Below are positions 1-64,000 of a DNA stretch of 64,000 bases, one piece after another. Each line of letters starts with the position of its first letter. Within the stretch, counting starts at the first letter, position 1. The stretch is from Bacteriovoracaceae bacterium UBA1511 (GTDB taxonomy: Bacteria; Bdellovibrionota; Bacteriovoracia; Bacteriovoracales; Bacteriovoracaceae). The position numbers and the translations under genes are program-made. The stretch is taken from contig DCQT01000033.1 of assembly GCA_002323535.1 (NCBI GenBank), positions 31,663 to 95,662 of the forward strand, written 5' to 3'. The notes beneath the pieces are model-generated. The model was not told the origin of the DNA. It saw only the letters and a program-made list of their open reading frames with translations, and did not search any database.

Positions 1-524
1 AAAATTTCCGCCCAAGGTACTCTGCTATTTTTCTTTGCAATTTCTTGTGAAGCCTTAAGACCTTCGGGGTATTTATCATTAATTTGTTTAATGCCTATGG
101 TGATACCAAAATAGAAGCCTTCATCTTTTCCAAATATTAAGTCGACAGTCACGTTATCACTCATTGTAGGGATATTAATTTTTAAGAGCTCTTCTGCTCC
201 TACCCAGGATGGAAATGAGTTATTTCCAGGCAGTGTGGTTATTGGGTCAAAGCCGTCCCAGATATCACCGGTAAATGTAGTAAAATCTGCGATTAACTCA
301 ACAGAAAAGTCATCATTTTCTGTTTTCGGGTAGAGATTCACTTCACCATATTCTTGCTCTTGAATAATTATGGGAAAGTTGCCACTGAAGGGAAGTCCAT
401 AATTTTCAGAGATAGTTGTTTTTGAGATTACTTGATCACTTTCAAAAGAAAGCTCATGGTCTTGGATTAACTTTTTACATCCGACGAGATTGATCGCAAG
501 TGCAATTATTAATAATACTTTCAT
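1..524 (-). CDS. Lipoprotein of unknown function, N-terminal part only (ORF runs off the left edge)
   Basis: Hand translation of the minus strand from ATG (comp. 522-524) gives MKVLLIIALAINLVGCKKLIQDHELSFESDQ..., open down to base 1. LVGC lipobox. GGAGG (comp. 532-536) lies 7 nt upstream. Absent from the ORF track because there is no in-window stop. Confidence 0.55.
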   Translation of the reverse strand, partial: MKVLLIIALAINLVGCKKLIQDHELSFESDQVISKTTISENYGLPFSGNFPIIIQEQEYGEVNLYPKTENDDFSVELIADFTTFTGDIWDGFDPITTLPGNNSFPSWVGAEELLKINIPTMSDNVTVDLIFGKDEGFYFGITIGIKQINDKYPEGLKASQEIAKKNSRVPWAEI

Positions 525-699
525 AGGTAAACCTCCATGTTTAAACGGGAATATTGTTTCATCAATAATATGTTCATGAAATGGAAAAATACTTACATTT
601 GAGAGTGTAATTCCTGGACATTTACTGGTGTTTAGCTAGAAAAATTGATTTTAATGTATTATCAAAGCTTGATCACCAATTAAGACCTAGGAGTCACTG

Positions 700-1794
700 A
701 TGTCAATCAAAGCAGGAATAGACCAAATTACACATATTTTGGCCGTTGGAAGCGGCAAGGGTGGGGTAGGAAAGTCCACTGTGACTACAAACCTTGCAAG
801 ATCTCTTGCTTCAATGGGGAAAAAAGTAGGTCTTTTAGACGCGGACTTGTATGGGCCAAGTCAGCCAAAAATGATGGGTGACCACTCCGCTCCCAAGGGC
901 GATGGTAGTATTATCATTCCCGTGGAAAAGGATGGGGTAAAATTCGTCAGTATGGGTCTTATGAACCCCAGCGGAAAGGCACTTATAATTAGGTCTCCAT
1001 TGGCGATTAAAGCAATTCAGCAGTTTCTACTTGGAGTTGCTTGGGGAGAGCTTGATTATTTACTCATTGATTTACCTCCTGGGACAGGAGACATTCAGCT
1101 AACGCTTGCTCAACAAGCAAAGCTCTCTGGGGCGATCATTGTAACAACTCCTCAACAAGTCGCTAGCGAAATCGCTAAAAAAGGTCTTGAGATGTTTGAG
1201 ACTGTGAATGTGCCTGTAGTAGGAATTATTGAAAATATGAGTGGTTATAGTTGTCCAAAGTGTGATGAGGTCACTCCTATATTTGGCGAAAATGGAGGGA
1301 AGATATTATCAGAGAAGTTTAACGTTCCACTACTTGGCAATATTCCTCTTGATCCTATGATTATGATGGACGCGGATAAGGGCGAGATGAACTACGGCGA
1401 AGATCTGCCTCATATAAGGAAGTTTAAAGAAATCACGAGTAATCTAGATACTGAGCTAACCAAAGCTCAGGAGCAATCAAAGCTATATGAAACAGAGGAA
1501 ATGAATATTACTGACTTGGGGATAAAAATCTCTTGGAGTGATGGGACAACTGTTGAACTTGATGCCCATAAAGTTAGGCTTGAGTGTCCATGTGCGAGCT
1601 GTGTAAACGAACATACTGGTGAGAGGATGATTACATCAGAACAAATTCCTGCGAATATAAAAGTGCTTGGACTTAGTCCTGTCGGAAGGTATGGGGTAGC
1701 GATTAATTTTAGTGATGGCCACAAGACGGGAATTTATAAGTTTAAAACTCTCAAAGAAATGAGCTCCTCAAGCGAAGAGTCTTTTTCTGTTTAA
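700..1794 (+). CDS. apbC: Mrp/NBP35 (ApbC)-family Fe-S cluster carrier ATPase fused to a C-terminal DUF971 domain
   Basis: Deviant Walker A GSGKGGVGKST, LLDADLYGPS, LLIDLPPGTGD and a CPKC motif. C-terminal ~90 aa WSDG..VRLECPCASCVNEHTGER..FSDGHKTGIYKF matches the DUF971 signature. Confidence 0.9.
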   Translation: MSIKAGIDQITHILAVGSGKGGVGKSTVTTNLARSLASMGKKVGLLDADLYGPSQPKMMGDHSAPKGDGSIIIPVEKDGVKFVSMGLMNPSGKALIIRSPLAIKAIQQFLLGVAWGELDYLLIDLPPGTGDIQLTLAQQAKLSGAIIVTTPQQVASEIAKKGLEMFETVNVPVVGIIENMSGYSCPKCDEVTPIFGENGGKILSEKFNVPLLGNIPLDPMIMMDADKGEMNYGEDLPHIRKFKEITSNLDTELTKAQEQSKLYETEEMNITDLGIKISWSDGTTVELDAHKVRLECPCASCVNEHTGERMITSEQIPANIKVLGLSPVGRYGVAINFSDGHKTGIYKFKTLKEMSSSSEESFSV

Positions 1795-1813
1795 CGCACT
1801 TAATGGGTAATTT

Positions 1814-2425
1814 ATGAAAAAATTAGAAATATTGGCCACTCCCTTTGAAGATAAAGATTTATGCCGATTCACTTTAGCGGAAACTCTAGTTGAAAGTGGT
1901 AGTTTTTCTATTCGTAAAGGAGTCAAAACAGACTCAAAGCTTGTAAATAAGGTTTTTGAAATCGAAGGGTTATCTGAAGTAACCGCAGAGTCAAACTATT
2001 TGATCGTAAGAAAGAATTCGGATCAGACATGGAGAGATTTAGGACCTAAGGTGGGCGCTGCACTTCGTGTTGCTCATACTGAGGGGTATTTAAGTTTTCC
2101 TTCTGAAGTATCGACTAGTAATTCAAGTGAAGGACCTAAAGTTAACGAAGAGTTTTTTAAAACAGAGCTTGGAAAAAAAATATGTCAAACTATTGAACTT
2201 AAAATTTCACCAAGTTTAGGAGCTCACGGGGGAAGTGTCGTGCCGGTTGATTTCAAAGAGGGTGTCCTTTATCTAAGTTTTTCTGGTGGTTGCCAGGGAT
2301 GCTCACAGGCGTCAGTCACAGTGAGGGACGGGATCCTTAGAGTTTTAAAAAACGAATTTCATGAAGTTAAAGAGGTTGTAGATATAACTGATCACGGGCA
2401 AGGAACTAATCCATATTATAAATAA
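1814..2425 (+). CDS. Nfu/NifU-type Fe-S cluster scaffold/carrier protein
   Basis: C-terminal GAHGGSVVPVDFKEGVLYLSFSGGCQGCSQASVT carries the NifU C-domain CxxC. Starts 20 nt after the Mrp gene, same strand. Confidence 0.85.
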   Translation: MKKLEILATPFEDKDLCRFTLAETLVESGSFSIRKGVKTDSKLVNKVFEIEGLSEVTAESNYLIVRKNSDQTWRDLGPKVGAALRVAHTEGYLSFPSEVSTSNSSEGPKVNEEFFKTELGKKICQTIELKISPSLGAHGGSVVPVDFKEGVLYLSFSGGCQGCSQASVTVRDGILRVLKNEFHEVKEVVDITDHGQGTNPYYK

Positions 2426-2458
2426 AAAAAAGCCCGTATTAAATACGGGCTTTTTTTT
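2424..2458. terminator. Bidirectional rho-independent terminator between convergent genes
   Basis: A-tract, GCCCGTA (2432-2438), 5-nt loop, TACGGGC (2444-2450), then T8. Sits between the stops of the Nfu gene (+) and the lysine-rich gene (-). Confidence 0.8.
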
Positions 2459-2476
2459 ATTGTTTTATTTGAAGAC

Positions 2477-2974
2477 TTATTTCTTTTTAGCAACTTTCTT
2501 TGAAGAGGTTTTCTTTACAGTAGTGGCTTTTTTCTTAGGAGTGACCTTCTTGGATGTTTTCTTTTTTGCCACTTTTTTTGCCGCTTTTTTTGTCGTTTTC
2601 TTTTTGGAGGCAGCTTTCTTCTTTGTCGCTTTTTTCTTTGTCGAGGTTGGTTGACCTGTAGCTTTTCGAATATGTTCTTCGACAGTTCTTTTCATTTTCT
2701 CAAGTTCATCAAGTTGATTTTTGAAAATCTTTTTGGTCTTTTCAATTTCCTCTTTGAAAAACTTTTCCATGCTTTTAACTTCTTGCTTATAACTCTTTTT
2801 AATTTCGTTAATAGGCTGATTGAGCATGGCTTCGATTTGTTTTGTTCTTTTAGCTCTTAATTTTTGCATTTCGCTCAGAACTTTTTTTACATCATCTTTT
2901 TTTGCGAGAGCTTGAAAATTCTCTTCAATCTTTTTAAATGTTTTTTGCAGTTTCTTTTTAACAATATTACTCAT
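2477..2974 (-). CDS. Lysine-rich histone H1-like / nucleoid-associated protein with coiled-coil N-terminal half
   Basis: C-terminal ~60 aa of KKKATKKKAASKKKTTKKAAKKVAKKK repeats. The N-terminal half is charged and helical. Confidence 0.6.
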   Translation of the reverse strand: MSNIVKKKLQKTFKKIEENFQALAKKDDVKKVLSEMQKLRAKRTKQIEAMLNQPINEIKKSYKQEVKSMEKFFKEEIEKTKKIFKNQLDELEKMKRTVEEHIRKATGQPTSTKKKATKKKAASKKKTTKKAAKKVAKKKTSKKVTPKKKATTVKKTSSKKVAKKK

Positions 2975-3092
2975 AATCAGTCTCCAGCTATGATTTTATC
3001 TAAACATAACTCTGTTTTGGGTTTTATGCAATAGGTTAATTTGTTGTGAAAACTTTACAGTGCTTAATGTCGTGTTTGATTTACAAAAAATA

Positions 3093-3120
3093 TTGACGTA
3101 GTCTTGTTAGGGTAATAATT
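3093..3120 (+). promoter_or_regulatory. Candidate sigma70-type promoter for the XRE regulator gene
   Basis: TTGACG (3093-3098), 16-nt spacer, ATAATT (3115-3120), about 25 nt upstream of the ATG at 3145. Confidence 0.35.
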
Positions 3121-3144
3121 TATAGGCGTTAAAGGCGGTCTCGA

Positions 3145-3393
3145 ATGGATCTTGAAAATAAACTTAAAAAGGTGAGAAAATCTCAAAAGGTCACGCAGCT
3201 AGAACTAGCACAACAGGTAGGCGTAAGTAGGCAATCGATCTATGCCATAGAAGCTAGTAAGTCAGAGCCAAGTTTAAGCCTTGCCTTGAAAATCTCTAAG
3301 GTATTATCAGTACCTGTTGACGAAATTTTCTGGCTTTCAGGTGAAAAGCACACTGGTCTGGGTGAAGAAATTTCACCATTTACTATTTTTTAG
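3145..3393 (+). CDS. XRE-family helix-turn-helix transcriptional regulator
   Basis: KVTQLELAQQVGVSRQSIYAIEASKSEPSLSLALKISKVLSVPVDEIF is a typical Cro/C1 HTH. Confidence 0.85.
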   Translation: MDLENKLKKVRKSQKVTQLELAQQVGVSRQSIYAIEASKSEPSLSLALKISKVLSVPVDEIFWLSGEKHTGLGEEISPFTIF

Positions 3394-3495
3394 TCATAGC
3401 AGTGTTATATTTTTGAGGTTTTAGTAATTTTTTGCTAGATTCGCGGCAATATTTAATTTAACTTAATAATTCGGCTTTAAACTTAGGGATTTTTA

Positions 3496-3705
3496 ATGAG
3501 CAAGCATTCAAACATTGAATTAAAAATAAAAGATGGTATTCCAGCGGAAAAGGTTATTCGTAAATTCAAGAGGTTATGCGACCTGTATGGGGTAACAAAA
3601 GAATACAGGAAGAGAAAGGAATATCAAAAGCCTTCAATTAAAAAGAAGGAAAAGCTTAAGGCATCTGAAAAAAGAAGAAATAAGTCCACTAGAAGAAGCT
3701 TCTAA
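3496..3705 (+). CDS. rpsU: 30S ribosomal protein S21
   Basis: 69 aa, basic. EKVIRKFKRLCDLYGVTKEYRKRKEYQKPSIKKKEK matches the bS21 pattern. Confidence 0.9.
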   Translation: MSKHSNIELKIKDGIPAEKVIRKFKRLCDLYGVTKEYRKRKEYQKPSIKKKEKLKASEKRRNKSTRRSF

Positions 3706-3713
3706 CAACTATA

Positions 3714-4343
3714 CTAAATAATTGATTTAATAAACCTGACAGATGTATCCACTGCCTCTGTCAGGTTTTCTTTTATTGTTTTTCCTGATTTCTTACGTGG
3801 CTTTAAGTCGTGGTCACCATCAAAATAAAACTCTATACCAATACTCTTTTTAAGCGCTTGATTTTTAAGCCACTCTTTTTTCCCAAATGGGTCACGATCC
3901 CCTTGATTAATAAGAATTTTTGAATAAATGGAGTTATTTAGGGCTTCAATCCTGGAGGTATCTTCTTTTCCTGGTGAGCAAAATGGGAAACCAAAGCAGA
4001 TGACTCCTTTTGCCTCTAATATATCAGAACTAGTGCAAACTCTTGAGCCCATTGATTTTCCTCCTAAAAATAAGTCACCTTCAACCTCTCCATGGGAGCG
4101 GCAGCTTGATATGACCTCTTCCAGATGTTTTAGAAGTTTAGGCATTCTATCTGGTGGAAATTTTTTGTTCTCGGTGAACCTTCTTTCCATGTAGGCGAAG
4201 TTAAATCTTATAACCTTGATATCCCTCTCTGTGAACAGGTTAGCCACAGTGGTCATCCACTCCGAGTTCATTGGCGCGCCGGCGCCATGGGCAAATAAAA
4301 GGGTTGAAATAGGGTTCTTTGGGCGATTAATCATTAAGTTCAT
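3714..4343 (-). CDS. Alpha/beta-fold hydrolase (KANL3/Tex30-like, COG3571-type)
   Basis: LLFAHGAGAPMNSEWM, nucleophile elbow GGKSMGSR, GDRDPFG and GDHDL. Confidence 0.75.
   Translation of the reverse strand: MNLMINRPKNPISTLLFAHGAGAPMNSEWMTTVANLFTERDIKVIRFNFAYMERRFTENKKFPPDRMPKLLKHLEEVISSCRSHGEVEGDLFLGGKSMGSRVCTSSDILEAKGVICFGFPFCSPGKEDTSRIEALNNSIYSKILINQGDRDPFGKKEWLKNQALKKSIGIEFYFDGDHDLKPRKKSGKTIKENLTEAVDTSVRFIKSII
3734..3775 (+). terminator. Rho-independent terminator of rpsU, overlapping the 3' end of the convergent hydrolase gene
   Basis: ACCTGACAG (3734-3742) pairs with CTGTCAGGT (3758-3766), followed by TTTTCTTTT. Confidence 0.6.
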
Positions 4344-4459
4344 GGAAAACAGATTATCGCCTTTGGGTTAATGCGAAAACATTTTAAAGGGTTAGGTAGG
4401 CAATAAGATCTTACAACTGGCTTGCAAATCAAAGGGGATTTAGATTATAAGTACCCGAA

Positions 4460-4909
4460 ATGAAAATCGCTACAAATCATATTTCTTCATCAAACTCCAA
4501 GTTCAAGCTTGGGCACCGTGCTTTTGATCGAATCGGGCTATTCTTGAGTGTTTTGTGTGGTGTTCACTGTCTTTTAACACCATTTATTCTGGTTTCAGCT
4601 CCTTGGTTATCAAATATTATTGGTAACGAGACCTTTCATGTGGTGATGTTATCTTTTGTCATCCCCGTTGCTGTCTTAAGTATTGTTCAAAATAATGGAG
4701 TTAAGGGAAAGGTTCTTAAAGTGATGCTCTCTGGAATATTTCTTCTCGTTTTGGGTGTGTTTGTTCACTATACTCATCATACACATGGTGAGAATCATTA
4801 TCTTAAGGACTTTGTACTTGAGAACTTATTTACAATGACAGGAGGGGCATTGTTGTTTTTTGCTCACCTTAAAAAGTTAAAAAATTGTCGTTGTACTCAT
4901 TCTCACTAA
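4460..4909 (+). CDS. MerC-like metal-binding membrane protein
   Basis: Four hydrophobic segments. LCGVHCLLTPF resembles the MerC-family Cys motif. His-rich loop HYTHHTHGENH and C-terminal CRCTHSH. Confidence 0.45.
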   Translation: MKIATNHISSSNSKFKLGHRAFDRIGLFLSVLCGVHCLLTPFILVSAPWLSNIIGNETFHVVMLSFVIPVAVLSIVQNNGVKGKVLKVMLSGIFLLVLGVFVHYTHHTHGENHYLKDFVLENLFTMTGGALLFFAHLKKLKNCRCTHSH

Positions 4910-6366
4910 TCTAGCTTAATTTTTGAGGATAATTCGCTCCATAGGAGATTTTTATCTCTGGCGCGGATTTTTAGACTCGTAGTCTGTTCAGCAAGCTTTT
5001 TTCCAGTATTAATAAGAATGTTTCCTAAATTATTTTTGACAATAAACCCTTGTTGATCATTTCGCTCATTAATGCGGTAGTTTTTTTCACCTTTTTTAGT
5101 TTGTAAAACTACTTCGATACTTAAATAATTTTGGTTCTCAAGGCTTATTGCAACTCCTCTTCTTGTTTTTTTTACAAAGTTTAATTTAGGAGTATCTGGT
5201 TTTTTTGAGTCATAGTTAAGAGAGTAGCTATCCACTAACTTTGTCTTGTTGAAGTTTTGATCATACGAGAAGTATTTATGAGTAATTTTATTTTCAGTAA
5301 TATCAAAAATAGACCAGCCTGCACTAGAACTGTTGATCATCATATGATCATAATCTTTACTTGATCTTTTCCAATAATCAATTTTTCCTCCAAGAGGCCC
5401 AGCAATTATATTTGTTACATTATTGTTTGGATAATGTCCTCTTGAATAGGCGTGGGTGTGGCCGTTGATAATGATGATATGCCCAGCAAAGTCCTCTGAG
5501 AACCTCTGTACCACTTGCTCTATTTTTTTGGAGTACGCTTTTTCTCCCCTCGGCCAAACCTCGGAGAATGCAGGGTGGTGATATTGAATGAATATAAATT
5601 TCATTCCTTTATCTTTAGCGTTGTTAAGAGTGAGATTTAACCACTCTAGTTGAGATCTTTTTCTTCGTCCAAATGTACTGGATAAAGTAATAAAACGACT
5701 TGTAAGCTGATCAAAATACTTAGGGTCATCATCATCTTTACCATTATAAAAGTAATTCCAGAAAAACTTCGAGTTATACTCATGGTTTCCGATTGCAGCA
5801 ACAATAGGGACTCTATTAAGGATATTTCTTAATGGATAAAAAAATTGTTTTTTCCAGAGTGAATGTCTGTAACCTCTTTGAACAAGATCTCCTGGAAATA
5901 GAAAAAATGCCACGGGAGATACCTTTCTTTGCTCACTTTGAAAAAAAACTTCAGGAAGAATAGATTTATTTACAATATCTTCACTTAATTTATTACCTCT
6001 CTGTGAATCACTAACTAGGATAAAGGAAAAGTTCTTATTTTCAGAAGATCGGGTATTAAATCTAAATATACCTGTGCTTCTTGAGTCATTCTTTAATTCA
6101 TAGAAATAAGTTTCACCAGGGGAAAGGTTATCGGCTATAACTCTGAAAAGTCTCAAGGGCTTTTTCCCTAGCCTGTATTTTGTGAAGATATGCTCAGGCT
6201 GAAAGGATAGCACTGAGTTATTTGGCCCTGACAAATTTAACTGATAGTCATCTGCAGACTCCCAGCGTATCTCAACACTACTTTCTGTTAGTCTTAACAA
6301 ATAGGGAAGAGGGGATGAGAAAGCCGTGGAAATTAATAAAGAAATAAATATAAAGTACTTTAACAT
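4906..6366 (-). CDS. Secreted metallophosphoesterase (purple-acid-phosphatase-like)
   Basis: Signal peptide. Calcineurin-like motifs GDLVQRG, GNHEY, YHHP and NGHTHAYSRG. Confidence 0.85.
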   Translation of the reverse strand: MLKYFIFISLLISTAFSSPLPYLLRLTESSVEIRWESADDYQLNLSGPNNSVLSFQPEHIFTKYRLGKKPLRLFRVIADNLSPGETYFYELKNDSRSTGIFRFNTRSSENKNFSFILVSDSQRGNKLSEDIVNKSILPEVFFQSEQRKVSPVAFFLFPGDLVQRGYRHSLWKKQFFYPLRNILNRVPIVAAIGNHEYNSKFFWNYFYNGKDDDDPKYFDQLTSRFITLSSTFGRRKRSQLEWLNLTLNNAKDKGMKFIFIQYHHPAFSEVWPRGEKAYSKKIEQVVQRFSEDFAGHIIIINGHTHAYSRGHYPNNNVTNIIAGPLGGKIDYWKRSSKDYDHMMINSSSAGWSIFDITENKITHKYFSYDQNFNKTKLVDSYSLNYDSKKPDTPKLNFVKKTRRGVAISLENQNYLSIEVVLQTKKGEKNYRINERNDQQGFIVKNNLGNILINTGKKLAEQTTSLKIRARDKNLLWSELSSKIKLD

Positions 6367-6448
6367 TTGATAAACATCCTTGTTCAGAGATAATTTTAAG
6401 AAGACTTAGACAGATGATAAAGTTAGAAATTGATAAGGATGGAAAAAT

Positions 6449-7207
6449 ATGTTGAGTGTTTATCTTGGTTTATTTGTTTTTTTTCAGATTGGCTTTCTGT
6501 TTTACCTTTTTAACAAGAAACTTCATACGGTTGACCTCTTATGGGGTCTAGCTCATGGGGTGGTTGGCTTGGGAGCCTACTTCTTCATAGATAAATCGTG
6601 GGCAGGTGATGAGCTGGCTTTTTTAGGACTGATTTTAGGGTGGAGCTTTAGGCTTTATGTTTACCTACTAATAAGAAACTGGGGAAAGCCAGATGACCGT
6701 CGTTACCTTGAACTGGCGTCAAAGTGGAGAGGAAGCATCTTTTTAAACGCTTATTTCAGAATCTTTTTTGTTCAAATGATTTTGTCTGGAGTTACCTCTT
6801 TATCGATATTGCTCGGGCTAAGCTCAGATTATAAAGGAAGTTTTCAATTATTATTTTTTGTCGGTTTTTTCGTAAGTATTTTTGGCCTGTTTTATGAAAC
6901 TGTGGCGGATCTTCAGTTGTACTTCTTTAAGAAAAGTAACCCAGGTAAAAGGCTTTATGGAGTAGGACTTTATAAATTTTCGAGGCACCCCAATTATTTT
7001 GGAGAAATCCTTTTTTGGTGGGGAGTTTATGCTATGGCATTACACATAGGGGCACCATGGTGGGTGGTTGTATCCCCAATCACAATTAATTGGCTGATTG
7101 TTAACTTTTCAGGAGTACCATTTCATAAAAAGAAGTCAGATGATCAAAATTTTAATAATTATCTAAATTCAACCAATGCGGTAATTCCAAATTTTTTTAA
7201 AGGTTAA
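6449..7207 (+). CDS. DUF1295 / steroid 5-alpha-reductase-like membrane protein
   Basis: Polytopic. YKFSRHPNYFGEILFWWG is the family signature. Confidence 0.8.
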   Translation: MLSVYLGLFVFFQIGFLFYLFNKKLHTVDLLWGLAHGVVGLGAYFFIDKSWAGDELAFLGLILGWSFRLYVYLLIRNWGKPDDRRYLELASKWRGSIFLNAYFRIFFVQMILSGVTSLSILLGLSSDYKGSFQLLFFVGFFVSIFGLFYETVADLQLYFFKKSNPGKRLYGVGLYKFSRHPNYFGEILFWWGVYAMALHIGAPWWVVVSPITINWLIVNFSGVPFHKKKSDDQNFNNYLNSTNAVIPNFFKG

Positions 7208-7212
7208 TTGAT

Positions 7213-7845
7213 ATGGGAAAATTTTATTCAAAAGATTTCGACGAAATGGAAAAATTTTATCGAGCTAAATTTATCAATTCACTATCAGGTATAAAAAGTG
7301 CAAACCTTGTAGGAACAGTGGATGAAAACGGCCAAGAAAACCTCAGCATTGTAAGCTCAGTCGTTCATATTGGAGCTAATCCCGCATTGATGGCAATTAT
7401 TTTTAGACCAGCGACAGTGCCAAGGCATACATTTGAAAATATAAGAGACACGAAAGTCTTTACAATAAACCATGTTAAATCAGATTTTTTTAAGAAGGCT
7501 CATCAAACCTCAGCAAGATATGAAAAATCAATGTCAGAGTTTGAGGCAGTTGGTTTGAATACTGACTACGTCGAAGGGGTTGAGGCTCCATTTGTAAAAG
7601 AATCTCTTTTGAAAATTGGTCTAAAGTTAAGAGAAATTATCCACCTTGATATAAATAAAACGGAACTCGTTATTGGAGAGGTCATGTTTGTTGACGTCGC
7701 AGACAATTATATTGAGGAGGACGGGTACATAGATATAGAAGCTTTAGGCAGTGTAGGTGTAACTGGTCTAGACTCTTACCATGAGCTAAAAGAGGCAACC
7801 CGACTTAGCTACGCAAAGCCGGGCCAGGAAGTTAAAGAGTTGTGA
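7213..7845 (+). CDS. Flavin reductase-like (FMN-binding split-barrel) domain protein
   Basis: ANLVGTVDENGQENLSIVSSVVHIGANPALM resembles the flavin-reductase-like domain. Motif-level call only. Confidence 0.55.
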   Translation: MGKFYSKDFDEMEKFYRAKFINSLSGIKSANLVGTVDENGQENLSIVSSVVHIGANPALMAIIFRPATVPRHTFENIRDTKVFTINHVKSDFFKKAHQTSARYEKSMSEFEAVGLNTDYVEGVEAPFVKESLLKIGLKLREIIHLDINKTELVIGEVMFVDVADNYIEEDGYIDIEALGSVGVTGLDSYHELKEATRLSYAKPGQEVKEL

Positions 7846-7848
7846 AGC

Positions 7849-8802
7849 CTACGCCGTGACCGGCTTCCCAATAAAATTTACGCCTTGTCCAATCTCAGAA
7901 AGTGCATCAAATACGTTCGAATATAAAAACTCATGGCCTAGATCACTTAATGCCTTTGCTTTTATATTTTGAGAGTCAAGGATTATTGAGGACATTTCAC
8001 CGAATATCAGTTTCAACATTTGGGGAGGGACAGGGAAAAGAGCGGGTCTACCAACTGCTTGAGCGAGTGCTTTTGTAAATTCTTTATTGGTGGTTACTTC
8101 AGGGGAGACAGCATTAACAATGCCTTTGTAATTTTCATTGCCAATTGCTTGGATGTAAATATTTACTAAGTCTTTTACATGGATCCAACTCATTATTTGC
8201 TTGCCGTTTCCAATAGGGCCTCCGCCACCAAGTTTGAAAACAGGAAGGAGTTTCTCTAGAGCACCTCCTGTGCTTCCGAATACCACACCAACTCTGGTTA
8301 TCAGTGTCCTTTTGGCTTTGGTTAATTTATTTGCCTCGGTCTCCCAATCTTCACACACCCTTGATAGAAAACCTTTTCCATGAATTGAAGATTCCTCTAA
8401 TTCATCTGGTAAGTTAGCTTCATAAATACCGACAGCACTGGTGGAGATAAATAGATCGAGGTCGTTTTTGAGATGTTGCTCTATTCCTCTAACTAAGTTT
8501 CTTGTACCAAGAATTCTTGAATTATAAATTTTATCTTTTTGATCATCAGACCATCTTGCGGCACTAATATTTTCTCCGAGTAAATTGATTACAACATCAA
8601 TTGGATTTCCACTGATTGTAGTAAAAGCTTCTTGAGGAGTAGGTTCCATTAGAGGGTTCCAGGCAACGAACTTCACGTCTCGCCTCATTTGATATTTTTT
8701 TGTGTTCCTTGTTACTACGACTACTTCATGGCCGTTTTTAAGTAATTCTTTTTGTAAGTATTTACCTACAAATCCTGTGCCGCCGGTTATAAGTACGTTC
8801 AT
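7849..8802 (-). CDS. TIGR01777-family NAD-dependent epimerase/dehydratase (YfcH/SDR39U1-like, with DUF1731)
   Basis: MNVLITGGTGFVGKYL Rossmann motif. C-terminal PALFPVPPQMLKLIFGEMSSIILDSQ..LGHEFLY is DUF1731-like. I prefer the start at ATG 8802 rather than the ORF-track 8862. Confidence 0.85.
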   Translation of the reverse strand: MNVLITGGTGFVGKYLQKELLKNGHEVVVVTRNTKKYQMRRDVKFVAWNPLMEPTPQEAFTTISGNPIDVVINLLGENISAARWSDDQKDKIYNSRILGTRNLVRGIEQHLKNDLDLFISTSAVGIYEANLPDELEESSIHGKGFLSRVCEDWETEANKLTKAKRTLITRVGVVFGSTGGALEKLLPVFKLGGGGPIGNGKQIMSWIHVKDLVNIYIQAIGNENYKGIVNAVSPEVTTNKEFTKALAQAVGRPALFPVPPQMLKLIFGEMSSIILDSQNIKAKALSDLGHEFLYSNVFDALSEIGQGVNFIGKPVTA

Positions 8803-8992
8803 GTGAATACCTTTGAATTTAGTAATATTCTTAATTATATCTAGGCTAGGTTTAGTTAACAATAAACGCAGGCTAGACCTAAAGAAAAAATTTTAGATAA
8901 ATTTTATTTAATTAATTTCAGTCACTTAGCTTTTCTCCACAAGAGATAATTTTGAATCTCATATTAACCCTTAGGTCTGTCGATAAGAATTA

Positions 8993-9364
8993 ATGCTCAA
9001 AAATATTTTTACAATATTACTTCTTCTCTCCTTGAGTAACCTTTATGCAGAAGATTACTTTTTTAAAGGGGTTCGTGTGCCTTTGGACAAGCATGGAGAT
9101 TATGCACTCATTTCGAAAGAGTGTGTCAATTGCATGGCAAAGAGGGCACTAAAAGAAATTACACCGATGGAGAACTATGGAATTATGGCAATTGGTGCGC
9201 CGGGTGCAAAACTTTGCATGAGTATTGAGGGAGCTAAATATGAAATATTTGACTCTAAGCTTGGGCAGCAGGGGTTTTGTTTATTCTCTGATGGAAGTTA
9301 CGTGGATACAGATGGTTTAATGTATTTTTCAGACCCTTCGAATAAAAAAAAGATAGATAATTGA
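8993..9364 (+). CDS. Small secreted Cys-containing protein, DUF333-like
   Basis: Signal peptide. GAPGAKLCMSIEGAKYEIFDSKLGQQGFCLFSDGSYVD resembles the DUF333 pattern. Ends 10 nt before the next gene. Confidence 0.4.
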   Translation: MLKNIFTILLLLSLSNLYAEDYFFKGVRVPLDKHGDYALISKECVNCMAKRALKEITPMENYGIMAIGAPGAKLCMSIEGAKYEIFDSKLGQQGFCLFSDGSYVDTDGLMYFSDPSNKKKIDN

Positions 9365-9374
9365 GGAGTAAGGG

Positions 9375-11588
9375 GTGTTAAGAATATTCTTTATCCTTCT
9401 TGTTTTTTGCTCTAGGCAGTCAAATGCACAGCTCTCTTGTCGAAAAAGACCAAATGGAGAAGGGGTTAGATTAGATGTGTCCAGGGATAAGGAAATGGCG
9501 CCAAAGGACAAATCTGGAAGCTCAATAGATGGGTCATTAAAAGGAGCGAAAGTAACATCCCAAGGGTTCATTGGTTCTTGTGCTGGGCATAGTACCTCTT
9601 TACTGATTAAGGCGGCACACCCTGATAAGCCGCAGGTCATTCCCGAGTTAATCCAGGCATGTGACCAGTCGAAGTATGGCACCATTGATGGGAATAACCC
9701 AATGGTTTTGATAGGCTGCCTCGCAAAAAACCCATCAAGAAAATATTGTCCACTAAAGGCAGATATTCCACTGGATGAACAAGTTAAAATTAAGTCAATT
9801 CAGGCATCACGCTCAAAGTTCATGAGCTTATCTCTGCCAGACCAGACAAAAGTAGAGGAGGCACTTAAGAAAGTTTATTTTCAGTTGAACACTGGAATGT
9901 CCTCTGAAACGGCCACTTTATTTTGCGCTAAAAATTTTATCTCATACCTTCCTGAAGGGACGACAGACTCTGAAAGTCTGGGGAGAGATCCTTCGATCTT
10001 ATTAAGGCTCAGACATTACAAGAACCTATTCAAGAACGTCAGTGATCATTATTCAAATATAAATGCCAAAGGTTCAAAAACAAGATTTATAAAATATGAC
10101 ACTGTTCCTTCTAACGAGGTCGAGCAAAATCAACAAATTCAAGAGTTGGCCAAAATGCAAGCTGAAATATCTAATAGGCTTGAACACTGTAAGGCATTTT
10201 CTTGCGCTCCTGGAAATATCAGAAATATAGAGAAGAGCTTCTATTCTTTCAAAAAAAGCATAGATGAATTTAAAGAGTTTCAAAATGATAACAAAGTACA
10301 CCGAGGAGGTTTTTTTGGGCCTTCAGAAGAAAAAGTAAAAGCTTTTAAGCAAAAGGTTTCAACAATTAGAAAAAGTCTCGCTGGATTAGAAAATAGTATT
10401 GTTGCCGAGGGAAAAGGGGTACATAAGGTAAGTCTCGATGTTGCTTTGGTAAAAGCAAAGATGGACAAAACAGAAAACCCTGAATCACGAAAAAATTTGC
10501 TGCGGTATAAATCAACATTAGTTCAACTAGCTGCAGTACCAGTGCCGAAAAGAAGGAGTGAGAAAATTAGATTTCGAAGAAGGTTGAAAGCAGCTTTTAA
10601 AACTACTGCGCAAAAGTTTGGTTTAATTGAAGAAGCTGTTGAGGAAGATTACAAAATAGTAAGATCAAAAATTAAAAAAGGATGTTCGATTGATAGTCTT
10701 GAAGAGATGATTGATGTTTTTCCTATCATTTGTAAAAGCGGAGAAAAGGATGAGTTTTTTGAAAAAGTTAGAAGTGTTTTAAGCCCATTATTTGCCTACC
10801 ATCGGCCACATCGATCGTTTGACCCTTCAATAATATTAGATGTGTTCAAAACTAAAAATGTAGACGCATATACAAGTCGCATCACTTGTGAAGATTCGGA
10901 AAAGTTTAAAGTTCCTATTAAGTCTAAGGACTTTGAATACTTAGATCTTGGGGACTTTTCAAAAGTCCCTAAATTTGAAAAAGCTTTGAAGAATGCTCTA
11001 GTGAGGAAAATTTTAAGAGAAAAAAATCCAAAAATTATTAAGTATATTAAGAAAATTTTTGGATCAAATAAGAAGTTAGTGAAGTGCTTGGGGAAAGATA
11101 CCTCTAAAGCTTGCGCCGCCGCGTTTGATAAAATTGACGTTCATGTTTTGAACAGTTACACCTCAGAGTTCTACCCCAAAATTGTAACAAAAATTCATAA
11201 TAAATACGCAAAAGCATTAAATAAAAATAAAAAAAAGGTTCTCAGGGAAAAGTTAATGTCTCTCAATGAAAATAAACCTGCAGTGCTAGGCATATGCTCA
11301 AGTGTTTTGCACAAAGATCACCGTAGGCCGCCTGCGACTGCCGTATCTACAGGTAATGCAAAAGTTGATGAGAAAAATTGTGGAGCTCACGCATTAACAG
11401 TGATTGGTTACAGGTGTAACAAGGGCAAAGTCGAATATTTATTGCAAAATAGTTGGGGTGTTCGTGCATGTAACCAGTATCGAAGATCTCGTGAAATTGA
11501 GTGTCGCAATGATAAAGACCAAGGTAAAATTTGGATTTCAGAGGGCTTACTATCTAAGGGCGTACTCAACTTGACCCAGCATAAGTAA
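9375..11588 (+). CDS. Secreted papain-like (clan CA, C1-type) cysteine peptidase with a very large insertion between the catalytic motifs
   Basis: GTG start and signal peptide. SQGFIGSCAGHS matches papain QGxCGSCWAFS (Gln63, Cys69). CGAHALTVIGY..EYLLQNSWG matches GGHAVxxVGY..KNSWG (His672, Asn692). Confidence 0.7.
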   Translation: MLRIFFILLVFCSRQSNAQLSCRKRPNGEGVRLDVSRDKEMAPKDKSGSSIDGSLKGAKVTSQGFIGSCAGHSTSLLIKAAHPDKPQVIPELIQACDQSKYGTIDGNNPMVLIGCLAKNPSRKYCPLKADIPLDEQVKIKSIQASRSKFMSLSLPDQTKVEEALKKVYFQLNTGMSSETATLFCAKNFISYLPEGTTDSESLGRDPSILLRLRHYKNLFKNVSDHYSNINAKGSKTRFIKYDTVPSNEVEQNQQIQELAKMQAEISNRLEHCKAFSCAPGNIRNIEKSFYSFKKSIDEFKEFQNDNKVHRGGFFGPSEEKVKAFKQKVSTIRKSLAGLENSIVAEGKGVHKVSLDVALVKAKMDKTENPESRKNLLRYKSTLVQLAAVPVPKRRSEKIRFRRRLKAAFKTTAQKFGLIEEAVEEDYKIVRSKIKKGCSIDSLEEMIDVFPIICKSGEKDEFFEKVRSVLSPLFAYHRPHRSFDPSIILDVFKTKNVDAYTSRITCEDSEKFKVPIKSKDFEYLDLGDFSKVPKFEKALKNALVRKILREKNPKIIKYIKKIFGSNKKLVKCLGKDTSKACAAAFDKIDVHVLNSYTSEFYPKIVTKIHNKYAKALNKNKKKVLREKLMSLNENKPAVLGICSSVLHKDHRRPPATAVSTGNAKVDEKNCGAHALTVIGYRCNKGKVEYLLQNSWGVRACNQYRRSREIECRNDKDQGKIWISEGLLSKGVLNLTQHK

Positions 11589-11624
11589 CCAATCTAAAAA
11601 ATCGAGTAAAAAAGATACTAACTA

Positions 11625-11652
11625 TTGAAAATAACGTACATTCAGTTATAAA
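11625..11652 (+). promoter_or_regulatory. Candidate sigma70-type promoter of the polyamine operon
   Basis: TTGAAA (11625-11630), 16-nt spacer, TATAAA (11647-11652), 30 nt upstream of the ATG at 11682. Confidence 0.35.
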
Positions 11653-11681
11653 TTATTCTTGCAACTTTATGGTGAGATATT

Positions 11682-12620
11682 ATGGTTTTTGAGGGATCAG
11701 AAAAAAAAATCGAAGTAATTGTTAGTCCAGGCGTTGGTGACTTAAGGAAAATGGGAAAGTCTTTTTGGGCAAGAATAGTTTCCAAATGTGACGCTGAAAT
11801 TATATCCGAAATTAAAAACAACCAAGTACATGCCTACCTTCTTTCAGAGTCCAGTTTGTTTGTATGGGAATATTCATTTCTAATGATTACGTGTGGCCGA
11901 ACATCGTTAATAAATTCTCTTATTGAGGTATGTCTGGAGTTTGGAAAAGAAAATATTGAAGACGTGATTTTTCAGCGAAAAAATGAGTATTTTTCTCACA
12001 TGCAAAAAAGTGCGTTTTATGACGACGTAAAAAAAATTGATTCTTTAAAGCCATCAAAAGCTTGGCGACTAGGAAATATTGATGGGCACCATAACTTTGT
12101 TTTTAATTATTCAAAAAACGGAAAGTGGGACGCTGGAGATAAAACATTTGAGCTTCTTATGTACAACTTACCAACTCAGGTAGGGGAGCTTTTAAGAAAG
12201 CAAGGAGTCAGCGCTAAAAGTGTTAGGGATTATTTAGGAGTTGAATCTCTTTTTCAAAACTTTACGATTGATGACTGGGTATTTGACCCATACGGATATT
12301 CTTTAAATGCGATTAGAGACGATTATTACTACACCATTCACCTCTCTCCTGAGGAAAATGGATCATATGTTTCATTGGAGACGAATGATTCAACGCTTGA
12401 GGGGCAAAATATAATCTCTCATTTCTGTGAAAGGCTTAGGCCAAAGAGTTTTGATGTGATTAGTTTTAATTGGCATGAAAGTTATGATTCTGAAATTTAT
12501 CAGCTCGTTGACTCTTGTGAGCAATCTTTGGAAAATGGTTTGGCGGTTAAATTTTGTCAGTATGTTGATACCAAAAACATAAAAAGCTCCAATGGGTATT
12601 TATTATTCGAGCACAAATAA
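11682..12620 (+). CDS. S-adenosylmethionine decarboxylase proenzyme, eukaryote-type (class 2)
   Basis: FEGSEKKIEV, AYLLSESSLFV (pyruvoyl self-cleavage site, human YVLSESSMFV), TCGRT, FDPYGYSLN, and YTIHLSPEENGSYVSLETN (human TIHITPEPEFSYVSFETN). Confidence 0.9.
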   Translation: MVFEGSEKKIEVIVSPGVGDLRKMGKSFWARIVSKCDAEIISEIKNNQVHAYLLSESSLFVWEYSFLMITCGRTSLINSLIEVCLEFGKENIEDVIFQRKNEYFSHMQKSAFYDDVKKIDSLKPSKAWRLGNIDGHHNFVFNYSKNGKWDAGDKTFELLMYNLPTQVGELLRKQGVSAKSVRDYLGVESLFQNFTIDDWVFDPYGYSLNAIRDDYYYTIHLSPEENGSYVSLETNDSTLEGQNIISHFCERLRPKSFDVISFNWHESYDSEIYQLVDSCEQSLENGLAVKFCQYVDTKNIKSSNGYLLFEHK

Positions 12621-12629
12621 AGGATTTTT

Positions 12630-13484
12630 ATGCATTCAAAACTTTGGATTGAAGAAAAACATGAGAATTTTTCACTAGGTTTTAAAGTTAATAAAGTTTT
12701 ATTTTCTGGAAAAAGTGATTTTCAAACAGTTGATGTGGTTGAAACAGAGCAGCTGGGAAACATGCTTTTGAATGATGGCCTTATTATGTGCACGGAAAAA
12801 GATGAGTTTGTGTATCATGATATGATCGCGCACGTGCCGTTATTTGTTCACCCTACCCCTAAAAAGGTTTTAGTCATCGGGGGTGGTGATGGCGGAACGG
12901 CTCGAGAGGTTTTAAGGCATCCAAATGTAGAAAAATGCGTGATGGTTGAAATTGATAAAATGGTTGTTGATGCTTCAATTGCGCATTTGCCGATAACGTC
13001 TTGTGTCTTTGATAATCCAAAACTTGAACTTCACATTGATGATGGCCTGAAATTTGTTAAAGAAACAAAAGAAAAATTTGATGTAGTTTTAGTTGACTCG
13101 ACTGATCCTATTGGCCCGGCGCAGCCTCTATTTGGAGAAGAATTTTATCAAGATATATATAATTGCCTAAATGACGATGGAATTGTTGTGTCTCAAGGAG
13201 AGTCACCATTTTATGAAGTACCGATGCAAAAAAAGTTAATGGGTATTATTAATAAAATATTTCCCATCTCAACCATCTATAATTTTTCAAACCTAACTTA
13301 TCCTGGAGGGCTTTGGTCATTTACATTTGGTTCAAAAAAGCATCATCCGATTAACGACTTCAAGTCAGAGCGGGTTAGCTCTTTTGATGGAGAGTTTAAG
13401 TATTATAACCAGCGAATTCACCCAGGGGCTTTTGCTATACCAAGCTTTATGGCAAAAGAGCTTGAGGGATTAATTAAGGATTAA
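12630..13484 (+). CDS. speE: Spermidine synthase
   Basis: FQTVDVVET, VLVIGGGDGGTAREVLRH and VDSTDPIGPAQPLF. Confidence 0.95.
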   Translation: MHSKLWIEEKHENFSLGFKVNKVLFSGKSDFQTVDVVETEQLGNMLLNDGLIMCTEKDEFVYHDMIAHVPLFVHPTPKKVLVIGGGDGGTAREVLRHPNVEKCVMVEIDKMVVDASIAHLPITSCVFDNPKLELHIDDGLKFVKETKEKFDVVLVDSTDPIGPAQPLFGEEFYQDIYNCLNDDGIVVSQGESPFYEVPMQKKLMGIINKIFPISTIYNFSNLTYPGGLWSFTFGSKKHHPINDFKSERVSSFDGEFKYYNQRIHPGAFAIPSFMAKELEGLIKD

Positions 13485-13487
13485 AAA

Positions 13488-13940
13488 ATGCGTTATTGGT
13501 TAATGAAAACCGAGCCAGATGTCTTTTCGATTGATGATTTGAAATCACAAAAAACGACTCCTTGGGAAGGTGTGCGAAACTACCAAGCGAGAAATTTCAT
13601 GCGTGATGAAATGAAAAAGGGCGACTTGGTTTTAATTTATCATTCAAATGCAAAACCTCCAGGGGTCGCAGGCGTTGGTGTTGTCTCAAAAGAAGCGTTT
13701 CCAGATCATTTTGCCTGGGATAAAAAAAGTAAATACTACGATCCAAAGTCTCCTAAAGAAAATCCACGATGGATGATGGTAGAAATTAGATTTAAAAAGA
13801 AATTTAAAGAGATTCTATCTCTGGCAGAACTTAAAGAGACAAAGGGACTGGAGGATATGCTTATTTTAAGAAAGGGAAATCGTCTTAGTATTACGCCCGT
13901 TGAGAAGAAGCATTACGAACAAATAATAGGAATGAGATAA
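13488..13940 (+). CDS. EVE (PUA-like) domain protein
   Basis: MRYWLMKTEPDVFSIDDL..WEGVRNYQARNFMRDEMKKGDLVLIYHSN..PGVAGVGVV. Confidence 0.85.
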   Translation: MRYWLMKTEPDVFSIDDLKSQKTTPWEGVRNYQARNFMRDEMKKGDLVLIYHSNAKPPGVAGVGVVSKEAFPDHFAWDKKSKYYDPKSPKENPRWMMVEIRFKKKFKEILSLAELKETKGLEDMLILRKGNRLSITPVEKKHYEQIIGMR

Positions 13941-14485
13941 TGGATCAAAAAAAACTGGAAATGATAAAAGATTCAATAAGAACAATCCCAAATTTTCCAA
14001 AACAAGGAATTTTATTTCGTGATATTACAACTGCACTTCAGAGCCCTGAGTCATATAAGGCGATTATCTCTTTGTTTGAGGAAAAGTTAAAAAAAATAGA
14101 GTTTGATGCTATCGCTGGTATTGAGTCTCGTGGATTTGTCTTCGCCTCGGTGCTTAGTTATTTATTTAATAAGAAATTGATTCTTATTAGAAAAAAAGGA
14201 AAGCTTCCTTGTGAGGTAATAAGGCAAGAGTATCAATTAGAGTACGGGACAGACGAGCTTGAAATCGACCCTACTGCAATAAATGAAAACGAAAAGGTCA
14301 TACTTGTGGATGACCTTCTTGCGACAGCGGGAACAATTTTAGCTGCTCAAAAGTTAGTTCATCGTTGCGGGGGGCAAACTCCCCTCGGGCTTTTTGTTAT
14401 TGATCTTCCTGAGCTCGGAGGAGCGAAAAAATTAGAGGAAAATAAACTTCCTTTCATTTCTCTCATAAATTTCGAAGGCCATTAA
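13940..14485 (+). CDS. apt: Adenine phosphoribosyltransferase
   Basis: FPKQGILFRDIT, GIESRGF and the PRPP loop VILVDDLLATAGT. The start overlaps the EVE stop (TAATG). Confidence 0.95.
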   Translation: MDQKKLEMIKDSIRTIPNFPKQGILFRDITTALQSPESYKAIISLFEEKLKKIEFDAIAGIESRGFVFASVLSYLFNKKLILIRKKGKLPCEVIRQEYQLEYGTDELEIDPTAINENEKVILVDDLLATAGTILAAQKLVHRCGGQTPLGLFVIDLPELGGAKKLEENKLPFISLINFEGH

Positions 14486-14486
14486 T

Positions 14487-15995
14487 TTATTCTGCTTCTA
14501 GCTCTGGCTTTTTAAGGCACAAGTAATTAAAAAATGGAAATACCTCATCTTCTGTATCTGTATAGCTAGAAGCTTCTAAGTCCTCTCGGGTGAACTTAAA
14601 TATGCTTACTTGATTGTCCTGTGAGTATTGTGGTTTGTAGCAGACAAATTCATTTTCTTTTAGCAGTCTGACAAAACCATTAGGACTAAATACTCTTGTA
14701 CTGGTGTATATATTACCGCCAGAATCCATTAAGCTTCGCTCCTCATCTTGTTCGTTCTCAGATAAAGCCTCTTCATGGTCCATGTCCAGGTCATCCAATA
14801 AGTCGTCTCCTATACTAGCAGCCTCACCTAGGCCCTCTGGTAATGTGGAATTTACTTGGGGGACAGAGCTTTCAGATTGTGCTTGGTTTTGGCCGGTTCC
14901 TACTGGTGGTAAATTCATGCCAGGCATACTTGAAGCGGTTATGTCAGAGGCATTTAGAGTGGGTATATTAAATAATCTTTCTTTCTCGGCTTTTTCTTCT
15001 AAAGTTAATGCCTTTCCCTTTTGAGCTTTATGCTTGTCAGAGTTTTTATTTAGTGTTTTTGCCTTTGTGGCTTCTTTAGACTTTTCCTGTTCCGGTGATT
15101 CAGTGCTTAATTGCTCTTGAGGAGAAGTTTGTTCACTCGTATCAATCATCCCACATTCTTCTGGACTTCCTATAAATGGTGAGCTGGACCTATAATTTAG
15201 GACAACAAAATGATGAAAACTTATATTAATCAATGGATCTCTGGACGCCAGTGAGTACTTAGGTGCAAGTGTTGTTTCCTCTATAACACATACGCATTGG
15301 TTTCTTTTTTCTTCGCAAAGTCTCTCTTTCTCAACTCTTTCCTTGAGCTTTCCATCTTTTACGATGTGTGTAGTTTGTCCCTGAATCCGCATATCCTGGA
15401 AATAGGGGATTAGCTTTTTGAGGATGTCCTTATCTTTTACTCTTTGCTTATTAAGGTTATAGACTTCTCCTGTTTTCTCATTGAGTTTATAATTCGCTAG
15501 TTTCATTTCTTTAAACGGTTTATTCGCTTTAGAAATAGTATCTTGAAATGCGCAAACAAGTTGATTGTAAACATTGTTAATATTGTTTTGTTTAAAAAAT
15601 TTTCTTAATTGCTTACCAAGTTCGTTTTCAAGTTTCTTCTTAATAATTTTATTAGTTTTTCTAACAAGATAATTTTGATCTTTTGAGATACACCACCTTG
15701 AATAAATATGTGGCAAAGTAATTCTGATTCCTTGGGCATCCTCATCAATTTGTATTTTTTTACTAACCTTAGAGACATGTAGAGTGAGAGTCTTATTCTC
15801 TTTTTCTAAGGCCAATTCGATTAAATGAGTGGGTGAGTTTTTTGTTTTAAGCTTTCTGATAGTTTTTGTTAGGCAACCTGTAATTTGTTTGTCCTTTGAA
15901 ATCCCTTTGTCCAGTAAGAGCTTATGTGCATATGAATTTGAGCAAGTAAAAGTTATTAAACTCGCCAAAATAGCATGCTTAAAATAGCGCTTCAT
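14487..15995 (-). CDS. Secreted protein of unknown function with an acidic Ser/Glu/Asp/Gln-rich low-complexity region
   Basis: Signal peptide MKRYFKHAILASLITFTCSNSYA. GGGAGG lies just upstream of ATG 15995, which I prefer over 16007. No recognisable domain. Confidence 0.6.
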   Translation of the reverse strand: MKRYFKHAILASLITFTCSNSYAHKLLLDKGISKDKQITGCLTKTIRKLKTKNSPTHLIELALEKENKTLTLHVSKVSKKIQIDEDAQGIRITLPHIYSRWCISKDQNYLVRKTNKIIKKKLENELGKQLRKFFKQNNINNVYNQLVCAFQDTISKANKPFKEMKLANYKLNEKTGEVYNLNKQRVKDKDILKKLIPYFQDMRIQGQTTHIVKDGKLKERVEKERLCEEKRNQCVCVIEETTLAPKYSLASRDPLINISFHHFVVLNYRSSSPFIGSPEECGMIDTSEQTSPQEQLSTESPEQEKSKEATKAKTLNKNSDKHKAQKGKALTLEEKAEKERLFNIPTLNASDITASSMPGMNLPPVGTGQNQAQSESSVPQVNSTLPEGLGEAASIGDDLLDDLDMDHEEALSENEQDEERSLMDSGGNIYTSTRVFSPNGFVRLLKENEFVCYKPQYSQDNQVSIFKFTREDLEASSYTDTEDEVFPFFNYLCLKKPELEAE

Positions 15996-16172
15996 TTCTC
16001 CTCCCATTGAAGATATGAATCTAGCAGCAAGTTTTAGGCCAGTGTCAGAAACATATTTTATTGTTTTAAATGTTTATGACTGACTAATATTTCTACAATG
16101 ACTTTGAACCAAGTTGGCCTTTTAAGGTCTTTGTTCACTTGATTTTCTATTTTAATATCCCGATTTAAGGCG

Positions 16173-18650
16173 ATGAGGAATTTTAGGTACCCGTTGATTA
16201 TTTTAGCTATCCTGTCCATTATCGCCTTTGCATATTTCAATGCGAGTGTTCGAACTTCTGATGGGCGAAATGTTAGGGCCGATAGCTTTGAGCTGCCCTC
16301 GTTGAATAGTTTTTTTAGTGTAGTAGATCAAGGGAAATTAAGGAATGAGTTTGATGAGGTCCTTGCTGGAAAGGCAGTAAGGAGTGGTGACATATACAAA
16401 CGTTCAAAAATTTTTCAGTGGAAACAGGGAGTAAGTTTTTCCCCAGATCAGTCCTATCGATTTTTGAGATTTAAATTATTTGATGATGTGGATTTAGTTT
16501 TGTCTGGAGATTCGCTTGAAAAGTTAGGAGAAAATAGATTCTTTTATTCTGCAGAGATTAATGGTGGAGAAGGAAGGTTAAGATTATCCTATTTCAACGG
16601 TCACGCTATTGGAAGCATTGATCATTTGGGGAAGTTTTATGAAATTAAAATGTACGGAGATGGTAATTTATATGTAACAGAGGTTGAAAGAGAACCGTTT
16701 GAGTGTGATGAGAGCTCTAATGATAATCATCAACAAACGGAAGAGGCACCTCTAGAAAAAAGTGTAAATGAAAGTAGATTGAGTCCCAACAGAAAAAACA
16801 GTGGGCGAGTTTCGCGAAGCATAAGTAGAAGAGAAAACAAAAAGTCTGCAGGAAATATTCAACCTGTAGTAACGGCCAACAATTTAGTTATGGTGCCCTC
16901 GACGATAAGCTCATCCTCTACATTGTTAAATAGCAGTGGTTCTAAAAAGCTCATTGCAAATCTCAACGAGGATTTTAAGGGGGAGACTCTTGTCAGTCTT
17001 TTTGAGGAGGTTCCATCTTCGATACCTAATAATTTATACAATTTTTCTGATCAAGGGGAAAACAAACTAAGAATTTTAATTTTATACACAGAAGAGGCTA
17101 AAGAAGAGTTAATCTTGGATGCTCCCTCCTCTTCTCTTAACGAAACTAATACTGGTATTGAGATACAAAATAAATTAAATAACCACTCACTATCTCTCGT
17201 TAATAGTGCAAATGATACATTAATTAATAGTGGAGTTAGTATAAGACTTGAGTTAGTTGAAGTTGAATCCTTTCCGGCAATAGCTCAAGGATATATCTTA
17301 GGTTCTGATGGCCTAAAAGGTTTGACTGAAGAGCTAGAAGAGGAGGGGTCTTACTATAATTCTTTAATGGAAAAACTAAAGTGTGATAGACCTGGGTGCT
17401 ATTTTGATAATAAATATGGGGTTGTGATTAATGATGATCCGAATGATGGTGAGAAAGCAAAGATAAACTTTGGGCTGTACTGGTGGCCTACTCGGGCGAA
17501 CTATTACTTAGAAAAATCTATGAGTGTTGGCAACAATCAATCACTAAGTGTTCAGTTTGGCTCAGAAATTCGAGATCTTAGAGAAGAAACCAAAGCCGAC
17601 GTGGTGGTTTTGATAACGGGTGATTTTGATTATTATCCTGCTAATTTACAAACAGATGGAGCTGGTAATTATATTTCTTGTGACCCCTCTAATCACACTT
17701 GCGATAAGCTTTGTTTACGTTCTGGTGTCGAGGGAGGTTGGTATTATGATAATGATGAAGAAGTAAAGTTTGTTGAGCCTGGCCAGGGGATGTGCCATTC
17801 TGGTCGATCAAGGATGAACGGACGAGCACTTGGAGTGAGTACAGGTAAAGAAAAAGATGTGAGGACATCAGTTTTTTCCATGGAGTTTAGTTCTGGTGAA
17901 CAAACATTTATTCATGAGCTCGGGCACGTGCTAGGTTTATCTCACAACATTGAAGCAGAGTGTGAATACAATCTTGAGAGCTGTAATAAAAACGATGCGG
18001 CATATCGTGGTGAGGTTAACACGAATGTCATGACGGCAACTATTATGTCTTACGCTAATACTTGTAGACGTATGGGCCTCAGTGATGAAAAGTGTGAGTG
18101 GATTAAAATCTTTTCCAACCCATTTTACATGCATAAAGGGAGCCCGATGGGTGGTAATCTAGGGACAGAGAACCCTAGTTTTACTGCTTGCGCTCTGGAA
18201 ATGATGAAAGGTCATTTCACTAATTTTTATGAGTATTGGTCAGGAGAAAAGGAATTTGTTGAAATCCAAAGGACAACTGTTTGTGATGATGAACACTCTG
18301 AGGTCATTCAGGCTAACATGACAAATCTTTGTAATGGAGAAACGATCAGTGGCTCAGACATGCTAGAAAATAATATCAACAAGCTAATGTCCTTTGATGG
18401 ATGCACAATTATTGAAGGGGATTTAATTATTGAGGGGCAGGTTGCTAGTGCTTTTAGCTCTTTAAATAATTTAGGTTTAAACCCATTCAGGGAGCTGAAA
18501 TCAATTAGTGGAAAATTATCTATTATTGATACAAACCTTAATGGCCTTAATTATTTTGAAAACTTAGAAGAGACTGGGAGCGTCGAAATTGAAGGGAATG
18601 ATCAGTTAAATGTTCCTACTGAAGTGGATTCTTTAATTCACTTTCCCTAG
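16173..18650 (+). CDS. Secreted metzincin zinc metalloprotease with a C-terminal Receptor-L-domain/LRR-like module
   Basis: Signal anchor. FIHELGHVLGLSH is HExxHxxGxxH (17913-17945), with ATIMSYA as a candidate Met-turn. The last ~110 aa read CTIIEGDLIIEG..LKSISGKLSIIDTNLNGLNYFENLEETGSVEIEGNDQL. Confidence 0.8.
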   Translation: MRNFRYPLIILAILSIIAFAYFNASVRTSDGRNVRADSFELPSLNSFFSVVDQGKLRNEFDEVLAGKAVRSGDIYKRSKIFQWKQGVSFSPDQSYRFLRFKLFDDVDLVLSGDSLEKLGENRFFYSAEINGGEGRLRLSYFNGHAIGSIDHLGKFYEIKMYGDGNLYVTEVEREPFECDESSNDNHQQTEEAPLEKSVNESRLSPNRKNSGRVSRSISRRENKKSAGNIQPVVTANNLVMVPSTISSSSTLLNSSGSKKLIANLNEDFKGETLVSLFEEVPSSIPNNLYNFSDQGENKLRILILYTEEAKEELILDAPSSSLNETNTGIEIQNKLNNHSLSLVNSANDTLINSGVSIRLELVEVESFPAIAQGYILGSDGLKGLTEELEEEGSYYNSLMEKLKCDRPGCYFDNKYGVVINDDPNDGEKAKINFGLYWWPTRANYYLEKSMSVGNNQSLSVQFGSEIRDLREETKADVVVLITGDFDYYPANLQTDGAGNYISCDPSNHTCDKLCLRSGVEGGWYYDNDEEVKFVEPGQGMCHSGRSRMNGRALGVSTGKEKDVRTSVFSMEFSSGEQTFIHELGHVLGLSHNIEAECEYNLESCNKNDAAYRGEVNTNVMTATIMSYANTCRRMGLSDEKCEWIKIFSNPFYMHKGSPMGGNLGTENPSFTACALEMMKGHFTNFYEYWSGEKEFVEIQRTTVCDDEHSEVIQANMTNLCNGETISGSDMLENNINKLMSFDGCTIIEGDLIIEGQVASAFSSLNNLGLNPFRELKSISGKLSIIDTNLNGLNYFENLEETGSVEIEGNDQLNVPTEVDSLIHFP

Positions 18651-18714
18651 GCTCAATAGGTAGAAATTTGAGATTTGGATTCGGTGTTTGCAGTAAATGT
18701 CAGCGCATTTCGGT

Positions 18715-19071
18715 TTAAATTAATCCCATCTTTTTGCCTTGCTCATAAAGCGCGGCTTTTTCTTCTTCACTCATGTTTTGAAATTTATTCATGAGTTCAC
18801 TTTGTTGTTCAGGACTCATTTGACTCATCATTTCTTGGGCTTTTTTAAAGAGATTTCCTTTATCCGTGTCCATGCTAAAGATAATTTTCTCTCCGCTCGT
18901 TTCAGTTTTTATTCCAAGGGTTTTGAGTTCTTCACGAACCTTGTTGAAATTCACGCCGGCTTTATCCGCCTTCTCGTAAAGAGCTTCTAGTGGAAAAGCG
19001 ACTTTTTTTTCAGGAAACCCATTTGCGGTGAGATTTTTTTGTACTTTTTCTAAAAATGATTGCTGAGACAT
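18715..19071 (-). CDS. Hypothetical cytoplasmic protein (118 aa)
   Basis: Clean ORF with AGGAG 6 nt upstream. No signal peptide and no recognisable motif. Confidence 0.55.
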   Translation of the reverse strand: MSQQSFLEKVQKNLTANGFPEKKVAFPLEALYEKADKAGVNFNKVREELKTLGIKTETSGEKIIFSMDTDKGNLFKKAQEMMSQMSPEQQSELMNKFQNMSEEEKAALYEQGKKMGLI

Positions 19072-19077
19072 GTAAAA

Positions 19078-19113
19078 CTCCTAAATTGATTAATTACTAG
19101 TTCAATTTAGGAG
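19078..19113 (-). terminator. Perfect 12-bp hairpin between the 923-aa gene and the 118-aa gene (terminator and/or SD-sequestering element)
   Basis: CTCCTAAATTGA (19078-19089) and TCAATTTAGGAG (19102-19113), 12-nt loop. On the minus strand the stem is followed by TTTTAC-ATG, and its 3' arm contains the AGGAG of the downstream gene. Confidence 0.45.
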
Positions 19114-19148
19114 CTTATTCAAATTTTTTTTAACTATAGAGGGTGTAT

Positions 19149-21920
19149 TTAAAACCGTGGGGTGAATGTTCCTCGTGATCTTGCGTTCCTCGAGCCCATA
19201 GCCCCGAAGATTTGGTTAAACCTTCTTTGGTTCCTGTGATTACATGAATTATATCTTTCTATACAAGACGAAAGCCTTTGTTGATTTTGCCTGATGTATT
19301 CATTAATCGGGCTGGTCATAGAATCTTGTGGTTCTAGTAAATCTGTTAGCAAATAAGATTCTCCAGTAACTTCAATGCAGCTCAAGTAATTACCAAGGCA
19401 TGAATTTGCTGTGGCTTTTGCTAGGTCTAGGTTTCCTTCAAAGCGAATGTATCGAAGCTTACAAGTTGGATCATTACCACAATAATAATCTAAGCAGCCT
19501 CCAGCAGAGTTATGCCGCCTTGAAATATAACTTGATAGGCTATCGTTATCTTGGCCACCATTTTCATCGAATAGACTACTGTGATTTCTTCCATCTTCCA
19601 TCCACCAATCAAAAACCTCTTCAGGGGTGAGGTCGTATGGGTATAAGTCTGCAAGTACTTCTGGTGATTCACAATAATTTTTCACACATGAAAATGGGTC
19701 TTCTTCTCCTGCTTGCTCAAAGAGTATGTCCAAGTCATCATATCGACAAGAAAATGAATGTGCCTCTAATGAGGAGGAATTATCACTAATAGAGTAATTT
19801 CTCTCAGGAGTACTTTCATGTTGATTTTCATCTAAACCTTCTTGCGGGGTCGTTTCTGGGCTTTCTTGTTGTTCTCTACCTACAGGCTTTGAAACATAAG
19901 TACCACCAACTCTAAAATGAGATTTTTCGGTTGGTTCGTAATCAAGTTTAAGTGTCCAATCACCCAAAACAGACCAACTATAAGCTCTTTTGTTTGCGGC
20001 AACCTTAGGTGCCATGGATGCATCAAGCGAGTCACTTTTAAGGTACTCTTTTACGATAACTCCAAATTCATTATTTGCGAGATCTAAATGGTGAAGACCG
20101 TCGTTCTCAAAAGGTGTGTCATTGAAAACCTTTGATCTACCAACTATTGTTAAAGCCTTACCATAAAAAAGTAAGGAGTTTGAATTTTGCATTTTCCCGT
20201 AATGAAAAGAGTTGTAGGGTCTATTGTTAAAACCTGGTTGTGTTGTAAAGTTACAACCACTATGAATTATAAAACTTGGAGGTACGTCACGGAGTGTCTC
20301 ACTGTGGTAGATACTTTTCATCAGGAAAAAATTTGCGTACCCATTCACGTGATTTCGTAGGGAGACGCGTTTTATATTATAACTTTCATCATTCCACCAA
20401 TTGTAAATTTGATCACCTATTCTCAAGGTCAATGCCTCGTTTATTTGTTGTTCAATTATACTCATATAATTGTTCTCTAATGGTTCGGGTATTAAGTATA
20501 GGTTTGGAATTTGGTAATTAAATGTGCTAGACCTACTACTTGAGTGAGCGACTATTGATCTTAGCCTCATTGGTTTTTTAAGAAAATCTACATAATCAAT
20601 CAAATTTGCATTTTCCGGGCCGGAGACAGGAGCATCAAAGCTAGCATCCGCACTATGTGCATGATTTGTGGTTTCTTGTGAACTAAAGTCCTCTGCGGCA
20701 ATACCACCGCCCCTATAGGGTGTATCAGAATCCCCGCCATTCCTGAATTTATGATTGTGATCTAAATACTCAATGAGAAGCTTTCTTTCTAGATCTTTAT
20801 CCTGATTGAATCTGATGTCTGTATCGCTTGAGACTTCCACTGGTCTTCCATTTTCTCCCCCGTGATTATCTCTTGGTGTGAGAGAAATTTGTTTTGGATT
20901 AATCCTTGAAATCATTATTTCAGGTTGTGCCATTGGGTTTGGATTTCTTAAGTCTTCACTGGTTGCTTCCAGACTTAAATGTCGTTTGGAATAGGTGAGG
21001 GCTTTTGGAGAAATAACTCTTTCCCCTGTTATTCTTTTATAGGCATTTAATAGGCGTTTTTGACGTCTTGTAAGACCAGTCTGCATAAAGTCTGCATCGT
21101 TAACGAGGAAGAAATCTTCGAAGTGTTTGACTCCAGTCTCTGTTGTTGAAAAAACAGTATATTGATTATTTTTATGCCAGTCATTACCATAAATTCTTGA
21201 CGGTATGCCTTTGAAAAATGGTATCGCAGTTCTTGGTTGAAAATATAAATTTTCCCAATTCCCATCAAGGTCACTAAGAATAATATCAGAATTTGCAGCT
21301 CGAACCTCTGGGACAATTCTTAACCAACCGCGTTCATTTGTTTGAACCCCACTAATTTGAGTTTCTGCTTCTTTTCTCCAAATATAACGATGAATAATTT
21401 GGGTCTCTGGAAATGAGCCGATTAGTAAAGCTCCCTCAAAATTTCCGCGACTAAGAGTGTGAATATCTTTAAACATTCTTCTAAGCGCTAAAACAATTCT
21501 TCCATCTTGGTGAGTTCCTCCATTATATAAATCAGTCACAATAAAGTGCACATCTTTACCTTCTCGTTCGAGATCTTCTCTTAAATTATCAAAGCGCTTT
21601 TCAAGGTTAAATAAATTATAGTCTCTTGATGAAGTCCTCTCATGATCCAAAAGTCTTTTCTCAACCAGTACTATGACAACAGGTCTAGATCCGTGAAGAA
21701 GATTTTCTTTTTGTTGATACTTTCTAGTGTATTCCTCGGAGATATCATTCAGTTCCAGCTCTGAGGAGTAGTACATTTTAAGATCGTTAATTTCATTCGT
21801 ACCATCATTGTTAATGTCGAAATTTTTATACTGATTAATAACTGCCTTTAGCCTTGATGAACTCGCAGCCAAAGATACTGTTGAAAAAAGAGTAAATAAA
21901 ATTAATAGAATAAATTTCAT
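19149..21920 (-). CDS. Large secreted protein of unknown function (923 aa) with a C-terminal Cys-rich module
   Basis: Signal peptide MKFILLILFTLFSTVSLAASS. One DxNxDG Ca-loop-like motif (DINNDGTNEIND). The C-terminal ~150 aa carry repeated C-x3-Y-x(0-2)-C pairs shared with the 858-aa protein. Confidence 0.7.
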   Translation of the reverse strand: MKFILLILFTLFSTVSLAASSSRLKAVINQYKNFDINNDGTNEINDLKMYYSSELELNDISEEYTRKYQQKENLLHGSRPVVIVLVEKRLLDHERTSSRDYNLFNLEKRFDNLREDLEREGKDVHFIVTDLYNGGTHQDGRIVLALRRMFKDIHTLSRGNFEGALLIGSFPETQIIHRYIWRKEAETQISGVQTNERGWLRIVPEVRAANSDIILSDLDGNWENLYFQPRTAIPFFKGIPSRIYGNDWHKNNQYTVFSTTETGVKHFEDFFLVNDADFMQTGLTRRQKRLLNAYKRITGERVISPKALTYSKRHLSLEATSEDLRNPNPMAQPEIMISRINPKQISLTPRDNHGGENGRPVEVSSDTDIRFNQDKDLERKLLIEYLDHNHKFRNGGDSDTPYRGGGIAAEDFSSQETTNHAHSADASFDAPVSGPENANLIDYVDFLKKPMRLRSIVAHSSSRSSTFNYQIPNLYLIPEPLENNYMSIIEQQINEALTLRIGDQIYNWWNDESYNIKRVSLRNHVNGYANFFLMKSIYHSETLRDVPPSFIIHSGCNFTTQPGFNNRPYNSFHYGKMQNSNSLLFYGKALTIVGRSKVFNDTPFENDGLHHLDLANNEFGVIVKEYLKSDSLDASMAPKVAANKRAYSWSVLGDWTLKLDYEPTEKSHFRVGGTYVSKPVGREQQESPETTPQEGLDENQHESTPERNYSISDNSSSLEAHSFSCRYDDLDILFEQAGEEDPFSCVKNYCESPEVLADLYPYDLTPEEVFDWWMEDGRNHSSLFDENGGQDNDSLSSYISRRHNSAGGCLDYYCGNDPTCKLRYIRFEGNLDLAKATANSCLGNYLSCIEVTGESYLLTDLLEPQDSMTSPINEYIRQNQQRLSSCIERYNSCNHRNQRRFNQIFGAMGSRNARSRGTFTPRF
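19432..19498. repeat. 67-nt segment matching 24714-24780 in inverted orientation
   Basis: Hand alignment gives 55/67 identical with no gaps, including an exact 22-mer (19477-19498 versus 24714-24735). Encodes CLDYYCGxDxTCxLRYIRFEGN. Confidence 0.7.
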
Positions 21921-22396
21921 TATATTTTCTCCCGGTGATGATATAGCGTATGTACCAATAAAGAGACCATTTTATAGAAGTAAATTCAGGTGCTTACATT
22001 AGCATTTGTGTAAAGTGTAAATTGTTTAAATATGAGTATTTTTTATTTAGAATTAAAAGATTCTTATACCCAAAACTGGGTTTTCCCAATCCTTAGATGT
22101 TAATTACACTTGGGAGCCGCATTAGCGGTGTGTATTTTTTGATAAAAAATTAAACACTCAAAATTTCCATTTTGAGCAAACTAAAAATCTGATTTTTTAA
22201 ACTAGGGACATTGACTTAATTTATAGAGCTTAAGTGTCGAATTTCTTAATGGAAAAATAAAAACGATAAAGTTTAAAAGGATGCATAAATACGTTAACGG
22301 AAATGAGACTTTCCTTTTTTTTAGACTTTCAAAATAGATGACCTAGAGTGCGAAGATGAAATTACCGAAATCGTTTAAAGTGTTGAGTGCCAAAAG

Positions 22397-23038
22397 ATGA
22401 GAAAGAACAAGTTAATTATTTTACTACTTTTTATTTCAATAGGCGCAGTAAGTGCAGTTTTTTTCAATGCTAAAATGAAAAAAGGAAGGGATAGTTTTTT
22501 CAAAAGAGTGAGCGAGAAGGATATAAATTTTTCCATTGGCGAATTGTTAAGGTGGGAAAAAGGAACAATTAGTAATGAGGAGAAAGGACCCAGGGCCTTA
22601 AAGTTTTTAAAGAAAAATGTCTCTCAAGTAAGATCTGTCTTGCTTAAAAGACTAAATAGAAGAAAGTCATTAGGGTATGAGGTATTAGATACTCTATCTG
22701 TTATTGACCGAGTTGGAATGGATGAAGCGTTAAGACGAGAAGTATTTCAAATTATATCTAATACAAAAGAAAGCAAAAAAAAAGGCCATCACTCAAGCCT
22801 CTCTACACAAGACCACATTCGCTTAAAAGGGTTAGAGCTACTATACAAAGAAACAAAAAGTGGGAGAAAAGACTCAAAGCGGATGCTTGTTGATTTACTT
22901 TTAAAAAGAGATTTCCCTAATAAATACAAAATAAGTAACTTTTTACTCAAAGCGAATGGGAGCAAACGACGGGCGCTTCAAGTTGAGCTGAAAAAAGTTT
23001 TACCAAAAGAAGAGCACTATCTTCTTTTTAGAAAATAA
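22397..23038 (+). CDS. Membrane-anchored basic protein of unknown function (213 aa)
   Basis: N-terminal hydrophobic segment LIILLLFISIGAVSAVFF. Ends 3 nt before the 858-aa gene. Confidence 0.5.
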   Translation: MRKNKLIILLLFISIGAVSAVFFNAKMKKGRDSFFKRVSEKDINFSIGELLRWEKGTISNEEKGPRALKFLKKNVSQVRSVLLKRLNRRKSLGYEVLDTLSVIDRVGMDEALRREVFQIISNTKESKKKGHHSSLSTQDHIRLKGLELLYKETKSGRKDSKRMLVDLLLKRDFPNKYKISNFLLKANGSKRRALQVELKKVLPKEEHYLLFRK

Positions 23039-23041
23039 ATA

Positions 23042-25618
23042 ATGAAAGGTTATATTTTTACATTTTTGTTATTCTTTAGCGCATCTATGAATTTATATGC
23101 GGGCCACTCCATTACTTATTCAGACAAAACGTACCCATGCTTTAGTTCAGATGGAACATTTAATTTATACAACAATGTTAGAAGGTGGAGTCGGGAGGAT
23201 TTTCTAATTGGTGGAAATGAAGCAAGGGAAGGCAAAAATTGTTATGGAGCGGGAGCTATTCCTCCTTGGGCACCTAGAATAGCTTATGAGGGATTGGATG
23301 CAATATTTTATCCTGTATGTCGGGAAAGTTATGCTCAAAGAATCGACCCTTATAAACATGGTATTATTTATTACCAAGAAGAAATTTGCCCAGAGGGCAC
23401 TCTTGAAAATTCGGTTTTTAGAGGTTTTTCACTAGATGAAGATTCTTTTTTCGTTGGATTAAATGCCGAGTATCACCGCTTACATGTTCCGTATCGGGCA
23501 ACTTCCCGCCTATCTCAACTAGGCTTTAGTAACCGTTGTGATCTTTTTCACCCAAAGACAAGATTGGCCGGATCAGTTTATTTATTGAAACAGCTTTCAT
23601 TGAATCAAAATTTGTTTGGAGGTCTACACGAGGATTGGAAACCTTATACTTATAATTTAGTGAATGAATCAGGGGGAGTCGAAAGAGAATGTGATGGAGG
23701 GTATTCAGCAGTTGCTACTCACTATGTGCATCAAATTACACTTTGGGAGAACTTTTTTTATTCAAATCATGTTGCCCACAACGCGAGTACGCTCTCTCAT
23801 GAAGGTCAGCATGAGATAGAGTCTCATATTTGGTGTGATCGCAGCGATAGAGGCTTCCAATGTGATACCGGTTATGAAATGTATAATGAGAGCCTGTTTG
23901 ATTTAGGAGACGATGATACAAACGCCTATACAATTTCTACTTGGGTTCAAGAGGATTTAATTAAATCTTTTAAAGTTTTAAATAATAGCACTAAACAGGT
24001 TATTCGATTTTATGACAGAGGAAGACCCAACCCTGGGTATAAATGTATCATGAGGCCTTTGCTTGAAGGATCTCTTGGGTTTTATGCTTTCAATTTTGTC
24101 TCATCAGATAATAAGGGATTCAATATTCCAAAACCTACTTATGAGTATGCGACCTACCCAGAAATGATGAGTGACTTAAACCCTTCCTGGCGTTGTGATG
24201 AGTACCTTTGTGATCCTGCAGACTATGTTTACCTTCCAGGCTTCGATACAAATCTAAGCTGTAATGAAACTCTTAACCGAGATAACATTGAAGTGAACGC
24301 TCATAATAGGATGGTCTGTGATCCGAATAGAGATATTGCAATCGATTATCGAGAAAGAATTATGAATGGATCGCAAGAGAATCACCAAAGTATCTATAAC
24401 AATTATTACAATACTATAATGCGAGAAAAAAGAGCGTGTGCTCCAATAACTCAAGCGCATGTAAGTAACTATTGTGATGAAAGAATTGCTGATGTTAATG
24501 ATGTAGCGATATTGGATGAATATGGTTATATGGAAAAATATTCTCGAAGTGGGGCAGACTTTTGCGTTCGTCGATTTTGTGAGCAAGACGATGTGGTTGA
24601 AAAAATTTGGGGAGAATACAGTGGTGAATATTTATACAACTGGTGGACTGGACTTGATCGAAGTGATGAGGAACTTCTTGAAAGGATTCAAAATACGTCA
24701 GGGGTGGGGAGGAGCTGCTTAGATTATTATTGTGGAGATGATTTAACCTGCATCCTTCGTTATATTAGATTTGAAGGAAATACAGAGTTAGTAAATGAAG
24801 ATTTGAATGAGTGCACAGAGACTTATTTGAGTTGCATTGAAGAAACGGGTGAGGATTTTAGACTGGAAGATTACCCGGAGTATATTATTTCAGAGGAAGC
24901 CGAAAAACCAAATTTAGGAGGATTAACAAGTTCCATTAGTGATGAGCCTGAAGAAGGCCATCTTAGTTCATTTGATCGCTTAAATCACTTTGCCTGCCTT
25001 GAGGCCTATAGAATGTGTGAGGTCCGAGAGGTCGCCATTAAAGGAAAGATATTGGCGAGCTTATATAAAGAAAGGGCCGATTCACTTCCATTTCTTACGA
25101 GAGCTCGAGGCGAAGAAAAAATAAACCCAAGTGATTTTATCTCTCCGCGATTAAGAAAATCTAGTAAGCAGTATTTTACAGATGAGTTACTTCACCATTT
25201 AGAGGGTTTAAATAAAGATCCATATAACTTTGAAAATTTAAAAAAGTTTAACTATTGGTACTCAATGCCTGAAAATAAATCAAGTTTTGCTCACTTTATG
25301 CCCGAGGGATTTTTAAGTATGTATGGAGAGGAATATTCTGAATACATAGCGGGGCCTTGGATAAAAAGTTTTTCGCCTTTAAGTAGAAAAGATCTAAGCA
25401 AGGTGAGCCCAGAGGTTTCTTCTTTGCTTAAAGAAAGAGATAAACTAAGTAAGCTGCTGGCGCATTATTCAGGAAAAAATATTAGATTTATTCTTTTGAA
25501 TGCGTCAAAAAAATTACCAAAAAAGAAGTACTTGTTTCTTCTTCGAAAGCTTAAAAAGGCAAAAAATCTATCCCAAAAAATAAAAGCTCTAAAGGCATTA
25601 ACGATAAAGAAAAAATAG
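23042..25618 (+). CDS. Large secreted protein of unknown function (858 aa) carrying the shared Cys-rich module
   Basis: Signal peptide. The module at about 24563-25018 is homologous to the C-terminus of the 923-aa protein. Lys-rich C-terminal tail. Confidence 0.7.
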   Translation: MKGYIFTFLLFFSASMNLYAGHSITYSDKTYPCFSSDGTFNLYNNVRRWSREDFLIGGNEAREGKNCYGAGAIPPWAPRIAYEGLDAIFYPVCRESYAQRIDPYKHGIIYYQEEICPEGTLENSVFRGFSLDEDSFFVGLNAEYHRLHVPYRATSRLSQLGFSNRCDLFHPKTRLAGSVYLLKQLSLNQNLFGGLHEDWKPYTYNLVNESGGVERECDGGYSAVATHYVHQITLWENFFYSNHVAHNASTLSHEGQHEIESHIWCDRSDRGFQCDTGYEMYNESLFDLGDDDTNAYTISTWVQEDLIKSFKVLNNSTKQVIRFYDRGRPNPGYKCIMRPLLEGSLGFYAFNFVSSDNKGFNIPKPTYEYATYPEMMSDLNPSWRCDEYLCDPADYVYLPGFDTNLSCNETLNRDNIEVNAHNRMVCDPNRDIAIDYRERIMNGSQENHQSIYNNYYNTIMREKRACAPITQAHVSNYCDERIADVNDVAILDEYGYMEKYSRSGADFCVRRFCEQDDVVEKIWGEYSGEYLYNWWTGLDRSDEELLERIQNTSGVGRSCLDYYCGDDLTCILRYIRFEGNTELVNEDLNECTETYLSCIEETGEDFRLEDYPEYIISEEAEKPNLGGLTSSISDEPEEGHLSSFDRLNHFACLEAYRMCEVREVAIKGKILASLYKERADSLPFLTRARGEEKINPSDFISPRLRKSSKQYFTDELLHHLEGLNKDPYNFENLKKFNYWYSMPENKSSFAHFMPEGFLSMYGEEYSEYIAGPWIKSFSPLSRKDLSKVSPEVSSLLKERDKLSKLLAHYSGKNIRFILLNASKKLPKKKYLFLLRKLKKAKNLSQKIKALKALTIKKK
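24714..24780. repeat. 67-nt segment matching 19432-19498 in inverted orientation
   Basis: Partner of feature 19432-19498: 55/67 identity by hand count, with a 22-nt exact run. Confidence 0.7.
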
Positions 25619-25632
25619 GCGAACATTGATTT

Positions 25633-26349
25633 ATGACTGTAAAAAAAACCAGATTCGCCCCAACGCCCAGTGGTTACTTACATCTTGGTAATGTTTATAA
25701 TGCTCTAGCGTGCCAAAAGTGGGCAAAAGAAAATAGCGCAAAACTTGTTCTTCGAATTGATGATATTGACCGGGCGCGGTTTCGAATTGAATACCTTGAG
25801 GATATTTTTAAAACCATGGATTGGCTTGGGATCGAATTTGACGAAGGGCCTAGTGGGGTAGAGGACTTTTTAAAAAACTACTCCCAGCACACAAAGCTTG
25901 ATCAATATAAAAAATATCTCGAACCCGTCTCTCAAGATACCTTTTCCTGTGAGTGCTCAAGAAAAGATTTACTTGGTACTGATCACTACCCCGGAACATG
26001 TAGAGAAAAAAATTTAGCGTACAAAGAAGACTTAAACTTAAGACTTAAACCCATGGATGTGATCATTTATAAAAAAGATCTTCTTCCTAGTTATCACTGG
26101 AGTTGTGTCATTGATGATTATGAAATGAAAATAACTCACCTCATCCGCGGGGAAGACTTAATTCCATCAACCAACATTCAAGAAAAATTAAGAGAGAAGT
26201 TAAATCTACCAGCTATTTCTTCAACCCATCATCCTCTTGTCACTGACAAATCTGGACAAAAACTTTCTAAGTCCACACTGAAAAATGGGGGGCCTTTGAA
26301 AACGATTATTAGTAAAAAGTCGTTATATAAAAAATTAAAAAACAAGTAA
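25633..26349 (+). CDS. gluQ: Glutamyl-Q tRNA(Asp) synthetase (short form)
   Basis: RFAPTPSGYLHLGN (HIGH-like), LRIDDID, Cys cluster CECS..YPGTCR and KLSKS. Confidence 0.85.
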   Translation: MTVKKTRFAPTPSGYLHLGNVYNALACQKWAKENSAKLVLRIDDIDRARFRIEYLEDIFKTMDWLGIEFDEGPSGVEDFLKNYSQHTKLDQYKKYLEPVSQDTFSCECSRKDLLGTDHYPGTCREKNLAYKEDLNLRLKPMDVIIYKKDLLPSYHWSCVIDDYEMKITHLIRGEDLIPSTNIQEKLREKLNLPAISSTHHPLVTDKSGQKLSKSTLKNGGPLKTIISKKSLYKKLKNK

Positions 26350-26354
26350 TACTT

Positions 26355-28025
26355 TTAACGGGCACATTGTTGACCCGTTATATGGTCAATAATAGATTGC
26401 CTATCAATCCCTCTGGCACTAAATTCTGCAGAGTTATTAATGAGGTTGTCCAAACGTGTGGCGCTAGTTGGATTATCTGTACTTCCTATTGACCTTAGAT
26501 AATTGTGGATTAAGTCTAAAGCATTTTCGTCAGTAAGTATTTTTTCTTTATTTTCAGTTGCACTTAAAAGCTGATCAAAAAACTCTATCGGATCACCATA
26601 ACACCGACCGGTTCTTGTGCATGTATATAAACCGGGATCATCCGATCCAAACTTAACACCGATCTTAGTATTTTCCAGGAGCAATTGTAATTGCTTTGCT
26701 ATTTTTTCTGGTTCATTCTCTCCAAGTATTTTGTATGTACTTGGCTGAAAAGAAATGTTTACACGACCTGGAAATAGTTCAGATAAAAAATTAATATTAT
26801 CCTCTGTCAGAGTCATACTGTGATTTACTGTAATCTTTAATTTTTTTCCACTTTGATTATCAACGTAAGAAAGGTTACTGAAAAATTGTTTAATGATTTC
26901 AGGATCCTGTAGATGCTCTCCTTCAAACATATGAAATGAAATAACAGGGTTTTCTTTTTGATCAACCCACCTCACTAATGCATCTCTTAGTCTTTTTTGA
27001 CCTTCTAGACCTTCTTGAGTTGAACTATCTAGACCTTCTTGAGTTGAACTATCTAGATTACTCCAGGAAACTTGACTTGTAAGCAGAGTAGCTCCCGGCT
27101 CATCATACTCTTTTGTGCTTGTGAACAAATCTATCTCGTCAGCATTTAGTGGAATGGTTTCTCCTTCCTTTAAATTGTAAAAATTTACTTTGTGAGATAC
27201 TTTCAGATTAATATTATTATTTAAAAATATATTTTTTAATTCTCTTATTGCTGCTTCATTACCTGCTTGGTCAATGAGTAGATAATCCATGTTGGCCATC
27301 ATGATTGTCATTGAAGAATGTCCTTGATTTGCCCACCTCTTCGAAAAGTTGTCCCAAATTTCTTTGATTTTTAAAGATGTTCCATCTATAATAACATCTT
27401 GATCTATAGTTTTAATTACAGCTCTTCTTGTTTTATGCATTCCTGGAAAAAGATCTCTACGAAACTGGGCAACTGTTGGGTTTGTATTCATCGCGAATTT
27501 CTCAGACCAAGAGAAAAGATTTCTATAATTTGAGGAAGAGAATTCCTCGACAGTCGTTCCTGTTAGTAATTTAAATTTTTCATCAAAGCTATTTAATAGA
27601 TCTTTTAATTTTTCTACTTGCTTGTCATTAAGTATGGCAAATTTTTTCTCTCTATTTGTTGGATTTGTAATCCTTGTTTTCCCGTGTTTTGGGTCGTCAC
27701 TTAGCTCTTCCATTAGGACTTGAAATTTTTTTTTAAAATTTTCTAAATCACAATTTGAGGAATAACCCCTTTGATGTTGATTTAAGCATAGCACCTCGTT
27801 GATGATACCGCGTATTTTTCCATCCTCTATATTTGGGGCGAATACCGCTAAGATTGCTTGATGATCTCTCATCGCCTTAGGATGATTTGCATGTTCAAGA
27901 AGAAAATCTTTTCCATTTTTCACAAGATCTTCTGGGCTTTGAGTTGTTGAGACATGGATATGGTCGCCTGCACTGTGTGCAAAAAAGTGAAAGAATGTGA
28001 TAAACGCAAAAAGTATAATTTTCAT
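26355..28025 (-). CDS. Secreted adenosine-deaminase-family (amidohydrolase) protein with a long insertion
   Basis: Signal peptide. HIH (27954-27962), HMFEGEH (26913-26933; H-x-x-E as in ADA HAGE), VNHS, ISFQPSTY (ADA CPWSSY) and GSDDP (26634-26645; ADA TDDP), in ADA order and with ADA-like spacing in the C-terminal half. I prefer the start at ATG 28025, preceded by GGGAGG. Confidence 0.5.
   Translation of the reverse strand: MKIILFAFITFFHFFAHSAGDHIHVSTTQSPEDLVKNGKDFLLEHANHPKAMRDHQAILAVFAPNIEDGKIRGIINEVLCLNQHQRGYSSNCDLENFKKKFQVLMEELSDDPKHGKTRITNPTNREKKFAILNDKQVEKLKDLLNSFDEKFKLLTGTTVEEFSSSNYRNLFSWSEKFAMNTNPTVAQFRRDLFPGMHKTRRAVIKTIDQDVIIDGTSLKIKEIWDNFSKRWANQGHSSMTIMMANMDYLLIDQAGNEAAIRELKNIFLNNNINLKVSHKVNFYNLKEGETIPLNADEIDLFTSTKEYDEPGATLLTSQVSWSNLDSSTQEGLDSSTQEGLEGQKRLRDALVRWVDQKENPVISFHMFEGEHLQDPEIIKQFFSNLSYVDNQSGKKLKITVNHSMTLTEDNINFLSELFPGRVNISFQPSTYKILGENEPEKIAKQLQLLLENTKIGVKFGSDDPGLYTCTRTGRCYGDPIEFFDQLLSATENKEKILTDENALDLIHNYLRSIGSTDNPTSATRLDNLINNSAEFSARGIDRQSIIDHITGQQCAR
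27005..27057. repeat. Perfect 24-bp tandem duplication (2 copies plus a 5-nt partial), in frame within the CDS
   Basis: CTAGACCTTCTTGAGTTGAACTAT at 27005-27028 and 27029-27052. Encodes LDSSTQEG twice. Confidence 0.95.
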
Positions 28026-28027
28026 TT

Positions 28028-31000
28028 TTACCTCCCACACGCTTTTTGCAATGATTTTATTATTTCTTCATCTGAGAAGAATTTCAATGCTGGGTTTTCT
28101 TTTCGTAGTTTTGAAATTCTTCGACTCATTGATGAACCTTCACCTGCTTCTAAAATCTTTTTAATTTTTATTAAAGCTTTCTCTGCAGTAGACACGCGAA
28201 CAGATGTTTTCAATTTTTCTAGCTCACTGGCCAATTCGCTGTTAACAGTTCTTTCAGGATTACTTTCGATTATTTCTTCGATAAGTCTTACTTGCGCTTT
28301 GATCCTGGATAGTTCTTTTCTATTTGCCTTAATAACCCGATAAGGCAAGGCCATTGCTGAATAGAAGGCACCAGGTATTTTTGCACCAGTTTGAATAACA
28401 GCATCTGAGACCTGCCGAGTTCTCGAAAATGGTTTCAAAAGATCTAGATTGTGCTCGATGATTTCTAAAGCTTTAGGTGCATCTTTGAAAATCTCTCTCA
28501 TTGACTCTAAGGCGATTTTTTCCGTTCCGCCTTCCGCTGCAGCTTTCATCTGTTTGACAAATTTATTTAAATTTTCACCATCAAGCGCTTCTAAAAATTC
28601 CCTTAATGCTTCTTCATTTTCAAACAGTCCCCGAAGAAAACTTCTCTTTGGTCTAAATCCTCTTGTCCACCCAGACCTAAGAGCGTCTATTATTTCAGGG
28701 TTGTCTGTGAGAAGGTCAAACATTTTTCTTCTTAATGCTTGGTCCTGTATATCCTCAAACCCTAGTTTTCTTATCATCTCCATTCTGTTTTTTTGGAGCA
28801 TATATTTTGAAGGATTTTTTAGGAAACTTGTTGGTTTCCCGGACATATTTGAAATCCGTCGAAGATCAGAATCAGTAAACTCTTCTAATTTAAATAACTC
28901 TTTGTATGTTGCTTTTAACTCATTCTTCGCAGCTGATGATGCCGCTTCAATCGCCTCTTTTGACGCATTAGAACCAACTAGTCTAGCAAGGGTTTTATTT
29001 GCTTTTTGAAATTTTCTATAGTGGGCAACTTCTTTTATGTCACCAAGAAAGCCAAGAGCAAATAATGGAACCATTGCCATTTCCATATTTGAATCTGAAA
29101 TAGCAGCATCATGTCGCTCATACATCTTAGTTAAGTCATCAATTGAGCAAGATTTATCGCCTTTATACAAGCAAGACAAATAGGACTGAAGTTCTCTAGT
29201 TGTTTGATATCTTTTTCCAAGAGAGCTATATAAATACCAACCAGTACAAATCGCGTCCCCAACAGCTCCAGCAACCTTTGCTGGTGGAGGGGCCATTGTT
29301 AGTGCACCAGCTGCTAAGCACGTTCCCATGACAATTCTCTCCACAACTTTATCAGCATCAAGATCCGCTTGTTCTTTTGCCCTCTCTTTGTTTAGTAAAC
29401 AGCTTCGAACCTCCTCTAGACCTGGGTTATCTGATATAAAGTCTTGTCCAACTTTTCCCTCAAGTAATCTAAGAAATTTATTTTGTTCCCCATCCTGGTC
29501 TTCCTCATTTTTACAAAGCTCCTTAAGTTCTTTGTCTAAAGCAGTGTAGTTCTCTTCAAACTCTGATTTTTGACTTATTTCAACACTACTAAACGGTTTT
29601 TCGTAATATCCGCCGAAAATGTTCCCACTATGTCTATATTTTACTTTGCAATTAGCAGGTTCAGCAGTGAAAGATGTACTGAATGGATCTTTATAAAACT
29701 TCACACATGTTTTTTCATCACCAGTTGCAAGTGAAAGTGAAATTGATGGATCCAAATTATTAAGGTCTTCAATACTAATTTCACCTGCACTAAACAGACT
29801 CGTTTTGCCCTCAGAAGGTTTTAGTCCAACACCTAATGCAGGAAACCTGGTTACAGTCTTCGCAATTGATTCCATTACGAGTCTAAATTCCTCTATTTCT
29901 TGTTTTGCTCGCTCAGCACTAACTTTAAAATCTCGTGTTTGCCTTCCTCCTTCGCTTGAGCACCACTCTCTTAAATTACCTCGGCCAATAATCGTTTCAC
30001 TGTCGTATGTTGGAATCGCTAATTGATCGGAGGGAAATTCGCTAGTATATCGGTCAACGGGAAGGCATATCGCGTATTTTCCTATACCTGTTATTAAGGT
30101 CTCAGCAATTGTTTGTCCTGTCTTAAGTAACCCTGGTTTAAATTTTTCATATTTTTTGTAAAGTTTGTGTGCTCTTTTGATCTGAGCTTGAAATGATTCC
30201 TTAATCTCTTTTAATTCTGTAGTGCTTAATTTTTCAGGTCGCTTGATACCAAGCTTTTTGCATTGGAACTTTTTATCTCTTGGCGCTTCTGAATAAAACT
30301 TGGAATCAAGGTTTGGACAATTTTCATTATTTGTTTTTAATCTGATAGAGATTGTTTTTAATGAACTCCCTTCAATCGTGTATAGATTATTTTTGTACTT
30401 TTTAATCTTTTTTATATAGTTTTCGTCATTAATTCTAGGTGTTAGTGATTTATTATTGATGACAGATCGACAGATCGCTTTGACTTTTTCAATTTTAGTT
30501 AAGTGTTTTATTGAGTCTTTTATAAAATTCTCTGAGTCGTAAGACTCTGGGTTACTTGCAATTTTCTTAATGACTTTTCCTATCCTTTTTTGAGCGTAAG
30601 GGTTTTTACATCTTCTGTTCTGGCAGTTGTCTGTGATACCACCTGGTTCTGATGTTTGAATGTCACATTTTACCTCGTCTTGTGATTTTGACTTTATCGA
30701 TAACTGTTTTGACCTAGAGGTTATACAGTGTCCTTTGTCTTTAGTTACTTTAAAGTCTCTTGGACACCTTCTTATTTTTGGGTGAACTATTTGATTATTC
30801 CTATTTGTCCGCCCCTCAATTTGTAGAGCTCCACGTCTCGAACCAACAACTTTTAAAAATGCATGTCTTGTTGTTGGTGGTATGACCTGGTCTAATTTAA
30901 CTCCCGTGCTTTTGGCCATTGCTAATAATTCTCTTCTGGACAGAGATGTTTGGAGACAGTCCATTCTTTTTTCAGGTAATTTTGTCATGCACACAGCAAA

Positions 31001-33352
31001 TTTTTTCTTAAGTGTGTGATTAACTTTTCTTGTTTCTGGGTCATAAAAACCCTGTTCATGATTTTGTTGTTCGGTAAATTTAATCAAATTGGAGAATGCT
31101 TTATAATTGCTTAATAATCTACATTTAGGATTATTTTTATCATTGTTACATTTTTCTTTGATCTCAGAAATTGCTAAATGAGATTCATAGGAAAAGCATT
31201 GAGTAGCGTATTTAGTAATTAACTCCTCCTCAAACCCAGTTCTTGGTTTTCCCTTGTAATCTTTACTCGCTTGAATTGCCTTAATTCGATTTCTTTGACC
31301 GATAGGAGCGGTCCTTACAAACTGTGGGAGACTTTTGAATGTAGCAGACTTGAATAGTTCTTGTCTTGCTTGACCACATGACAGCTCACTTACATCACAA
31401 GAGCTCGTCGGCTGCCTTTGGCACATGGCTTCCTCATCCTGCTTAATAAAATCTGAAATCTGTTGCAACGTTTTAGCTGGATAGTAACTAAGCTTTGGAA
31501 ATCCTTTTGCACACCTGGTTATGTAACGTTCTTGGTTAAATGTAAGGTCTGTTGACCTAACTCGGCTCATTCTAGACTTTCGATCGCTATAAACATCAGA
31601 CCTTGCTTCCCTTCTCTGTACTTCCGTCTTTTCGGGTGAGTATGCGTCTGTTGCAATTGGATTGTCTTTATTCTCTGTGTACTTAATTATAGGATTCAAA
31701 TTATAACTTTTACAACTTGGATTCTTTTTTAAAGCCTGTGCACTGCTTTGAGTCATCCTATCAGCATAAGAATATTGAAACGGTGAAAGGCTCCTTTGAG
31801 CACCTTTTTCTTCAATTGATTTAACTGAAGATATAACTGCTTTTTGAAGTCTGTATTTTTGAAAATCATTCAACTGTGATACTTGAACGCAAATTTTCTT
31901 GGGTAGTTGATCTAGTTTGGAGATGTAGAATTTTGTGAGTTGGGTATTACCTAAACATGACTTAATTTTGGATACTTCTTTTTTTTGTGCCGGGTGTAGA
32001 CACTTTTTTTGCTTGTTTGTCTTTGTAATTCTTAGTGTGGATACTTTTGCTCGTTCGCAAAATTTTAAGTCGGGAGAATGCAGTTGCGGTTTTTCTTTAC
32101 TTAATGGAGGGATTATCAGAGGTAGGGGGAATTTTGCATCAGACTTAATCTCAATTTGATACTGATCCTTTAGAGATTTAAAAATTATATCCTGATAGTA
32201 ACCGGCCATTTCTGGAAAACCTTTCCCTGGAGTGATAACTATTTTGGGCTTTTCCCCCTGAAGGGTCGATAACTTTATGTATGGTGCTAACCTCTGGATA
32301 AGTTTATTAAAATATTCGTTCTCCTCCGGGTTCTTGATTCTGCTTCTACCAATAGCTTTTTGCAATACTCCTGCTGCAACCTTCTTAGAGGCACAGCCCC
32401 AAACGCTAAAGCCTGAGCCGTATTCAAAAGGATTTTCCTCTGAGCAAGAATGAGGATCACAAAAACTTTTTGTTTTAAACTTTAAGCCTTGAAATTCAGA
32501 AAATGTGAGGTATCCACATCGGTTCTTAAGAGATTTACCTTTTAATTGTGATAAGTAATCACTCAGGCGAGGGCAGTTACAGTGGTGTTCACTTAAACAC
32601 TGTTCTGCAAATCCTTCTGCAAAAGGGATTCTTATATCCCTATCCCTCCATAAGTCATCCAGTCGACTTGTAACAGATGAGTGTGAATACTTAAGCCCCT
32701 CTTTTACACCTAATGTTAGAACTTGCTCAGGCACCTTCCTTTTTTTACATCTTAGGACTGTAAATTCTTTTTTTTGAAAAAGCTGAGATTTGTATATACC
32801 TTTGTCGGTTGTTGCTTTTGTGTACCCGTACAGTTTAAGTAGTTTTCTTATTATAACTTCGGGCATGTGGTCAATTTTCGAGTCCAGAAATTTTCTTAAT
32901 TTCTTGAATGATTTCGGGGTGAATATGCTCTCTGTAGATAAAAGTATTTCGCGCTTAAGCCTCAGGTAATTACTTATACTTCTGTGTCCCTGGTAGCGCG
33001 AATTATTTACAATTTCAGAGAAGATTGACTTAAATGGCTTGAGATAATCTTTGACAAGTTTAGTTGAGAGATTTTTAAGTCGTGCTGTTTTGTTGGCATC
33101 ATAATCGTTTTTATTTTTAATTACTTTAAATAACTCAATCTTTTCAAAGTCATCATCTTTTTGTTTTTGGGAGCATCTTTTGTAATCAACTAATACTCTT
33201 CCTCTAAGTATTGATGAGGCGGGTTCTGGCTCTCTTCGTGCTCTTTGGTCGCTCTTGTAGGACTCTATCTGTCGCTTGCAGGAATACTCACCTTGAGCGT
33301 AAGAGCTTGCAGTTATTAAGCAAATCAATGTAAAAAAGAAGTATCTATTCAA
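28028..33352 (-). CDS. Giant secreted Cys/Lys-rich protein of unknown function (1774 aa)
   Basis: Uninterrupted 5.3-kb ORF. TTG start, then signal peptide NRYFFFTLICLITASSYA. About 1250 aa are basic and Cys-rich, followed by a Gly/Ala hydrophobic segment and a ~450-aa Cys-poor helical tail. I recognise no family motif. Confidence 0.8.
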   Translation of the reverse strand: MNRYFFFTLICLITASSYAQGEYSCKRQIESYKSDQRARREPEPASSILRGRVLVDYKRCSQKQKDDDFEKIELFKVIKNKNDYDANKTARLKNLSTKLVKDYLKPFKSIFSEIVNNSRYQGHRSISNYLRLKREILLSTESIFTPKSFKKLRKFLDSKIDHMPEVIIRKLLKLYGYTKATTDKGIYKSQLFQKKEFTVLRCKKRKVPEQVLTLGVKEGLKYSHSSVTSRLDDLWRDRDIRIPFAEGFAEQCLSEHHCNCPRLSDYLSQLKGKSLKNRCGYLTFSEFQGLKFKTKSFCDPHSCSEENPFEYGSGFSVWGCASKKVAAGVLQKAIGRSRIKNPEENEYFNKLIQRLAPYIKLSTLQGEKPKIVITPGKGFPEMAGYYQDIIFKSLKDQYQIEIKSDAKFPLPLIIPPLSKEKPQLHSPDLKFCERAKVSTLRITKTNKQKKCLHPAQKKEVSKIKSCLGNTQLTKFYISKLDQLPKKICVQVSQLNDFQKYRLQKAVISSVKSIEEKGAQRSLSPFQYSYADRMTQSSAQALKKNPSCKSYNLNPIIKYTENKDNPIATDAYSPEKTEVQRREARSDVYSDRKSRMSRVRSTDLTFNQERYITRCAKGFPKLSYYPAKTLQQISDFIKQDEEAMCQRQPTSSCDVSELSCGQARQELFKSATFKSLPQFVRTAPIGQRNRIKAIQASKDYKGKPRTGFEEELITKYATQCFSYESHLAISEIKEKCNNDKNNPKCRLLSNYKAFSNLIKFTEQQNHEQGFYDPETRKVNHTLKKKFAVCMTKLPEKRMDCLQTSLSRRELLAMAKSTGVKLDQVIPPTTRHAFLKVVGSRRGALQIEGRTNRNNQIVHPKIRRCPRDFKVTKDKGHCITSRSKQLSIKSKSQDEVKCDIQTSEPGGITDNCQNRRCKNPYAQKRIGKVIKKIASNPESYDSENFIKDSIKHLTKIEKVKAICRSVINNKSLTPRINDENYIKKIKKYKNNLYTIEGSSLKTISIRLKTNNENCPNLDSKFYSEAPRDKKFQCKKLGIKRPEKLSTTELKEIKESFQAQIKRAHKLYKKYEKFKPGLLKTGQTIAETLITGIGKYAICLPVDRYTSEFPSDQLAIPTYDSETIIGRGNLREWCSSEGGRQTRDFKVSAERAKQEIEEFRLVMESIAKTVTRFPALGVGLKPSEGKTSLFSAGEISIEDLNNLDPSISLSLATGDEKTCVKFYKDPFSTSFTAEPANCKVKYRHSGNIFGGYYEKPFSSVEISQKSEFEENYTALDKELKELCKNEEDQDGEQNKFLRLLEGKVGQDFISDNPGLEEVRSCLLNKERAKEQADLDADKVVERIVMGTCLAAGALTMAPPPAKVAGAVGDAICTGWYLYSSLGKRYQTTRELQSYLSCLYKGDKSCSIDDLTKMYERHDAAISDSNMEMAMVPLFALGFLGDIKEVAHYRKFQKANKTLARLVGSNASKEAIEAASSAAKNELKATYKELFKLEEFTDSDLRRISNMSGKPTSFLKNPSKYMLQKNRMEMIRKLGFEDIQDQALRRKMFDLLTDNPEIIDALRSGWTRGFRPKRSFLRGLFENEEALREFLEALDGENLNKFVKQMKAAAEGGTEKIALESMREIFKDAPKALEIIEHNLDLLKPFSRTRQVSDAVIQTGAKIPGAFYSAMALPYRVIKANRKELSRIKAQVRLIEEIIESNPERTVNSELASELEKLKTSVRVSTAEKALIKIKKILEAGEGSSMSRRISKLRKENPALKFFSDEEIIKSLQKACGR

Positions 33353-33359
33353 TAGATAC
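33341..33359. promoter_or_regulatory. Perfect 9+1+9 palindrome centred on the start codon of the 1774-aa gene
   Basis: GTATCTATT-C-AATAGATAC. The TTG start (comp. 33350-33352) lies at its centre. Confidence 0.4.
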
Positions 33360-33384
33360 TCTTCGGTAGAAGAAGGGTAATTAA

Positions 33385-34683
33385 TTAGGGATTTGGAAAC
33401 CTCAATAATTTAGGCTTATGCTCACTACAGCTATATAGATTTTGTTTACGGTAAAACTTTTTACACCCAAACATTTTAAATATTCCTGGTTCCCTTAATA
33501 AAATTTCATTTAGTCTAAAACTCCCAGAGGGATGAACCCCGTCATCTTTAGTGCCGCATAGTATTTTGTAAGAGGAGGTGAGTAATCTAAGTTTTTTCAT
33601 TTTGCTATAGCTTCTATTTTCAAGCTCGCGTGAGATAGAATCAGCGGCGAAAATGTCGGCCATAATTTCGTCTTTGTAGTCGATAAGGATTCCTTTTGTT
33701 AACCATGACCCTGGATAATGATTGGCCATACAAAGTATTGTTTCAGACGCTCTTTTTGGAGAAATCACCATATGTTTTTCATGGCCAAAAAGATGTCCTA
33801 ATTCATGAGTGATGACCATTAACATTTTAAAAAATATCTCATCTCTGTGGTCTTCAATATTTTCTTTGTTGTATATTTCGGCCATGAAACTTGGACAAAA
33901 AGTAACAGGGATATTGTGAGGAAGTTCACTTAATTTTTGACCTGGCACGAATGCACTTCCAAAAACTCCATAATACGTGCAGTTTCGAATAAAGCCATCT
34001 CTTGCAAAGTCATAACTGTCTTTAAACCTTGCTTCTGCTTTTGGGTTCAAACTAAAAAGCGGTTTGATGCGGTTTAAAAGTTCTAAGGCACTTTTAATTT
34101 TTTCTTCTTTTTGTTTTCCACTATATTGTTTTGATAAATGGTTTTTTATACTTGTTGAAAATGTTTCAATTGATGAGTTGAAAATATCTTCTAAAAGATC
34201 TTCTTTTGGTTCTATAATATCACTAAGGTGTTGTTGTTGTCGTTGATAGTACTCAGCAAATAGGTTTTCTTTTAGCTTAATTACTTGCTCTTCTTTTTCA
34301 AGATATTTATTTAAAACTGTATCTAGTTTAGAGTTGATTTCACCCCATCCACAAGTTTTAGGTATCTCTTCTTGTGATCCACATCTGTTGAACATTTTTA
34401 TATCAAAATCAAAAAATTGGCTTGTATCTAATTCATTTATTCCGTGAATTTTGAAGAGATCAACACTACTTTCGATTGTCTCGTAAAAGGGCTTTAGTGC
34501 AATCCTTCTTATACTTTTTTGATTGCTTTTGAAGTTTTTTGAGTCGCAAATAACACTTGTTGGGTTTTTACAAAATTTTTCAAAAATAGGATCTTCTAAT
34601 TCTTTACTAGACTGACAGCTCTCGCTTCTCAAGGCCGCATTTATTAGTAGCGTGCTTAATATTAAAATTAATTTTGTTTTCAT
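33385..34683 (-). CDS. Secreted zinc metallopeptidase-like protein (HExxH), family unassigned
   Basis: Signal peptide. MLMVITHELGHLFGHEKH (about 33775-33807). Several Cys residues. Confidence 0.65.
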   Translation of the reverse strand: MKTKLILILSTLLINAALRSESCQSSKELEDPIFEKFCKNPTSVICDSKNFKSNQKSIRRIALKPFYETIESSVDLFKIHGINELDTSQFFDFDIKMFNRCGSQEEIPKTCGWGEINSKLDTVLNKYLEKEEQVIKLKENLFAEYYQRQQQHLSDIIEPKEDLLEDIFNSSIETFSTSIKNHLSKQYSGKQKEEKIKSALELLNRIKPLFSLNPKAEARFKDSYDFARDGFIRNCTYYGVFGSAFVPGQKLSELPHNIPVTFCPSFMAEIYNKENIEDHRDEIFFKMLMVITHELGHLFGHEKHMVISPKRASETILCMANHYPGSWLTKGILIDYKDEIMADIFAADSISRELENRSYSKMKKLRLLTSSYKILCGTKDDGVHPSGSFRLNEILLREPGIFKMFGCKKFYRKQNLYSCSEHKPKLLRFPNP

Positions 34684-34718
34684 TCTTGATCCCCTCTTTA
34701 GTTATTGGGGCAAGAATG
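34681..34718 (-). promoter_or_regulatory. 5'-UTR hairpin enclosing the SD and AUG of the zincin gene
   Basis: The minus strand reads CATTCTTG-CCCC-(12-nt loop)-GGGG-AT-CAAGAATG. This is a 12-bp stem with a 2-nt bulge, and the 3' arm ends in the start ATG. Confidence 0.4.
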
Positions 34719-34805
34719 AATCCAAAACTTTGTTTTAAAGTTTAGTGCTTTAAACATTTTCATCTGTCTAATTTTTAGACGATGCAGTTTTTAACTTTTA
34801 TATTT

Positions 34806-35693
34806 TTAGAAGTGCCAGGGGAATTGATCAAATTTCTTCTCTCTTTTTTCAAGAAAAGACGTTCTCCCTTCCTCTGCCTCAGGTGTTCCATAAGCAAGTC
34901 TTGTCGCTTCTCCCGCAAAAACCTGTTGGCCCACAAGTCCATCATCAATTAAGTTAAATCCAAACTTAAGCATTCTCATCGCTGTAGGTGACTTTTTCAT
35001 CATTTCACGTGCCCAGTTTACAGCTTCTTTTTCTAAGTCTTTGTGTGGAATAACGGCATTGGCCATTCCCATCTCAAATGCTTCTTGCGCAGAGTAATTT
35101 TTACCCAAAAAGAATATTTCTCGCGCGCGTTTTTGTCCTACTTGTCTCGCTAGATATGCACTTCCATAGCCACTGTCAAAGCTCGCCACATCTGGGTCAG
35201 TTTGTTTAAAAATTGCATGCTCTTTTGAAGCCAAGGTTAAGTCACAAACAACATGAAGACTGTGGCCACCGCCAACGGCCCAGCCTGGAACAACGGCCAT
35301 AACAACTTTAGGCATGAAGCGAATTAAGCGTTGAACTTCTAAAATATGTAGTCTTCCCAGTGAATGATCAGGTTTTCCGTCTTCATATTGATAGCCATCT
35401 TTTCCTCGAATTCGTTGATCGCCGCCTGAACAAAATGCCCAGCCTCCATCTTTTTCGCTCGGGCCATTTCCGGTGAGCATAACGACACCTACATCCGTCC
35501 ACATCCTCGCGTGATCTAGGGCGCGATAGAGCTCATCTACTGTTTGTGGCCTAAAGGCATTTCTACATTCAGGTCGATTGAAAGCAATTCTGACCAATCC
35601 GAGATCTTTATGACGATGGTATGTGATGTCGTTGAAGTCAAACTCATCAACGTCAGACCATTCAGATTCATTAAAAATTGGGGATATACTCAT
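34806..35693 (-). CDS. menB: 1,4-dihydroxy-2-naphthoyl-CoA synthase
   Basis: Crotonase fold: RPECRNAFRP, FCSGGDQRIRG, VPGWAVGGGHSLHVVCDLT and EGRTSFLEKR. I prefer the start at ATG 35693 (GGAGA 5 nt upstream) over the TTG at 35708. Confidence 0.93.
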   Translation of the reverse strand: MSISPIFNESEWSDVDEFDFNDITYHRHKDLGLVRIAFNRPECRNAFRPQTVDELYRALDHARMWTDVGVVMLTGNGPSEKDGGWAFCSGGDQRIRGKDGYQYEDGKPDHSLGRLHILEVQRLIRFMPKVVMAVVPGWAVGGGHSLHVVCDLTLASKEHAIFKQTDPDVASFDSGYGSAYLARQVGQKRAREIFFLGKNYSAQEAFEMGMANAVIPHKDLEKEAVNWAREMMKKSPTAMRMLKFGFNLIDDGLVGQQVFAGEATRLAYGTPEAEEGRTSFLEKREKKFDQFPWHF

Positions 35694-35817
35694 TACTTTC
35701 TCCATCAAACGATATTGTATTTAAAAAATACGAGAGATGTCTGGTTTTAGTCAACTAAGAAGGGTGGACTTTTCTCGACAAGAATTCTATACAATAGCGC
35801 TTAAAAGCGGGAATATC

Positions 35818-36522
35818 ATGAAATTTGAAACGACATTTAATAATTATTTCGGAAAAGAGTTAGCAAAAACAGACGAGCCAGAGGAAAAGCTTAAAGAGCT
35901 TCTCGCAAGATTGGAAGGCAGGACCTTAGAGCTCAATTCTGCCAGAAAGAAGATGTCGGCCGGTTTTGGACAAGTCCTTCAGGCATTAGCGGAAGCTTAT
36001 CCAACACTTGATTTAAATGATCCAAATCTAACTGATACTCCAAACAGAATGGCGAGAGCATTACTTGAAGTTTGCTCAGGACTTGGTGCTGTTAACTCTG
36101 ATGCGATTACAACTACCTTTCCTGCCGAAGATTATAACGATGTAATTCTTCTAAAAAATATTGATTTTACATCTTTATGCTCACATCACTTTTTTCCCTT
36201 CTCTGGGGTTGCCCACGTTGGTTATTTACCAGACCCTAAGATTGGATCAAAGGTTCTTGGGCTCTCAAAACTTGCTCGAATCGTGGACATTCACTCTCAG
36301 AGACCTCAGTTGCAAGAGAGACTCTGTCAAGATGTGATGAAGGCATTAAAAGAAGAGCTGCGTCCTGCTGGTGTTATGGTTGTTGTAGAGGCTGCCCATG
36401 GTTGTCTCAATTGTCGTGGAGCCAAAAAAATTAACGCGTCGATGATGACTAGTAGCGTTTATGGAAAGTTCAAAGAAGATATTAAGCTTCGAGAAGAATT
36501 CCTCGCACTTATTCGTGCTTAA
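35818..36522 (+). CDS. folE: GTP cyclohydrolase I (FolE type 1)
   Basis: TDTPNRMARAL, CSHHFFPFSGVAHVGYLP, GLSKLARIV, RPQLQERL and EAAHGCL. Start chosen at ATG 35818; the ORF-track start at 35737 is also possible. Confidence 0.9.
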   Translation: MKFETTFNNYFGKELAKTDEPEEKLKELLARLEGRTLELNSARKKMSAGFGQVLQALAEAYPTLDLNDPNLTDTPNRMARALLEVCSGLGAVNSDAITTTFPAEDYNDVILLKNIDFTSLCSHHFFPFSGVAHVGYLPDPKIGSKVLGLSKLARIVDIHSQRPQLQERLCQDVMKALKEELRPAGVMVVVEAAHGCLNCRGAKKINASMMTSSVYGKFKEDIKLREEFLALIRA

Positions 36523-37001
36523 GAGTTCGCAAACTTATCTAGTTTTTCACCATCAAGTCGATAAATGATCCACTCATTTTGAGGCTTTGCTTCTATTGAA
36601 TCATAAAAATCGATGCTTGGTTTATTCCAATCGAGGACAACCCATTCCAATCTTCTAAAGTTTCTTTCTTTTGTTATTTGAGCTAGTTGTTTTAATAAGG
36701 CGATGCCAGCCCCTTTTCCCCGGTGCTCTGGAAGAACGAATAGGTCTTCTAGGTGAATTCCCGGTCGCCCTTCAAAGGTTGAGTAAGTAGGAAAAAATAA
36801 AGCAAAACCAACAGGAGTATTGTTTATTTTTGCGAGTAGGCATTCGGCATAAGGTCTTTCACCAAAAAGGTTCTCTTCAAGATCTTTGTCCGTCATTTTT
36901 ACTGTGTGAGAGAGTTTTTCATACTCGGCAAGATCAAGGATAAACTTTTTTATATAAGAAAGGTCCTCTTTCTTTGCAAAAGTGACAGATAGGTTAATCA
37001 T
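36519..37001 (-). CDS. GNAT-family N-acetyltransferase (diamine/spermidine acetyltransferase-like)
   Basis: LEDLFVLPEHRGKGAGIALLKQLAQ is the acetyl-CoA motif A. 160 aa. Confidence 0.8.
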   Translation of the reverse strand: MINLSVTFAKKEDLSYIKKFILDLAEYEKLSHTVKMTDKDLEENLFGERPYAECLLAKINNTPVGFALFFPTYSTFEGRPGIHLEDLFVLPEHRGKGAGIALLKQLAQITKERNFRRLEWVVLDWNKPSIDFYDSIEAKPQNEWIIYRLDGEKLDKFANS

Positions 37002-37013
37002 TTAAAAATCGCT

Positions 37014-37583
37014 TTATTTAAGGTTATACCTTTCTCTATCACAGATATTTTTTATTTCGTCAGGAATTTTTGAGCTACGAGCACAATCTTCATAGAATTG
37101 AATAATTTTTTGTTGGTGATCAGGTTGCACTTTATAAATTTTTGCCATTTCAACAACAATTGCTCGCGCCATCTCAGGATCCTCTGAGATTTCTTCCAAA
37201 GCCGCTCCTAAAAATTCAGAGAAGTCCTCATCAGACACCTTTTCTGAGTACTCCTCGAGGTCTTGTTCGTTGTAGTCATCTTCGTCACTTTCTAGTGTCG
37301 TCTCAAGGAGTTCCTCACTGTTCAAAGCGATTTCTTCCTGGTTATTCTCGTCGATATTTTTAGGAACTTGCTCACCAATTTGAATTGATTCATCTTCCAT
37401 TGGTACTTCAGACCCTGATTCATGTTCGCTAGAATCTCCAAGTTTTGCATCAAGTTTCTCTTGGAGAGCTTGGGCTCTTTCATCCATCACTGGGTTTTCA
37501 TCCATCAATGGAGTGTTTTTGTTAACAAAGTAAATGCCTAGGGCAAATAATCCAATGAATAATATAGGCGCTACGTATCTCAT
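37014..37583 (-). CDS. Membrane-anchored, highly acidic protein of unknown function
   Basis: N-terminal TM segment VAPILFIGLFALGIYFV, then a Glu/Asp-rich region. Confidence 0.55.
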   Translation of the reverse strand: MRYVAPILFIGLFALGIYFVNKNTPLMDENPVMDERAQALQEKLDAKLGDSSEHESGSEVPMEDESIQIGEQVPKNIDENNQEEIALNSEELLETTLESDEDDYNEQDLEEYSEKVSDEDFSEFLGAALEEISEDPEMARAIVVEMAKIYKVQPDHQQKIIQFYEDCARSSKIPDEIKNICDRERYNLK

Positions 37584-38203
37584 GTATTCAATTCTAAGAT
37601 CTTCCCAGAAAAATGTCTTCTATTTTTTAAGCTATTAACAGATAAAGCTTTTAAATTCTTCTCTAAAAATTCTGCTTGTGAGTCTCCCTCAAGGCTCTCA
37701 ATTACTTTTCCCATGGATTCATAGGTACACAAGAAGTTTGGCTTTGGTTGTTTTCTACAATGGTAATTAGATATGTAGTTTTTTTCCTCAAGTTTAACGC
37801 ATTGGATATCTTTTAGTTTATCCTCTCTCTTATGCACTTTCTTTGCTTGATTCCAGCTACCATCGGGAACAATAAAGTGAAGCTTTTCTCGTGGAATTTC
37901 TTTAAGCTCACTAACACTTATTGCATCTTCTGAGGGGAATAAAAAGTATGTCTGTTTATCAATCGGAATAATACTGTCCCAATCAAGTGGGTTGTTCAAG
38001 TCTCCTCTGAGGTGAATTTTACAATTTGGGAGAGTATTTTTTGCTAACCTTCCAGTATTACTCGAGAGGTAAGACTCTCTTTTATGCATGATAATACTCC
38101 ATGACAGTTTGGAGCTGACAGAGACCAGCTCATCGCAGAAACAACTTATTTTCATACTCCAGCATCTTGGGCAGCGATCGTGTTTGTTTAGTTTGTTTGT
38201 CAT
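37580..38203 (-). CDS. DTW-domain protein (tRNA-uridine aminocarboxypropyltransferase family)
   Basis: CPRCWSMKISCFCDEL Cys cluster. IVPDGSWNQAKK is a DTW/DGTW-type motif. Confidence 0.8.
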   Translation of the reverse strand: MTNKLNKHDRCPRCWSMKISCFCDELVSVSSKLSWSIIMHKRESYLSSNTGRLAKNTLPNCKIHLRGDLNNPLDWDSIIPIDKQTYFLFPSEDAISVSELKEIPREKLHFIVPDGSWNQAKKVHKREDKLKDIQCVKLEEKNYISNYHCRKQPKPNFLCTYESMGKVIESLEGDSQAEFLEKNLKALSVNSLKNRRHFSGKILELNT

Positions 38204-38291
38204 ATGCTCATTTGTTAACTTGATTTCTTCATAGTTTCCATAAAATTAATACAATTCATGTCTTCTATGTAAATTTATCAGGCTTTGTTTC

Positions 38292-38319
38292 TTGACTTAA
38301 GCTGGCTAAGTGTTAATTA
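38292..38319 (+). promoter_or_regulatory. Candidate strong sigma70-type promoter in an intergenic region with no long downstream ORF
   Basis: TTGACT (38292-38297), 16-nt spacer, TAATTA (38314-38319), followed by GGAGG (38333-38337). Confidence 0.3.
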
Positions 38320-38524
38320 TTCAGCCATTAGTGGAGGCTTGATTGAAAAGACCAGTCAAATTAAATGAAGTATTTTTTGTCAAAGGAAAGACGCTCTTTC
38401 CGATTAAAGGGCAGAGTAAATTATTTTCATTTCTAGCTGCTGAAAAAGCAATGAGTGCCAGTAGGTCGAAATCAAAGGTAAAGACCCTGAAGCCTGCTCT
38501 CGTAAAAAAGAAAAAGTAGTTAAA

Positions 38525-39751
38525 CTATTTCTTACAATACAAAGATTCTACATTTTTTAACGCACTTTCTTTAGGTAAAAAGAAATAAAGGTTTGCTGGG
38601 TGACGCATTTTTCCTGCTTTCATTTTCGCCTTTTTCCCCCGTCCCCAAAATAGGTCTGCTCTTCCTGGCCCTTTTATAGCACCTCCAGTGTCTTGGGCAA
38701 AAACGAAGTGCTCTGACCTTGGAGAACTTTTTGTTAACTTCTCCGGAGGAATACCTGGAAGTGGGTAGGAAATATGCGCTAAAAGACCAAGTGGAAAGTA
38801 TCGATCATCAACCGCTATTGTTCTAAGGTCTGTTACATCCGCGCCGATGGTCGTTTTGGATCTACCGTTAAGTTTTTTAAAAAAAACGTAACTTGGATTT
38901 TTTGAAAATATATTTCTAGTATACTTTTTTCCCTCTTTTCGAAGGACTTCTTCAATTTTTTGCATACTCATATCTTCAGGTTTAATTTTGTCCTTCATAA
39001 ACTTTCCAATTGCCTCGTACTTTCTTCCATTTTGGGCGGCGTATCCAAGCCTTATCTCCTCCCCGGATGAGAGCTCTACGATACCTGACCCCTGAATATG
39101 CAAAAAGAAAGTATCAATTGGGTCCGCGTAGGCAATTTCTAGTCTTTTATTTCTTAAGGCACCTTTGAAGTCAATTTCTTCTCTTGATGGTAGTGGGGTG
39201 ATCTGCTTTTGTCCGATATCATTCACTGTAACTTGGGCGCTCATACTTTTCTTTGGAATAAAGTCTAGTCCATAATCCTCCGACATAAATTGATTGAGTT
39301 TTATTTCAACCAGGTTCTTTGGAGGAGAAAGTATTGCTGTTGAGTATTTTTTAGTTCTTTTTTTCGATCCTTTTAAGACAGGTTCATAATAACCAGTCAT
39401 AAGTATTTCTCCCCATCGTTCTTTTCCATAAACTGTATATGGGTCGAAGTTATTTTTGATAAATTGAATCAGCCCATCTTTAGAACCAGAGCAGGACTTC
39501 ATGGCCTGGAGGCTTTTGATATATAGGCTTTTAGAAACAGTCATTTTCCCAAGTTTAAGGTTTTTTTTGTTTGATTTTTTCAGAGACTTTATTGTGTTAT
39601 TTAGTGCTAGGTTGAAGCTGCTAGTAGATTCTTGGTCAACAAAGTCATTCTTCTCGGTAGGGCGTAAGGCGTTTTTTGGGCTTACCTGAACGCGGGCGCA
39701 TGAATATAAAAAGTAAAAAGCCAGTAAGACAGTAAAACGTTGATAACTCAT
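38525..39751 (-). CDS. mltA: Membrane-bound lytic murein transglycosylase A
   Basis: Lipoprotein-like N-terminus (LYSCA). MltA and 3D-domain motifs GYYEP, IAVDDRYFPLG and FAQDTGGAIKGPGRADLFWG. Confidence 0.85.
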   Translation of the reverse strand: MSYQRFTVLLAFYFLYSCARVQVSPKNALRPTEKNDFVDQESTSSFNLALNNTIKSLKKSNKKNLKLGKMTVSKSLYIKSLQAMKSCSGSKDGLIQFIKNNFDPYTVYGKERWGEILMTGYYEPVLKGSKKRTKKYSTAILSPPKNLVEIKLNQFMSEDYGLDFIPKKSMSAQVTVNDIGQKQITPLPSREEIDFKGALRNKRLEIAYADPIDTFFLHIQGSGIVELSSGEEIRLGYAAQNGRKYEAIGKFMKDKIKPEDMSMQKIEEVLRKEGKKYTRNIFSKNPSYVFFKKLNGRSKTTIGADVTDLRTIAVDDRYFPLGLLAHISYPLPGIPPEKLTKSSPRSEHFVFAQDTGGAIKGPGRADLFWGRGKKAKMKAGKMRHPANLYFFLPKESALKNVESLYCKK

Positions 39752-39860
39752 TAAAACTCACCTGTTTATTTTGGCCAATTCTACATTAATGCGATGCACT
39801 TGCAAAAAAATACACAGATTTGTATCTTGCACAATTGAGCTTTAGAAGAAAGGAGTGTTA

Positions 39861-40616
39861 ATGAGTTTGTTGTTTAGATCGATGTTCTTTGTTCTAATTA
39901 CTCTTGAATTCGCCCATTCTCAAGGATTTAACAAGTCTATTTGCTTTGATAAAGATTACAGGTACTTATCTAACGACCCAAGAGTAGGAAGAGTGCAAAA
40001 GCCAGAGGGGAAAAGTGGCTGTACTGCAACGATGATTGGAAGGGCATGTGCGATAACTGCTGGCCATTGCCATAAAAAATATCAAGACCTTCATTTCAAT
40101 GTTCCTCTTTCTTCAAAAGAAGGAAAAATGAATCTTTCAAGACCTGAAGATGTGTACTCAGTTGTAAAGGACTCCATTGTTTACTCAGAAAAGGAAAAAG
40201 GTGATGACTATGGGGTCTTTAGACTGCAGGCGAACCAAATAACAGGAATGTACCCAGGGGATGCCCAAGGCTTCTATTCAATAAGGTATTACCCTGCATC
40301 CGCAGGAACGTATATCCGAGTTGTGGGCTTTGGTGCTGATCGGGACGAAGGGCATGAGGAGCGTAATTATGCTCAGCAGACTTCTTTTTCCAACATTAAT
40401 GAAGTCGAAAACACTTTTATTACCTACCAGGCCGATACCTGGGGAGGTTCATCAGGCTCTCCTGTAATTGACCTTAATAACAGAATTATAGGCATTCATA
40501 CTCATGGCGATTGTGACGTAGAAGGTGGAAGGAATTCTGGAACATTAATATACAATAATCACCGTTTAGTGCAGGCAATCCAGCAATGTTTAGAGTGGGA
40601 GCATTATAACCTCTAG
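39861..40616 (+). CDS. Secreted trypsin-like (S1) serine endopeptidase
   Basis: Catalytic triad contexts TAGHC, DDYGVF and DTWGGSSGSPV. Signal peptide. AGGAG lies 5 nt upstream of ATG 39861. Confidence 0.85.
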   Translation: MSLLFRSMFFVLITLEFAHSQGFNKSICFDKDYRYLSNDPRVGRVQKPEGKSGCTATMIGRACAITAGHCHKKYQDLHFNVPLSSKEGKMNLSRPEDVYSVVKDSIVYSEKEKGDDYGVFRLQANQITGMYPGDAQGFYSIRYYPASAGTYIRVVGFGADRDEGHEERNYAQQTSFSNINEVENTFITYQADTWGGSSGSPVIDLNNRIIGIHTHGDCDVEGGRNSGTLIYNNHRLVQAIQQCLEWEHYNL

Positions 40617-40683
40617 CCTTGTCTAGCATGTATCAAGTTCTCGTGTTTTTGTTTGTCTAGGTTTAGTGGTACTTTTACTAGAT

Positions 40684-41199
40684 ATGACAGATGATAAGAA
40701 AGATACTCCTAAACCATTAATTGTCACTGATGAACATATCCAAAAGCTCAAAACGCTTTCGATAGAAAACCCAGGTTTATCTGAGTTTGCCGCGAGCATT
40801 GGATCCGGTGTTGTTGCTCCGTTGAAAGAGAGTGCAATTAGAAAAAGCTCTCATCAGTCTATGATGGAGCAACTGAATATTCAAATGGCCCAAATACTAG
40901 ATCAAATTAAATTACTTGCAGAACAGGTTGATGATCTTAAAAAGAGAAAAGAAATTTCTGAAGAAATTTACCTCTCAAAGATTACTTTTGAGCCGGTAGT
41001 TGGAAATGAATATTACCTTTATTATAACAACGATGAGCAAAGAAAGTTTCTCTCAATGATATCACCAGAAGAGTGGGGAAAAAGTGCTGATCACCTAAGA
41101 TTTATTGCTAAAGTTAAGCTACTTGGAGATAAAACTTGGAAGGTTATTAATGAAAAGAAAAACGAAATAGTTAAAAAAACAATAGATGACTTATTTTAA
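40684..41199 (+). CDS. Hypothetical protein (171 aa)
   Basis: Clean ORF with no recognisable motif. Start uncertain (GTG 40666 or ATG 40684). Confidence 0.5.
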   Translation: MTDDKKDTPKPLIVTDEHIQKLKTLSIENPGLSEFAASIGSGVVAPLKESAIRKSSHQSMMEQLNIQMAQILDQIKLLAEQVDDLKKRKEISEEIYLSKITFEPVVGNEYYLYYNNDEQRKFLSMISPEEWGKSADHLRFIAKVKLLGDKTWKVINEKKNEIVKKTIDDLF

Positions 41200-41666
41200 T
41201 TTTGGCAATTTCTAACTTTTTTTAAAATATCACTGTGATTTAACTCCAACTCTTTTCCTACAACTTCTACAATTCTAGGAAACTTTCGAAGCACATTAAC
41301 TAATTCACAAATACTGTCGCTCGCTTTCGACTCAGTGATATCATTGAATTGCTTAACATTGTATTTTGTCTCATAAAAGAGTTTAAAAAATAACTCATCA
41401 TAAGTGAGTTTTACCTTCTTTCCAGAGAGGGACACGAGTCTTTCGCCTACTTCCTTATCATGTATTGAGAAGTTCCAGGTGAGTTGATCTCCGCTGCCTA
41501 AGTCAAGGGTACCTTCATAGGTAGAATAAATGATCCCTTTTTTCGAAAGTTTCACGAGTGTTCCAGAGCGAACGCCTTGAGAGTAGGGGATTGTGACTAG
41601 TCCATAAGATAAACCGGCGAGGACAAGTAGGGATAATAATAAAACTAATGTAATTTTTATTTTCAT
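41196..41666 (-). CDS. Membrane-anchored hypothetical protein (156 aa)
   Basis: N-terminal TM segment ITLVLLLSLLVLAGLSYGLV. No recognisable motif. Confidence 0.5.
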   Translation of the reverse strand: MKIKITLVLLLSLLVLAGLSYGLVTIPYSQGVRSGTLVKLSKKGIIYSTYEGTLDLGSGDQLTWNFSIHDKEVGERLVSLSGKKVKLTYDELFFKLFYETKYNVKQFNDITESKASDSICELVNVLRKFPRIVEVVGKELELNHSDILKKVRNCQN

Positions 41667-41713
41667 AAATAGATGTTAATAAATGCACTAACGTTATGAC
41701 TAGCTAGAATAAA

Positions 41714-42670
41714 TTATTCTTCATTCAGAAGGCTTTTTATTTTTGCCTTCTCCCACAAAATTTCTGATTTAAACACGTTTTCAACGAATTCTTGAAATAC
41801 TCCAGGAGTAAAACTGGGCGATAAGCTATAGAGTTTTTTCTCTAACTCTTTTTCAACCTCACCAAGATGAGAATACCTTTTTCTATAATTTGAATGGAGC
41901 ATTTTTAAAACGATTTCTTGAAGCTCATGATCAATTTCAGAATTAAAAAACCTTGGTAAAGGAACTTCGCACGCATCAATTTTCTTCAAGACTTCAATGT
42001 AGTTTTTCCCAGTGAAAAGCTTCTTGTTAGTGAGAAGTTCCCAAAAAATCACCCCAAGAGAAAACTGGTCGAATCGATGATCATAGTATTTACCATGTAT
42101 GTATTCAGGAGGCATATAAGCAGGTTTACCTTTATATTCACCCTGTGAGGTTATATTGATATTTGTTTTTGCTTTGGCAACTCCAAAGTCAATGACTTTT
42201 ACTCGTCCATTGTATGTAACCATTATGTTTTGTGGAGAGATATCTCTGTGAATAATAGGATTTTTTAATTTCTTAAAAGAGTCTATATAGTTATGAGCAT
42301 AAGATAATCCCTTACACGATTCCAGAATTAAGTATAGAACCTGAGGGATGTTCATATACTTTTTTATTTTATCCGATTTTTTTTGAAGCTCTCTAACTGT
42401 CTTGCCTTGAATATATTCCATGACAAAAAACACTTGATCTTCGTCTTCATAGTAGTCGATAATTTGTCCAATATTAGGGTGGCTCAAAGGAAATGTAACC
42501 CTTAACTCATCTTCGAATTGGTCTTGTACTTTCTTTGTTTTGATGAGCTTCTTTTTAATAGTCTTTAATATGACTAGTCGCTTGAGCCCTTCTTTTATTT
42601 GAATCGCCCTATAGATTTCACCAAAGCCTCCAGTTTTTAATAAATCAAGGCTTTTGTACACAGGTTTCAT
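41714..42670 (-). CDS. Hanks-type serine/threonine protein kinase (kinase domain only)
   Basis: GGFGEIY, VILKTI, HRDISPQNIM, DFGVAKA and PAYMPPE. Confidence 0.9.
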   Translation of the reverse strand: MKPVYKSLDLLKTGGFGEIYRAIQIKEGLKRLVILKTIKKKLIKTKKVQDQFEDELRVTFPLSHPNIGQIIDYYEDEDQVFFVMEYIQGKTVRELQKKSDKIKKYMNIPQVLYLILESCKGLSYAHNYIDSFKKLKNPIIHRDISPQNIMVTYNGRVKVIDFGVAKAKTNINITSQGEYKGKPAYMPPEYIHGKYYDHRFDQFSLGVIFWELLTNKKLFTGKNYIEVLKKIDACEVPLPRFFNSEIDHELQEIVLKMLHSNYRKRYSHLGEVEKELEKKLYSLSPSFTPGVFQEFVENVFKSEILWEKAKIKSLLNEE

Positions 42671-43185
42671 TTTTTTAATAAGCCCTTAACAAGAAGGTAG
42701 TTTTTAACTTCGTTCATATTTACATGACAATAACCAGTAGGATTTTTAACCAAGTATTTTTGGTGATACTCCTCTGCATTCCAGAAATTCCTGATAGGCA
42801 TAAACTCAGTTGTGATTTTGTTTTTAAAATCCTCTCTGTTTTTGAAGTAGTCTTTAATTTGATCGTGGACTAATTCATTGCCCCTGTCCCAGTAAATACC
42901 AGATCGATACTGAGGTCCTATATCATTTCCTTGTCCATCCAGTTGAAAAGGGTCATGGATTTTGAAAAATAGATCTAGTATTGAAGAAGTATTTGTTATT
43001 TCTGGATTAAAGCTCACTGATACGGCCTCCGTGTGGCCGGTGGTTTTCGTACAGACTTCTTCATATGTAGGATTATCAATATGTCCTGCACAGTAACCAG
43101 TTACAGTTTCTTCAACTCCAATCATAAAATCTAGTGCCGTTTGAACTCCCCAAAAACAACCACCAGCAAGATAGATTTTATGCAT
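42667..43185 (-). CDS. msrA: Peptide methionine (S)-S-oxide reductase
   Basis: LAGGCFWGVQ, GHTEAV, DPFQLDGQGNDIGPQYRS and EYHQKYL. Confidence 0.95.
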   Translation of the reverse strand: MHKIYLAGGCFWGVQTALDFMIGVEETVTGYCAGHIDNPTYEEVCTKTTGHTEAVSVSFNPEITNTSSILDLFFKIHDPFQLDGQGNDIGPQYRSGIYWDRGNELVHDQIKDYFKNREDFKNKITTEFMPIRNFWNAEEYHQKYLVKNPTGYCHVNMNEVKNYLLVKGLLKK

Positions 43186-43192
43186 AATACCC

Positions 43193-43843
43193 TCAGTATA
43201 TAAATTGCGTTTTTACCTCATCAAAGACTTTTTGTGCCCAGCCATAAGCCTGAGACTTACCTTCCGTCCCCCAATAGTGTAACCCATCACTGCCTTTACT
43301 GGGATATTTAGTTACCTTATGACTTTCAAAGATCTTACATCTACCTTTAACGACCTCATTAATTATGCGGTAGAGCCTCGGAAGTCTTTCAGGCATTTTC
43401 CTTGTGTCGGGGGGTCCGACCCAAAGACACTTTTTAGAAAAAATTTCAGTGTGATCAAGAAGATTTCGGATATCCCTACGCATGAATTCGTCGGATGAAT
43501 GAGTGTAGTTGGCACCAAGGGCAATTATAATAACATCAGGATCTAGTTTTTGGGTTATATTTTTTATTAAAGGTGTTTCTTTAGACTTACCGCTTTGTCG
43601 TCTTCCATTTTGGTCTTTGAAAAAATACCCACATTTTGTTTTTCTTCCATTAAAGAACCATTTTGCTACTGATCCACAAGAAGCAATCGTGCTAACTTGG
43701 TTGAATTCGGTTCTCAAAAGTTTATCTAGCTTTAGACCAAAATGTCCGACCGAGTGTGAGTCCCCCATGAAAAGTACAGAAGAGCTGAATGCATTAATCG
43801 GAAGAATTGAAAAAATAAGAAAGGTGATCGCTTTTTTTTTCAC
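43193..43843 (-). CDS. Secreted SGNH/GDSL-type hydrolase
   Basis: Signal peptide. FMGDSHS (block I), GANY and DGLHY (DxxH). Confidence 0.7.
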   Translation of the reverse strand: MKKKAITFLIFSILPINAFSSSVLFMGDSHSVGHFGLKLDKLLRTEFNQVSTIASCGSVAKWFFNGRKTKCGYFFKDQNGRRQSGKSKETPLIKNITQKLDPDVIIIALGANYTHSSDEFMRRDIRNLLDHTEIFSKKCLWVGPPDTRKMPERLPRLYRIINEVVKGRCKIFESHKVTKYPSKGSDGLHYWGTEGKSQAYGWAQKVFDEVKTQFIY

Positions 43844-44430
43844 TAAATGCTCCAGTTAAGAGTTGACTCAACTGAATCCCTTTTTCCTATAAACTGTAGC
43901 TGGAAGCCTTTTGTTATATCTACTTTAACTCGTGTACAGATAACCCCCTCAGAGACAGCAATTTGGTTTTTTCCATAAAGACCGGTAAACAAGGTTTGAT
44001 AGTTACGAACTGTTCCTCTGGAAGGGGTCGTAGGAACTCTTCGTCCTAAATTATCTACAAGAAAAATATTCCAATTTTTAATATTATTATTTTTTGTAAG
44101 TCCAATTTTATTTATGTTGACCTGAAGGCAATTTTTTTCGAATGAGTATTTTTGACTGCGAAGCTTATAAAGAAGCTCTGTCTCTTCCTTTTCAAATCCT
44201 CTGATTTGAGCAATATTGTTGACGTCAATTTTGATCATTGTCTCACTGATCGGGAATGCCTTAAATTCGTAGTCTCCACCTTGCTCATAAGAAATTTTAG
44301 TTAAGCGTGCTTCAAGCTCCTCTTTTGTGTCGGCGAGGGTGTCTCCAAAACTTATGAGTTCTCTGTCAGAAGGAGTTGATGAACATGAAATTATTAATGT
44401 TAGTGATAACAGACTGATTAAATAAGACAT
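43843..44430 (-). CDS. Lipoprotein of unknown function
   Basis: LTLIISCSS lipobox. Its stop overlaps the start of the SGNH gene by 1 nt. Confidence 0.55.
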   Translation of the reverse strand: MSYLISLLSLTLIISCSSTPSDRELISFGDTLADTKEELEARLTKISYEQGGDYEFKAFPISETMIKIDVNNIAQIRGFEKEETELLYKLRSQKYSFEKNCLQVNINKIGLTKNNNIKNWNIFLVDNLGRRVPTTPSRGTVRNYQTLFTGLYGKNQIAVSEGVICTRVKVDITKGFQLQFIGKRDSVESTLNWSI

Positions 44431-44496
44431 TTAACTTCCTTATAAATGTTTTCTCTATGATATTACAAAAACTTAGGAGGGTTCAACTGAGAGAAA

Positions 44497-44859
44497 TTAA
44501 TTTCTGCATTCCTCACAATCGCTAACTTTTTTTAAACGATATTCATTTAAGTACTTATAAAATAATTTTAATCCAAATTTGCCCAGCTGAGATTGGTATA
44601 CGGGTTTTGCTTTTTTCGTCAGGTTGATTGCATTGAGAATTTCCTCTACTGCATCTTCACTGCTTTTTACCTGACCTTGTTGGTCTATAATATGAATCGT
44701 TCTTCTACAGTCCCAATAGTTTAAGTCAGGAAAATCAGAATAAATTTGATCGTTCTGAATCGGGTGAAAAATAAGCTGTCTGTCCGTATCAAGAAGAGAT
44801 AGAGAATATTTTATATTTCGACAAATTTTGCAGTTTTGGTCATAAAAAACTTTGATCAT
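44497..44859 (-). CDS. DCC1-like thiol-disulfide oxidoreductase (DUF393)
   Basis: MIKVFYDQNCKICRN is an N-terminal CxxC in the DUF393 context. Start at ATG 44859 preferred over TTG 44877. Confidence 0.55.
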   Translation of the reverse strand: MIKVFYDQNCKICRNIKYSLSLLDTDRQLIFHPIQNDQIYSDFPDLNYWDCRRTIHIIDQQGQVKSSEDAVEEILNAINLTKKAKPVYQSQLGKFGLKLFYKYLNEYRLKKVSDCEECRN

Positions 44860-44988
44860 TGTTTTACAATAGTACAAATATCACGGCACTCAAAGCCTGA
44901 GTGTAAAGGTTCTACTAAATATTGCCTAATTATCAATGCAAAGCCCGTTTTGTATAATGTAAATTAAGGCTAATTTCTTGGGACTTTA

Positions 44989-46470
44989 ATGAAATACTTA
45001 TCACATACACTAATTCTAATTTTCCTAGCATCTTGTGCATCTAATAACGATGTCAATAGAGACTTAGACTCCGCAGATCAAATAGGTGACATTATAAGTA
45101 GTGGTGGAACGACGAAGGTTCGATACTTTTCACTTTTTGACGATGAACCAAAATCTAAAGATGTGAAAAAAGTTTTTAAAAGGTACGAAAGTCTCACCTT
45201 TAAAAAAGACATTATGAAAAACTCCACAGTTCAGTGGTGGATAAATTATTATGTAACTAAGGATAGAGACCGTTTTCAAAGAATGTTGAATCGAGGGGAG
45301 AGGTATAAGGAAGTTGTGCAAACGATTTTATCTGAAAATGGTTTGCCGGAGGATCTTTATTATCTAGCTTTTGTGGAAAGTGGCTTTGTTGTAAATGCTA
45401 AAAGTAAAGCAAGTGCGCAGGGTGTTTGGCAATTTATGAAGGGCACAGCGAAGCAGTATGGACTGGTTGTTGATAATTACATGGATGAACGAAATGATCC
45501 TATTAGGGCGACTGAGGCTGCATCAAAGTATCTTAGAAAACTATACAGTGCCTATAATTCATGGGAGTTAGCATTTGCAGCATATAATGCTGGAGAGTAC
45601 AGAGTACTAAGTTCAATTATGAAGGCAGAGGACAGGGACTTTTGGAAACTATCAGATAAAAAAATTCTACCTAAAGAGACAAGGAATTATGTTCCAAAGA
45701 TATTGGCCGCAAGATATGTGGCAAAGAACTGGATGCGTTACGGCTTCTCAAGACCAACTAGTGGAGGTGATAGTTACCCTGACTTGGAGTCTCTTGAGGT
45801 CCCGTCACCAATTAAACTTAAGACGGTTTCAAATAAGCTAGGAGTACCACTTGAGGATCTTAAAAAGTTTAATCCACATCTTCACAGAGGAGTAATATCA
45901 CCGAGGGTTTCTAGTTATGAACTTTGGGTTCCGTCCAGATATTACTCTTTGGCCAGAGACCGTAAATATTTGTTGAAGTCCGAGAGAATTAGAGTGAGGG
46001 GAATTGCTTCAAAAAATAGCAATAAAAAAAATTACTACAGAGTAAAATCAGGAGACTCTCTCAGTGCTATTGCTGAAAAGTTTGGTACATCAATGAATCA
46101 CCTAAAAGCGATTAATAACCTTTCAGGTTCAAGAATCCTTGTCGGCCAAAAATTAAGAGTGACACAAAAAAGCTACTACTCGTCGAACTCAAAAGAAGTA
46201 TATAGAGTTCGAACAGGCGATACATTATCTAAAATTTCTCAAAAATTTAATATCAGAATTTCTACGTTGAAAAAGCATAACGATCTAGATGGGAACAAAA
46301 TCTTTGTCGGGCAATACCTTAATTTGAAAAAGAAGAGCTATCACAAGGTTCAAAGTGGAGATAGCTTAGCGTCTATCTCGAGAAGGTATGGAACAAGTAT
46401 TAGGGAATTACGCAAGAAAAATAAACTTCGTTCAAGCACTATATACATAGGGCAAATGCTAAAGATTTAA
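44989..46470 (+). CDS. MltD-like lytic transglycosylase with three LysM domains
   Basis: Lipobox LASCAS. SLT motifs YLAFVESGF, GVWQFM and AYNAGEYRV. Three LysM repeats (YRVKSGDSLSAIAEKFG.., YRVRTGDTLSKISQKFN.., HKVQSGDSLASISRRYG..). Confidence 0.85.
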   Translation: MKYLSHTLILIFLASCASNNDVNRDLDSADQIGDIISSGGTTKVRYFSLFDDEPKSKDVKKVFKRYESLTFKKDIMKNSTVQWWINYYVTKDRDRFQRMLNRGERYKEVVQTILSENGLPEDLYYLAFVESGFVVNAKSKASAQGVWQFMKGTAKQYGLVVDNYMDERNDPIRATEAASKYLRKLYSAYNSWELAFAAYNAGEYRVLSSIMKAEDRDFWKLSDKKILPKETRNYVPKILAARYVAKNWMRYGFSRPTSGGDSYPDLESLEVPSPIKLKTVSNKLGVPLEDLKKFNPHLHRGVISPRVSSYELWVPSRYYSLARDRKYLLKSERIRVRGIASKNSNKKNYYRVKSGDSLSAIAEKFGTSMNHLKAINNLSGSRILVGQKLRVTQKSYYSSNSKEVYRVRTGDTLSKISQKFNIRISTLKKHNDLDGNKIFVGQYLNLKKKSYHKVQSGDSLASISRRYGTSIRELRKKNKLRSSTIYIGQMLKI

Positions 46471-47219
46471 TTATTCTTAACTAATTTTGGCGGCATGGTT
46501 GTTTGTTTTTGAGAGGCTTTTTTATGTCCGTGAAAATCTCTTTTGAAATTTAGATTGTAGTTATCTTCAATCCTGTCACATAGAACCTCAATGTGATGTA
46601 GTCCAAGAAATTTTTTTAAAGTTTTTGAGATAGACATGGCCATCAAACAAAATAATACGCTTTTTGAGGCTCCAATCATGTTTTCTGAGAAGTGATTCAA
46701 AGTGAGAATACCATTGGTGTATAGTTCATTTTTGTCAGCTAAAAATATACTATAACCATTTATTATATAAATTAATGAAAAAATCACTCCCAAAATAAGG
46801 TAACTCCACCCAACCACTTTGAATAATTGTTTGATTTCAAATGTGCTTTTTAGGTATTTGTCCTCGAAGTTCTCTGAAAAATGAAAAAGTCCATGAGTGA
46901 GTTTGATGTATTTTATTTGATGAACTACGTCTTCTTTATATTTTTGCTTAAGATCAGTCTTAAAATATTTTTTATAAAGTTTTTCTAAGAGAGATAACTT
47001 TGATTTTTGGTATTGAATATTGGTCAATATAAAAACCTCTGATAATAAATCACTTGGAGACTTGCTCTCAATCTCTGTCTTTAGTTTCAAATCAAGCTGT
47101 TCATCAAATATATTTAGGAACCTTGATTGTATAAAAATGTTTAAATGCATAAAGCTCGTTAACGCAAAGTCGAAAGAAAGAACGAGGATTATTGTAATTA
47201 AAAATAGAGAGTCAAGCAT
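46467..47219 (-). CDS. Integral membrane protein of unknown function (250 aa)
   Basis: One N-terminal and two C-terminal hydrophobic segments. Overlaps the upstream gene by 8 nt. Confidence 0.5.
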   Translation of the reverse strand: MLDSLFLITIILVLSFDFALTSFMHLNIFIQSRFLNIFDEQLDLKLKTEIESKSPSDLLSEVFILTNIQYQKSKLSLLEKLYKKYFKTDLKQKYKEDVVHQIKYIKLTHGLFHFSENFEDKYLKSTFEIKQLFKVVGWSYLILGVIFSLIYIINGYSIFLADKNELYTNGILTLNHFSENMIGASKSVLFCLMAMSISKTLKKFLGLHHIEVLCDRIEDNYNLNFKRDFHGHKKASQKQTTMPPKLVKNN

Positions 47220-47757
47220 CGTTGCCCTCGTAGTTTTTTCTGACAGGCTTTTTTCCGGAGATTTCTTGCTTCATCATCAATTGAAAACCAATAAAATCAT
47301 CAAAGCACTTATTCATAAAACATATATAGGGTGACTCGATAAGGTGAACTTCATTGTTGTAATCATGCTTAACTTTTTGAATTTTCCATTTCTGTAAAGC
47401 AACCTTAGAGTTTGAATAAATCTCAATTTCTATATCATTTTTTTGCATCTCTAGAATTAATTTTTCAACTCTCGTTTTTAGTCTCTTATCCTTTGTGTCA
47501 AAAAAGAAGACACCCTTTTTGGGGTTTTGATACACAAGATTTGGGAACTTTAAAAAGTATTTTGAAAACTGAATTTTTGTGTCAGGTAATGTCTTGAAGT
47601 TAATAAAATAATTAATATTTTTTTTCTCATCGCTTGCAGCGAGTCTGTTTAGATATTTTGTTTGCTCGCCAATGACCACCACGGAGCTCAAAAATATTAT
47701 TCCAACTAATGCTGAAAGTAGGAAAAATAAATATCCAGTTATTTTACTTTTATCCAT
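47212..47757 (-). CDS. Single-pass membrane protein of unknown function (181 aa)
   Basis: N-terminal TM segment GYLFFLLSALVGIIFLSSVVVI. Confidence 0.5.
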   Translation of the reverse strand: MDKSKITGYLFFLLSALVGIIFLSSVVVIGEQTKYLNRLAASDEKKNINYFINFKTLPDTKIQFSKYFLKFPNLVYQNPKKGVFFFDTKDKRLKTRVEKLILEMQKNDIEIEIYSNSKVALQKWKIQKVKHDYNNEVHLIESPYICFMNKCFDDFIGFQLMMKQEISGKKPVRKNYEGNDA

Positions 47758-47841
47758 ATTGAACTAGTCGGTTATTGGTTTGAAAGTGTGAGAACTTTTT
47801 TCTGGTTTAGTGTAAAATAAAAAAAGTTTAAATCAGAGGTA

Positions 47842-49365
47842 ATGATGGGTTGTCAGAAATTAATTACTAAAAAACAAAAATCATTAGATTTAAATAATGA
47901 ACTCACATGTTTTTTAAATGCCTTCAAAAGAGGGGAGAAAGTACAGTATATTATTGCACCCTCTATGTCTTTTGATAGAAAGTTACTTCAGGGAATTGAG
48001 GGAATAGAGCATTATGAACTCAGAAGTTTTTGGGAAATTCTAAGAGTAAAAAGAAAAAATACCTACGTGACCTTTGTATCTAGCGAGGATGTATCTGAAG
48101 TTTTATTTAATCACTTCGTTGAGGTTTTTAATTTGTCTAGTGAAGAAATCTCTAGAGTTTCATTTGTAAAATGTCCGAGAGTAAAAGGTGAGTTGAGTTT
48201 ATCTAAAAACCTATTAATGAATCAATCATGCATTCTAGATATTAAAGAATCACTCCAAACAAACAATGTTATTTTAGAGGCATTTGTAAGAACTGAAGAT
48301 GAGAGGTTGCTCGCTAAAGCTTTAGGAGTACCTACTTGGCACAACCATCCTCAAATGGACTATTTTCATACAAAAAGTGGCAACAGGTTTATTGTTGGCG
48401 ATGATGCTCAGATGCCAGTTGGCTTTTCAGACCTCTATTCAAGAGAGTCTGTAATAAAAGCCCTTATCAAACTTAGAAATAAAAGTGTTTGTGATTCATT
48501 TATGGTCAAGTTGAACTATGGTGTCAGTGGCCAGGGAAACATGAAAGTAACTATTGATAAAGAAAGTTGGGACAGTTTAAGTGATCTTGATAAAAAATTA
48601 GCAGCAGAGAAATCTTTTATAAATGGAGATCTCTTTAATAAGTCATTGAGTCTAGAGTCTTTTGAGCAGAGGATTATTGAGGAGGGGGTAGTTGTTGAGG
48701 AGTTCGTTAAAGGTCGAATAATTGATTCTCCTTCTGCTCAAGTTATGGTGACTCCAGAGAGAGTTGAGTTGATATCAACCCATAAGCAGATTTTAGATTC
48801 GCATGGGCAGAAGTTTATCGGTGGAGAATATCCATGTGCCCACAGTTATAGAAGTGAGGTATCCGAGGTTGCTATTCAAATAGGTAAGAAGCTTAAGAAT
48901 TTAAATGTATTTGGGGTTACGAGTATTGATTATTTGATTTCGGAGTCTAATGGGGAGATGAAGTGCTTTGTTATTGAATTAAATCTGAGAAAAGGTGGAA
49001 CAACACATCCTTTTATGCTTTCAAATTTTGCACTTCAAAACGAAGGCAGTTTTAGGGAAGGGGGGTTAATTGATAAGAACAATGTTAGTTATTCTTATCG
49101 GTCCAATGATAACTTTTACCCTTGTAAAGAGTTTGTTTCAGATACCTCTGATATTATTAACCGCGCCAAAAGAGCCTCTATCCTCTTTAGTCGTAAGAAA
49201 AGTAAGGGTGTTATTTTTCACCTTTTAAATGGGTTCTCTGATTCGGGGAAAGTAGGGTACACAGTCATAGCACCTTCTAAGGTTGAAGTTGAAAACTATG
49301 AAAGCACGTTAAATCAAGTGCTTGGAGCCATGTATACTGAAAATGCTCAAGAGGTTTCTGGGTAG
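47842..49365 (+). CDS. ATP-grasp-fold protein (PGM1-like peptide-ligase family?)
   Basis: MVKLNYGVSGQGN, VVVEEFVKG, GVTSIDYLI and FVIELNLRKGGTTHPF resemble the ATP-grasp C-terminal core. Motif-level call only. Confidence 0.5.
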   Translation: MMGCQKLITKKQKSLDLNNELTCFLNAFKRGEKVQYIIAPSMSFDRKLLQGIEGIEHYELRSFWEILRVKRKNTYVTFVSSEDVSEVLFNHFVEVFNLSSEEISRVSFVKCPRVKGELSLSKNLLMNQSCILDIKESLQTNNVILEAFVRTEDERLLAKALGVPTWHNHPQMDYFHTKSGNRFIVGDDAQMPVGFSDLYSRESVIKALIKLRNKSVCDSFMVKLNYGVSGQGNMKVTIDKESWDSLSDLDKKLAAEKSFINGDLFNKSLSLESFEQRIIEEGVVVEEFVKGRIIDSPSAQVMVTPERVELISTHKQILDSHGQKFIGGEYPCAHSYRSEVSEVAIQIGKKLKNLNVFGVTSIDYLISESNGEMKCFVIELNLRKGGTTHPFMLSNFALQNEGSFREGGLIDKNNVSYSYRSNDNFYPCKEFVSDTSDIINRAKRASILFSRKKSKGVIFHLLNGFSDSGKVGYTVIAPSKVEVENYESTLNQVLGAMYTENAQEVSG

Positions 49366-49440
49366 AAAAGTTATACCAGCTTTACATCTTCATATTGCGC
49401 TGATAATCGAATCTCTTTCACATTAGTTTAGGGAATTTTA

Positions 49441-50391
49441 ATGAGACTAATTAAGTTGTTGATATTGTTTGTGGTTTCAAGTGTTTCGTACGCTTTAGAG
49501 ACGGATAACTTTCTGGGGGAGATTAACCCGCCAAAGGATAGTTCAGAAATAATTAACGAGTTTGTTAACTCGAAGATCGATAGTTATTTAATAAAAAACT
49601 CAGAGTCTTTGAGGAGCAAGAGCTGCTCTCAGGTTCGAAAGAAAGTACTTAAGTCCTTCAGAGGTTATGTTGTGCACGCAATAGAGGAGTACATCGACGA
49701 GCAAGTTTCCGATGAGTTCGTTTTTCCGCAGAGAGATCACTCTTACGGCGATTATTTTAAAATAAGTATCTACTACAATAAGAAGATTGACTTACTTAAG
49801 CTTAAGCACTTAAGCCGAAACATTAATATCGATGGAATAATTATTGGGAGTGACAAGTTGTCACACTTTATAAGCACTGGAATTAGATACTATTATTTCT
49901 ATGAAAATAAACTTAATGATGGTTACTCAGAAAAAAAAGCCGTGGAGAGAGCTATAAACTATGGCGTCTTTACGGAGAAATCTGTCCTGGGTAAGTTAAC
50001 ATCTAAAGTGTTCTCTCATGCAGACTTAGAGGCGAACTTCCAGGGGTTTTTACTTAACAAGCAGTTTTGCGAAAAGGATAAACCATTTTTAAATTTTGAT
50101 GGGGCATGGAAAAGAACCAGAGACTTCGATATTCGAGAGTATGTTAACCCTTATTGGAGTGAAGTATTCAACCCGTCGTATTATACTTCCTGGAGATGGA
50201 AAATGGTAAGGCCAATAGTGGAAAGAAAGTATTGTGGTCCAGTTATCTCATCCAGAATTAAATCTAGAATTGATTTTTATAATGAAATTGCAGTTGTAAG
50301 TGAAAGTGTTAAGTATATTTCATCTCTTGCTGAAAAAGGAAAGATTCCTGACCGCTCTACTCAGGTTCAGGCTTTAAGTTGTTTTAAATAG
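49441..50391 (+). CDS. Secreted protein of unknown function (316 aa)
   Basis: Signal peptide LLILFVVSSVSYA. No recognisable motif. Confidence 0.55.
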   Translation: MRLIKLLILFVVSSVSYALETDNFLGEINPPKDSSEIINEFVNSKIDSYLIKNSESLRSKSCSQVRKKVLKSFRGYVVHAIEEYIDEQVSDEFVFPQRDHSYGDYFKISIYYNKKIDLLKLKHLSRNINIDGIIIGSDKLSHFISTGIRYYYFYENKLNDGYSEKKAVERAINYGVFTEKSVLGKLTSKVFSHADLEANFQGFLLNKQFCEKDKPFLNFDGAWKRTRDFDIREYVNPYWSEVFNPSYYTSWRWKMVRPIVERKYCGPVISSRIKSRIDFYNEIAVVSESVKYISSLAEKGKIPDRSTQVQALSCFK

Positions 50392-50482
50392 CTTTTAATT
50401 TCATGATGAATTTTCTATTCTAAAATAAGCGAAACTAAACAAATTTTTGTTATAATATATTTGTCCGACAGGAGGTTGGCGT

Positions 50483-51688
50483 ATGAAAATTGTTTACTCA
50501 AGCTTTGAAGATTTTACTAAAAGAAACCAGTCAATTCTAAATATTGTGTCTGACAAAGATGACCTTAATTTACTGAAGGCCATTTGGAGTGCTCGAGATG
50601 GTGAAATTCTCAAGTTGGAAATGCGCTCCCAAAGGCATAACAAGGAGGTTTCAAAGTTAAATCAGCGTATCTCAGAGCTTGAGAGTAGTGTTGAGAAATC
50701 CTCAGAAAAAATAAGACAATTGGAAGAAACCTTAAAGAGAGCTGAGTTAAGCAGCCTTAATTCCGAGGATAAAGTCAAAAAACAGGAACGTCATATTCTT
50801 GTTCTTGAGAATGATTTAGAAGTTCTTTCTGTTGAGAGTGATCAATTGGAAAAAATTCTTCACTCGAAGGATAAGGAGATTGATCGCTTAGAGTCTTTGA
50901 TTAACAACGAAAGAGAGCACTTTGATCTTCGTGAAAAGAAAAATGAAAAGATGATTGAAAGGAGCGCAAAGCTTGAAGAATCTTTTGAAGCTGATCAACG
51001 TTATATAAAAGAATTAGAATTGAGGGTTGATAAGATTCAAAAACAAAATAACGAACTAAATAAAATTAAAACAGAGTATCAAGATCAATTTCGTGTTCAT
51101 AAAAAGAGGGTAAGTGAAAGTACTAAATTAAGTAATGCGCAAGAAGCAAAAGTTAAGGATTTAGACGACAGACTAAAGAAAAAAGAGACTTTATTGAAAA
51201 GAGCAAGTGAAAAATTAAATGAAATTCAAAACGAATATAATATTTCAATTAGTCGATCGAAGAAATTAGATGCTCAAATTGAGAGGTTGGAAATATTTTC
51301 AAGAGATTTTAAGCAAAAGTCAGATTTGTTGAGTAAAGAAAATGTAGAGATTAAAAAAGATAACGTTGAAATAGTAAATTACTGCGAGTCTTTGAAAAAA
51401 GAGGTCAGAAGCCTAGAACTCTCAAATGAAGACTTGTTTTCAAACCAAAAAGAGCTTGAATCATATATTGATAAACTTCGAAAAAAAGCAAATAGGGACG
51501 AAATTAAGGTCAAGGAACTTGAAAAAGCTCTTGAAGAGGAGCAACTGAGAAAGAAGTTGACCTTAAATGAAAAGCACTTAATTGAAAAAGAACTCCAAGA
51601 TTACAAGGGATTGCTCAGTGAGTTTGAATCTAAGTTAAAAAATCCTAAAAGAGTCTCGAATAGCATTGGAAGGTCTTTGGACCACTAA
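50483..51688 (+). CDS. Long coiled-coil protein (401 aa)
   Basis: Almost entirely E/K/L-rich with heptad-like character (..LESSVEKSSEKIRQLEETLKRAEL..). No signal peptide. Confidence 0.7.
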   Translation: MKIVYSSFEDFTKRNQSILNIVSDKDDLNLLKAIWSARDGEILKLEMRSQRHNKEVSKLNQRISELESSVEKSSEKIRQLEETLKRAELSSLNSEDKVKKQERHILVLENDLEVLSVESDQLEKILHSKDKEIDRLESLINNEREHFDLREKKNEKMIERSAKLEESFEADQRYIKELELRVDKIQKQNNELNKIKTEYQDQFRVHKKRVSESTKLSNAQEAKVKDLDDRLKKKETLLKRASEKLNEIQNEYNISISRSKKLDAQIERLEIFSRDFKQKSDLLSKENVEIKKDNVEIVNYCESLKKEVRSLELSNEDLFSNQKELESYIDKLRKKANRDEIKVKELEKALEEEQLRKKLTLNEKHLIEKELQDYKGLLSEFESKLKNPKRVSNSIGRSLDH

Positions 51689-51703
51689 AAATGGTTTTAA
51701 AAT

Positions 51704-52282
51704 ATGAAAAACACTTTTTTGTTTATACTTTGTTTTTTTTCTTTGTCCGTGATTGCACAGGACCACGCGATAGTAAAAAAAATTAATGGCATCGTAACCA
51801 GCTCTGGCAGAAATCTTTCAATTGGGGATAGGATTAAGATAGGTGAAATTGTTGATGCCTCTGGTAAAGGAAGTTTCGTTGACCTAGAAATTCCTGGAGA
51901 GGGAAAAATGAGACTTGTTGGCGGAGTCATGCGAGTAAAAAAAGTAGAGAAGACTGAATCAATTTATGAGTTAATTAAAGGGAAAATTTTCACATACCTA
52001 AAGCCTGATAAAAAAACGGAAAAAAGACTCAGGATATACACTTCTGAAGGAAGTTTTGCTGTTCGAGGAACTAAGTTTGTGGTTGTTAAGGAAAAAGATT
52101 ATCGCAGTTTCCTGTGCGTTTGTGAGGGCTCCGTTGAAGCTAAAAATAATTTTGGGGTCAATGGAATAGTTCATGAGAATCAAGAAGTTGAATTTTCTGG
52201 AGTGGATCGAGATATAAGAAGTAAAATTAATTCAAGAGATATGAAAAAACTCAGAGCGATGTTTAAAAAAATGGGACTTTAA
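51704..52282 (+). CDS. Secreted FecR-domain-like protein
   Basis: Signal peptide. GSFAVRGTKFVV and FLCVCEGSVE resemble the FecR domain. Confidence 0.55.
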   Translation: MKNTFLFILCFFSLSVIAQDHAIVKKINGIVTSSGRNLSIGDRIKIGEIVDASGKGSFVDLEIPGEGKMRLVGGVMRVKKVEKTESIYELIKGKIFTYLKPDKKTEKRLRIYTSEGSFAVRGTKFVVVKEKDYRSFLCVCEGSVEAKNNFGVNGIVHENQEVEFSGVDRDIRSKINSRDMKKLRAMFKKMGL

Positions 52283-52309
52283 TTATTATCAGCTAAAAGG
52301 AATTATAAA

Positions 52310-53356
52310 GTGGCAAGGAAGCTAATATCATTTAAAAAAATTAATACCATATTTAAAAAAGATGAGCCCATCTTTGATGAGATTGAGAGCTTTGTATCTA
52401 AATACGGTTTAGAGGTTTCACCTGGAAAAATAGATGCAAAAAATTTATCAAAAATAGGGAAGAAGCTTGGATTTTTTAATAAAGTTAAAACATCAAAAGT
52501 AATCAGTCTTTTTACGACTAAGGGTGGTGTTCTAAAAACAACAATTGGTTTGAATGTGGCGAGAGCGGCTGCTATATCTGGTATGAAAACCCTTGTGATA
52601 GGGCTCGATATGCAGGGTGACATGACCAATGCTATTGTTGGGACTCCTTTAGAAGATGAGAAAGAGGATCTTCAGAAAAAACTAGATGAGGAGAATAGCC
52701 TTAGAGGACTTCACGACTTTTATCAAGGCTCATGTCACTTATTTGATTTGATTCAAAAAACAGATCTAGATTGTTTGCATTACATTCCAGAAACCCCTGA
52801 GCTTATCTTACTAAACGATCATATTAACAATTTAAACAGAAGAGAATTTTGGTTGAATGATAAGGTTATATCTAAGCTTAAGCCAATGTATGACCTTATT
52901 GTTCTAGATTGTAGCCCTAGTTGGAATAAACTGACCACAAATGCTCTTTGTGCCAGTGATCTTTTGATCAGCCCCATAGAGTGTAAAATTAATAATTTTA
53001 GAAACCTTCAAATCTTTAATCAGCTAATATCAGAGTTTAAAGAAGACCTAAGAATAAACTTTTACAATATTTTTGTCCCAACAAAATATTCAGCTCAAAA
53101 AAGATTATCGAGAGATATTTTCGATTGGTATCAAGATAATGTTGAACATGTATCTAAATCAAAACTATCAGAGTGTGCTAGTTGTGAAGAGGCGATGGCA
53201 CTTAATAAGAGTGTTCTTGAGACAAAGCCTTCTGCTAAATCTGCGGTTGAGATAAAGCAACTACTATTTGAGATAAATAAAACACTATCGAAAAAAACTC
53301 AACATTCAAGTGATTCATATAATGGAGTAGAACAATCTCATGATTTCGTTAGATAA
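52310..53356 (+). CDS. ParA/SopA-like (type Ia-like) partition ATPase with a ~65-aa N-terminal extension
   Basis: Deviant Walker A KGGVLKTT (52520-52543), LVIGLDMQGD and Walker B LIVLDCSPSWN. GTG start. Confidence 0.8.
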   Translation: MARKLISFKKINTIFKKDEPIFDEIESFVSKYGLEVSPGKIDAKNLSKIGKKLGFFNKVKTSKVISLFTTKGGVLKTTIGLNVARAAAISGMKTLVIGLDMQGDMTNAIVGTPLEDEKEDLQKKLDEENSLRGLHDFYQGSCHLFDLIQKTDLDCLHYIPETPELILLNDHINNLNRREFWLNDKVISKLKPMYDLIVLDCSPSWNKLTTNALCASDLLISPIECKINNFRNLQIFNQLISEFKEDLRINFYNIFVPTKYSAQKRLSRDIFDWYQDNVEHVSKSKLSECASCEEAMALNKSVLETKPSAKSAVEIKQLLFEINKTLSKKTQHSSDSYNGVEQSHDFVR

Positions 53357-53564
53357 AATTGCTAAGAAAAATAAACTAATTGATTCAAAAGGTGGAATTA
53401 AAAAACCATGGGAGAAAAAAGACGAAATTGATATTGCAGTAGATGAGTTAATATTAGAGCAAAGAAAAAGTAAGCCGCGATTCGAAATACCGGAAGCTGA
53501 AAGGAGAACTTTATCTTCTGTCTCGGAATCATTAAAGTTGTTAGGTGATGTATTAAAAATGTAG
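53340..53564 (+). CDS. Small basic/acidic protein (74 aa), candidate ParA partner
   Basis: Overlaps the ParA 3' end by 17 nt, same strand. No ParB/HTH motif recognised. Confidence 0.4.
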   Translation: MISLDKIAKKNKLIDSKGGIKKPWEKKDEIDIAVDELILEQRKSKPRFEIPEAERRTLSSVSESLKLLGDVLKM

Positions 53565-53577
53565 CATGGAGAAATAA

Positions 53578-53730
53578 GTGCCAAAGTCTAAGAGCAGAAA
53601 AAAAAAGTATAGTATAGGGAAAAAAAGTGGTGGTAAGCCAAACAAAAATCTCGGAATATTTAATTTAATCTTACTTGGAGTTGTCGCAGTTAGTCTTTCT
53701 ATTTGGGGAATATCCCAGATAGGGCAATGA
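53578..53730 (+). CDS. Candidate small membrane protein (50 aa), below the ORF-track cutoff
   Basis: GTG start with GGAGA 7 nt upstream. Translates to (M)PKSKSRKKKYSIGKKSGGKPNKNLGIFNLILLGVVAVSLSIWGISQIGQ: a basic head followed by one TM segment. Confidence 0.3.
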   Translation: MPKSKSRKKKYSIGKKSGGKPNKNLGIFNLILLGVVAVSLSIWGISQIGQ

Positions 53731-53801
53731 TTTTTTAATGTATAATTTGTCATTAAATTGCCTGGAGTGCCATAATTGAAGAAAAAACAAAGGGCACATG
53801 G

Positions 53802-54977
53802 ATGAGGCATCTTATTTTTCTTTCCGTATTTTTCTTTTTTATAAGTATAGATTCTCAGGCTGTATTAATTGATTTTCCTCTGGTTAAAAGCATCAAAGAT
53901 ACTTCTTGCGAGCACGATAATATTGACTTCAAAAAAGCGCTTTGGGACTCAGATTTGGCGGAAAAGAGAGCTTACTCCTCTGAGATTACGTCCGATAATG
54001 AGTGTCTTGGAGAAAGCGACCAAGTTTATGTTGAAATTTACTATCAATACAAAAATGAAAAGATCATTTTAAATGAGATTACTGAAAGTAAGTTAATAAA
54101 AATTATCAATGAAAATCGAGTAGAAGAGGACCTTCTTAATTTAATTAGTTGGCTCTTTAATAAAATTGAAAACTTTAAAAAGGATGAGATGACTCAAGCG
54201 TGGAATCAATCCTACGCCAAGAGGATGAGTGAGATTCGAAACCTCATGTCGCCAGAGTTTTCAAGTCGAGATGAAATAAGAAGCCTCTATTTTCAAGACA
54301 ATATATTGATCGACGATTATAAAGAAACGATCTCTCTTTATATGTTTTGCAGAAGAAATAGAAATTACCACTGCTTGTTTTTGGCAAAAGACAAGTTTGG
54401 GGATCCTGTGAAAAAAGAGGATGGAAGTTTATGGTGGCATCCATCCTTAGCAATTTCTTCGAGAGGATTACCCTCAAATGTGGTTAATGGCCAAACTCCT
54501 CAGGGAGTTCATACCATTGACTCAGTAATGCCTGATGCCAACAGACAAATTGCTTTTGGTAAATATCGAAGACTAATTTTAAACTGGGTAAAAGGTGAGT
54601 TTGAAGATAAACCAGAAATGAGTTTTCTTCCTTCGGAATCTAGTGATTCCCTCTGGTGGAGGCAAGCTTCTTTATCGAAAAAAGTAGGGAGAAAAGATTT
54701 ACGAATCCACGGAACGGGAAAAATAAATGATGATCCAACATCTACTCATTTTCCGTTTAGAAAGTCCGCCGGTTGCATAACTCAGCGTGAGGGCTCCTAT
54801 GGTGAGCTTGAGTTTCATGACCAACGCTTACTTTTAGATAAGCTAATGGTGGCTTCCGACTTAGAAATTAATTACGAAAATGAGGAACGTCTTAAAGGTG
54901 TTCTATATGTTATAGAAATTAATAACAAAAACGAGCATGTTGAATTATCTGAGGTTGAAAAGCTTTTATATGAGTGA
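53802..54977 (+). CDS. Secreted L,D-transpeptidase (YkuD)-like protein
   Basis: Signal peptide. LRIHGTGKINDDPTSTHFPFRKSAGCITQ fits the YkuD H(G)T...SxGC(I/V) active-site pattern. Confidence 0.5.
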   Translation: MRHLIFLSVFFFFISIDSQAVLIDFPLVKSIKDTSCEHDNIDFKKALWDSDLAEKRAYSSEITSDNECLGESDQVYVEIYYQYKNEKIILNEITESKLIKIINENRVEEDLLNLISWLFNKIENFKKDEMTQAWNQSYAKRMSEIRNLMSPEFSSRDEIRSLYFQDNILIDDYKETISLYMFCRRNRNYHCLFLAKDKFGDPVKKEDGSLWWHPSLAISSRGLPSNVVNGQTPQGVHTIDSVMPDANRQIAFGKYRRLILNWVKGEFEDKPEMSFLPSESSDSLWWRQASLSKKVGRKDLRIHGTGKINDDPTSTHFPFRKSAGCITQREGSYGELEFHDQRLLLDKLMVASDLEINYENEERLKGVLYVIEINNKNEHVELSEVEKLLYE

Positions 54978-55164
54978 GCTAGTTGAGGGAGTGTACTTTT
55001 CTTGTCCTTATTGTGGTGAGCAAATCTCAATGTCACTAGAGCGTTTTAGCGGAAGTCAGTCTTATATTGAAGATTGTGAGGTTTGTTGTCGTCCTATTGA
55101 AATTTCTTACACAGTAAGTGATGGAGAGGTTTTCTTAAATCAAGTGAGTAGATTGGATGATTAG
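54970..55164 (+). CDS. CPXCG-motif zinc-ribbon protein
   Basis: SCPYCGEQ .. CEVCCRPIE. 64 aa from ATG 54970. Overlaps both neighbouring genes by 8 nt. Confidence 0.7.
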   Translation: MSELVEGVYFSCPYCGEQISMSLERFSGSQSYIEDCEVCCRPIEISYTVSDGEVFLNQVSRLDD

Positions 55165-56155
55165 ATTAATTAATACAATATTGCTGACAATATTTTTATC
55201 TTCTTGTCAGGGGAAAAACTCGGCATCCAGGGAGATATGGATTTATACTTCTTTGTATAAAGATACGATTGCCAAACTTCTCCCCATGCTTAAAAGAAAG
55301 TTCCCTGATGTTGATTTTAAGTTTTATCAAGCTGGTTCAGAGGAAATTGCGGCAAAAGTAAATGCAGAAATTTTAACAAACAATTTAAAAGCCGATGTTT
55401 TAATTTCAAGTGATCGTTTCTGGTATGAGGAGCTCGCAGATAATAAAGCTTTAAGCCCCATTCCTGAGGATGTATGGAGAAAAATACCAAATGATCTACG
55501 ACATCCAAAAAAGTCATATGTTACTTTGAGCTTACCTGTTATGGTTTTATGTTATAACTCGGACACCGTTGATAAAAGTCTGGTACCTGAAAATTTTAAA
55601 GATTTAAGTCATCCAAAATATAATAATTTGTTTTCAACCGGTAGCCCATTGGCATCGGGGACAAACTTTACAACGATGGCCATGCTTCAATATAACTATG
55701 GATGGGATTACTTTAAAAAACTCAAGTTAAATAAAACAATCGCCCAAGGAGGTAATAGCTCCGTTTTGAGGCGAATTCAAAGTAGTGAGCGACCAATTGG
55801 ATGGGTTTTATTAGAAAATGTTCTTCGATTTCAAAAAAAAGATCCTAGGCTAAAGATAATTTATCCAAAAGATGGAGTCGTTACCAATAACAATGTCCTT
55901 GCTTTAACTAATAAAGAGTTTTCTCACCCTAAATTAGACGAATTTGTTCGCTTTATGTTTTCAAAAAATGGTCAAGAACTTATGACAGATAGTTTTATGT
56001 ATAGTCCACTTCAAGAAATCGCGGCCCCAGTTGGTGCCCCTAGTCTTGATTTTATTTTGAAAAACTCTTTTCCTTGGTCCAGGAAATTTATCTCAAGAAC
56101 TACTGTAGATCGCTTAGATCTCAAAGAGGAATATTCCTCAATAATGTTTCAATAA
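55157..56155 (+). CDS. ABC transporter periplasmic substrate-binding protein (Fe3+/FbpA-AfuA-like)
   Basis: Lipobox LSSCQG. Size and context are those of the first gene of an SBP-permease-ATPase set. Substrate not established. Confidence 0.7.
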   Translation: MIRLINTILLTIFLSSCQGKNSASREIWIYTSLYKDTIAKLLPMLKRKFPDVDFKFYQAGSEEIAAKVNAEILTNNLKADVLISSDRFWYEELADNKALSPIPEDVWRKIPNDLRHPKKSYVTLSLPVMVLCYNSDTVDKSLVPENFKDLSHPKYNNLFSTGSPLASGTNFTTMAMLQYNYGWDYFKKLKLNKTIAQGGNSSVLRRIQSSERPIGWVLLENVLRFQKKDPRLKIIYPKDGVVTNNNVLALTNKEFSHPKLDEFVRFMFSKNGQELMTDSFMYSPLQEIAAPVGAPSLDFILKNSFPWSRKFISRTTVDRLDLKEEYSSIMFQ

Positions 56156-56158
56156 ATT

Positions 56159-57826
56159 ATGATGACGTTATCAAAAAAAAATAAATACTCTCTTCTTTTA
56201 ATATCTCTCGCTTGTTTTATCGCTTGCTTGTATCCATATATACGACTCGCAGAAAATACCCTCTCTCTAAACCTTGAAGATAAAGGACTGCTCTTTTCTC
56301 TTCAGAGGGTTCTAAATAACTCTTTGACAAAAAAAGCGATCACAAATACATTTTTGATCTCACTTCTAACATCGGTTTTTTCCGTCATTTTTGCCACTCC
56401 ACTCGCCTGGGTATTGAGTCGGGTTGAAATAAGATTTTCAAAAAAGTGGACAACACTTTTTTCTCTGCCCTATGCTATTCCTCCTTTTGTAGGGGCGATT
56501 GCGTGGATCAACCTTGCCTCTCCTAGCTCCGGCCTTCTTACAAAAATAGTAGGGGAGAATGTCCTGGATATTTACTCCGTGGCAGGCCTTGTTTTTGTTT
56601 TAACATCATTTTTTTATACATATATTTTATTGTCTCTTCTTGGTGGACTTAAAAACATTGATAGCTCACTTGAGGAAGCCGCGAGACTTTCTGGTGCAAG
56701 TGGAATAAGGGTTTTTTTTGATATTTCATTGCCACTTTTATGGCCAAACATAAAAAGTAGCGCTCTGTTGGTTTTTCTCGCAAGTGCCGCAAGCTTTGGT
56801 GTCCCTGCTTTGATTGGCTCTCCTGGGGGAATTTATTTACTAACCACAAGGATCTACATGTTTCAAAAAATGGGATCCCTAAATGGTATTAGTGCTGCGA
56901 GTCTTTTAAGTTTCTTTCTTATCTTTCTTGCTATTTTAATTGTTACTATTCAACAACTCTTAAATAAAAATAACATTGCCTCCGTTGTGCAAGGAAAGTC
57001 TTCGAGAATTTCAAAAATTAGTTTAGGGAAAAAAGAAAATTTTGTTCAGCTGGGTTTATTTTTACTTTTTAGTATTTTATTTTTGATGCCTGTATTGAGT
57101 ATCTTTGCTTCATCATTATCGAAGGTGCAGGGTGTCTTTAGCTTTTCAAATTTAACTCTTGGAAATTTTGGACATCTAATTTTTGAGATGCCTGAATTTT
57201 TAACTTCTGTGAAAAACAGTCTTTATCTAAGCATTTCTGTTGCTTCTATTTCTGTTCTTATTGGCCTTATTTTATCTTATGTGGAGGTTCGAACTAATAT
57301 ATTTGGACGTTCTCTTGTGAGATCGATTCCAACAATTCCATTTTCAACACCAGGAACAGTGCTGGCATTAGCGATATTACTATCGTTTGGAAGAAGGATG
57401 GGAAATATAAGTCTCTATAATACTCTTTTTTTGATTGGGGTTGCTTACTTTGTGAAATACCTATCTTTTGCAGTGAGAACGATAAGTGATGGGATGAGAC
57501 AAATTGATAAGTCTCTAGAAGAATCCTCTGTTTTATGTGGTGCTACCTTTATTCGACGATTGATAGATCTTTGGTTTCCTATTTTACGCCCAATTATTAT
57601 TTCTGCATGGTTTTTAATCTTTATGCCATGTTTTAGTGAATTGACTATGACAATTTTACTTACAGGGCCCGGGCTAGAAACTTTAGGGACGCTATTGTTT
57701 CAACTTCAAGAATATGGGGACTCTGGAGGGGGTGGAGCCGCTTCGCTGTGCGTGCTGCTAATCATTTTTATATTATTAATAAATTTCATTATCAAAAAAG
57801 TTTCCAAAGGAAGTTACGGATTATGA
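56159..57826 (+). CDS. ABC transporter permease, fused double MetI-like domains (FbpB-like)
   Basis: Two EAA loops (LEEAARLSGASGIRVFFDISLP and LEESSVLCGATFIRRLIDLWFP). About 12 TM segments. Confidence 0.9.
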   Translation: MMTLSKKNKYSLLLISLACFIACLYPYIRLAENTLSLNLEDKGLLFSLQRVLNNSLTKKAITNTFLISLLTSVFSVIFATPLAWVLSRVEIRFSKKWTTLFSLPYAIPPFVGAIAWINLASPSSGLLTKIVGENVLDIYSVAGLVFVLTSFFYTYILLSLLGGLKNIDSSLEEAARLSGASGIRVFFDISLPLLWPNIKSSALLVFLASAASFGVPALIGSPGGIYLLTTRIYMFQKMGSLNGISAASLLSFFLIFLAILIVTIQQLLNKNNIASVVQGKSSRISKISLGKKENFVQLGLFLLFSILFLMPVLSIFASSLSKVQGVFSFSNLTLGNFGHLIFEMPEFLTSVKNSLYLSISVASISVLIGLILSYVEVRTNIFGRSLVRSIPTIPFSTPGTVLALAILLSFGRRMGNISLYNTLFLIGVAYFVKYLSFAVRTISDGMRQIDKSLEESSVLCGATFIRRLIDLWFPILRPIIISAWFLIFMPCFSELTMTILLTGPGLETLGTLLFQLQEYGDSGGGGAASLCVLLIIFILLINFIIKKVSKGSYGL

Positions 57827-58548
57827 GTTCTTTAGAGTTAAAAAATATCCAAAAATATTATGGCGAAAATCATATTCTTAAAGGTTTCGACCTTATTGTT
57901 GAAGACGGTGAGTTTATTTCTTTTCTTGGCTCCAGTGGTTGTGGGAAAACTACTTGTTTGAGAATAGTTTCAGGTCTTGAAAATCAAACCTCCGGTGAAT
58001 TAATCATGGGGGGTGAAGTTATCTCTAACCCAGAAAGGAGTATCTTTGTTCGCCCTGAAAAAAGACAAATTGGAATGGTTTTTCAAAGTTATGCTATCTG
58101 GCCTCACATGAATGTGTTTGATAACATCGCTTACCCGCTAAAAATCCAAAAAGTTTCTAAAAACGAAATTCAAACAAGAGTTATGGACACTCTTGGAGTA
58201 GTTGAGCTTGATGGACTTGATCAGCGTATGCCCAATCAACTCTCTGGAGGGCAGCAACAACGAGTAGCGCTTGCGCGCGGCTTAGTGGCCAGGCCAAAAG
58301 TTCTCCTTCTTGACGAGCCTCTTTCCAACCTTGATGCAAAACTTCGTCAAAAGATGAGACATGATATCAGGAAAATCCAGCAAGATTTGAAGATCACTTG
58401 TTTGTATGTAACTCATGATCAGCTGGAAGCGTTTACTATGAGTGACCGAATTGTTTTGATGAACAATGGTGTAATTGAGCAAATTGGAGCTCCTGAGCAA
58501 ATTAAAAACAATCCAGAAACAGAATATGTTAGAGAATTTCTCCAATGA
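57823..58548 (+). CDS. ABC transporter ATP-binding protein
   Basis: Walker A GSSGCGKTT, signature LSGGQQQRVALAR and Walker B LLLDEPLS. ATGA overlap with the permease stop. Confidence 0.95.
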   Translation: MSSLELKNIQKYYGENHILKGFDLIVEDGEFISFLGSSGCGKTTCLRIVSGLENQTSGELIMGGEVISNPERSIFVRPEKRQIGMVFQSYAIWPHMNVFDNIAYPLKIQKVSKNEIQTRVMDTLGVVELDGLDQRMPNQLSGGQQQRVALARGLVARPKVLLLDEPLSNLDAKLRQKMRHDIRKIQQDLKITCLYVTHDQLEAFTMSDRIVLMNNGVIEQIGAPEQIKNNPETEYVREFLQ

Positions 58549-58618
58549 AAAATTACATAATTTCAATATCTTAGGCGTATTTGTTCTGTGGTAAAATTAT
58601 TAAAGAAGGAGGTTTGTT

Positions 58619-59584
58619 GTGTATCTTCCTGATTTATATGATTGTTTCGGACTTGATGATTTAAGGCAAAAACAAGTGTCAAAAGCCTGGAGCATTTCAG
58701 AGTTTTCAAAGTTCAAAACCGTTGACCTAACAAAAAGCTTTGCTCCAATAGATACCAACTTTATTCTATACGATAAATTATCTCCAAATGAGTTATTGGT
58801 TGTAAGTCAGTTTCTAGGGCTGGTCATTAACTCTGCCATCTGTGAGCTTGAGTTAGCGATCGAGAGATCAAAAAAAGAGTGTTATCAAAATATTATCGAG
58901 CGCTTCCCTGTCTCAGTAGAGTTTGAAGAACTCGCTGAAAATTTTTTTAAAGAAGAAAAAAAACACTCAGAGGCATTTGATTTATTTTTGACTAAGTTTG
59001 CTGAAACAACGAAGGTGACTAGGCTCCAAATTAGACAGATTTTACCAACATTAAATGAATCAAAAATAGAGAAATTTTTTCGCCTCAATGGAATTATCGG
59101 TGGGCAAGCACTGTGGCTTGTAACGGCGGCAACAGAGGAGGAGTCCATAGAGGTTTTTAAAAAAATGCGTCCTCATAAAAATGAGATTGATCCATTTTTT
59201 TATCACCTTCACCGTCGTCATTTCGAAGAAGAAACCAGGCACGCCTCTTTTGCTTTTTTAATGTTAGAGTTAATAAATGATCGTTCTAGTTTACCTATTA
59301 AAAAAGTATCTCAGTGTATTGATTTTATTTTAAGTGACTTACTTCAGGTTAGTTGGGTTTTATCAGAGCTCGTAAAAACAGATAATGTTCATAAGCTGAA
59401 AGACTCTCATCCTTTCTATGAAAGTCTTTCAAATGTTCTCCCAAAGATTAGTGGTTATAACATTGCGGAGTTAATTTCTTATTTATTTAAAGAATCTCCC
59501 TTTGTCTCACTTATATTAAACCCTAGGTCAAATAAGGTTTTGAGTAATTATCTTCGTGAGAAGAATTATTTGAGCATTAGGTAA
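58619..59584 (+). CDS. AurF-like diiron carboxylate oxygenase-family protein
   Basis: Candidate ligand pattern E..(EEKKH = ExxH)..E..(HFEEETRH = H-x3-E-x2-H), as in the AurF/CmlI seven-ligand site. GTG start. Confidence 0.55.
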   Translation: MYLPDLYDCFGLDDLRQKQVSKAWSISEFSKFKTVDLTKSFAPIDTNFILYDKLSPNELLVVSQFLGLVINSAICELELAIERSKKECYQNIIERFPVSVEFEELAENFFKEEKKHSEAFDLFLTKFAETTKVTRLQIRQILPTLNESKIEKFFRLNGIIGGQALWLVTAATEEESIEVFKKMRPHKNEIDPFFYHLHRRHFEEETRHASFAFLMLELINDRSSLPIKKVSQCIDFILSDLLQVSWVLSELVKTDNVHKLKDSHPFYESLSNVLPKISGYNIAELISYLFKESPFVSLILNPRSNKVLSNYLREKNYLSIR

Positions 59585-59596
59585 TCAGAGGCATAG

Positions 59597-60373
59597 TTGA
59601 AAATAAGAAATCTAAATATATTCGGTAAAAATAAAAAAGTTCTCTTTAAAAAAGGAACCGCAGGAAAACCTGCAATAATATTTTTTCATGGATTTCCCGA
59701 CAATTACTTTGTTTGGAATGAAGTATCAAAAGACATTGATTCTTCTTTTTTTCAAGTAGGGATTAACCTAGAGGATTTGGCGAACGTTCCTATTGGAGAA
59801 GCAAAACTCTTATTTTTAAGCGTCTTAAAAAAATTAGATCTAAATCTTGGGAATGGTCTTTATTTCATCGGTCATGACATCGGTGGCCCGGTAATGAGTT
59901 ACTTTTCTGAAGTTGTAGGACAGGATTTAAAAGGATCAATTTTTTTAAACTCCTTGGATTTGGCGACATACAAAAAAAATATAATATCTCGGCAAATTCT
60001 TAAAAGCTGGTACGCACTACTTTTTCAAATAAAACCCTATCGCTGGGCAATTAAAAATAACCTTTTATTCGCTCAAAGAATTTTTAAAAAAATTGCTAAA
60101 GGCCATGAAGGAGAGATTTCATTTAAGACGATTGATTTTTATCATACCTTTTTTAATTCCCTGTTTATTAATGATGACATACCCTGTTTAAAAAGCCCTA
60201 CTCTATATATTCTTTCGAAGGATGACCCCTTCATTAAAATACCTTCAAAAAATAAAGTGATGGGGGAGTTGACGATAATTCGTGGAGGGCACTGGGATCA
60301 ATTTATGCGGGACTCAATGGCGGTGAGGTTAATTAATAAAAAATTAAATTCCTGGGAGATGTCTCATGCTTAA
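59597..60373 (+). CDS. Alpha/beta hydrolase, epoxide-hydrolase/dehalogenase-like (Asp nucleophile)
   Basis: IIFFHGFPDNYFVW is the HGxP oxyanion motif. FIGHDIGGPV is G-x-D-x-G in place of GxSxG. TTG start. Confidence 0.7.
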   Translation: MKIRNLNIFGKNKKVLFKKGTAGKPAIIFFHGFPDNYFVWNEVSKDIDSSFFQVGINLEDLANVPIGEAKLLFLSVLKKLDLNLGNGLYFIGHDIGGPVMSYFSEVVGQDLKGSIFLNSLDLATYKKNIISRQILKSWYALLFQIKPYRWAIKNNLLFAQRIFKKIAKGHEGEISFKTIDFYHTFFNSLFINDDIPCLKSPTLYILSKDDPFIKIPSKNKVMGELTIIRGGHWDQFMRDSMAVRLINKKLNSWEMSHA

Positions 60374-61235
60374 TCTCAAAATAAATCAAAAGTTAAATGT
60401 GAACTCAATCCCTGGCCTTAAGTTCATATCAAAAGAAATTAATAAAAGAAGACAAAAGTCCTACTCAGACAAAGAGCTTAAACAATTTTATGAGTCTCAG
60501 AAATTAACGATTGAATCAATTAATGAAGTCGCGAGTCTACTTCGCCCTGGAGTAAGTGAATTTGATGCGGCAAAAATGCTTGATAGCTTACTTCAAAAAA
60601 AAGGAGTTAAGCATTTCCTTCATTATTCTTTTGCCTGGTTTGCAGAAAGAAGTAGTTTTAACAAGATGTCCTCTTACGACGATACATTACCCCGTAGGGA
60701 TATTTTTTTAGAGGAGGAGGATTGTTTTATTCTTGATGCAGCTCCGTATGTAAATGGTGTTCCAAGTGATGTCGGGCTTGGCTTTTGTCCTTCAAAAAGT
60801 AAAGCTTACAACAAATTAGACAATCAATTAAATGAGCTTGAAGAATTAATTCCCGATTTATTCAACGGTGAGCTTAATGCCCAGGAAATTTATTCTCAAA
60901 TTTCTCAAGAGATTAAAAAACGTCATCTCAAAAATGTTCATGAGCTTTACCCTTTTGGTGTGCTTGCGCACAGATTACATCCATCCAAATTATCTAATCT
61001 TCCAAGCTTCATGAAGCCTTTTTCCTGGCAAGCCTACGCAGATATTTTTTCAAGAGGCTTTCTTGAAGAAACTATCAGAGGGGAAAATATTAACTCGCTC
61101 GATGGAGTCTGGGCCATCGAGCCACATATTAGTGATGGAATTAATGGAACAAAGTTTGAGAAAATTCTCGTTGTGCGGGAGGGGAAAGTCTTTTGGCTAG
61201 ACGAGTATTTTTCAACAAAAGGATCGAGGCGATGA
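60366..61235 (+). CDS. M24 (pita-bread fold, creatinase/prolidase-like) family protein
   Basis: FILDAAPYVNGVPSDVG (D..D), LAHRLH, WAIEPHI and KFEKILVV occur in the order of the five M24 metal ligands. Confidence 0.55.
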   Translation: MLNLKINQKLNVNSIPGLKFISKEINKRRQKSYSDKELKQFYESQKLTIESINEVASLLRPGVSEFDAAKMLDSLLQKKGVKHFLHYSFAWFAERSSFNKMSSYDDTLPRRDIFLEEEDCFILDAAPYVNGVPSDVGLGFCPSKSKAYNKLDNQLNELEELIPDLFNGELNAQEIYSQISQEIKKRHLKNVHELYPFGVLAHRLHPSKLSNLPSFMKPFSWQAYADIFSRGFLEETIRGENINSLDGVWAIEPHISDGINGTKFEKILVVREGKVFWLDEYFSTKGSRR

Positions 61236-62014
61236 TTGTATATATAACTGGTTGCTGTGGAGGCATCGGCCAAGAGCTTGTTAAAAAATATATTCAAAAA
61301 AGATATACGGTTGTTGGTATAGATATTAATGAAGAGGCACTAAATAGAATGAGTCTTGACTGTGGCCACCTTTTTTACCCGTCACTTGTCGACTTGGCGA
61401 AAAAGAAAGAGTCTAAGAATGGTTTAAAAAAAGTTATTGAGCAATATGGAATACCAGATGTTTTTGTTCATTGTGCTGGAATTGTCACACTAAAGCCAAC
61501 ATCGAAAGAATCAGAAAAAGAATTCTATCAAGTAATGGAGATTAATTTTTTATCTTTTAAAAGGATATTAGATGTAATTATGCCTTTTATGGAAAAAAAA
61601 GGCGGTGTAATTGTTCCTGTTTCCAGTGTCGCTGGATTTGTTAGTGCGCCTCTTCTTGGAAGTTATAGTGCATCAAAAGCGGCTTTGATATCTTACTCTG
61701 AAGTTGTTCAAAAGGAGTTATCTCTAAGAAATTCAAATGTATCCCTTTGTTTGGTTTGCCCGGGCTTTATTGATACTCCACTAATTAGAGTTGGTGATGA
61801 AGGAGGGTTTCCTGAGTATTTAAAGCCCCTCTTATCTAAGCCCTCTAAAGTTGCTGAAATTATCTCCCAGGCCATTGAAAAAAAGAAGTCGTACATCGAC
61901 CCAACCGTAAGTGGAAAGGTTATTAGTTTTCTCGATCGGATATCCCCAAAGGTCGTGAGTACTCTTAGTAAAAAAGCTTTATCTAAGGGGATGCTTAAAC
62001 TTTTTAAGAACTGA
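61232..62014 (+). CDS. Short-chain dehydrogenase/reductase
   Basis: ITGCCGGIGQEL (TGxxxGIG), VSSVAG and YSASKAA (YxxxK). ATGA overlap with the upstream gene. Confidence 0.9.
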   Translation: MIVYITGCCGGIGQELVKKYIQKRYTVVGIDINEEALNRMSLDCGHLFYPSLVDLAKKKESKNGLKKVIEQYGIPDVFVHCAGIVTLKPTSKESEKEFYQVMEINFLSFKRILDVIMPFMEKKGGVIVPVSSVAGFVSAPLLGSYSASKAALISYSEVVQKELSLRNSNVSLCLVCPGFIDTPLIRVGDEGGFPEYLKPLLSKPSKVAEIISQAIEKKKSYIDPTVSGKVISFLDRISPKVVSTLSKKALSKGMLKLFKN

Positions 62015-62016
62015 TT

Positions 62017-62961
62017 TTAAATATCGGCCCTGATTGCTACTCTTCGTGGTGCAGGATGGCCTTCGACAGTTTTAGTTTTGTCTGTCGGGCTTAAAAAATC
62101 ATCTAGGCTTTGGCCGCCACTCCATGAAGTCACTCTTTGCTCCTCAGATGTAAGAGTTTCATCAAAAATTATATCTATATTTTTGAATTTACACTTTTGG
62201 AGCCAGTTGATGAGGCAACTCGTTGTTGGAATAAACCAAATATTTCTCATTTTTGCGTATCGATCATGTGGAAATAAACAATAGCTATCATCCCCTGGAA
62301 TATTTATTGTCTCCAGGATGAGGGATCCATTAGGACGAAGAGATTCTTTAAGTGTCTTTATTTGTTCGATAGGATTTGGGTGGTGATAGATAATACCCAT
62401 GTGAAAAATTACATCGAATTTTTTCTTAAAATAATGCAGATGTTGATGGCCCAGGAGCTCAAAATAAACAGGCAGGTTTTCTTCTAAGAGGCTTCTTATG
62501 GCCTTGTATTGAAGGTAGCAAGGTAAAGAAGGATCAATCCCTAGTGCCCATTCAGGAGAGTGCTCTAACATTTTGAATAGGAAGTACCCGTTGTTACAGC
62601 CTACATCCAGAATTTTTTTATTTTTGAGTCTAGGAAGAGAACTTTGAAGTCTGTTCCATTTAATATCACTTCTCCACTCACTATCGATTTCGAGTTCATT
62701 AATTTTAAATGGACCCTTTTTCCATGGGATAAAAGATCTCATAAGAGAGGTTATTTCCGGTATATTATTGTACTTTGAGTGAAGTTTTACAAAATGATCG
62801 TCTTTAACAGGTGAGAAGTTTGAAAAGCTTGACAGTTTACCCAGCGCTTCAATCCTTTCAGTGTAGATTTTTTGAGTAAGGTTATGTTTTATCTTTTGAG
62901 TATCTGATTGAAGTATTTTAAAAACTTCTTCGGTTACAATATCTTTTAAGAAATCACTCAT
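62017..62961 (-). CDS. cmoB: tRNA U34 carboxymethyltransferase
   Basis: PWKKGPFKINELEIDSEWRSDIKWNRL and ILDVGCNNGYF, closely matching E. coli CmoB motifs. Confidence 0.9.
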   Translation of the reverse strand: MSDFLKDIVTEEVFKILQSDTQKIKHNLTQKIYTERIEALGKLSSFSNFSPVKDDHFVKLHSKYNNIPEITSLMRSFIPWKKGPFKINELEIDSEWRSDIKWNRLQSSLPRLKNKKILDVGCNNGYFLFKMLEHSPEWALGIDPSLPCYLQYKAIRSLLEENLPVYFELLGHQHLHYFKKKFDVIFHMGIIYHHPNPIEQIKTLKESLRPNGSLILETINIPGDDSYCLFPHDRYAKMRNIWFIPTTSCLINWLQKCKFKNIDIIFDETLTSEEQRVTSWSGGQSLDDFLSPTDKTKTVEGHPAPRRVAIRADI

Positions 62962-62962
62962 T

Positions 62963-63700
62963 TTATTTAATGCATAAATATGAAGCGAAATTATACCACC
63001 TGAAAATCATTTCAGAGTTTTTAAAACCCGCTTCTTGTAAAAGTTTAATTTGCTGTGATGGTGTTATTGGTTTCATCACATTTTCCAAGGCTTCTCTTTT
63101 TTGAGATATTTCTAACTCCGAGTAACCATTTCTTTTCTTGAAGTCATAGTATAAGTCAGTAATCAAATTAAAGTTAAAAGTTTGTTCCGGGTTTATTTTT
63201 TCAGATAAAACAAAGGTACTTCCGGGCTTTAGTGCTTGGTATACTTTTGATAAAAGCTTGCCTCTTTTTTCTGGAGAAATGAACTGTAAAGTATAATTCA
63301 TAACTATAAGATCAGCCGGTTGATCAAAAGTTGACTCTAGTAAGTCTTCATTTCTAATTTCTACCTCTCCAAAAGTACCATCGAGCTTTTCTTTTGCCTT
63401 TTTTACCATTGGTAAAGAGCTATCTATTCCATAGAGCTTTGGTGTTTTTCCAAGTTCGGCAATTTTTTTAGATAATATATTTAGTGTTGTTCCAGTAGAG
63501 CAACCCAAGTCATATATGACTGGAGTGTTGGTTTTTGAGAATATATAATTTGATAAATCGATTAGGATACGATGAATTTCGCTATAAAATGGAACCGACC
63601 TAGAAACCATGTCGTCGAAAACGTCTGCGACACGTTGATTGAACTCGAAGTCCTCAACTCCAATAATTTGTTGGCCAAAAATTTTATCAACACTTTTCAT
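62963..63700 (-). CDS. cmoA: Carboxy-S-adenosyl-L-methionine synthase
   Basis: FEFNQRVADVFDDMVSRSVPFYSEI and IYDLGCSTGTT. Lies 1 nt upstream of cmoB. Confidence 0.9.
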   Translation of the reverse strand: MKSVDKIFGQQIIGVEDFEFNQRVADVFDDMVSRSVPFYSEIHRILIDLSNYIFSKTNTPVIYDLGCSTGTTLNILSKKIAELGKTPKLYGIDSSLPMVKKAKEKLDGTFGEVEIRNEDLLESTFDQPADLIVMNYTLQFISPEKRGKLLSKVYQALKPGSTFVLSEKINPEQTFNFNLITDLYYDFKKRNGYSELEISQKREALENVMKPITPSQQIKLLQEAGFKNSEMIFRWYNFASYLCIK

Positions 63701-64000
63701 TTAAACACCTGGTATTGATGAACTAGTTATCTAAATGAAAGGGGAAAATCAAGAACTTGGGGTGTTTTTATAGGTGATTTGGCGATGTAAATGCACGAAA
63801 AATGGAAAGTGCTGATCTTTAAATAATCTATTAGTAAAGGAGGGTGGTGACCTCATGATTCAATGATAAATCTAGTATAAAAAACCTAGTAGTAAACTCG
63901 CACAATATTTGTATAGGGAAAGAATTAAATTCTTATCCAAATAGGTGAAATTATTCTAAAATATAAGCTTAAACTCTCAATAAACAGGGAAAAAAATGTT

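Follow-up and report, generated by a model that had tools for sequence, protein, structure and literature searches.

The locus described here lies in a window of 64,000 nucleotides from Bacteriovoracaceae bacterium UBA1511 and comprises two neighboring genes, one for a small protein with a DUF333-like half and one for a putative papain-family cysteine peptidase (Table 1). The peptidase ORF starts with GTG at position 9375, as read from the sequence, and an in-frame TAA at 9369-9371 makes any earlier start impossible. Scanning of positions 8800-11800 for promoters and terminators revealed none above background. The signal peptide claimed in the initial annotation also looked Sec-like to us, judging by eye from the hydrophobic N-terminus and the residues around Q19, and an alignment showed that a hydrophobic N-terminus followed by A-x-(D/Q)-C is common to the members of the family. 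A reading as lipoprotein was dropped, as neither Cys22 nor Cys12 is preceded by a lipobox.

Table 1. Features of the partner and peptidase genes (window positions; aa, residues of the peptidase).
Feature	Position	Strand	Remarks
Partner gene, 123-aa predicted secreted four-Cys protein with DUF333-like C-terminal half	8993..9364	+	10 nt between its end and the peptidase start codon
Ribosome-binding site of the peptidase gene, GAGGAG	9364..9369	+	5 nt upstream of GTG; shares the last base of the partner stop codon
Peptidase ORF, 737 aa and stop codon	9375..11588	+	Sole long ORF at this position
Putative Sec-type signal peptide, aa 1-18	9375..9428	+	Predicted cleavage S-N-A / Q-L-S-C (Q19); hydrophobic stretch, assigned by eye
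N-terminal papain-fold half (predicted), L-domain equivalent, ~aa 19-135	9429..9779	+	hhalign to papain residues 14 to ~95; xylellain and cathepsin K alignments; AF2 pLDDT ~95
Inserted helical domain (predicted), ~aa 136-612	9780..11210	+	Boundaries approximate; AF2 helices; no Pfam or PDB match
C-terminal papain-fold half (predicted), R-domain equivalent, ~aa 613-737	11211..11585	+	hhalign to papain residues ~100-183; strands in AF2 model

According to the initial annotation, the protein carries a Gln-x5-Cys motif and, close to its end, His and Asn motifs, and all of them were read at the codons given there: Gln63 (9561-9563) stands six residues ahead of the catalytic Cys69 (TGT, 9579-9581), and His672 (CAC, 11388-11390), with the C-terminus 66 residues away, is followed by Asn692-Ser-Trp-Gly (Asn692, 11448-11450; Trp694, 11454-11456). 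This is the motif pattern of MEROPS C1, with Gln, Cys, His, and Asn in order and including Q-x5-C and N-S-W-G. The same order is found in the papain family (C1A/PF00112), e.g., in papain, cathepsins K, S, and L, xylellain, and Legionella Lpg2622, which also have in common with the window protein the Q-x5-C at the N-terminus of a helix, the H-A-x-x-x-x-G-Y strand, and the N-S-W-G motif. The codon positions give a distance of 603 residues between Cys69 and His672, exactly as had been claimed. Papain has a Cys-His spacing of about 134 residues and C1B enzymes one of about 300; the difference to papain is accounted for by an insert in the loop between the two subdomains.

A word-indexed search for homologues yielded three close relatives of the window protein, and an exhaustive profile search extended these to a family comprising 224 or more representative clusters (E ≤ 1e-3). 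Residue conservation and spacing were mapped by hmmalign. Among 142 long members, Gln was kept in 131, Cys in 132, His in 142, and Asn in 141, and Trp was found in 130, with Tyr, His, Asn, or Phe in the others; the window protein, like its three close relatives, has retained all of Gln, Cys, His, Asn, and Ser-Trp-Gly. Among more than 130 full-length homologues, the motifs are the most conserved columns and thus real rather than a product of chance. The Cys-His spacing ranged from 339 to 640 residues (median 470; 132 aligned members). Synteny and ORF integrity hold at loci L001-L003. At the residues next to the nucleophile, the subclade of the window protein departs from the family consensus (TSQGFIGSCAGH vs QDQDGLGTCYAN), as it displays CAGH compared to CYAN in the consensus and CWAF in papain, so that the Trp following the papain nucleophile is replaced by Ala in the window protein and by Tyr in the family consensus. 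The window protein also has a net charge of +54, compared to a family median of -1.

Using a 10-sequence alignment of the C-terminal region, we located 43 genome loci, most of which belonged to Bacteriovoracaceae, Bacteriovorax, Halobacteriovoraceae, and other Bdellovibrionota/Oligoflexia MAGs. Hardly any members occur outside Bacteriovoracaceae and other Bdellovibrionota MAGs. As to the question of the initial annotation whether the insert is specific to a lineage, it is shared throughout the family and not peculiar to this one gene. Named family members are annotated as 'hypothetical protein', and a literature search on cysteine peptidases of Bacteriovorax and Halobacteriovorax returned nothing relevant.

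Comparison of the window protein with PF00112 (Peptidase_C1) resulted in a score of 11.3 bits (E 0.35) for the full-length protein and of 15.9 bits (E 0.014) after deletion of the insert, both below the gathering cut-off of 20.7, and single-sequence searches against Pfam, NCBIfam, and PDB were only suggestive (E 0.04-0.4). At the level of the family, however, the matches were significant: 27 of 80 full-length members matched PF00112 at E ≤ 0.01 (best 9.8e-8), as did 27 of 36 cores from which the insert had been deleted (best 1.4e-8). In PDB, the profile of the 80 members matched cathepsin K (E 2.4e-5), with N- and C-terminal stretches that were colinear in the alignments listed, the N-terminal one only weakly, and xylellain (3ois, E 6.1e-5), for which the N-terminal part was the best-scoring stretch; the C-terminal half was the stretch that matched Peptidase_C1, chymopapain, and cathepsin K best. 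The insert-deleted family profile aligned with papain residues 14-183 in one colinear stretch (hhalign probability 89.8%, E 1.8e-6) covering Gln19, Cys25, His159, and Asn175-Ser-Trp-Gly. Thus, homology to C1 is supported by profiles and not by the single sequence, and the alignment to a Peptidase_C1 HMM proposed in the initial annotation succeeded with part of the family members and of the insert-deleted cores, but not with the window protein itself.

With regard to the subfamilies of C1, only about 44 residues separate the predicted cleavage site from Gln63, so that the prodomain of C1A enzymes is missing, and no Pfam match to Inhibitor_I29 was detected in the window protein, which is predicted to be exported like C1A enzymes. 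C1B enzymes (bleomycin hydrolase/PepC, PF03051) are cytoplasmic, oligomeric, and devoid of a signal peptide, whereas the window protein has a predicted one and did not match PF03051 (Peptidase_C1_2). Matches to this domain were weak and occurred in one of the 80 full-length members and five of the 36 insert-deleted cores (best 8.9e-4). Membership in C1B was dropped due to these rare and weak matches and the signal peptide.

For structure prediction, an AF2 model based on the alignment of 80 family sequences was used (pLDDT 76.7, pTM 0.63), and one based on four sequences (pLDDT 47) was discarded. Both catalytic cores reached a pLDDT of about 90-96. In this model, Cys69 starts a helix (69-81), and His672 lies at the beginning of a strand (671-682) that forms a beta-hairpin with strand 685-691, followed by Asn692; the predicted secondary-structure context of Cys, His, and Asn is that of the canonical papain arrangement. 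All of the top 50 PDB matches in Foldseek were C1 peptidases (probability 0.82-1.0), led by the PepC-like dipeptidyl aminopeptidase 5wdk, with E-values of 0.01-0.1 and about 120-146 columns each, which is too short to span the insert or to show the halves packing together. Based on the colinear profile alignment, the PF00112 matches, the modeled context of the catalytic residues, and the C1 matches in Foldseek, the two halves are predicted to belong to a single papain fold, as had been proposed.

The insert between the two catalytic halves comprises about 480 residues. The initial annotation had described it as Lys-rich, largely helical, and free of recognizable motifs, which agrees well with a Lys content of 14.3% (aa 136-612) and an AF2 model consisting almost entirely of helix, in which some 20 helices were predicted from residue 133 to 632, the final one extending into the C-terminal core (pLDDT of the insert mostly 70-90). 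No sequence match was obtained in Pfam, NCBIfam, or PDB using the single sequence, nor in PDB using the family profile, and no structural match to the insert was found in Foldseek among the top 50 of PDB or in the viral library. Four of its cysteines (Cys453, Cys505, Cys571, and Cys580) are kept in at least 95% of the family members, which argues for a real domain. Together with the colinear alignment to papain after its deletion, this helical segment supports the idea of a huge domain inserted into a C1 fold. As reported for papain-like enzymes, insertions that influence specificity can place tens or even hundreds of residues between the catalytic ones (PMC10318531). The insert found here is two to three times larger than that of C1B enzymes, which serve as precedent for helical material between Cys and His limiting access to the cleft, and has no sequence similarity to their domains; unlike these, it is rich in cysteines, in keeping with an expected location outside the cytoplasm. 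The 'fingers' of USP and UCH enzymes are large beta-rich inserts that separate the Cys helix from the beta-sheet in other families (C19, C12, and others), whereas the predicted insert of our protein is all-helical and set into a true C1 core with N-S-W-G motif.

The domain DUF333 is widespread in Proteobacteria. The partner protein matched it (PF03891) with 20.2 bits (E 7.2e-4), which is below the gathering score of 25 bits, and nine of 25 partner homologues did so at E ≤ 0.01 (best 5.2e-7). Only the C-terminal half is covered by the match, while the N-terminal half (W-x-x-G ... C-x(n)-C-x-A) is peculiar to the partner proteins; all four cysteines are invariant in the homologues. In 37 of 46 loci, a partner homologue lies immediately beside the peptidase gene and in the same orientation, upstream in about 21 and downstream in 16 of them, the ORFs often overlapping or abutting, and a jackhmmer profile of the 123-aa protein matched only ORFs next to a peptidase gene of the family. 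Loci lacking the partner were mainly those with weak peptidase matches of short spacing. The two genes stay together even where their order is inverted or the entire module is duplicated in tandem, and this speaks for an interaction of each peptidase copy with its own partner. No Pfam match of the partner to known families of cysteine-peptidase inhibitors, including staphostatin, Spi, and chagasin, was detected. A literature search on DUF333 returned no function for the domain, and no solved relative was found; an apparent mention of the domain in PMC10318531 turned out to be DUF3335.

Taken together, we regard it as rather likely that positions 8993-11588 represent a two-gene module of a predatory bacterium, consisting of an exported C1 peptidase with a helical insert restricting its cleft and a DUF333-like cognate partner. 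The large gene would encode a Sec-exported cysteine peptidase of MEROPS C1 lacking an N-terminal I29-type prodomain, in which the loop joining the L- and R-subdomains (papain residues ~90-115) would have expanded into the helical domain, probably stabilized by disulfide bonds. Cys69 and His672 would meet in one active site, with Gln63 as putative oxyanion-hole residue and Asn692 orienting the His, and peptide bonds would most likely be cleaved by the usual thiolate-imidazolium mechanism. By analogy to the helical and hook domains of bleomycin hydrolase/PepC and to the occluding elements of cathepsins B, C, H, and X, the insert most likely restricts or selects access to the cleft.

This reading has to be weighed against three others concerning the peptidase. 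An enzyme with a C1 fold acting as exopeptidase, oligopeptidase, or non-protein amide hydrolase, with part of the cleft closed by the insert, would fit the top Foldseek match 5wdk as well as the scattered hits to PF03051, and extra elements are known to convert C1 endopeptidases into exopeptidases, as in cathepsins B, C, H, and X and in C1B; we nevertheless consider it unlikely, since matches to PF00112 were far more frequent and stronger, the insert does not resemble the helical and hook domains of C1B, and the predicted export of our protein does not agree with the cytoplasmic location of these enzymes. Even less probable, and in our opinion very unlikely, is a catalytically dead or repurposed papain-fold protein whose function as binding protein or scaffold would reside in the helical insert. 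The CAGH next to the nucleophile of the window subclade would be in line with such a protein, as would the strongly positive net charge, which suggests binding to anionic surfaces, but pseudo-enzymes normally lose at least one catalytic residue, whereas these are near invariant in the family and complete in the window protein as well as in the three homologues closest to it. Finally, coincidental motifs or a fusion or assembly artefact joining two unrelated pieces might be suspected from the C1 matches of single sequences, each of which is non-significant (E about 0.2-0.4). The chance that this applies is negligible, and both versions are refuted by the more than 130 full-length proteins of independent assemblies that share this architecture and have the motifs as their best-conserved columns, by the significant and colinear C1 matches of the profiles, and by the synteny and intact ORFs mentioned above.

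As to the partner, small genes adjoining those of clan CA cysteine peptidases are known from staphopain-staphostatin, SpeB-Spi, and bacterial chagasin/ICP, and the module shares with these protease-inhibitor operons the adjacency and strand, for which protection of the producer is the presumed purpose. In contrast to them, the partner of our study is DUF333-like, has a predicted signal peptide of its own, and is not a staphostatin, Spi, or chagasin; a near-obligate small neighbor gene also sets the family apart from other members of the papain family. The small protein is most likely a cognate binding partner, and based on gene adjacency, the export signals shared by both proteins, and the missing prodomain, we favor an inhibitor and/or folding helper. 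The neighbor might also serve as a subunit for substrate recruitment or targeting, act as a co-secreted effector, or just be co-transcribed, for which we see a considerable, though less than even, chance: it resembles no known inhibitor of cysteine peptidases in Pfam, the literature search returned no functional data for DUF333, and adjacency alone is silent on the kind of interaction. However, the persistence of the pairing through inversion and duplication, the export signals on both proteins, and the absence of the prodomain, on which other secreted C1 enzymes rely to fold and stay latent, all argue against it. In the reading favored here, the inhibitor and/or folding helper would replace the missing prodomain and protect the envelope of the predator itself. 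More tentatively, and rather doubtful at present, the DUF333-like partner could be a secreted inhibitor of cysteine peptidases, or a folding chaperone acting in trans, of a class unrecognized so far, forming together with the peptidase a latent 'safety-catch' module that Bacteriovoracia would direct against prey. If true, it would provide the first functional handle on DUF333, along with a new C1 subfamily gated by a helical domain of about 300-500 residues.

In any case, the near-obligate pairing leads to a directly testable hypothesis for the function of DUF333. Although the papain family ranks among the most thoroughly studied groups of proteases, this clade escapes standard annotation, with no Pfam match above threshold for the window protein because the large helical domain splits the catalytic core. 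Its recognition would enlarge the hydrolytic repertoire of predatory Bacteriovoracia by a sizeable set of predicted secreted cysteine peptidases; these bacteria attract interest both as living antibiotics and as a source of enzymes. Apart from that, the genome scan revealed three shorter relatives with Cys-His spacings of about 270-295 residues, two of them accompanied by the partner gene, and together with the spacings of 339-640 residues they form a natural series of insert sizes that offers a way to study how an insert gates a C1 active site.

The window protein, a putative secreted cysteine peptidase, is very probably a divergent member of the C1 (papain) family with a large insert. It is encoded by the single long ORF at this site (see table), for which a start upstream of the GTG codon is excluded by an in-frame TAA at 9369-9371; three antisense ORFs overlapping the gene are without support and most likely spurious. 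Residues 1-18 look like a Sec signal peptide (…S-N-A/Q-L-S-C), and in addition to Cys69 and His672, Gln63 and Asn692-Ser-Trp-Gly were found. The two catalytic codons and the gap of 603 residues between them agree with the initial annotation, whose factual statements on the ORF, codons, motifs and insert composition all proved right. The window has a G+C content of 36% and carries only one family copy.

Features of the peptidase locus in the window; conservation was counted by hmmalign over 142 long family members
Feature	Position	Strand	Description	Kept in long members
Partner ORF	8993-9364	+	123 aa, signal peptide, 4 invariant cysteines	
Ribosome-binding site	5 nt upstream of GTG start 9375	+	GAGGAG, sequence read	
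Peptidase ORF	9375-11588	+	737 aa, GTG start at 9375	
Gln63				131/142
Cys69	9579-9581	+	codon TGT	132/142
His672	11388-11390	+	codon CAC	142/142
Asn692				141/142
Trp694			otherwise Tyr, His, Asn or Phe	130/142
Antisense ORFs	9329-9685, 10074-10301, 10280-10468	-	overlap peptidase gene, 62-118 aa	

A Peptidase_C1 (PF00112) comparison, proposed in the initial annotation, gave a divided result. The window protein alone stayed below the curated threshold (residues 667-696, E 0.35, 11.3 bits, cut-off 20.7) and reached chymopapain, glycyl endopeptidase and cathepsin K only at E 0.2-0.6, the N-terminal stretch being colinear though weak; such single-sequence evidence is only suggestive. On the positive side, 27 of 80 family members matched PF00112 individually (best E 9.8e-8). 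A word-indexed search retrieved just three close homologues (about 50% identity), all with the same motifs and gene neighbourhood, and an exhaustive profile search revealed 224 representative clusters at E <= 1e-3. In the majority, the protein has 450-756 residues and a signal peptide, with the motif QDQDGLGTCYAN in its N-terminal part and HAxxxxGYRCxxGKxxYLIQNSWG in its C-terminal part. Gln63, Cys69, His672, Asn692, Ser693, Trp694, Gly695 and several cysteines occupy nearly or fully invariant columns of an 80-member alignment. The Cys-His spacing ranged from 339 to 640 (median 470) among the 132 members with both residues aligned, the window protein lying near the upper end, so that the split architecture is a family-wide trait not specific to this gene. 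Chance motifs or an artefact are refuted by this motif conservation and spacing across the family.

Two C-terminal motifs, run against one genome for each GTDB species, yielded 43 loci, mostly from Bacteriovoracaceae, Bacteriovorax, Halobacteriovoraceae and other Bdellovibrionota/Oligoflexia MAGs, with a few weak matches in Myxococcota; the search for homologues suggested in the initial annotation thus led mostly to Bacteriovoracaceae and other Bdellovibrionota. Named members are annotated as 'hypothetical protein', e.g., MBC7539315.1 (Bacteriovorax sp.), and a literature search found nothing on the family proteins. At one locus (L047 4001-6235; ENA ERZ28548060, a long-read 'pilon' contig), three ORFs of 428, 134 and 196 aa together make up the peptidase homologue and the adjoining DUF1295 gene is also broken up, which probably reflects assembly indel errors and not a pseudogene.

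Several comparisons support a large insert within one C1 fold, as the initial annotation had proposed. The family profile matched cathepsin K (E 2.4e-5), ficin, caricain and others in the PDB, as well as xylellain 3ois (E 6.1e-5, best in its N-terminal part); in the cathepsin K alignments shown, N- and C-terminal stretches were colinear, the former weakly aligned. After removal of the insert from 36 members (alignment A3), 27 of the 36 cores matched PF00112 (best 1.4e-8). Aligned by hhalign with residues 14-183 of an unverified papain template, the A3 profile gave one colinear stretch (probability 89.8%, E 1.8e-6), pairing Q-x5-C with Gln19/Cys25, 'GGxxC' with the Gly65-Gly66 region, 'RAVGISVC' with 'QPVSVVL' and H…NSWG with His159…Asn175-Ser-Trp-Gly. 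In an AF2 model built from the 80-sequence alignment (pLDDT 76.7, pTM 0.63, both cores about 90-96), helix 69-81 starts with Cys69, strand 671-682 starts with His672 and strand 685-691 stops directly ahead of Asn692; this predicted placement is the canonical papain arrangement. All of the top 50 Foldseek matches in the PDB were C1 peptidases (probability 0.82-1.0), including PepC-like 5wdk, ficin, cathepsins K/S/B, Legionella Lpg2622, actinidin and Der p 1, at E 0.01-0.1 and over about 120-146 columns per alignment, too short to bridge the insert.

The insert itself (about residues 136-612) joins the core in the loop linking the L and R subdomains, roughly at papain residues 90-115 (hhalign, unverified papain template). 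Its initial description as Lys-rich, largely helical and without recognisable motif holds: Lys makes up 14.3%, the model is almost all helix (about 20 predicted helices within residues 133-632, mostly pLDDT 70-90), and searches of Pfam, NCBIfam and, with the family profile, PDB sequences revealed no relatives. Neither Foldseek library (PDB, viral) gave a convincing non-C1 match. Cys453, Cys505, Cys571 and Cys580 are kept in at least 95% of members, which speaks for a domain folded outside the cytoplasm and against a linker. Patchy alignment occupancy marks residues 180-520 as length-variable, occupancy being higher at about 320-380, 401-420 and 521-560. Shorter relatives in the genome scan showed spacings of 271 (L031) and 283 (L033) with a partner gene and 295 (L037) without; ordinary-length C1-like proteins from Myxococcota (L041, L045, L046) and a few other MAGs (L040, L043), with spacings of about 150-205, had no partner. 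This graded series suggests stepwise growth of the insert, with a partner association as old as the expansion or older. The window protein is unusually basic for its family (net charge about +54, K+R 136, D+E 82; family median -1), and in its subclade TSQGFIGSCAGH replaces QDQDGLGTCYAN around the nucleophile; both features may point to another target, e.g., an anionic surface.

The partner ORF lies outside the interval of the initial annotation and stops 10 nt upstream of the peptidase start codon. The C-terminal half of its product is DUF333-like (E 7.2e-4), as are 9 of 25 homologues (best E 5.2e-7). A jackhmmer profile of the 123-aa protein, run against all six-frame ORFs of 46 fetched loci, matched only ORFs directly adjoining a family peptidase gene on the same strand, in 37 of the 46. 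It precedes the peptidase gene in about 21 of these loci and follows it in about 16, and the ORFs often overlap or abut. The whole module is duplicated in tandem at L033 and L038, and a single partner gene lies between two family peptidase genes at L029, a sign that paralogues have multiplied in some Bacteriovoracia genomes. Nine loci lacked a partner: six are weak matches (E 2.7e-21 to 4e-8), one with a spacing of 295 and five of ordinary length, and two more are cut close to the gene. That the pairing persists where gene order is inverted or the module duplicated points to a specific functional interaction.

A complete arrangement of exported C1 peptidase, gating insert and inhibitor or folding partner seems to us moderately probable. 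The enzyme, which lacks an I29 prodomain, would be an exported cysteine peptidase with a single Cys69/His672 active site formed by both its L and its R half. It carries all C1 catalytic signatures and would work like other members; a rival reading as pseudo-enzyme is unlikely. The helical domain, probably disulfide-bonded, would have grown from the inter-subdomain loop and, by analogy, probably acts as a gate or filter for substrates. Such gating has precedents in C1B, with its helical and hook domains, and in cathepsins B, C, H and X, with their occluding elements; an exo- or oligopeptidase specificity is a competing possibility. The peptidase's co-encoded DUF333-like neighbour, also secreted, probably binds to the enzyme and inhibits it, helps it fold, or both; it would thereby take over from the absent prodomain and protect the predator. 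It might instead act as adaptor or effector; a literature search found no function for DUF333, and a sequence search no solved relative. The window protein lacks the prodomain of C1A, and membership in C1B was rejected. To our knowledge, no described C1 clade combines a Cys-His spacing of 340-640 with an insert that is all-helical and cysteine-rich and with a secreted partner of its own, and literature searches found none. Other branches of the papain-like superfamily do have large insertions separating the Cys helix from the beta-sheet (PMC10318531).

Directly downstream of the peptidase gene, the window carries a block at 11682-14485 that opens with an S-adenosylmethionine decarboxylase of eukaryote type (PF01536, E 1.2e-53); genes for spermidine synthase, an EVE-domain protein and a phosphoribosyltransferase come next. 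This block is syntenic in three related contigs (L001, L003 and L047). PF01536 is the typical eukaryotic form, and its occurrence in Bacteriovoracaceae bacterium UBA1511 may merit attention.

Follow-up and report, generated by a model that had tools for sequence, protein, structure and literature searches.

Gene Content of the Locus

The window (the whole stretch of DNA that was analyzed, 64,000 nt from Bacteriovoracaceae bacterium UBA1511) contains, at positions 11682-12620 of the plus strand, a gene whose predicted product is the proenzyme of a eukaryote-type, class 2 S-adenosylmethionine decarboxylase (AdoMetDC). This gene, speD, has an ATG start and encodes 312 amino acids (36.1 kDa). A ribosome-binding site, GGTGAG, read directly from the sequence, lies 5 nt upstream of the ATG (11671-11676, plus strand). 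The gene is preceded by a 93-nt gap, within which falls a possible sigma-70-like promoter (TTGAAA-18-TAAATT; 11625-11654, plus strand). It is a weak candidate, with 9/12 matches in a consensus scan, and such sites showed no excess in the region (8, vs 10 ± 3 in shuffled sequences). A terminator scan gave nothing above chance, and no Rfam family or riboswitch was matched in the speD leader or the operon.

Four plus-strand genes, speD-speE-EVE-apt, form a tight operon with speD at its head. The second gene, speE (12630-13484), starts 9 nt past the speD stop codon and encodes a spermidine synthase/polyamine aminopropyltransferase of bacterial type (284 aa), which scores above the cut-offs of NF002010 (353 bits; cut-off 260) and TIGR00417 (328 bits; cut-off 249.55). 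It is followed after 3 nt by the gene for a 150-aa EVE (PUA-like) domain protein (13488-13940; PF01878, E 7e-57), and then by apt, for adenine phosphoribosyltransferase (13940-14485; NF002634, 216 bits, cut-off 170; TIGR01090, 198 bits, cut-off 186), which overlaps the stop of the EVE gene by 1 nt. The best solved relatives of SpeE are the enzymes of Thermotoga maritima (1inl, 305 bits) and Bacillus subtilis (1iy9), and these outrank all eukaryotic spermidine synthases. Since SpeE is closest to bacterial enzymes, the operon joins a decarboxylase of eukaryote type to a transferase of bacterial type.

The genome as a whole is that of a predatory-bacterium-like organism, represented by a 1.86-Mb assembly of 125 contigs that is 62% complete. 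Elsewhere in it, on contig C2, a gene for biosynthetic arginine decarboxylase (speA; NF003763, 782 bits, cut-off 369) adjoins a gene for agmatinase (speB; TIGR01230, 197 bits, cut-off 174). With both of these above their cut-offs, and with speD and speE in the window, the route arginine to agmatine to putrescine to spermidine is complete on paper, as judged from profile scores. The window's speD is the only PF01536 copy found in a scan of this 62% complete assembly, and class 1 SpeD (PF02675) was not found in a search of the same assembly. There is also a candidate MTA/SAH nucleosidase, which is weak and scores below the cut-offs.

Family Identity, Processing Site and Catalytic Residues

The speD protein matches Pfam family PF01536 (SAM_decarbox) with an E value of 1.2e-53 and 183 bits (gathering cut-off 22.2), and the match spans profile positions 3-314 of 343. 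This was the only family returned in the Pfam scan (E ≤ 0.001), with no match to the class 1 SpeD family, PF02675. A sequence search also retrieved the human AdoMetDC proenzyme structures 1msv/1jl0 (E 1e-32), and in BLASTP the protein is 32% identical to mammalian AMD1 across 274 residues (E 3e-36). Against TIGR00535, the NCBIfam equivalog for eukaryotic AdoMetDC, it scores 120.7 bits, below the cut-off of 233.15. By this score the protein is a member of the superfamily that would be assigned to a divergent subfamily, outside the eukaryote-trained equivalog, which is consistent with a separate bacterial clan (see below).

The sequence blocks that are characteristic of eukaryotic AdoMetDCs are found along the chain as FEGSEK (residues 3-8), LSESS (54-58), TCGRT (70-74), PYGYSLN (203-209), TIHLSPE (218-224) and SYVSLETN (228-235). 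The LSESS block contains the predicted processing site, where codon TCC at 11850-11852 (plus strand) specifies Ser57, the predicted pyruvoyl precursor, and is preceded by GAG for Glu56. The Glu56-Ser57 pair aligns with human Glu67-Ser68 and is invariant throughout the aligned sequences (the Ser57 column comprises 16 bacterial and 15 eukaryote-type sequences), placing an internal serinolysis site in the N-terminal lobe. Cleavage at this point, as predicted from the alignment, would give a beta chain of residues 1-56 (11682-11849, plus strand; 6.3 kDa) and an alpha chain of residues 57-312 (11850-12617, plus strand; 29.8 kDa), the latter carrying Cys71, Phe201, Ser207, His220 and Glu224.

Residues were mapped by alignment with mammalian, amphibian and shark AMD1. 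In human numbering, F7, E8 and E11 correspond to F3, E4 and E7 of the window's protein, E67-S68 to E56-S57, C82 to C71, F223 to F201, S229 to S207, H243 to H220, and E247 to E224. The processing and catalytic set (Cys82, Ser229 and His243) is thus retained as Cys71, Ser207 and His220, and the substrate contacts (Phe7, Phe223 and Glu247) as Phe3, Phe201 and Glu224. Much of this had been anticipated by a first-pass annotation made from the DNA alone. Its call of a class 2 AdoMetDC is borne out by the PF01536 match, the match to the human proenzyme and the full-length fold match described below; its chain of ~310 aa is the 312-aa reading frame; each of the blocks that it quoted was located; and its Glu56/Ser57 site has the codons that it gave. 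Its description of speD as heading a classical bacterial speE operon likewise agrees with the canonical SpeE, above the equivalog cut-offs, that lies 9 nt downstream.

The Putrescine Pocket

Human-type putrescine activation involves a buried acidic pocket that is coupled to the active site via K80, together with S113. The acidic residues of the pocket and its threonine are retained in the window's protein (human E15, D174, T176, E178 and E256 correspond to E11, D153, T155, E157 and E233). Three positions around the site, human K80, S113 and L13, are altered across the bacterial rows aligned. The equivalent of K80 is I69 (Ile or Leu in the other bacterial rows), that of S113 is Q98, and that of L13 is K9, a lysine that is invariant in the bacterial clan. 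Because these equivalents differ, regulation may depart from that of the human enzyme, and the pattern of residues suggests that putrescine activation may be absent, or may be replaced by a built-in lysine. In the structure of potato AdoMetDC, the putrescine pocket is said to be filled by basic side chains. The one that takes the place of human Leu13 reportedly helps to mimic bound putrescine in an enzyme that is putrescine-independent. By analogy, Lys9 may mimic bound putrescine in the manner of the potato arginine, which we regard as a lead and not as a result.

Predicted Structure and Comparison with Known Enzymes

An AlphaFold2 model of the speD protein, built on 16 bacterial homologues, has a mean pLDDT of 89.5 and a pTM of 0.90. 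In Foldseek it superposes on the human proenzyme (1msv/1jl0) over its full length, with TM scores of 0.86-0.87 over 311-320 columns, while class 1b structures (Thermotoga, Aquifex) match one lobe of the model, over ~115 residues. The model depicts a two-lobed alpha-beta-beta-alpha sandwich, that is, a pseudo-dimer of class 1b folds, which is the arrangement that defines class 2.

Human AdoMetDC (AMD1; 1JL0, 1MSV, 1I7B) shares this single-chain, two-lobed fold with the model (TM 0.86), and has in common with the window's protein the E-S cleavage site, C82/S229/H243, F7/F223/E247 and the acidic residues E15/D174/E178/E256. The window's protein differs from it in being only 32% identical and ~20 residues shorter, without the N-terminal loop and the C-terminal tail. 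The putrescine-independent potato enzyme (1MHM) also has a class 2 fold like that of the model (Foldseek TM 0.65/0.78), but its sequence match is very weak (44.5 bits).

Class 1a/1b SpeD proteins (T. maritima 1TLU/1VR7; E. coli SpeD; PF02675) share the chemistry of a pyruvoyl enzyme formed by serinolysis, and the lobes of the model are each comparable to a single class 1b protomer (TM to target 0.63-0.68, ~115 residues). Unlike the window's protein, they are protomers of 120-270 aa, and they have no detectable sequence match to it; in the window's protein one chain replaces the class 1b dimer, the N-terminal lobe being the only one with a cleavage site. The SpeD1-SpeD2 fusions of Desulfotignum phosphitoxidans, Ca. 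Omnitrophica and Victivallis vadensis (PMC10407285) resemble the window's protein in having two SpeD-like lobes per chain. Going by their descriptions they are set apart, being class 1b by sequence (271-318 aa), whereas the window's protein is class 2. The V. vadensis SpeD1-SpeD2 protein has a dead C-terminal lobe and has been suggested to illustrate how class 2 arose (PMC10407285).

The closest known counterparts are the bacterial class 2 AdoMetDCs (Li et al. 2019), which belong to the same family and the same clan, are ~306-320 aa in length and have the same invariant residues. Adjacency of speD and speE is frequent among them, as in the window, but the members that are named or derived from genomes are only 41-59% identical to the window's protein, and gene order can differ, with speE-speA-speD-speB in Shewanella chilikensis instead of speD-speE-EVE-apt.

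Proposed Function

Taken together, the family match, the retained residues and the operon make it very probable that the product of speD is a working class 2 AdoMetDC that processes itself and depends on a pyruvoyl group, and that this enzyme performs the AdoMetDC step of spermidine synthesis. In the proposed mechanism, the 36-kDa proenzyme would cleave itself between Glu56 and Ser57 with the assistance of His220, Ser207 and Cys71, yielding the 6.3-kDa beta chain and the 29.8-kDa alpha chain, and Ser57 at the N terminus of the latter would be converted to the pyruvoyl cofactor. The mature enzyme would then decarboxylate AdoMet, and the co-transcribed, bacterial-type SpeE would move the aminopropyl group onto putrescine, supplied by SpeA and SpeB, to form spermidine. 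The by-product methylthioadenosine would lead to adenine, which might be salvaged by the operon's Apt.

Two other functions were considered. Bacterial class 2 AdoMetDCs are reportedly enzymatically active, some bacterial AdoMetDCs are said to act outside polyamine synthesis, and some are said to accompany an MFS-SpdSyn fusion that has a non-polyamine role. An active AdoMetDC might feed an aminopropylation other than spermidine synthesis, the polyamine-independent role that the title of Li et al. (2019) indicates for some bacterial AdoMetDCs; the conserved EVE-domain gene of the operon, which has no known polyamine role, could be taken in the same sense. We consider this improbable here, since the partner is a canonical stand-alone SpeE above the equivalog cut-offs rather than an MFS-SpdSyn fusion (NF037959, 30 bits, below the cut-off of 40), and since putrescine would be supplied by speA and speB. 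It is less probable still that the protein is a neofunctionalized pyruvoyl decarboxylase acting on ornithine or arginine. Neofunctionalization of SpeD homologues to ornithine or arginine decarboxylases is widespread in bacteria and archaea, with many cases in class 1b (PMC10407285), but the window's protein retains, as F3, F201 and E224, every residue with which the human enzyme binds the adenine and ribose moieties of AdoMet. In addition, speD is translationally adjacent to SpeE, which requires decarboxylated AdoMet; arginine decarboxylation is already covered by speA; and the assembly (62% complete) yielded no second AdoMetDC.

Relatives, Distribution and Gene Neighborhoods

The closest proteins are all bacterial, with identities of 41-95%. 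The two nearest, at 95% and 75%, are metagenome proteins, and the match in a genome of the same genus is 55% identical. Homologues with 41-50% identity occur in Halobacteriovorax, Bacteriovoracaceae, Marinomonas, Shewanella, Endozoicomonas, Ferrimonas, Thalassotalea and Pokkaliibacter, and are labelled adenosylmethionine decarboxylase in NCBI/UniRef records.

A scan with two clan-derived peptide patterns, covering one genome per prokaryotic species, located class 2 relatives in 382 of ~185,000 species genomes. The best 80 of the 382 are from Bdellovibrionota and marine Gammaproteobacteria, with one Myxococcales MAG. In an even sample of the window's own phylum, PF01536 was present in 72 of 301 genomes and in at least ten family codes. 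It was found in 38 of the 72 genomes of the window's own family (f1), 17 of 20 in f13, all 6 in f28 and 5 of 15 in f4, and was not found in three large families of the same sample (f6, 0/30; f9, 0/37; f14, 0/38). The f4 copies lie within open frames of 576-638 aa, and group in the tree with AdoMetDC-SpeE fusion proteins.

Both the class 1 and the class 2 profiles were searched in 24 genomes of the window's family. Class 2 alone was found in 10 of these, class 1 alone in 7, both in 1 and neither in 6, counts that are descriptive only because the relatives are not independent. The classes are nearly mutually exclusive in this family, and give the impression of two alternative ways to carry out one reaction.

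The order speD-speE-EVE is kept in most of the Bdellovibrionota loci examined. The gene apt follows EVE in this window alone; in four other loci it lies upstream, on the opposite strand. Colwelliaceae and Psychrosphaera also have speD-speE, and the SpeE there is 64-67% identical to that of the window. In the S. chilikensis cluster, SpeE is only ~35% identical to the window's, and in most Marinomonas and Ferrimonas loci there is no speE within 4 kb of speD. These varying neighborhoods mean that the class 2 gene is paired with different partners in different lineages. A SpeE-like gene (35-37%) located 5' of speD in Shewanella and Endozoicomonas was considered as a possible MFS-SpdSyn fusion; for S. 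chilikensis this was rejected, the gene there being a stand-alone speE.

Phylogeny

Three maximum-likelihood trees were built, with 103, 162 and 126 rows (LG+C20+F+G4 PMSF, quick search, with SH-aLRT as the only support measure and no bootstraps). The eukaryote rows comprise vertebrates, Candida, a basidiomycete, AdoMetDC-ODC fusions from MMETSP/EukProt, a group containing a brown alga, and ~100 unlabelled representatives at 50% identity, with no plants or kinetoplastids among them. One eukaryote fetch used a padded query with a length filter against bacterial proteins of ~310 aa, and gave only 56 matches, most of them unnamed. An exhaustive search of representatives used a eukaryote profile of 605 positions that retained ODC columns from the AdoMetDC-ODC fusions. 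Its counts (6266 / 3983 / 1474), with fusions dominating the top matches, are not a clean class 2 census. A cluster look-up gave one of the representatives, P0363, as Scytosiphon promiscuus, and in PDB searches two unlabelled groups on the eukaryote side were not plant-like. Two unlabelled representatives, P0370 and P0431, score 238-245 bits against the human enzyme, and the window's protein scores 116 bits.

In all three trees the bacterial sequences, the window's copy among them, form one clan with an SH-aLRT of 100, apart from the eukaryotes, and of the 126 sequences of eukaryote type that were sampled none falls inside it. The stem between the bacterial clan and the eukaryote-type sequences measures 1.4-1.7 substitutions per site. 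Its point of attachment to the eukaryote subtree is a deep node with weak support (63 and 84), which separates a half containing animals and fungi from a half containing ODC fusions and stramenopiles. Since a long branch may end up at a node of this kind as an artifact, the trees are compatible with transfer in either direction.

When the tree is rooted on the eukaryotes, Bdellovibrionota families branch off one after another along the backbone of the bacterial clan, and the window's family lies with gammaproteobacterial sequences in a crown group of 26 rows (support 96). This topology suggests a clan whose backbone consists of Bdellovibrionota and within which the gammaproteobacterial copies are nested. 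In the SpeE tree, Colwelliaceae and Psychrosphaera group with one Bacteriovoracaceae-family genome, G004 (support 96), inside the operonic SpeEs of Bdellovibrionota, a placement which supports the movement of speD-speE as a unit. In an AU test on the AdoMetDC alignment alone, with cleaned rows, a single gammaproteobacterial clade was not rejected (p 0.078). An earlier rejection of gammaproteobacterial monophyly (p 9e-5) was set aside, as three unlabelled rows that fell within the gammaproteobacterial clade had confounded it.

Origin of the Bacterial Class 2 Clan

Some bacteria are known to encode class 2 AdoMetDC, and phylogeny indicates a eukaryotic source (PMC10407285, Li et al., J Biol Chem 2023). 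That paper cites, for the bacterial enzymes, the work of Li, Kurihara, Kim, Liang & Michael (Biochem J 2019; 476:2579). Within this framework, the window's speD would be an ordinary, vertically inherited member of the bacterial clan. The clan would be the backbone of several Bdellovibrionota families, would have been handed on to marine Gammaproteobacteria, and within the window's own family would appear to alternate with class 1 SpeD. In agreement with the published view, the clan would most likely go back to a single ancient acquisition from a eukaryotic donor.

The opposite direction is the rival that survives best. Here the class 2 architecture would have arisen in bacteria, for example in the ancestor of Bdellovibrionota, and then passed to the eukaryotic stem. 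This possibility is suggested by the bacterial clan being nested in no sampled eukaryotic group, with its stem of 1.4-1.7 attached at the deep, weak node, and by the diversity of the clan, which is spread over at least ten family codes of one phylum. The ladder of Bdellovibrionota families that forms the eukaryote-rooted backbone could be read in the same way. Against it, the published analysis infers a eukaryotic origin (PMC10407285, citing Li et al. 2019), and class 2 is near-universal in eukaryotes, as opposed to 382 of ~185,000 species genomes in the two-pattern scan. Moreover, several large families of this phylum gave no match (0/30, 0/37 and 0/38), and long-branch attraction would be expected to attach a long stem close to the midpoint of the opposite group. 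The eukaryote sample, besides, is mostly unlabelled and without plants and kinetoplastids. We therefore regard a bacterial invention as unlikely, and give equally little credence to the corresponding view of the clan as an ancient, Bdellovibrionota-rooted lineage that is sister to all eukaryotic AdoMetDCs, with a direction opposite to the published one. That this organism took up the gene from a eukaryote in recent times, or that the assembly is contaminated with eukaryotic DNA, is hardly credible, since the class 2 architecture is all that speaks for it, whereas the GC content of speD (0.35) equals that of its flanks, the gene forms part of a bacterial operon within a long contig, dozens of related genomes share its gene order, the best eukaryote-type matches reach ~110-120 bits vs 176-676 bits for bacterial ones, and the gene belongs to a fully supported bacterial clan.

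Of the two origins offered by the first-pass annotation, transfer from a eukaryote or an old bacterial class 2 lineage, the evidence fits an old and widespread bacterial clan, with relatives in 382 genomes, which published work traces in the end to a eukaryotic donor; GC content and synteny give no sign of a recent transfer into this organism. The novelty that it implied does not hold, because bacterial class 2 AdoMetDCs have been published and close homologues already carry the name adenosylmethionine decarboxylase in public records. The gene was correctly recognized but is an ordinary find, a routine member of a large published bacterial clan, and by itself it matters little, being one more bacterial eukaryote-type AdoMetDC. 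The group to which it belongs bears on the assembly of the eukaryotic polyamine pathway and on gene transfer between domains. Given a rooted and labelled tree, several features could be useful to the debate on such transfer, namely the Bdellovibrionota backbone, the alternation of class 1 and class 2 in one family, the natural fusions of class 2 AdoMetDC with SpeE, and the sharing of the operon with Colwelliaceae.

Within bacteria, the nesting of the gammaproteobacterial copies and the SpeE tree would fit a history in which Bdellovibrionota were the first bacterial hosts of the class 2 gene and later its donors to marine Gammaproteobacteria, at least once as a speD-speE operon; we give this history roughly an even chance. 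Some of these bacteria have been described as preying on marine Gammaproteobacteria of such kind.

Distribution and possible transfer of the operon

Within the family to which the window's genome belongs, class 1 (PF02675) and class 2 (PF01536) AdoMetDCs are almost mutually exclusive: among the same-family genomes G001–G024, ten carry only class 2, seven carry only class 1, one carries both and six carry neither. The PF02675 matches occur in frames of 258–292 aa, and because of this length they are probably class 1a proteins. The near exclusion of one class by the other suggests repeated non-orthologous replacement of AdoMetDC classes within the family.

The speD-speE pair is also present in Colwelliaceae and Psychrosphaera (loci L061, L062, L067, L069, L076, L081, L084 and L089, compared with locus L004 of the Bacteriovoracaceae-family genome G004), with SpeE proteins that are 64–67% identical to that of the window. 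These sequences cluster with G004 at support 96 in the SpeE tree and at support 95 in the first AdoMetDC tree; a larger AdoMetDC tree, built later, supports the grouping only weakly (56). Based on the SpeE identities and these groupings, the data fit a transfer of the operon between a predatory-bacterium lineage and marine Gammaproteobacteria. A different arrangement is found in Shewanella chilikensis, where the class 2 gene lies inside a complete four-gene polyamine cluster, speE-speA-speD-speB (L036, 1131–5891), and the SpeE is of a lineage approximately 35% identical to the window's protein. The window's own genome carries speB (agmatinase) and speA (biosynthetic arginine decarboxylase) as neighbours on a different contig, C2 (L091, 362–3192), where the two genes overlap by 1 nt, and this pair would supply putrescine to the window's operon.

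Putrescine-activation site

The bacterial class 2 enzymes that were aligned differ from human AdoMetDC at three positions around the human putrescine-activation site. Human L13 is replaced by Lys (window K9, nt 11706–11708) and human S113 by Gln (window Q98, nt 11973–11975), both invariant over the bacterial rows examined, while human K80 is replaced by Ile or Leu in these rows (window I69, nt 11886–11888). The acidic residues of the putrescine pocket are still conserved in the same rows. A built-in lysine may take the place of putrescine in these enzymes.

Fused forms of AdoMetDC

Natural one-chain fusions of class 2 AdoMetDC and spermidine synthase occur in metagenomes (P0244, P0253, P0261, P0264 and P0268; 593–642 aa, domains PF01536, PF17284 and PF01564). 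In addition, class 2 copies of genus g27 (Bdellovibrionota, family f4; genomes G027, G061, G076, G108 and G113) lie within open frames of 576–638 aa. The fusions are scattered over several positions in the tree of the bacterial clan, with P0261, P0268 and the f4 copies near its base. On the eukaryote side, many representatives are AdoMetDC-ODC fusions of about 740–1000 aa (PF01536 with PF02784/PF00278; P0275, P0279–P0281, P0305–P0337 and others), MMETSP and EukProt transcripts among them. In the tree these proteins make up a large group; fusions of this kind are also known in Plasmodium.

Genes flanking speD-speE

In the window, speE is directly followed by a gene for an EVE (PUA-like) domain protein (13488–13940, + strand). 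Most of the Bdellovibrionota loci examined (among L002–L087) share this arrangement, with EVE proteins 53–76% identical to the window's, and the gammaproteobacterial loci in this set have no EVE gene next after speE. EVE domains are usually associated with modified-base recognition; no paper naming them together with spermidine synthase was found in the literature searched. The gene immediately upstream of speD (9375–11588) encodes a 737-aa protein that has no Pfam match and carries papain-like Cys and His/Asn-Ser-Trp-Gly motifs at its ends.

Follow-up and report, generated by a model that had tools for sequence, protein, structure and literature searches.

Peptidases of family M48, such as BepA, LoiP, YcaL and HtpX of E. 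coli and Ste24 of yeast, carry the motifs [N/S]AF, HExxH, ExxAD and HPxxxxR in this order. Peptidases of family M13 (neprilysin, PepO, ECE) measure 630-750 aa and combine HExxH and ExxxD with a C-terminal D-x-H-x-P-xxx-R-x-N...F..F.C element. The ADA/Add branch of the amidohydrolase superfamily is characterized by the motifs HxH, HxxE, H and DD. Finally, the large secreted effectors and polymorphic toxins include RHS/YD proteins, RTX/MARTX proteins and giant adhesins. The locus described here encodes three proteins which resemble members of these groups in part and which are recognized by none of the Pfam, NCBIfam, PDB, PHROG or PADLOC models.

The locus is part of a stretch of 64,000 nucleotides that was analysed as a whole (the window) and comprises genes for a HExxH peptidase (the zincin, gene 1), a giant protein (gene 2) and a deaminase-like hydrolase (gene 3). 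The first-pass annotation had presented them as co-directional minus-strand genes, the first two of which are 32 nt apart. The coordinates were confirmed, as was the distance from the stop codon of the zincin gene to the start codon of the giant gene. The junction GGGAGG-TAA-AA-ATG was likewise present as claimed: the Shine-Dalgarno (SD) sequence (28036-28031) is located within the final codons of the giant gene and is followed by the giant's stop codon (28030-28028), AA, and the start codon of gene 3 (28025-28023). An alternative GTG start 15 nt upstream of this ATG would extend gene 3 to 561 aa.

Table. Positions of genes, junctions and protein features in the window.
Feature	Position	Strand	Description
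Gene 1 (zincin)	33385-34683	minus	432 aa, ATG start
Gene 2 (giant)	28028-33352	minus	1774 aa, TTG start
Gene 3	26355-28025	minus	556 aa, counted from ATG
Intergenic region	34684-34805	minus	122 nt, between MenB-like enoyl-CoA hydratase gene and zincin gene
Giant/gene 3 coupling junction	28023-28036	minus	gtGGGAGG-TAA-AA-ATG
HELGH codons	33793-33807	minus	zincin residues 293-297, predicted zinc-binding helix
Giant N-terminal region	29603-33295	minus	residues 20-1250, basic (pI 9.7, net +99), Cys-rich
Giant C-terminal module	28133-29533	minus	residues about 1274-1740, conserved family core, ~470 aa
Giant hairpin	29219-29332	minus	residues 1341-1378, Gly/Ala-rich hydrophobic helix-PPP-helix (predicted)
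H22-I-H24	27954-27962	minus	gene 3, directly after predicted signal peptide
H365-MF-E368	26922-26933	minus	gene 3, HxxE motif
D462-D463	26637-26642	minus	gene 3, DD motif

Another SD sequence (AGAGGGG, about 34697-34691) was located 7 nt ahead of the zincin ATG in the upstream intergenic region, which is presumed to contain the promoter. No terminator-like site was found downstream of the MenB-like gene that precedes the zincin gene. Within the locus, neither promoter-like matches (22 vs. 28.9 expected from shuffled sequences) nor terminator-like matches (2 vs. 7.1) were in excess, as would fit a single transcript, although this is no proof of one. The locus does not differ from the window in GC content and viral contigs contained no zincin relatives; hence, nothing pointed to a recent transfer or a phage source. 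A relevant report was not found in the literature.

A signal peptide had been claimed for each of the three proteins. Their N-termini and those of their homologues showed an n-region with K/R, a hydrophobic core of 10 residues whose Kyte-Doolittle mean is 2.6-3.5, and, near positions 15-25, small residues at -3/-1, as judged by simple in-house scoring and not by SignalP. All three products are therefore predicted to carry Sec-type signal peptides, that of the giant being MNRYFFFTLICLITASSYA followed by QG. Cysteine skeletons were conserved in all three products, and the homologues, like the proteins themselves, gave no significant match in Pfam, NCBIfam, PHROGs or PADLOC. The three genes are real and fast-evolving.

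Four related marine lineages carry the zincin and giant genes together and at the same site of the chromosome; in L003/L008, L004/L005 and L001/L002, about 33-49 nt separate the two. In L004, the sole other contig long enough to show a third gene, such a gene follows the pair, and the junction consists of AAGGAG, 5 nt and ATG with a 13-nt overlap onto the giant's stop. The overlap of SD, stop and start between the giant gene and gene 3 is thus conserved. The third gene of L004 shares 22% identity with gene 3, a match that is not significant (E 0.23), and its assignment as an orthologue rests on position and motifs. In L006, gene 3 is present at the same site without its partners. In L017/L018, where a distant homologue of the giant occurs, neither a zincin gene nor gene 3 lies in the surrounding sequence (about 5 kb on the upstream and 10 kb on the downstream side). 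Conservation of the gene neighbourhood therefore applies to the pair and, in L004, to the third gene, while the idea of a single three-gene system is weakened: as the parts also occur separately, the trio is not obligatory. Its recurrent core is the zincin-giant pair.

This pair diverges far faster than the neighbouring genes. Identity among relatives amounts to 93-98% for the flanking ECH, 48-78% for the zincin and 38% or less for the giant; gene 3 evolves at yet another rate (22-41%). In the closest genome (L001/L002) the gene downstream of the zincin lacks similarity to the giant N-terminal to the hairpin module, and the two proteins have in common the helix-PPP-helix hairpin and a second hydrophobic stretch only.

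The best explanation of the whole, to which we assign a probability of roughly 0.4, is that an uncultured marine bacterium of low GC content co-expresses these genes as a lineage-restricted export operon at a conserved site beside a menB-like gene; no three-part machine is claimed. The zincin, the giant and the gene 3 product would be made from one transcript and exported by Sec, and would acquire disulfide bonds in the periplasm or farther outside. The giant would then be a soluble, disulfide-stapled exoprotein whose fast-evolving N-terminal region may determine target specificity. The zincin might serve as its dedicated partner, either as a maturation or quality-control peptidase similar to periplasmic M48 enzymes or as a co-effector. 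Gene 3 may be an older resident of the site that is co-translated with the pair and whose product, possibly an extracytoplasmic hydrolase or deaminase, could act independently. Given the rapid divergence, an outward-facing role in the interaction with prey, competitors or particles would be favoured over a housekeeping role.

The strongest competitor of this reading holds that the three genes are functionally unrelated exported neighbours which share a transcript through genome compaction and form neither a complex nor a common pathway. The solitary occurrence of gene 3 at the same site in L006 and of the giant in L017/L018 agrees with it, as do the deviating evolutionary rate of gene 3 and the fact that many genes in the window are a few bases apart or overlap. 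On the other hand, an intact zincin gene precedes a giant-type gene in each of the four lineages that have one, and the SD-overlap geometry between the giant gene and gene 3 survives the deep divergence of both proteins. We consider this explanation rather unlikely, albeit one to be taken seriously; if it were correct, the locus would be an ordinary cluster of genes for hypothetical exported proteins.

Behind its predicted signal peptide, the zincin divides into a helical half of ~200 aa and, C-terminal to it, the catalytic half. None of the 11 cysteines varies in any homologue that covers them. In addition to HELGH, the motifs SAF (residues 243-245), E339-IMA-D343 and H384-PSGSF-R390-L-N392 were identified, all of which are invariant in five of five homologues; the same holds for the extended stretch HELGHLFGH (residues 293-301). 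The resulting order SAF..HExxH..ExxAD..HPxxxxR is common to M13 and M48. Judged by its sequence, the zincin retains the full set of catalytic residues that marks M13/M48-type gluzincins. It had been described as a peptidase that cannot be placed in a family. This was borne out at the level of family models, none of which accepts it, but not at clan level, where it can be placed, on its motif set, as a very divergent gluzincin; membership of M13 or M48 is not established. Cys23 is conserved, but there is no lipobox before it, and a lipoprotein nature of the zincin was dismissed.

Comparison with the two families gave the following picture. The AF2 model of the zincin is of low confidence (pLDDT 66, pTM 0.69). 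The top two Foldseek matches to this model were neprilysin (4cth; probability 0.98) and PepO (4iuw; 0.96), with all others at or below 0.12; both matches are weak (E 0.08-0.13, TM 0.34-0.37), and the top 50 contained no M48 structure. In hhalign, the HExxH helix matched a profile of E. coli M48 members (BepA, LoiP, YcaL, HtpX) at E 1.2e-4 to 2.6e-4 and a probability of 42-55%, a weak match that spans 37 columns only but is the best profile-profile match of the zincin, and the C-terminal motif matched M13 at E 0.011-0.024. In a MAFFT alignment, HPxxxxR aligned with M48 sequences. HExxH, ExxxD and the C-terminal H...R matched in position the M13 sequences of Methylibium, Lactococcus (PepO) and Streptomyces. 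The motifs ExxAD and HPxxxxR also occur in BepA (positions 201 and 246), HtpX (222 and 276), LoiP and YcaL. No Pfam model, that of M48 (PF01435) included, matched any of the five zincin homologues even at E<=10, the M13 models (PF01431/PF05649) matched neither the zincin nor its homologues, and PDB profile searches with the zincin and with its catalytic half yielded chance-level matches without any M13 entry. A clean M13 assignment, favoured after the Foldseek search, was dropped because real M48 sequences proved to carry these motifs too and to give a better E-value in the profile comparison.

With M48 the zincin shares the motif order, the spacing between ExxAD and HP (45 aa vs. 43-54 in M48) and, as in periplasmic BepA, LoiP and YcaL, the predicted export. 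It differs from M48 by the additional N-terminal half and the 11 conserved cysteines, by a longer distance from SAF to HExxH (50 vs. 30-34) and by a shorter one from HExxH to ExxAD (46 vs. 59-83). With M13 it shares HExxH, ExxxD and the alignable C-terminal element, along with a helical non-catalytic domain and predicted extracytoplasmic disulfides. At 432 aa, however, it is smaller than M13 peptidases (627-685 aa in the sequences compared), its motifs lie closer together (46 and 45 vs. about 60 and 60), and neither the M13 N-terminal domain nor the Pfam catalytic model was detected.

The resemblance to periplasmic M48 enzymes suggests another explanation, in which the giant is a structural protein of the bacterium's own periplasm or cell surface and the zincin is a BepA-like chaperone-protease that assists in folding or clearing this 20-disulfide substrate, no other organism being targeted. 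The hhalign match to BepA, LoiP, YcaL and HtpX, the agreement of NAFA, HExxH, ExxAD and HPxxxxR in order and spacing, and the conserved cysteine framework of the giant are consistent with such an envelope-biogenesis pair. A housekeeping structural protein would, however, rarely be expected to diverge so fast or to have its N-terminal part replaced in the closest relative; moreover, nearly all bacteria lack the giant family, and M48 structures are missing among the best fold matches. The explanation is thus improbable.

The open reading frame of the giant is intact in four independent assemblies (a four-member cluster from JGI, NCBI/Tara, Logan and ENA) and, therefore, is not an assembly artefact. 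The earlier description of the giant as basic and Cys-rich was correct (net charge +105, pI 9.5, 44 cysteines), with the qualification that its N-terminal part exceeds the other open reading frames in the window by only ~1 SD in charge density and by ~2 SD in Cys content. Sequence conservation in residues 20-1250 is low, yet this region holds 34 of the 40 invariant cysteines. Over the entire protein, 40 of 44 are invariant at 39% identity, and at 27% identity 22 of the 27 alignable cysteines are still cysteines. P0013 and P0014 contain the C-terminal module as well, and the L002 protein has part of it.

Searches with the giant returned few relatives. A full HMMER search with residues 575-1774 against 1.84 billion representative proteins produced seven matches, about five of which are real; P0016, which has cadherin-like repeats, was discarded as spurious. 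A word-indexed protein search retrieved the query itself only, a scan of GTDB species representatives with the giant alignment gave no match, and neither the giant nor its homologues had significant matches in Pfam, NCBIfam, PHROG, PADLOC or PDB. In PDB profile searches, the giant and its C-terminal module produced chance-level matches only, those of the module being to helical proteins. The giant is therefore a true orphan within a tiny family that has a constant C-terminal module of ~470 aa. The first-pass annotation, too, had found no recognizable domain in it. Whatever its function, so few relatives imply that much of the diversity of large proteins is unclassified.

Like the large secreted effectors and polymorphic toxins, the giant is of considerable size, predicted to be exported, fast-evolving and modular, with one part constant and the other replaced between close relatives. 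Unlike them, it lacks repeats as well as RHS, RTX, Ig-like and beta-helix domains, is not accompanied by recognized toxin or immunity genes, and combines a Sec signal peptide with about 20 predicted disulfides. Moreover, its constant part is C-terminal and its replaced part N-terminal, which is the reverse of the arrangement in polymorphic toxins. As self-comparison detected no internal repeats and family and PDB searches no domains, its interpretation as an RHS, RTX or adhesin protein was rejected.

In the boldest reading, the zincin and the giant might constitute an exported two-component effector of a type not described before. Here, a giant carrier with a constant C-terminal module and 20 disulfides would bear a swappable N-terminal 'head', the compact gluzincin would serve to mature or activate it, and the co-translated deaminase-type enzyme would be an optional third component. 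We regard this reading as speculative and improbable; its hosts could be uncultured marine, possibly predatory, bacteria. Should the zincin and the giant indeed cooperate, the locus would define a new protein family whose members are exported, very large and rich in disulfides and have a minimal gluzincin of their own. Such a family, limited to a marine lineage about which little is known and evolving like an arms-race locus, would be a candidate entry point to how these bacteria attack or attach to other cells.

The hairpin in the C-terminal module is flanked by the invariant cysteines C1345 and C1369, and its arms comprise 14 and 19 residues, one of them with an invariant Asp. Outside the signal peptide, the maximal 19-residue Kyte-Doolittle value of the giant is 1.47 (residue 1336), which is below the usual membrane threshold of 1.6. 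A confident transmembrane hairpin was therefore not supported by hydropathy. By analogy with the translocation domains of colicins or diphtheria toxin, the giant might be a membrane-active toxin whose Cys-bracketed hairpin enters a target membrane after processing by the zincin. It is in keeping with this idea that the hairpin and the second hydrophobic stretch are the sole elements common to the giant and the L002 variant, and that the PDB matches of the remaining module, though at chance level, are to helical proteins. Low hydropathy, short arms with an invariant Asp, the lack of a small immunity-like gene and the lack of similarity to any pore-forming family make it quite improbable.

Gene 3 had been annotated as encoding a deaminase-family hydrolase. 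H22, H24, H365, E368 and a further motif histidine, H402, are invariant in three of three sequences, and D462 and D463 are present in both sequences that extend that far. A MAFFT alignment with ADA paired HMFEGE with HAGE, NHS with GHG, QPST with CPTSN, and GSDDPG with NTDDPG. As far as these motifs tell, gene 3 retains the complete set of residues by which mononuclear ADA-type amidohydrolases bind the metal and catalyse. Its AF2 model, of low confidence (pLDDT 55, pTM 0.51), shows alternating strand-helix elements at residues 361-459. The Foldseek matches to this model were metal-dependent TIM barrels, all with TM 0.25-0.4: L-rhamnose isomerase (1e-4), adenine deaminase (3rys; 1e-3), ADA (3iar; 4e-3) and dihydroorotase. 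In hhalign, the comparisons with Add (E 0.36) and with a five-sequence ADA profile (E 0.19) were not significant. Pfam (PF00962) and NCBIfam did not match, a PDB profile search gave chance-level matches without an ADA entry, and a scan of GTDB species representatives with the gene 3 alignment found nothing. The annotation was thus upheld with respect to motifs and tentative fold but not by significant similarity, and the label 'ADA-like' rests on complete catalytic motifs in correct order and spacing together with a low-confidence TIM-barrel model. Surface scavenging of nucleosides or nucleotides, one of the first-pass suggestions, in which the basic giant would bind nucleic acids and the gene 3 product would deaminate released adenine nucleosides, accords with the ADA-type motifs and the giant's pI of 9.5 but is highly improbable, considering that the operon contains no nuclease, phosphatase or transporter gene, that amidohydrolases take many substrates and that the giant's charge is near the background of this genome.

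Irrespective of function, the zincin and the gene 3 product are, by their residues, putatively intact enzymes outside current family models. Gene 3 shares with the ADA/Add branch the order of HxH, HxxE, H and DD and, from strand 5 onward, an ADA-like spacing (37 and 60 vs. 23 and 57 residues). It differs from ADA by ~160 extra residues between HxH and strand 5, by a top fold match to L-rhamnose isomerase, another metal TIM barrel, and by the position of HxH only 2-6 residues past the predicted signal-peptide cleavage site. The secreted ADA2/ADGF enzymes offer a functional analogy, as ADA2 also has a signal peptide.

The locus, which evolves fast at a stable chromosomal site, is a conserved operon of closely spaced genes for three predicted-exported, cysteine-stabilised proteins. 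As judged from their sequences, the zincin and the gene 3 product are putatively intact catalysts and very divergent metallohydrolases, each a new, distant variant within a known superfamily. The giant protein represents a tiny orphan family with no known relatives beyond its small clade, and in the closest relative the sequence ahead of the conserved C-terminal module bears no relation to that of the giant.

ORF coordinates and N-terminal scoring bore out the first-pass annotation of three co-directional minus-strand genes with signal peptides. Sec signal peptide features, called by a simple scoring scheme of our own and not by SignalP, were found at the N-termini of all three proteins and of every homologue found. 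The claimed 32-nt gap between the zincin and giant genes and the second junction, gtGGGAGG-TAA-AA-ATG, were likewise read in the sequence; the Shine-Dalgarno of gene 3 falls within the giant gene's final codons, and the giant stop is 2 nt before the gene 3 ATG. The giant ORF was unbroken in four independent assemblies, and the locus and the remainder of the window have equal GC content. Promoter-like and terminator-like matches within the locus showed no excess over shuffled expectation. All three genes would be read from one transcript, their products would undergo Sec export and oxidative folding, and the operon would have an outward-facing role. Within the giant gene, at its 3' end and about 35 nt ahead of where gene 3 starts, a promoter-like match could give rise to a separate gene 3 transcript; in a region so rich in AT, matches of this kind do not exceed chance. 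The stops of gene 3 and of a convergent GluQ-tRNA-synthetase-like gene are so close that there is no space for a terminator between them.

Coordinates of the operon genes and of other features in the window and in homologous contigs
Source	Feature	Position	Strand	Remark
Window	Zincin ORF	33385-34683	minus	432 aa, ATG start, contains HELGH
Window	Giant ORF	28028-33352	minus	1774 aa, TTG start
Window	Gene 3 ORF	26355-28025	minus	556 aa counted from ATG
Window	Promoter-like match	28059-28087	minus	TTGAAA, 17 nt, AATAAT; 10/12
Window	GluQ-tRNA-synthetase-like gene	25633-26349		convergent with gene 3
Window	Stop-to-stop interval	26349-26355		5 nt
Window	Large ORFs without NCBIfam family	23042-25618, 19149-21920, 9375-11588, 14487-16007, 4906-6366		486-923 aa
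Window	ORF with weak metzincin match	16173-18650		825 aa, Mep72-like
L001	Gene after zincin gene	11471-11809		Cys-rich protein, signal peptide
L002	Gene after zincin gene	1658-3418		Cys-rich protein, signal peptide
L006	Gene 3-like ORF	6332-6595	plus	88 aa
L009	Zincin homologue, C-terminal piece	51-194		70% identity
L017	Distant giant homologue	5931-11662
L018	Distant giant homologue	5323-12307

Pfam, NCBIfam, PHROGs and PADLOC returned nothing significant for the three proteins or any of their homologues, and profile searches of all PDB sequences gave no significant match for the three. Neighbouring genes are ordinary, coding for a MenB-like enoyl-CoA hydratase (ECH), GTP cyclohydrolase I, a GNAT acetyltransferase, a DTW-domain protein and MltA. 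Searches of the 64-kb window for tRNA genes and for Rfam families at the gathering threshold found none. As the genome is orphan-rich, other genes here lack annotation just as the trio does. The only one of the large family-less ORFs also scanned against Pfam (858 aa) has no Pfam family either, and a further ORF gave the weak metzincin match.

A word-indexed search yielded four relatives of the zincin (48-79% identity), one of gene 3 (P0003, 40% identity) and none of the giant. Contigs of these relatives were looked up, and one metagenome scan was added. All loci so compared share one chromosomal site with the window, after the ECH, GNAT, DTW and MltA genes. Zincin and giant occur together in contigs L003/L008 (zincin 62%, giant of at least 1769 aa 38%, ECH 96% identical), which end before gene 3, and in L004/L005 (zincin 48%, giant of 1784 aa 38%, ECH 93%), where gene 3 is present. 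Contigs L001/L002 (zincin 78%, ECH 98%, GNAT 97.5%) carry a different protein in the giant position and end before gene 3. In L006 both zincin and giant are absent, and a 720-aa gene 3 homologue directly follows ECH (84%). The L004 third gene starts at an ATG 5 nt after an AAGGAG within the giant's last codons and has a 13-nt overlap with the giant stop; hence the coupling geometry between giant and gene 3 is conserved. The locus diverges far faster than its neighbouring genes.

A full HMMER search with giant residues 575-1774 against 1.84 billion representative proteins gave only seven matches: the query, the L004 giant, P0013 and P0014 (pieces that carry the C-terminal module), two short fragments and a repeat protein judged spurious. 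P0013 and P0014 come from a giant homologue of greater divergence (27% identity), whose gene surroundings differ and include dus, ffh and rpsP, with no zincin or gene 3 homologue within reach. Scans of GTDB species representatives with the giant and gene 3 alignments, and of viral contigs for zincin relatives, gave no match. These distribution data indicate that the giant family is tiny and limited to a few marine lineages, that the pairing of zincin and giant is repeated in each lineage with an intact zincin, and that the trio is not obligatory. On the proposed check of neighbourhood conservation, the pair recurred, and the trio was kept in L004 but not in L006, where gene 3 stands alone. Zincin and giant may be functionally paired (maturation, quality control or co-action), and gene 3 would have occupied the site for longer and be separable from them. 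The idea that zincin and giant are an exported effector of two components, of a kind not described before, is given a probability of about 15%. A grouping of unrelated neighbours, with the L006 arrangement and the lone distant giant homologue on its side and the recurring pair and conserved coupling against it, is unlikely but the strongest rival.

Two side observations concern incomplete loci. The distant giant homologue (L017, L018) keeps the cysteine framework and is split into several colinear ORFs in long-read assemblies, which reflects either long-read frameshift errors or a pseudogene; L018 has about 480 extra residues after the C-terminal module that the window giant lacks. Contig L009 (1.5 kb, coverage about 1) holds only the last ~45 residues of a zincin homologue, preceded by in-frame stops and followed by unrelated genes; either this piece is what is left of a gene, or the contig is chimeric.

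The zincin had been described as an HExxH peptidase that could not be placed in a family. Invariant among its homologues are H293, E294, H297, E339, D343, H384, R390, N392 and all 11 cysteines. An AF2 model from five sequences (pLDDT 66, pTM 0.69) matched neprilysin and PepO as the top two PDB folds (probabilities 0.98 and 0.96 versus at most 0.12 for the rest), with E values of only 0.08-0.13 and TM of 0.34-0.37. In M13 sequences, fetched from plasmids, the HExxH, ExxAD and C-terminal H-P...R-x-N...F..F-C motifs align with those of the zincin (hhalign E 0.011-0.024). M48 proteins (E. coli BepA, HtpX, LoiP and YcaL) show the same ordered NAFA...HExxH...ExxAD...HPxxxxR at similar spacing, and the profile match was better but still local (E 1.2e-4 to 2.6e-4, probability 42-55%). 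Since the motif set is common to M13 and M48 and both matches are weak, we place the protein among the gluzincins, in no existing family, as a predicted catalytically intact member with the M13/M48 motif set; the earlier statement holds for the family and not for the wider group. An envelope-biogenesis pair of zincin and giant would accommodate the M48 likeness and is improbable.

The giant is, as had been noted, basic, cysteine-rich and devoid of a recognisable domain. It did not prove RHS-, RTX- or adhesin-like, the outcome set beforehand as refuting: no internal repeats were found, and no library matched. Three homologues just 39% identical have 40 of its 44 cysteines, an even number, in common, and 22 of 27 alignable cysteines are retained in the 27%-identity homologue, which argues for a disulfide-stapled, presumably extracytoplasmic protein. 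Conservation is poor across residues 20-1250, a basic stretch (pI 9.7) whose basicity persists in homologues and exceeds the window background by only about 1 SD. In the conserved family core (residues ~1274-1740), invariant C1345 and C1369 enclose a Gly/Ala-rich helix-PPP-helix hairpin; the core also has a second hydrophobic stretch and a part with chance-level PDB matches only, to helical proteins. The closest relative (L001/L002) keeps the hairpin module and differs in its N-terminal part: only the hydrophobic-hairpin region is common (27% identity over ~115 residues), which, with flanking genes 95-98% identical to the window, suggests that the N-terminal region was replaced. A membrane-active toxin activated by the zincin as protease would suit the hairpin; beyond the signal peptide, hydrophobicity peaks at 1.47, short of the usual threshold for a membrane segment, and we regard this explanation as very doubtful.

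Gene 3 had been called a deaminase-family hydrolase. Common to the window protein, P0003 and the L004 third gene are an HxH a few residues from the predicted signal-peptide cleavage site, an H-x-x-E-G and a later His; DDPG is present in the two of three sequences that reach that far. A MAFFT alignment with five real adenosine deaminases paired HMFEGE/HAGE, NHS/GHG, QPST/CPTSN and GSDDPG/NTDDPG. Spacing is ADA-like from strand 5 onward. The stretch between HxH and strand 5 is longer by about 160 residues. With hhalign the same segments were picked with no statistical support (E 0.19-0.36), and similarity of the L004 third gene to the other gene 3 proteins was not significant (E 0.23). The AF2 model was poor (pLDDT 55, pTM 0.51), with alternating strand-helix elements, and matched metal-dependent TIM barrels: L-rhamnose isomerase first, adenine deaminase, ADA, dihydroorotase and imidazolonepropionase. 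The ordered motifs thus stood and significant similarity did not; an ADA-like amidohydrolase is a reasonable motif-based reading and probably the right one. A nucleoside-scavenging machine, for which these motifs speak, is highly improbable. In L006 the full-length homologue has just downstream of it an 88-aa ORF with a match to the C-terminus of the gene 3 family (profile positions 513-588, E 1e-7), apparently the remnant of a duplication; the 720-aa homologue itself has an insertion of ~180 aa relative to the window protein.
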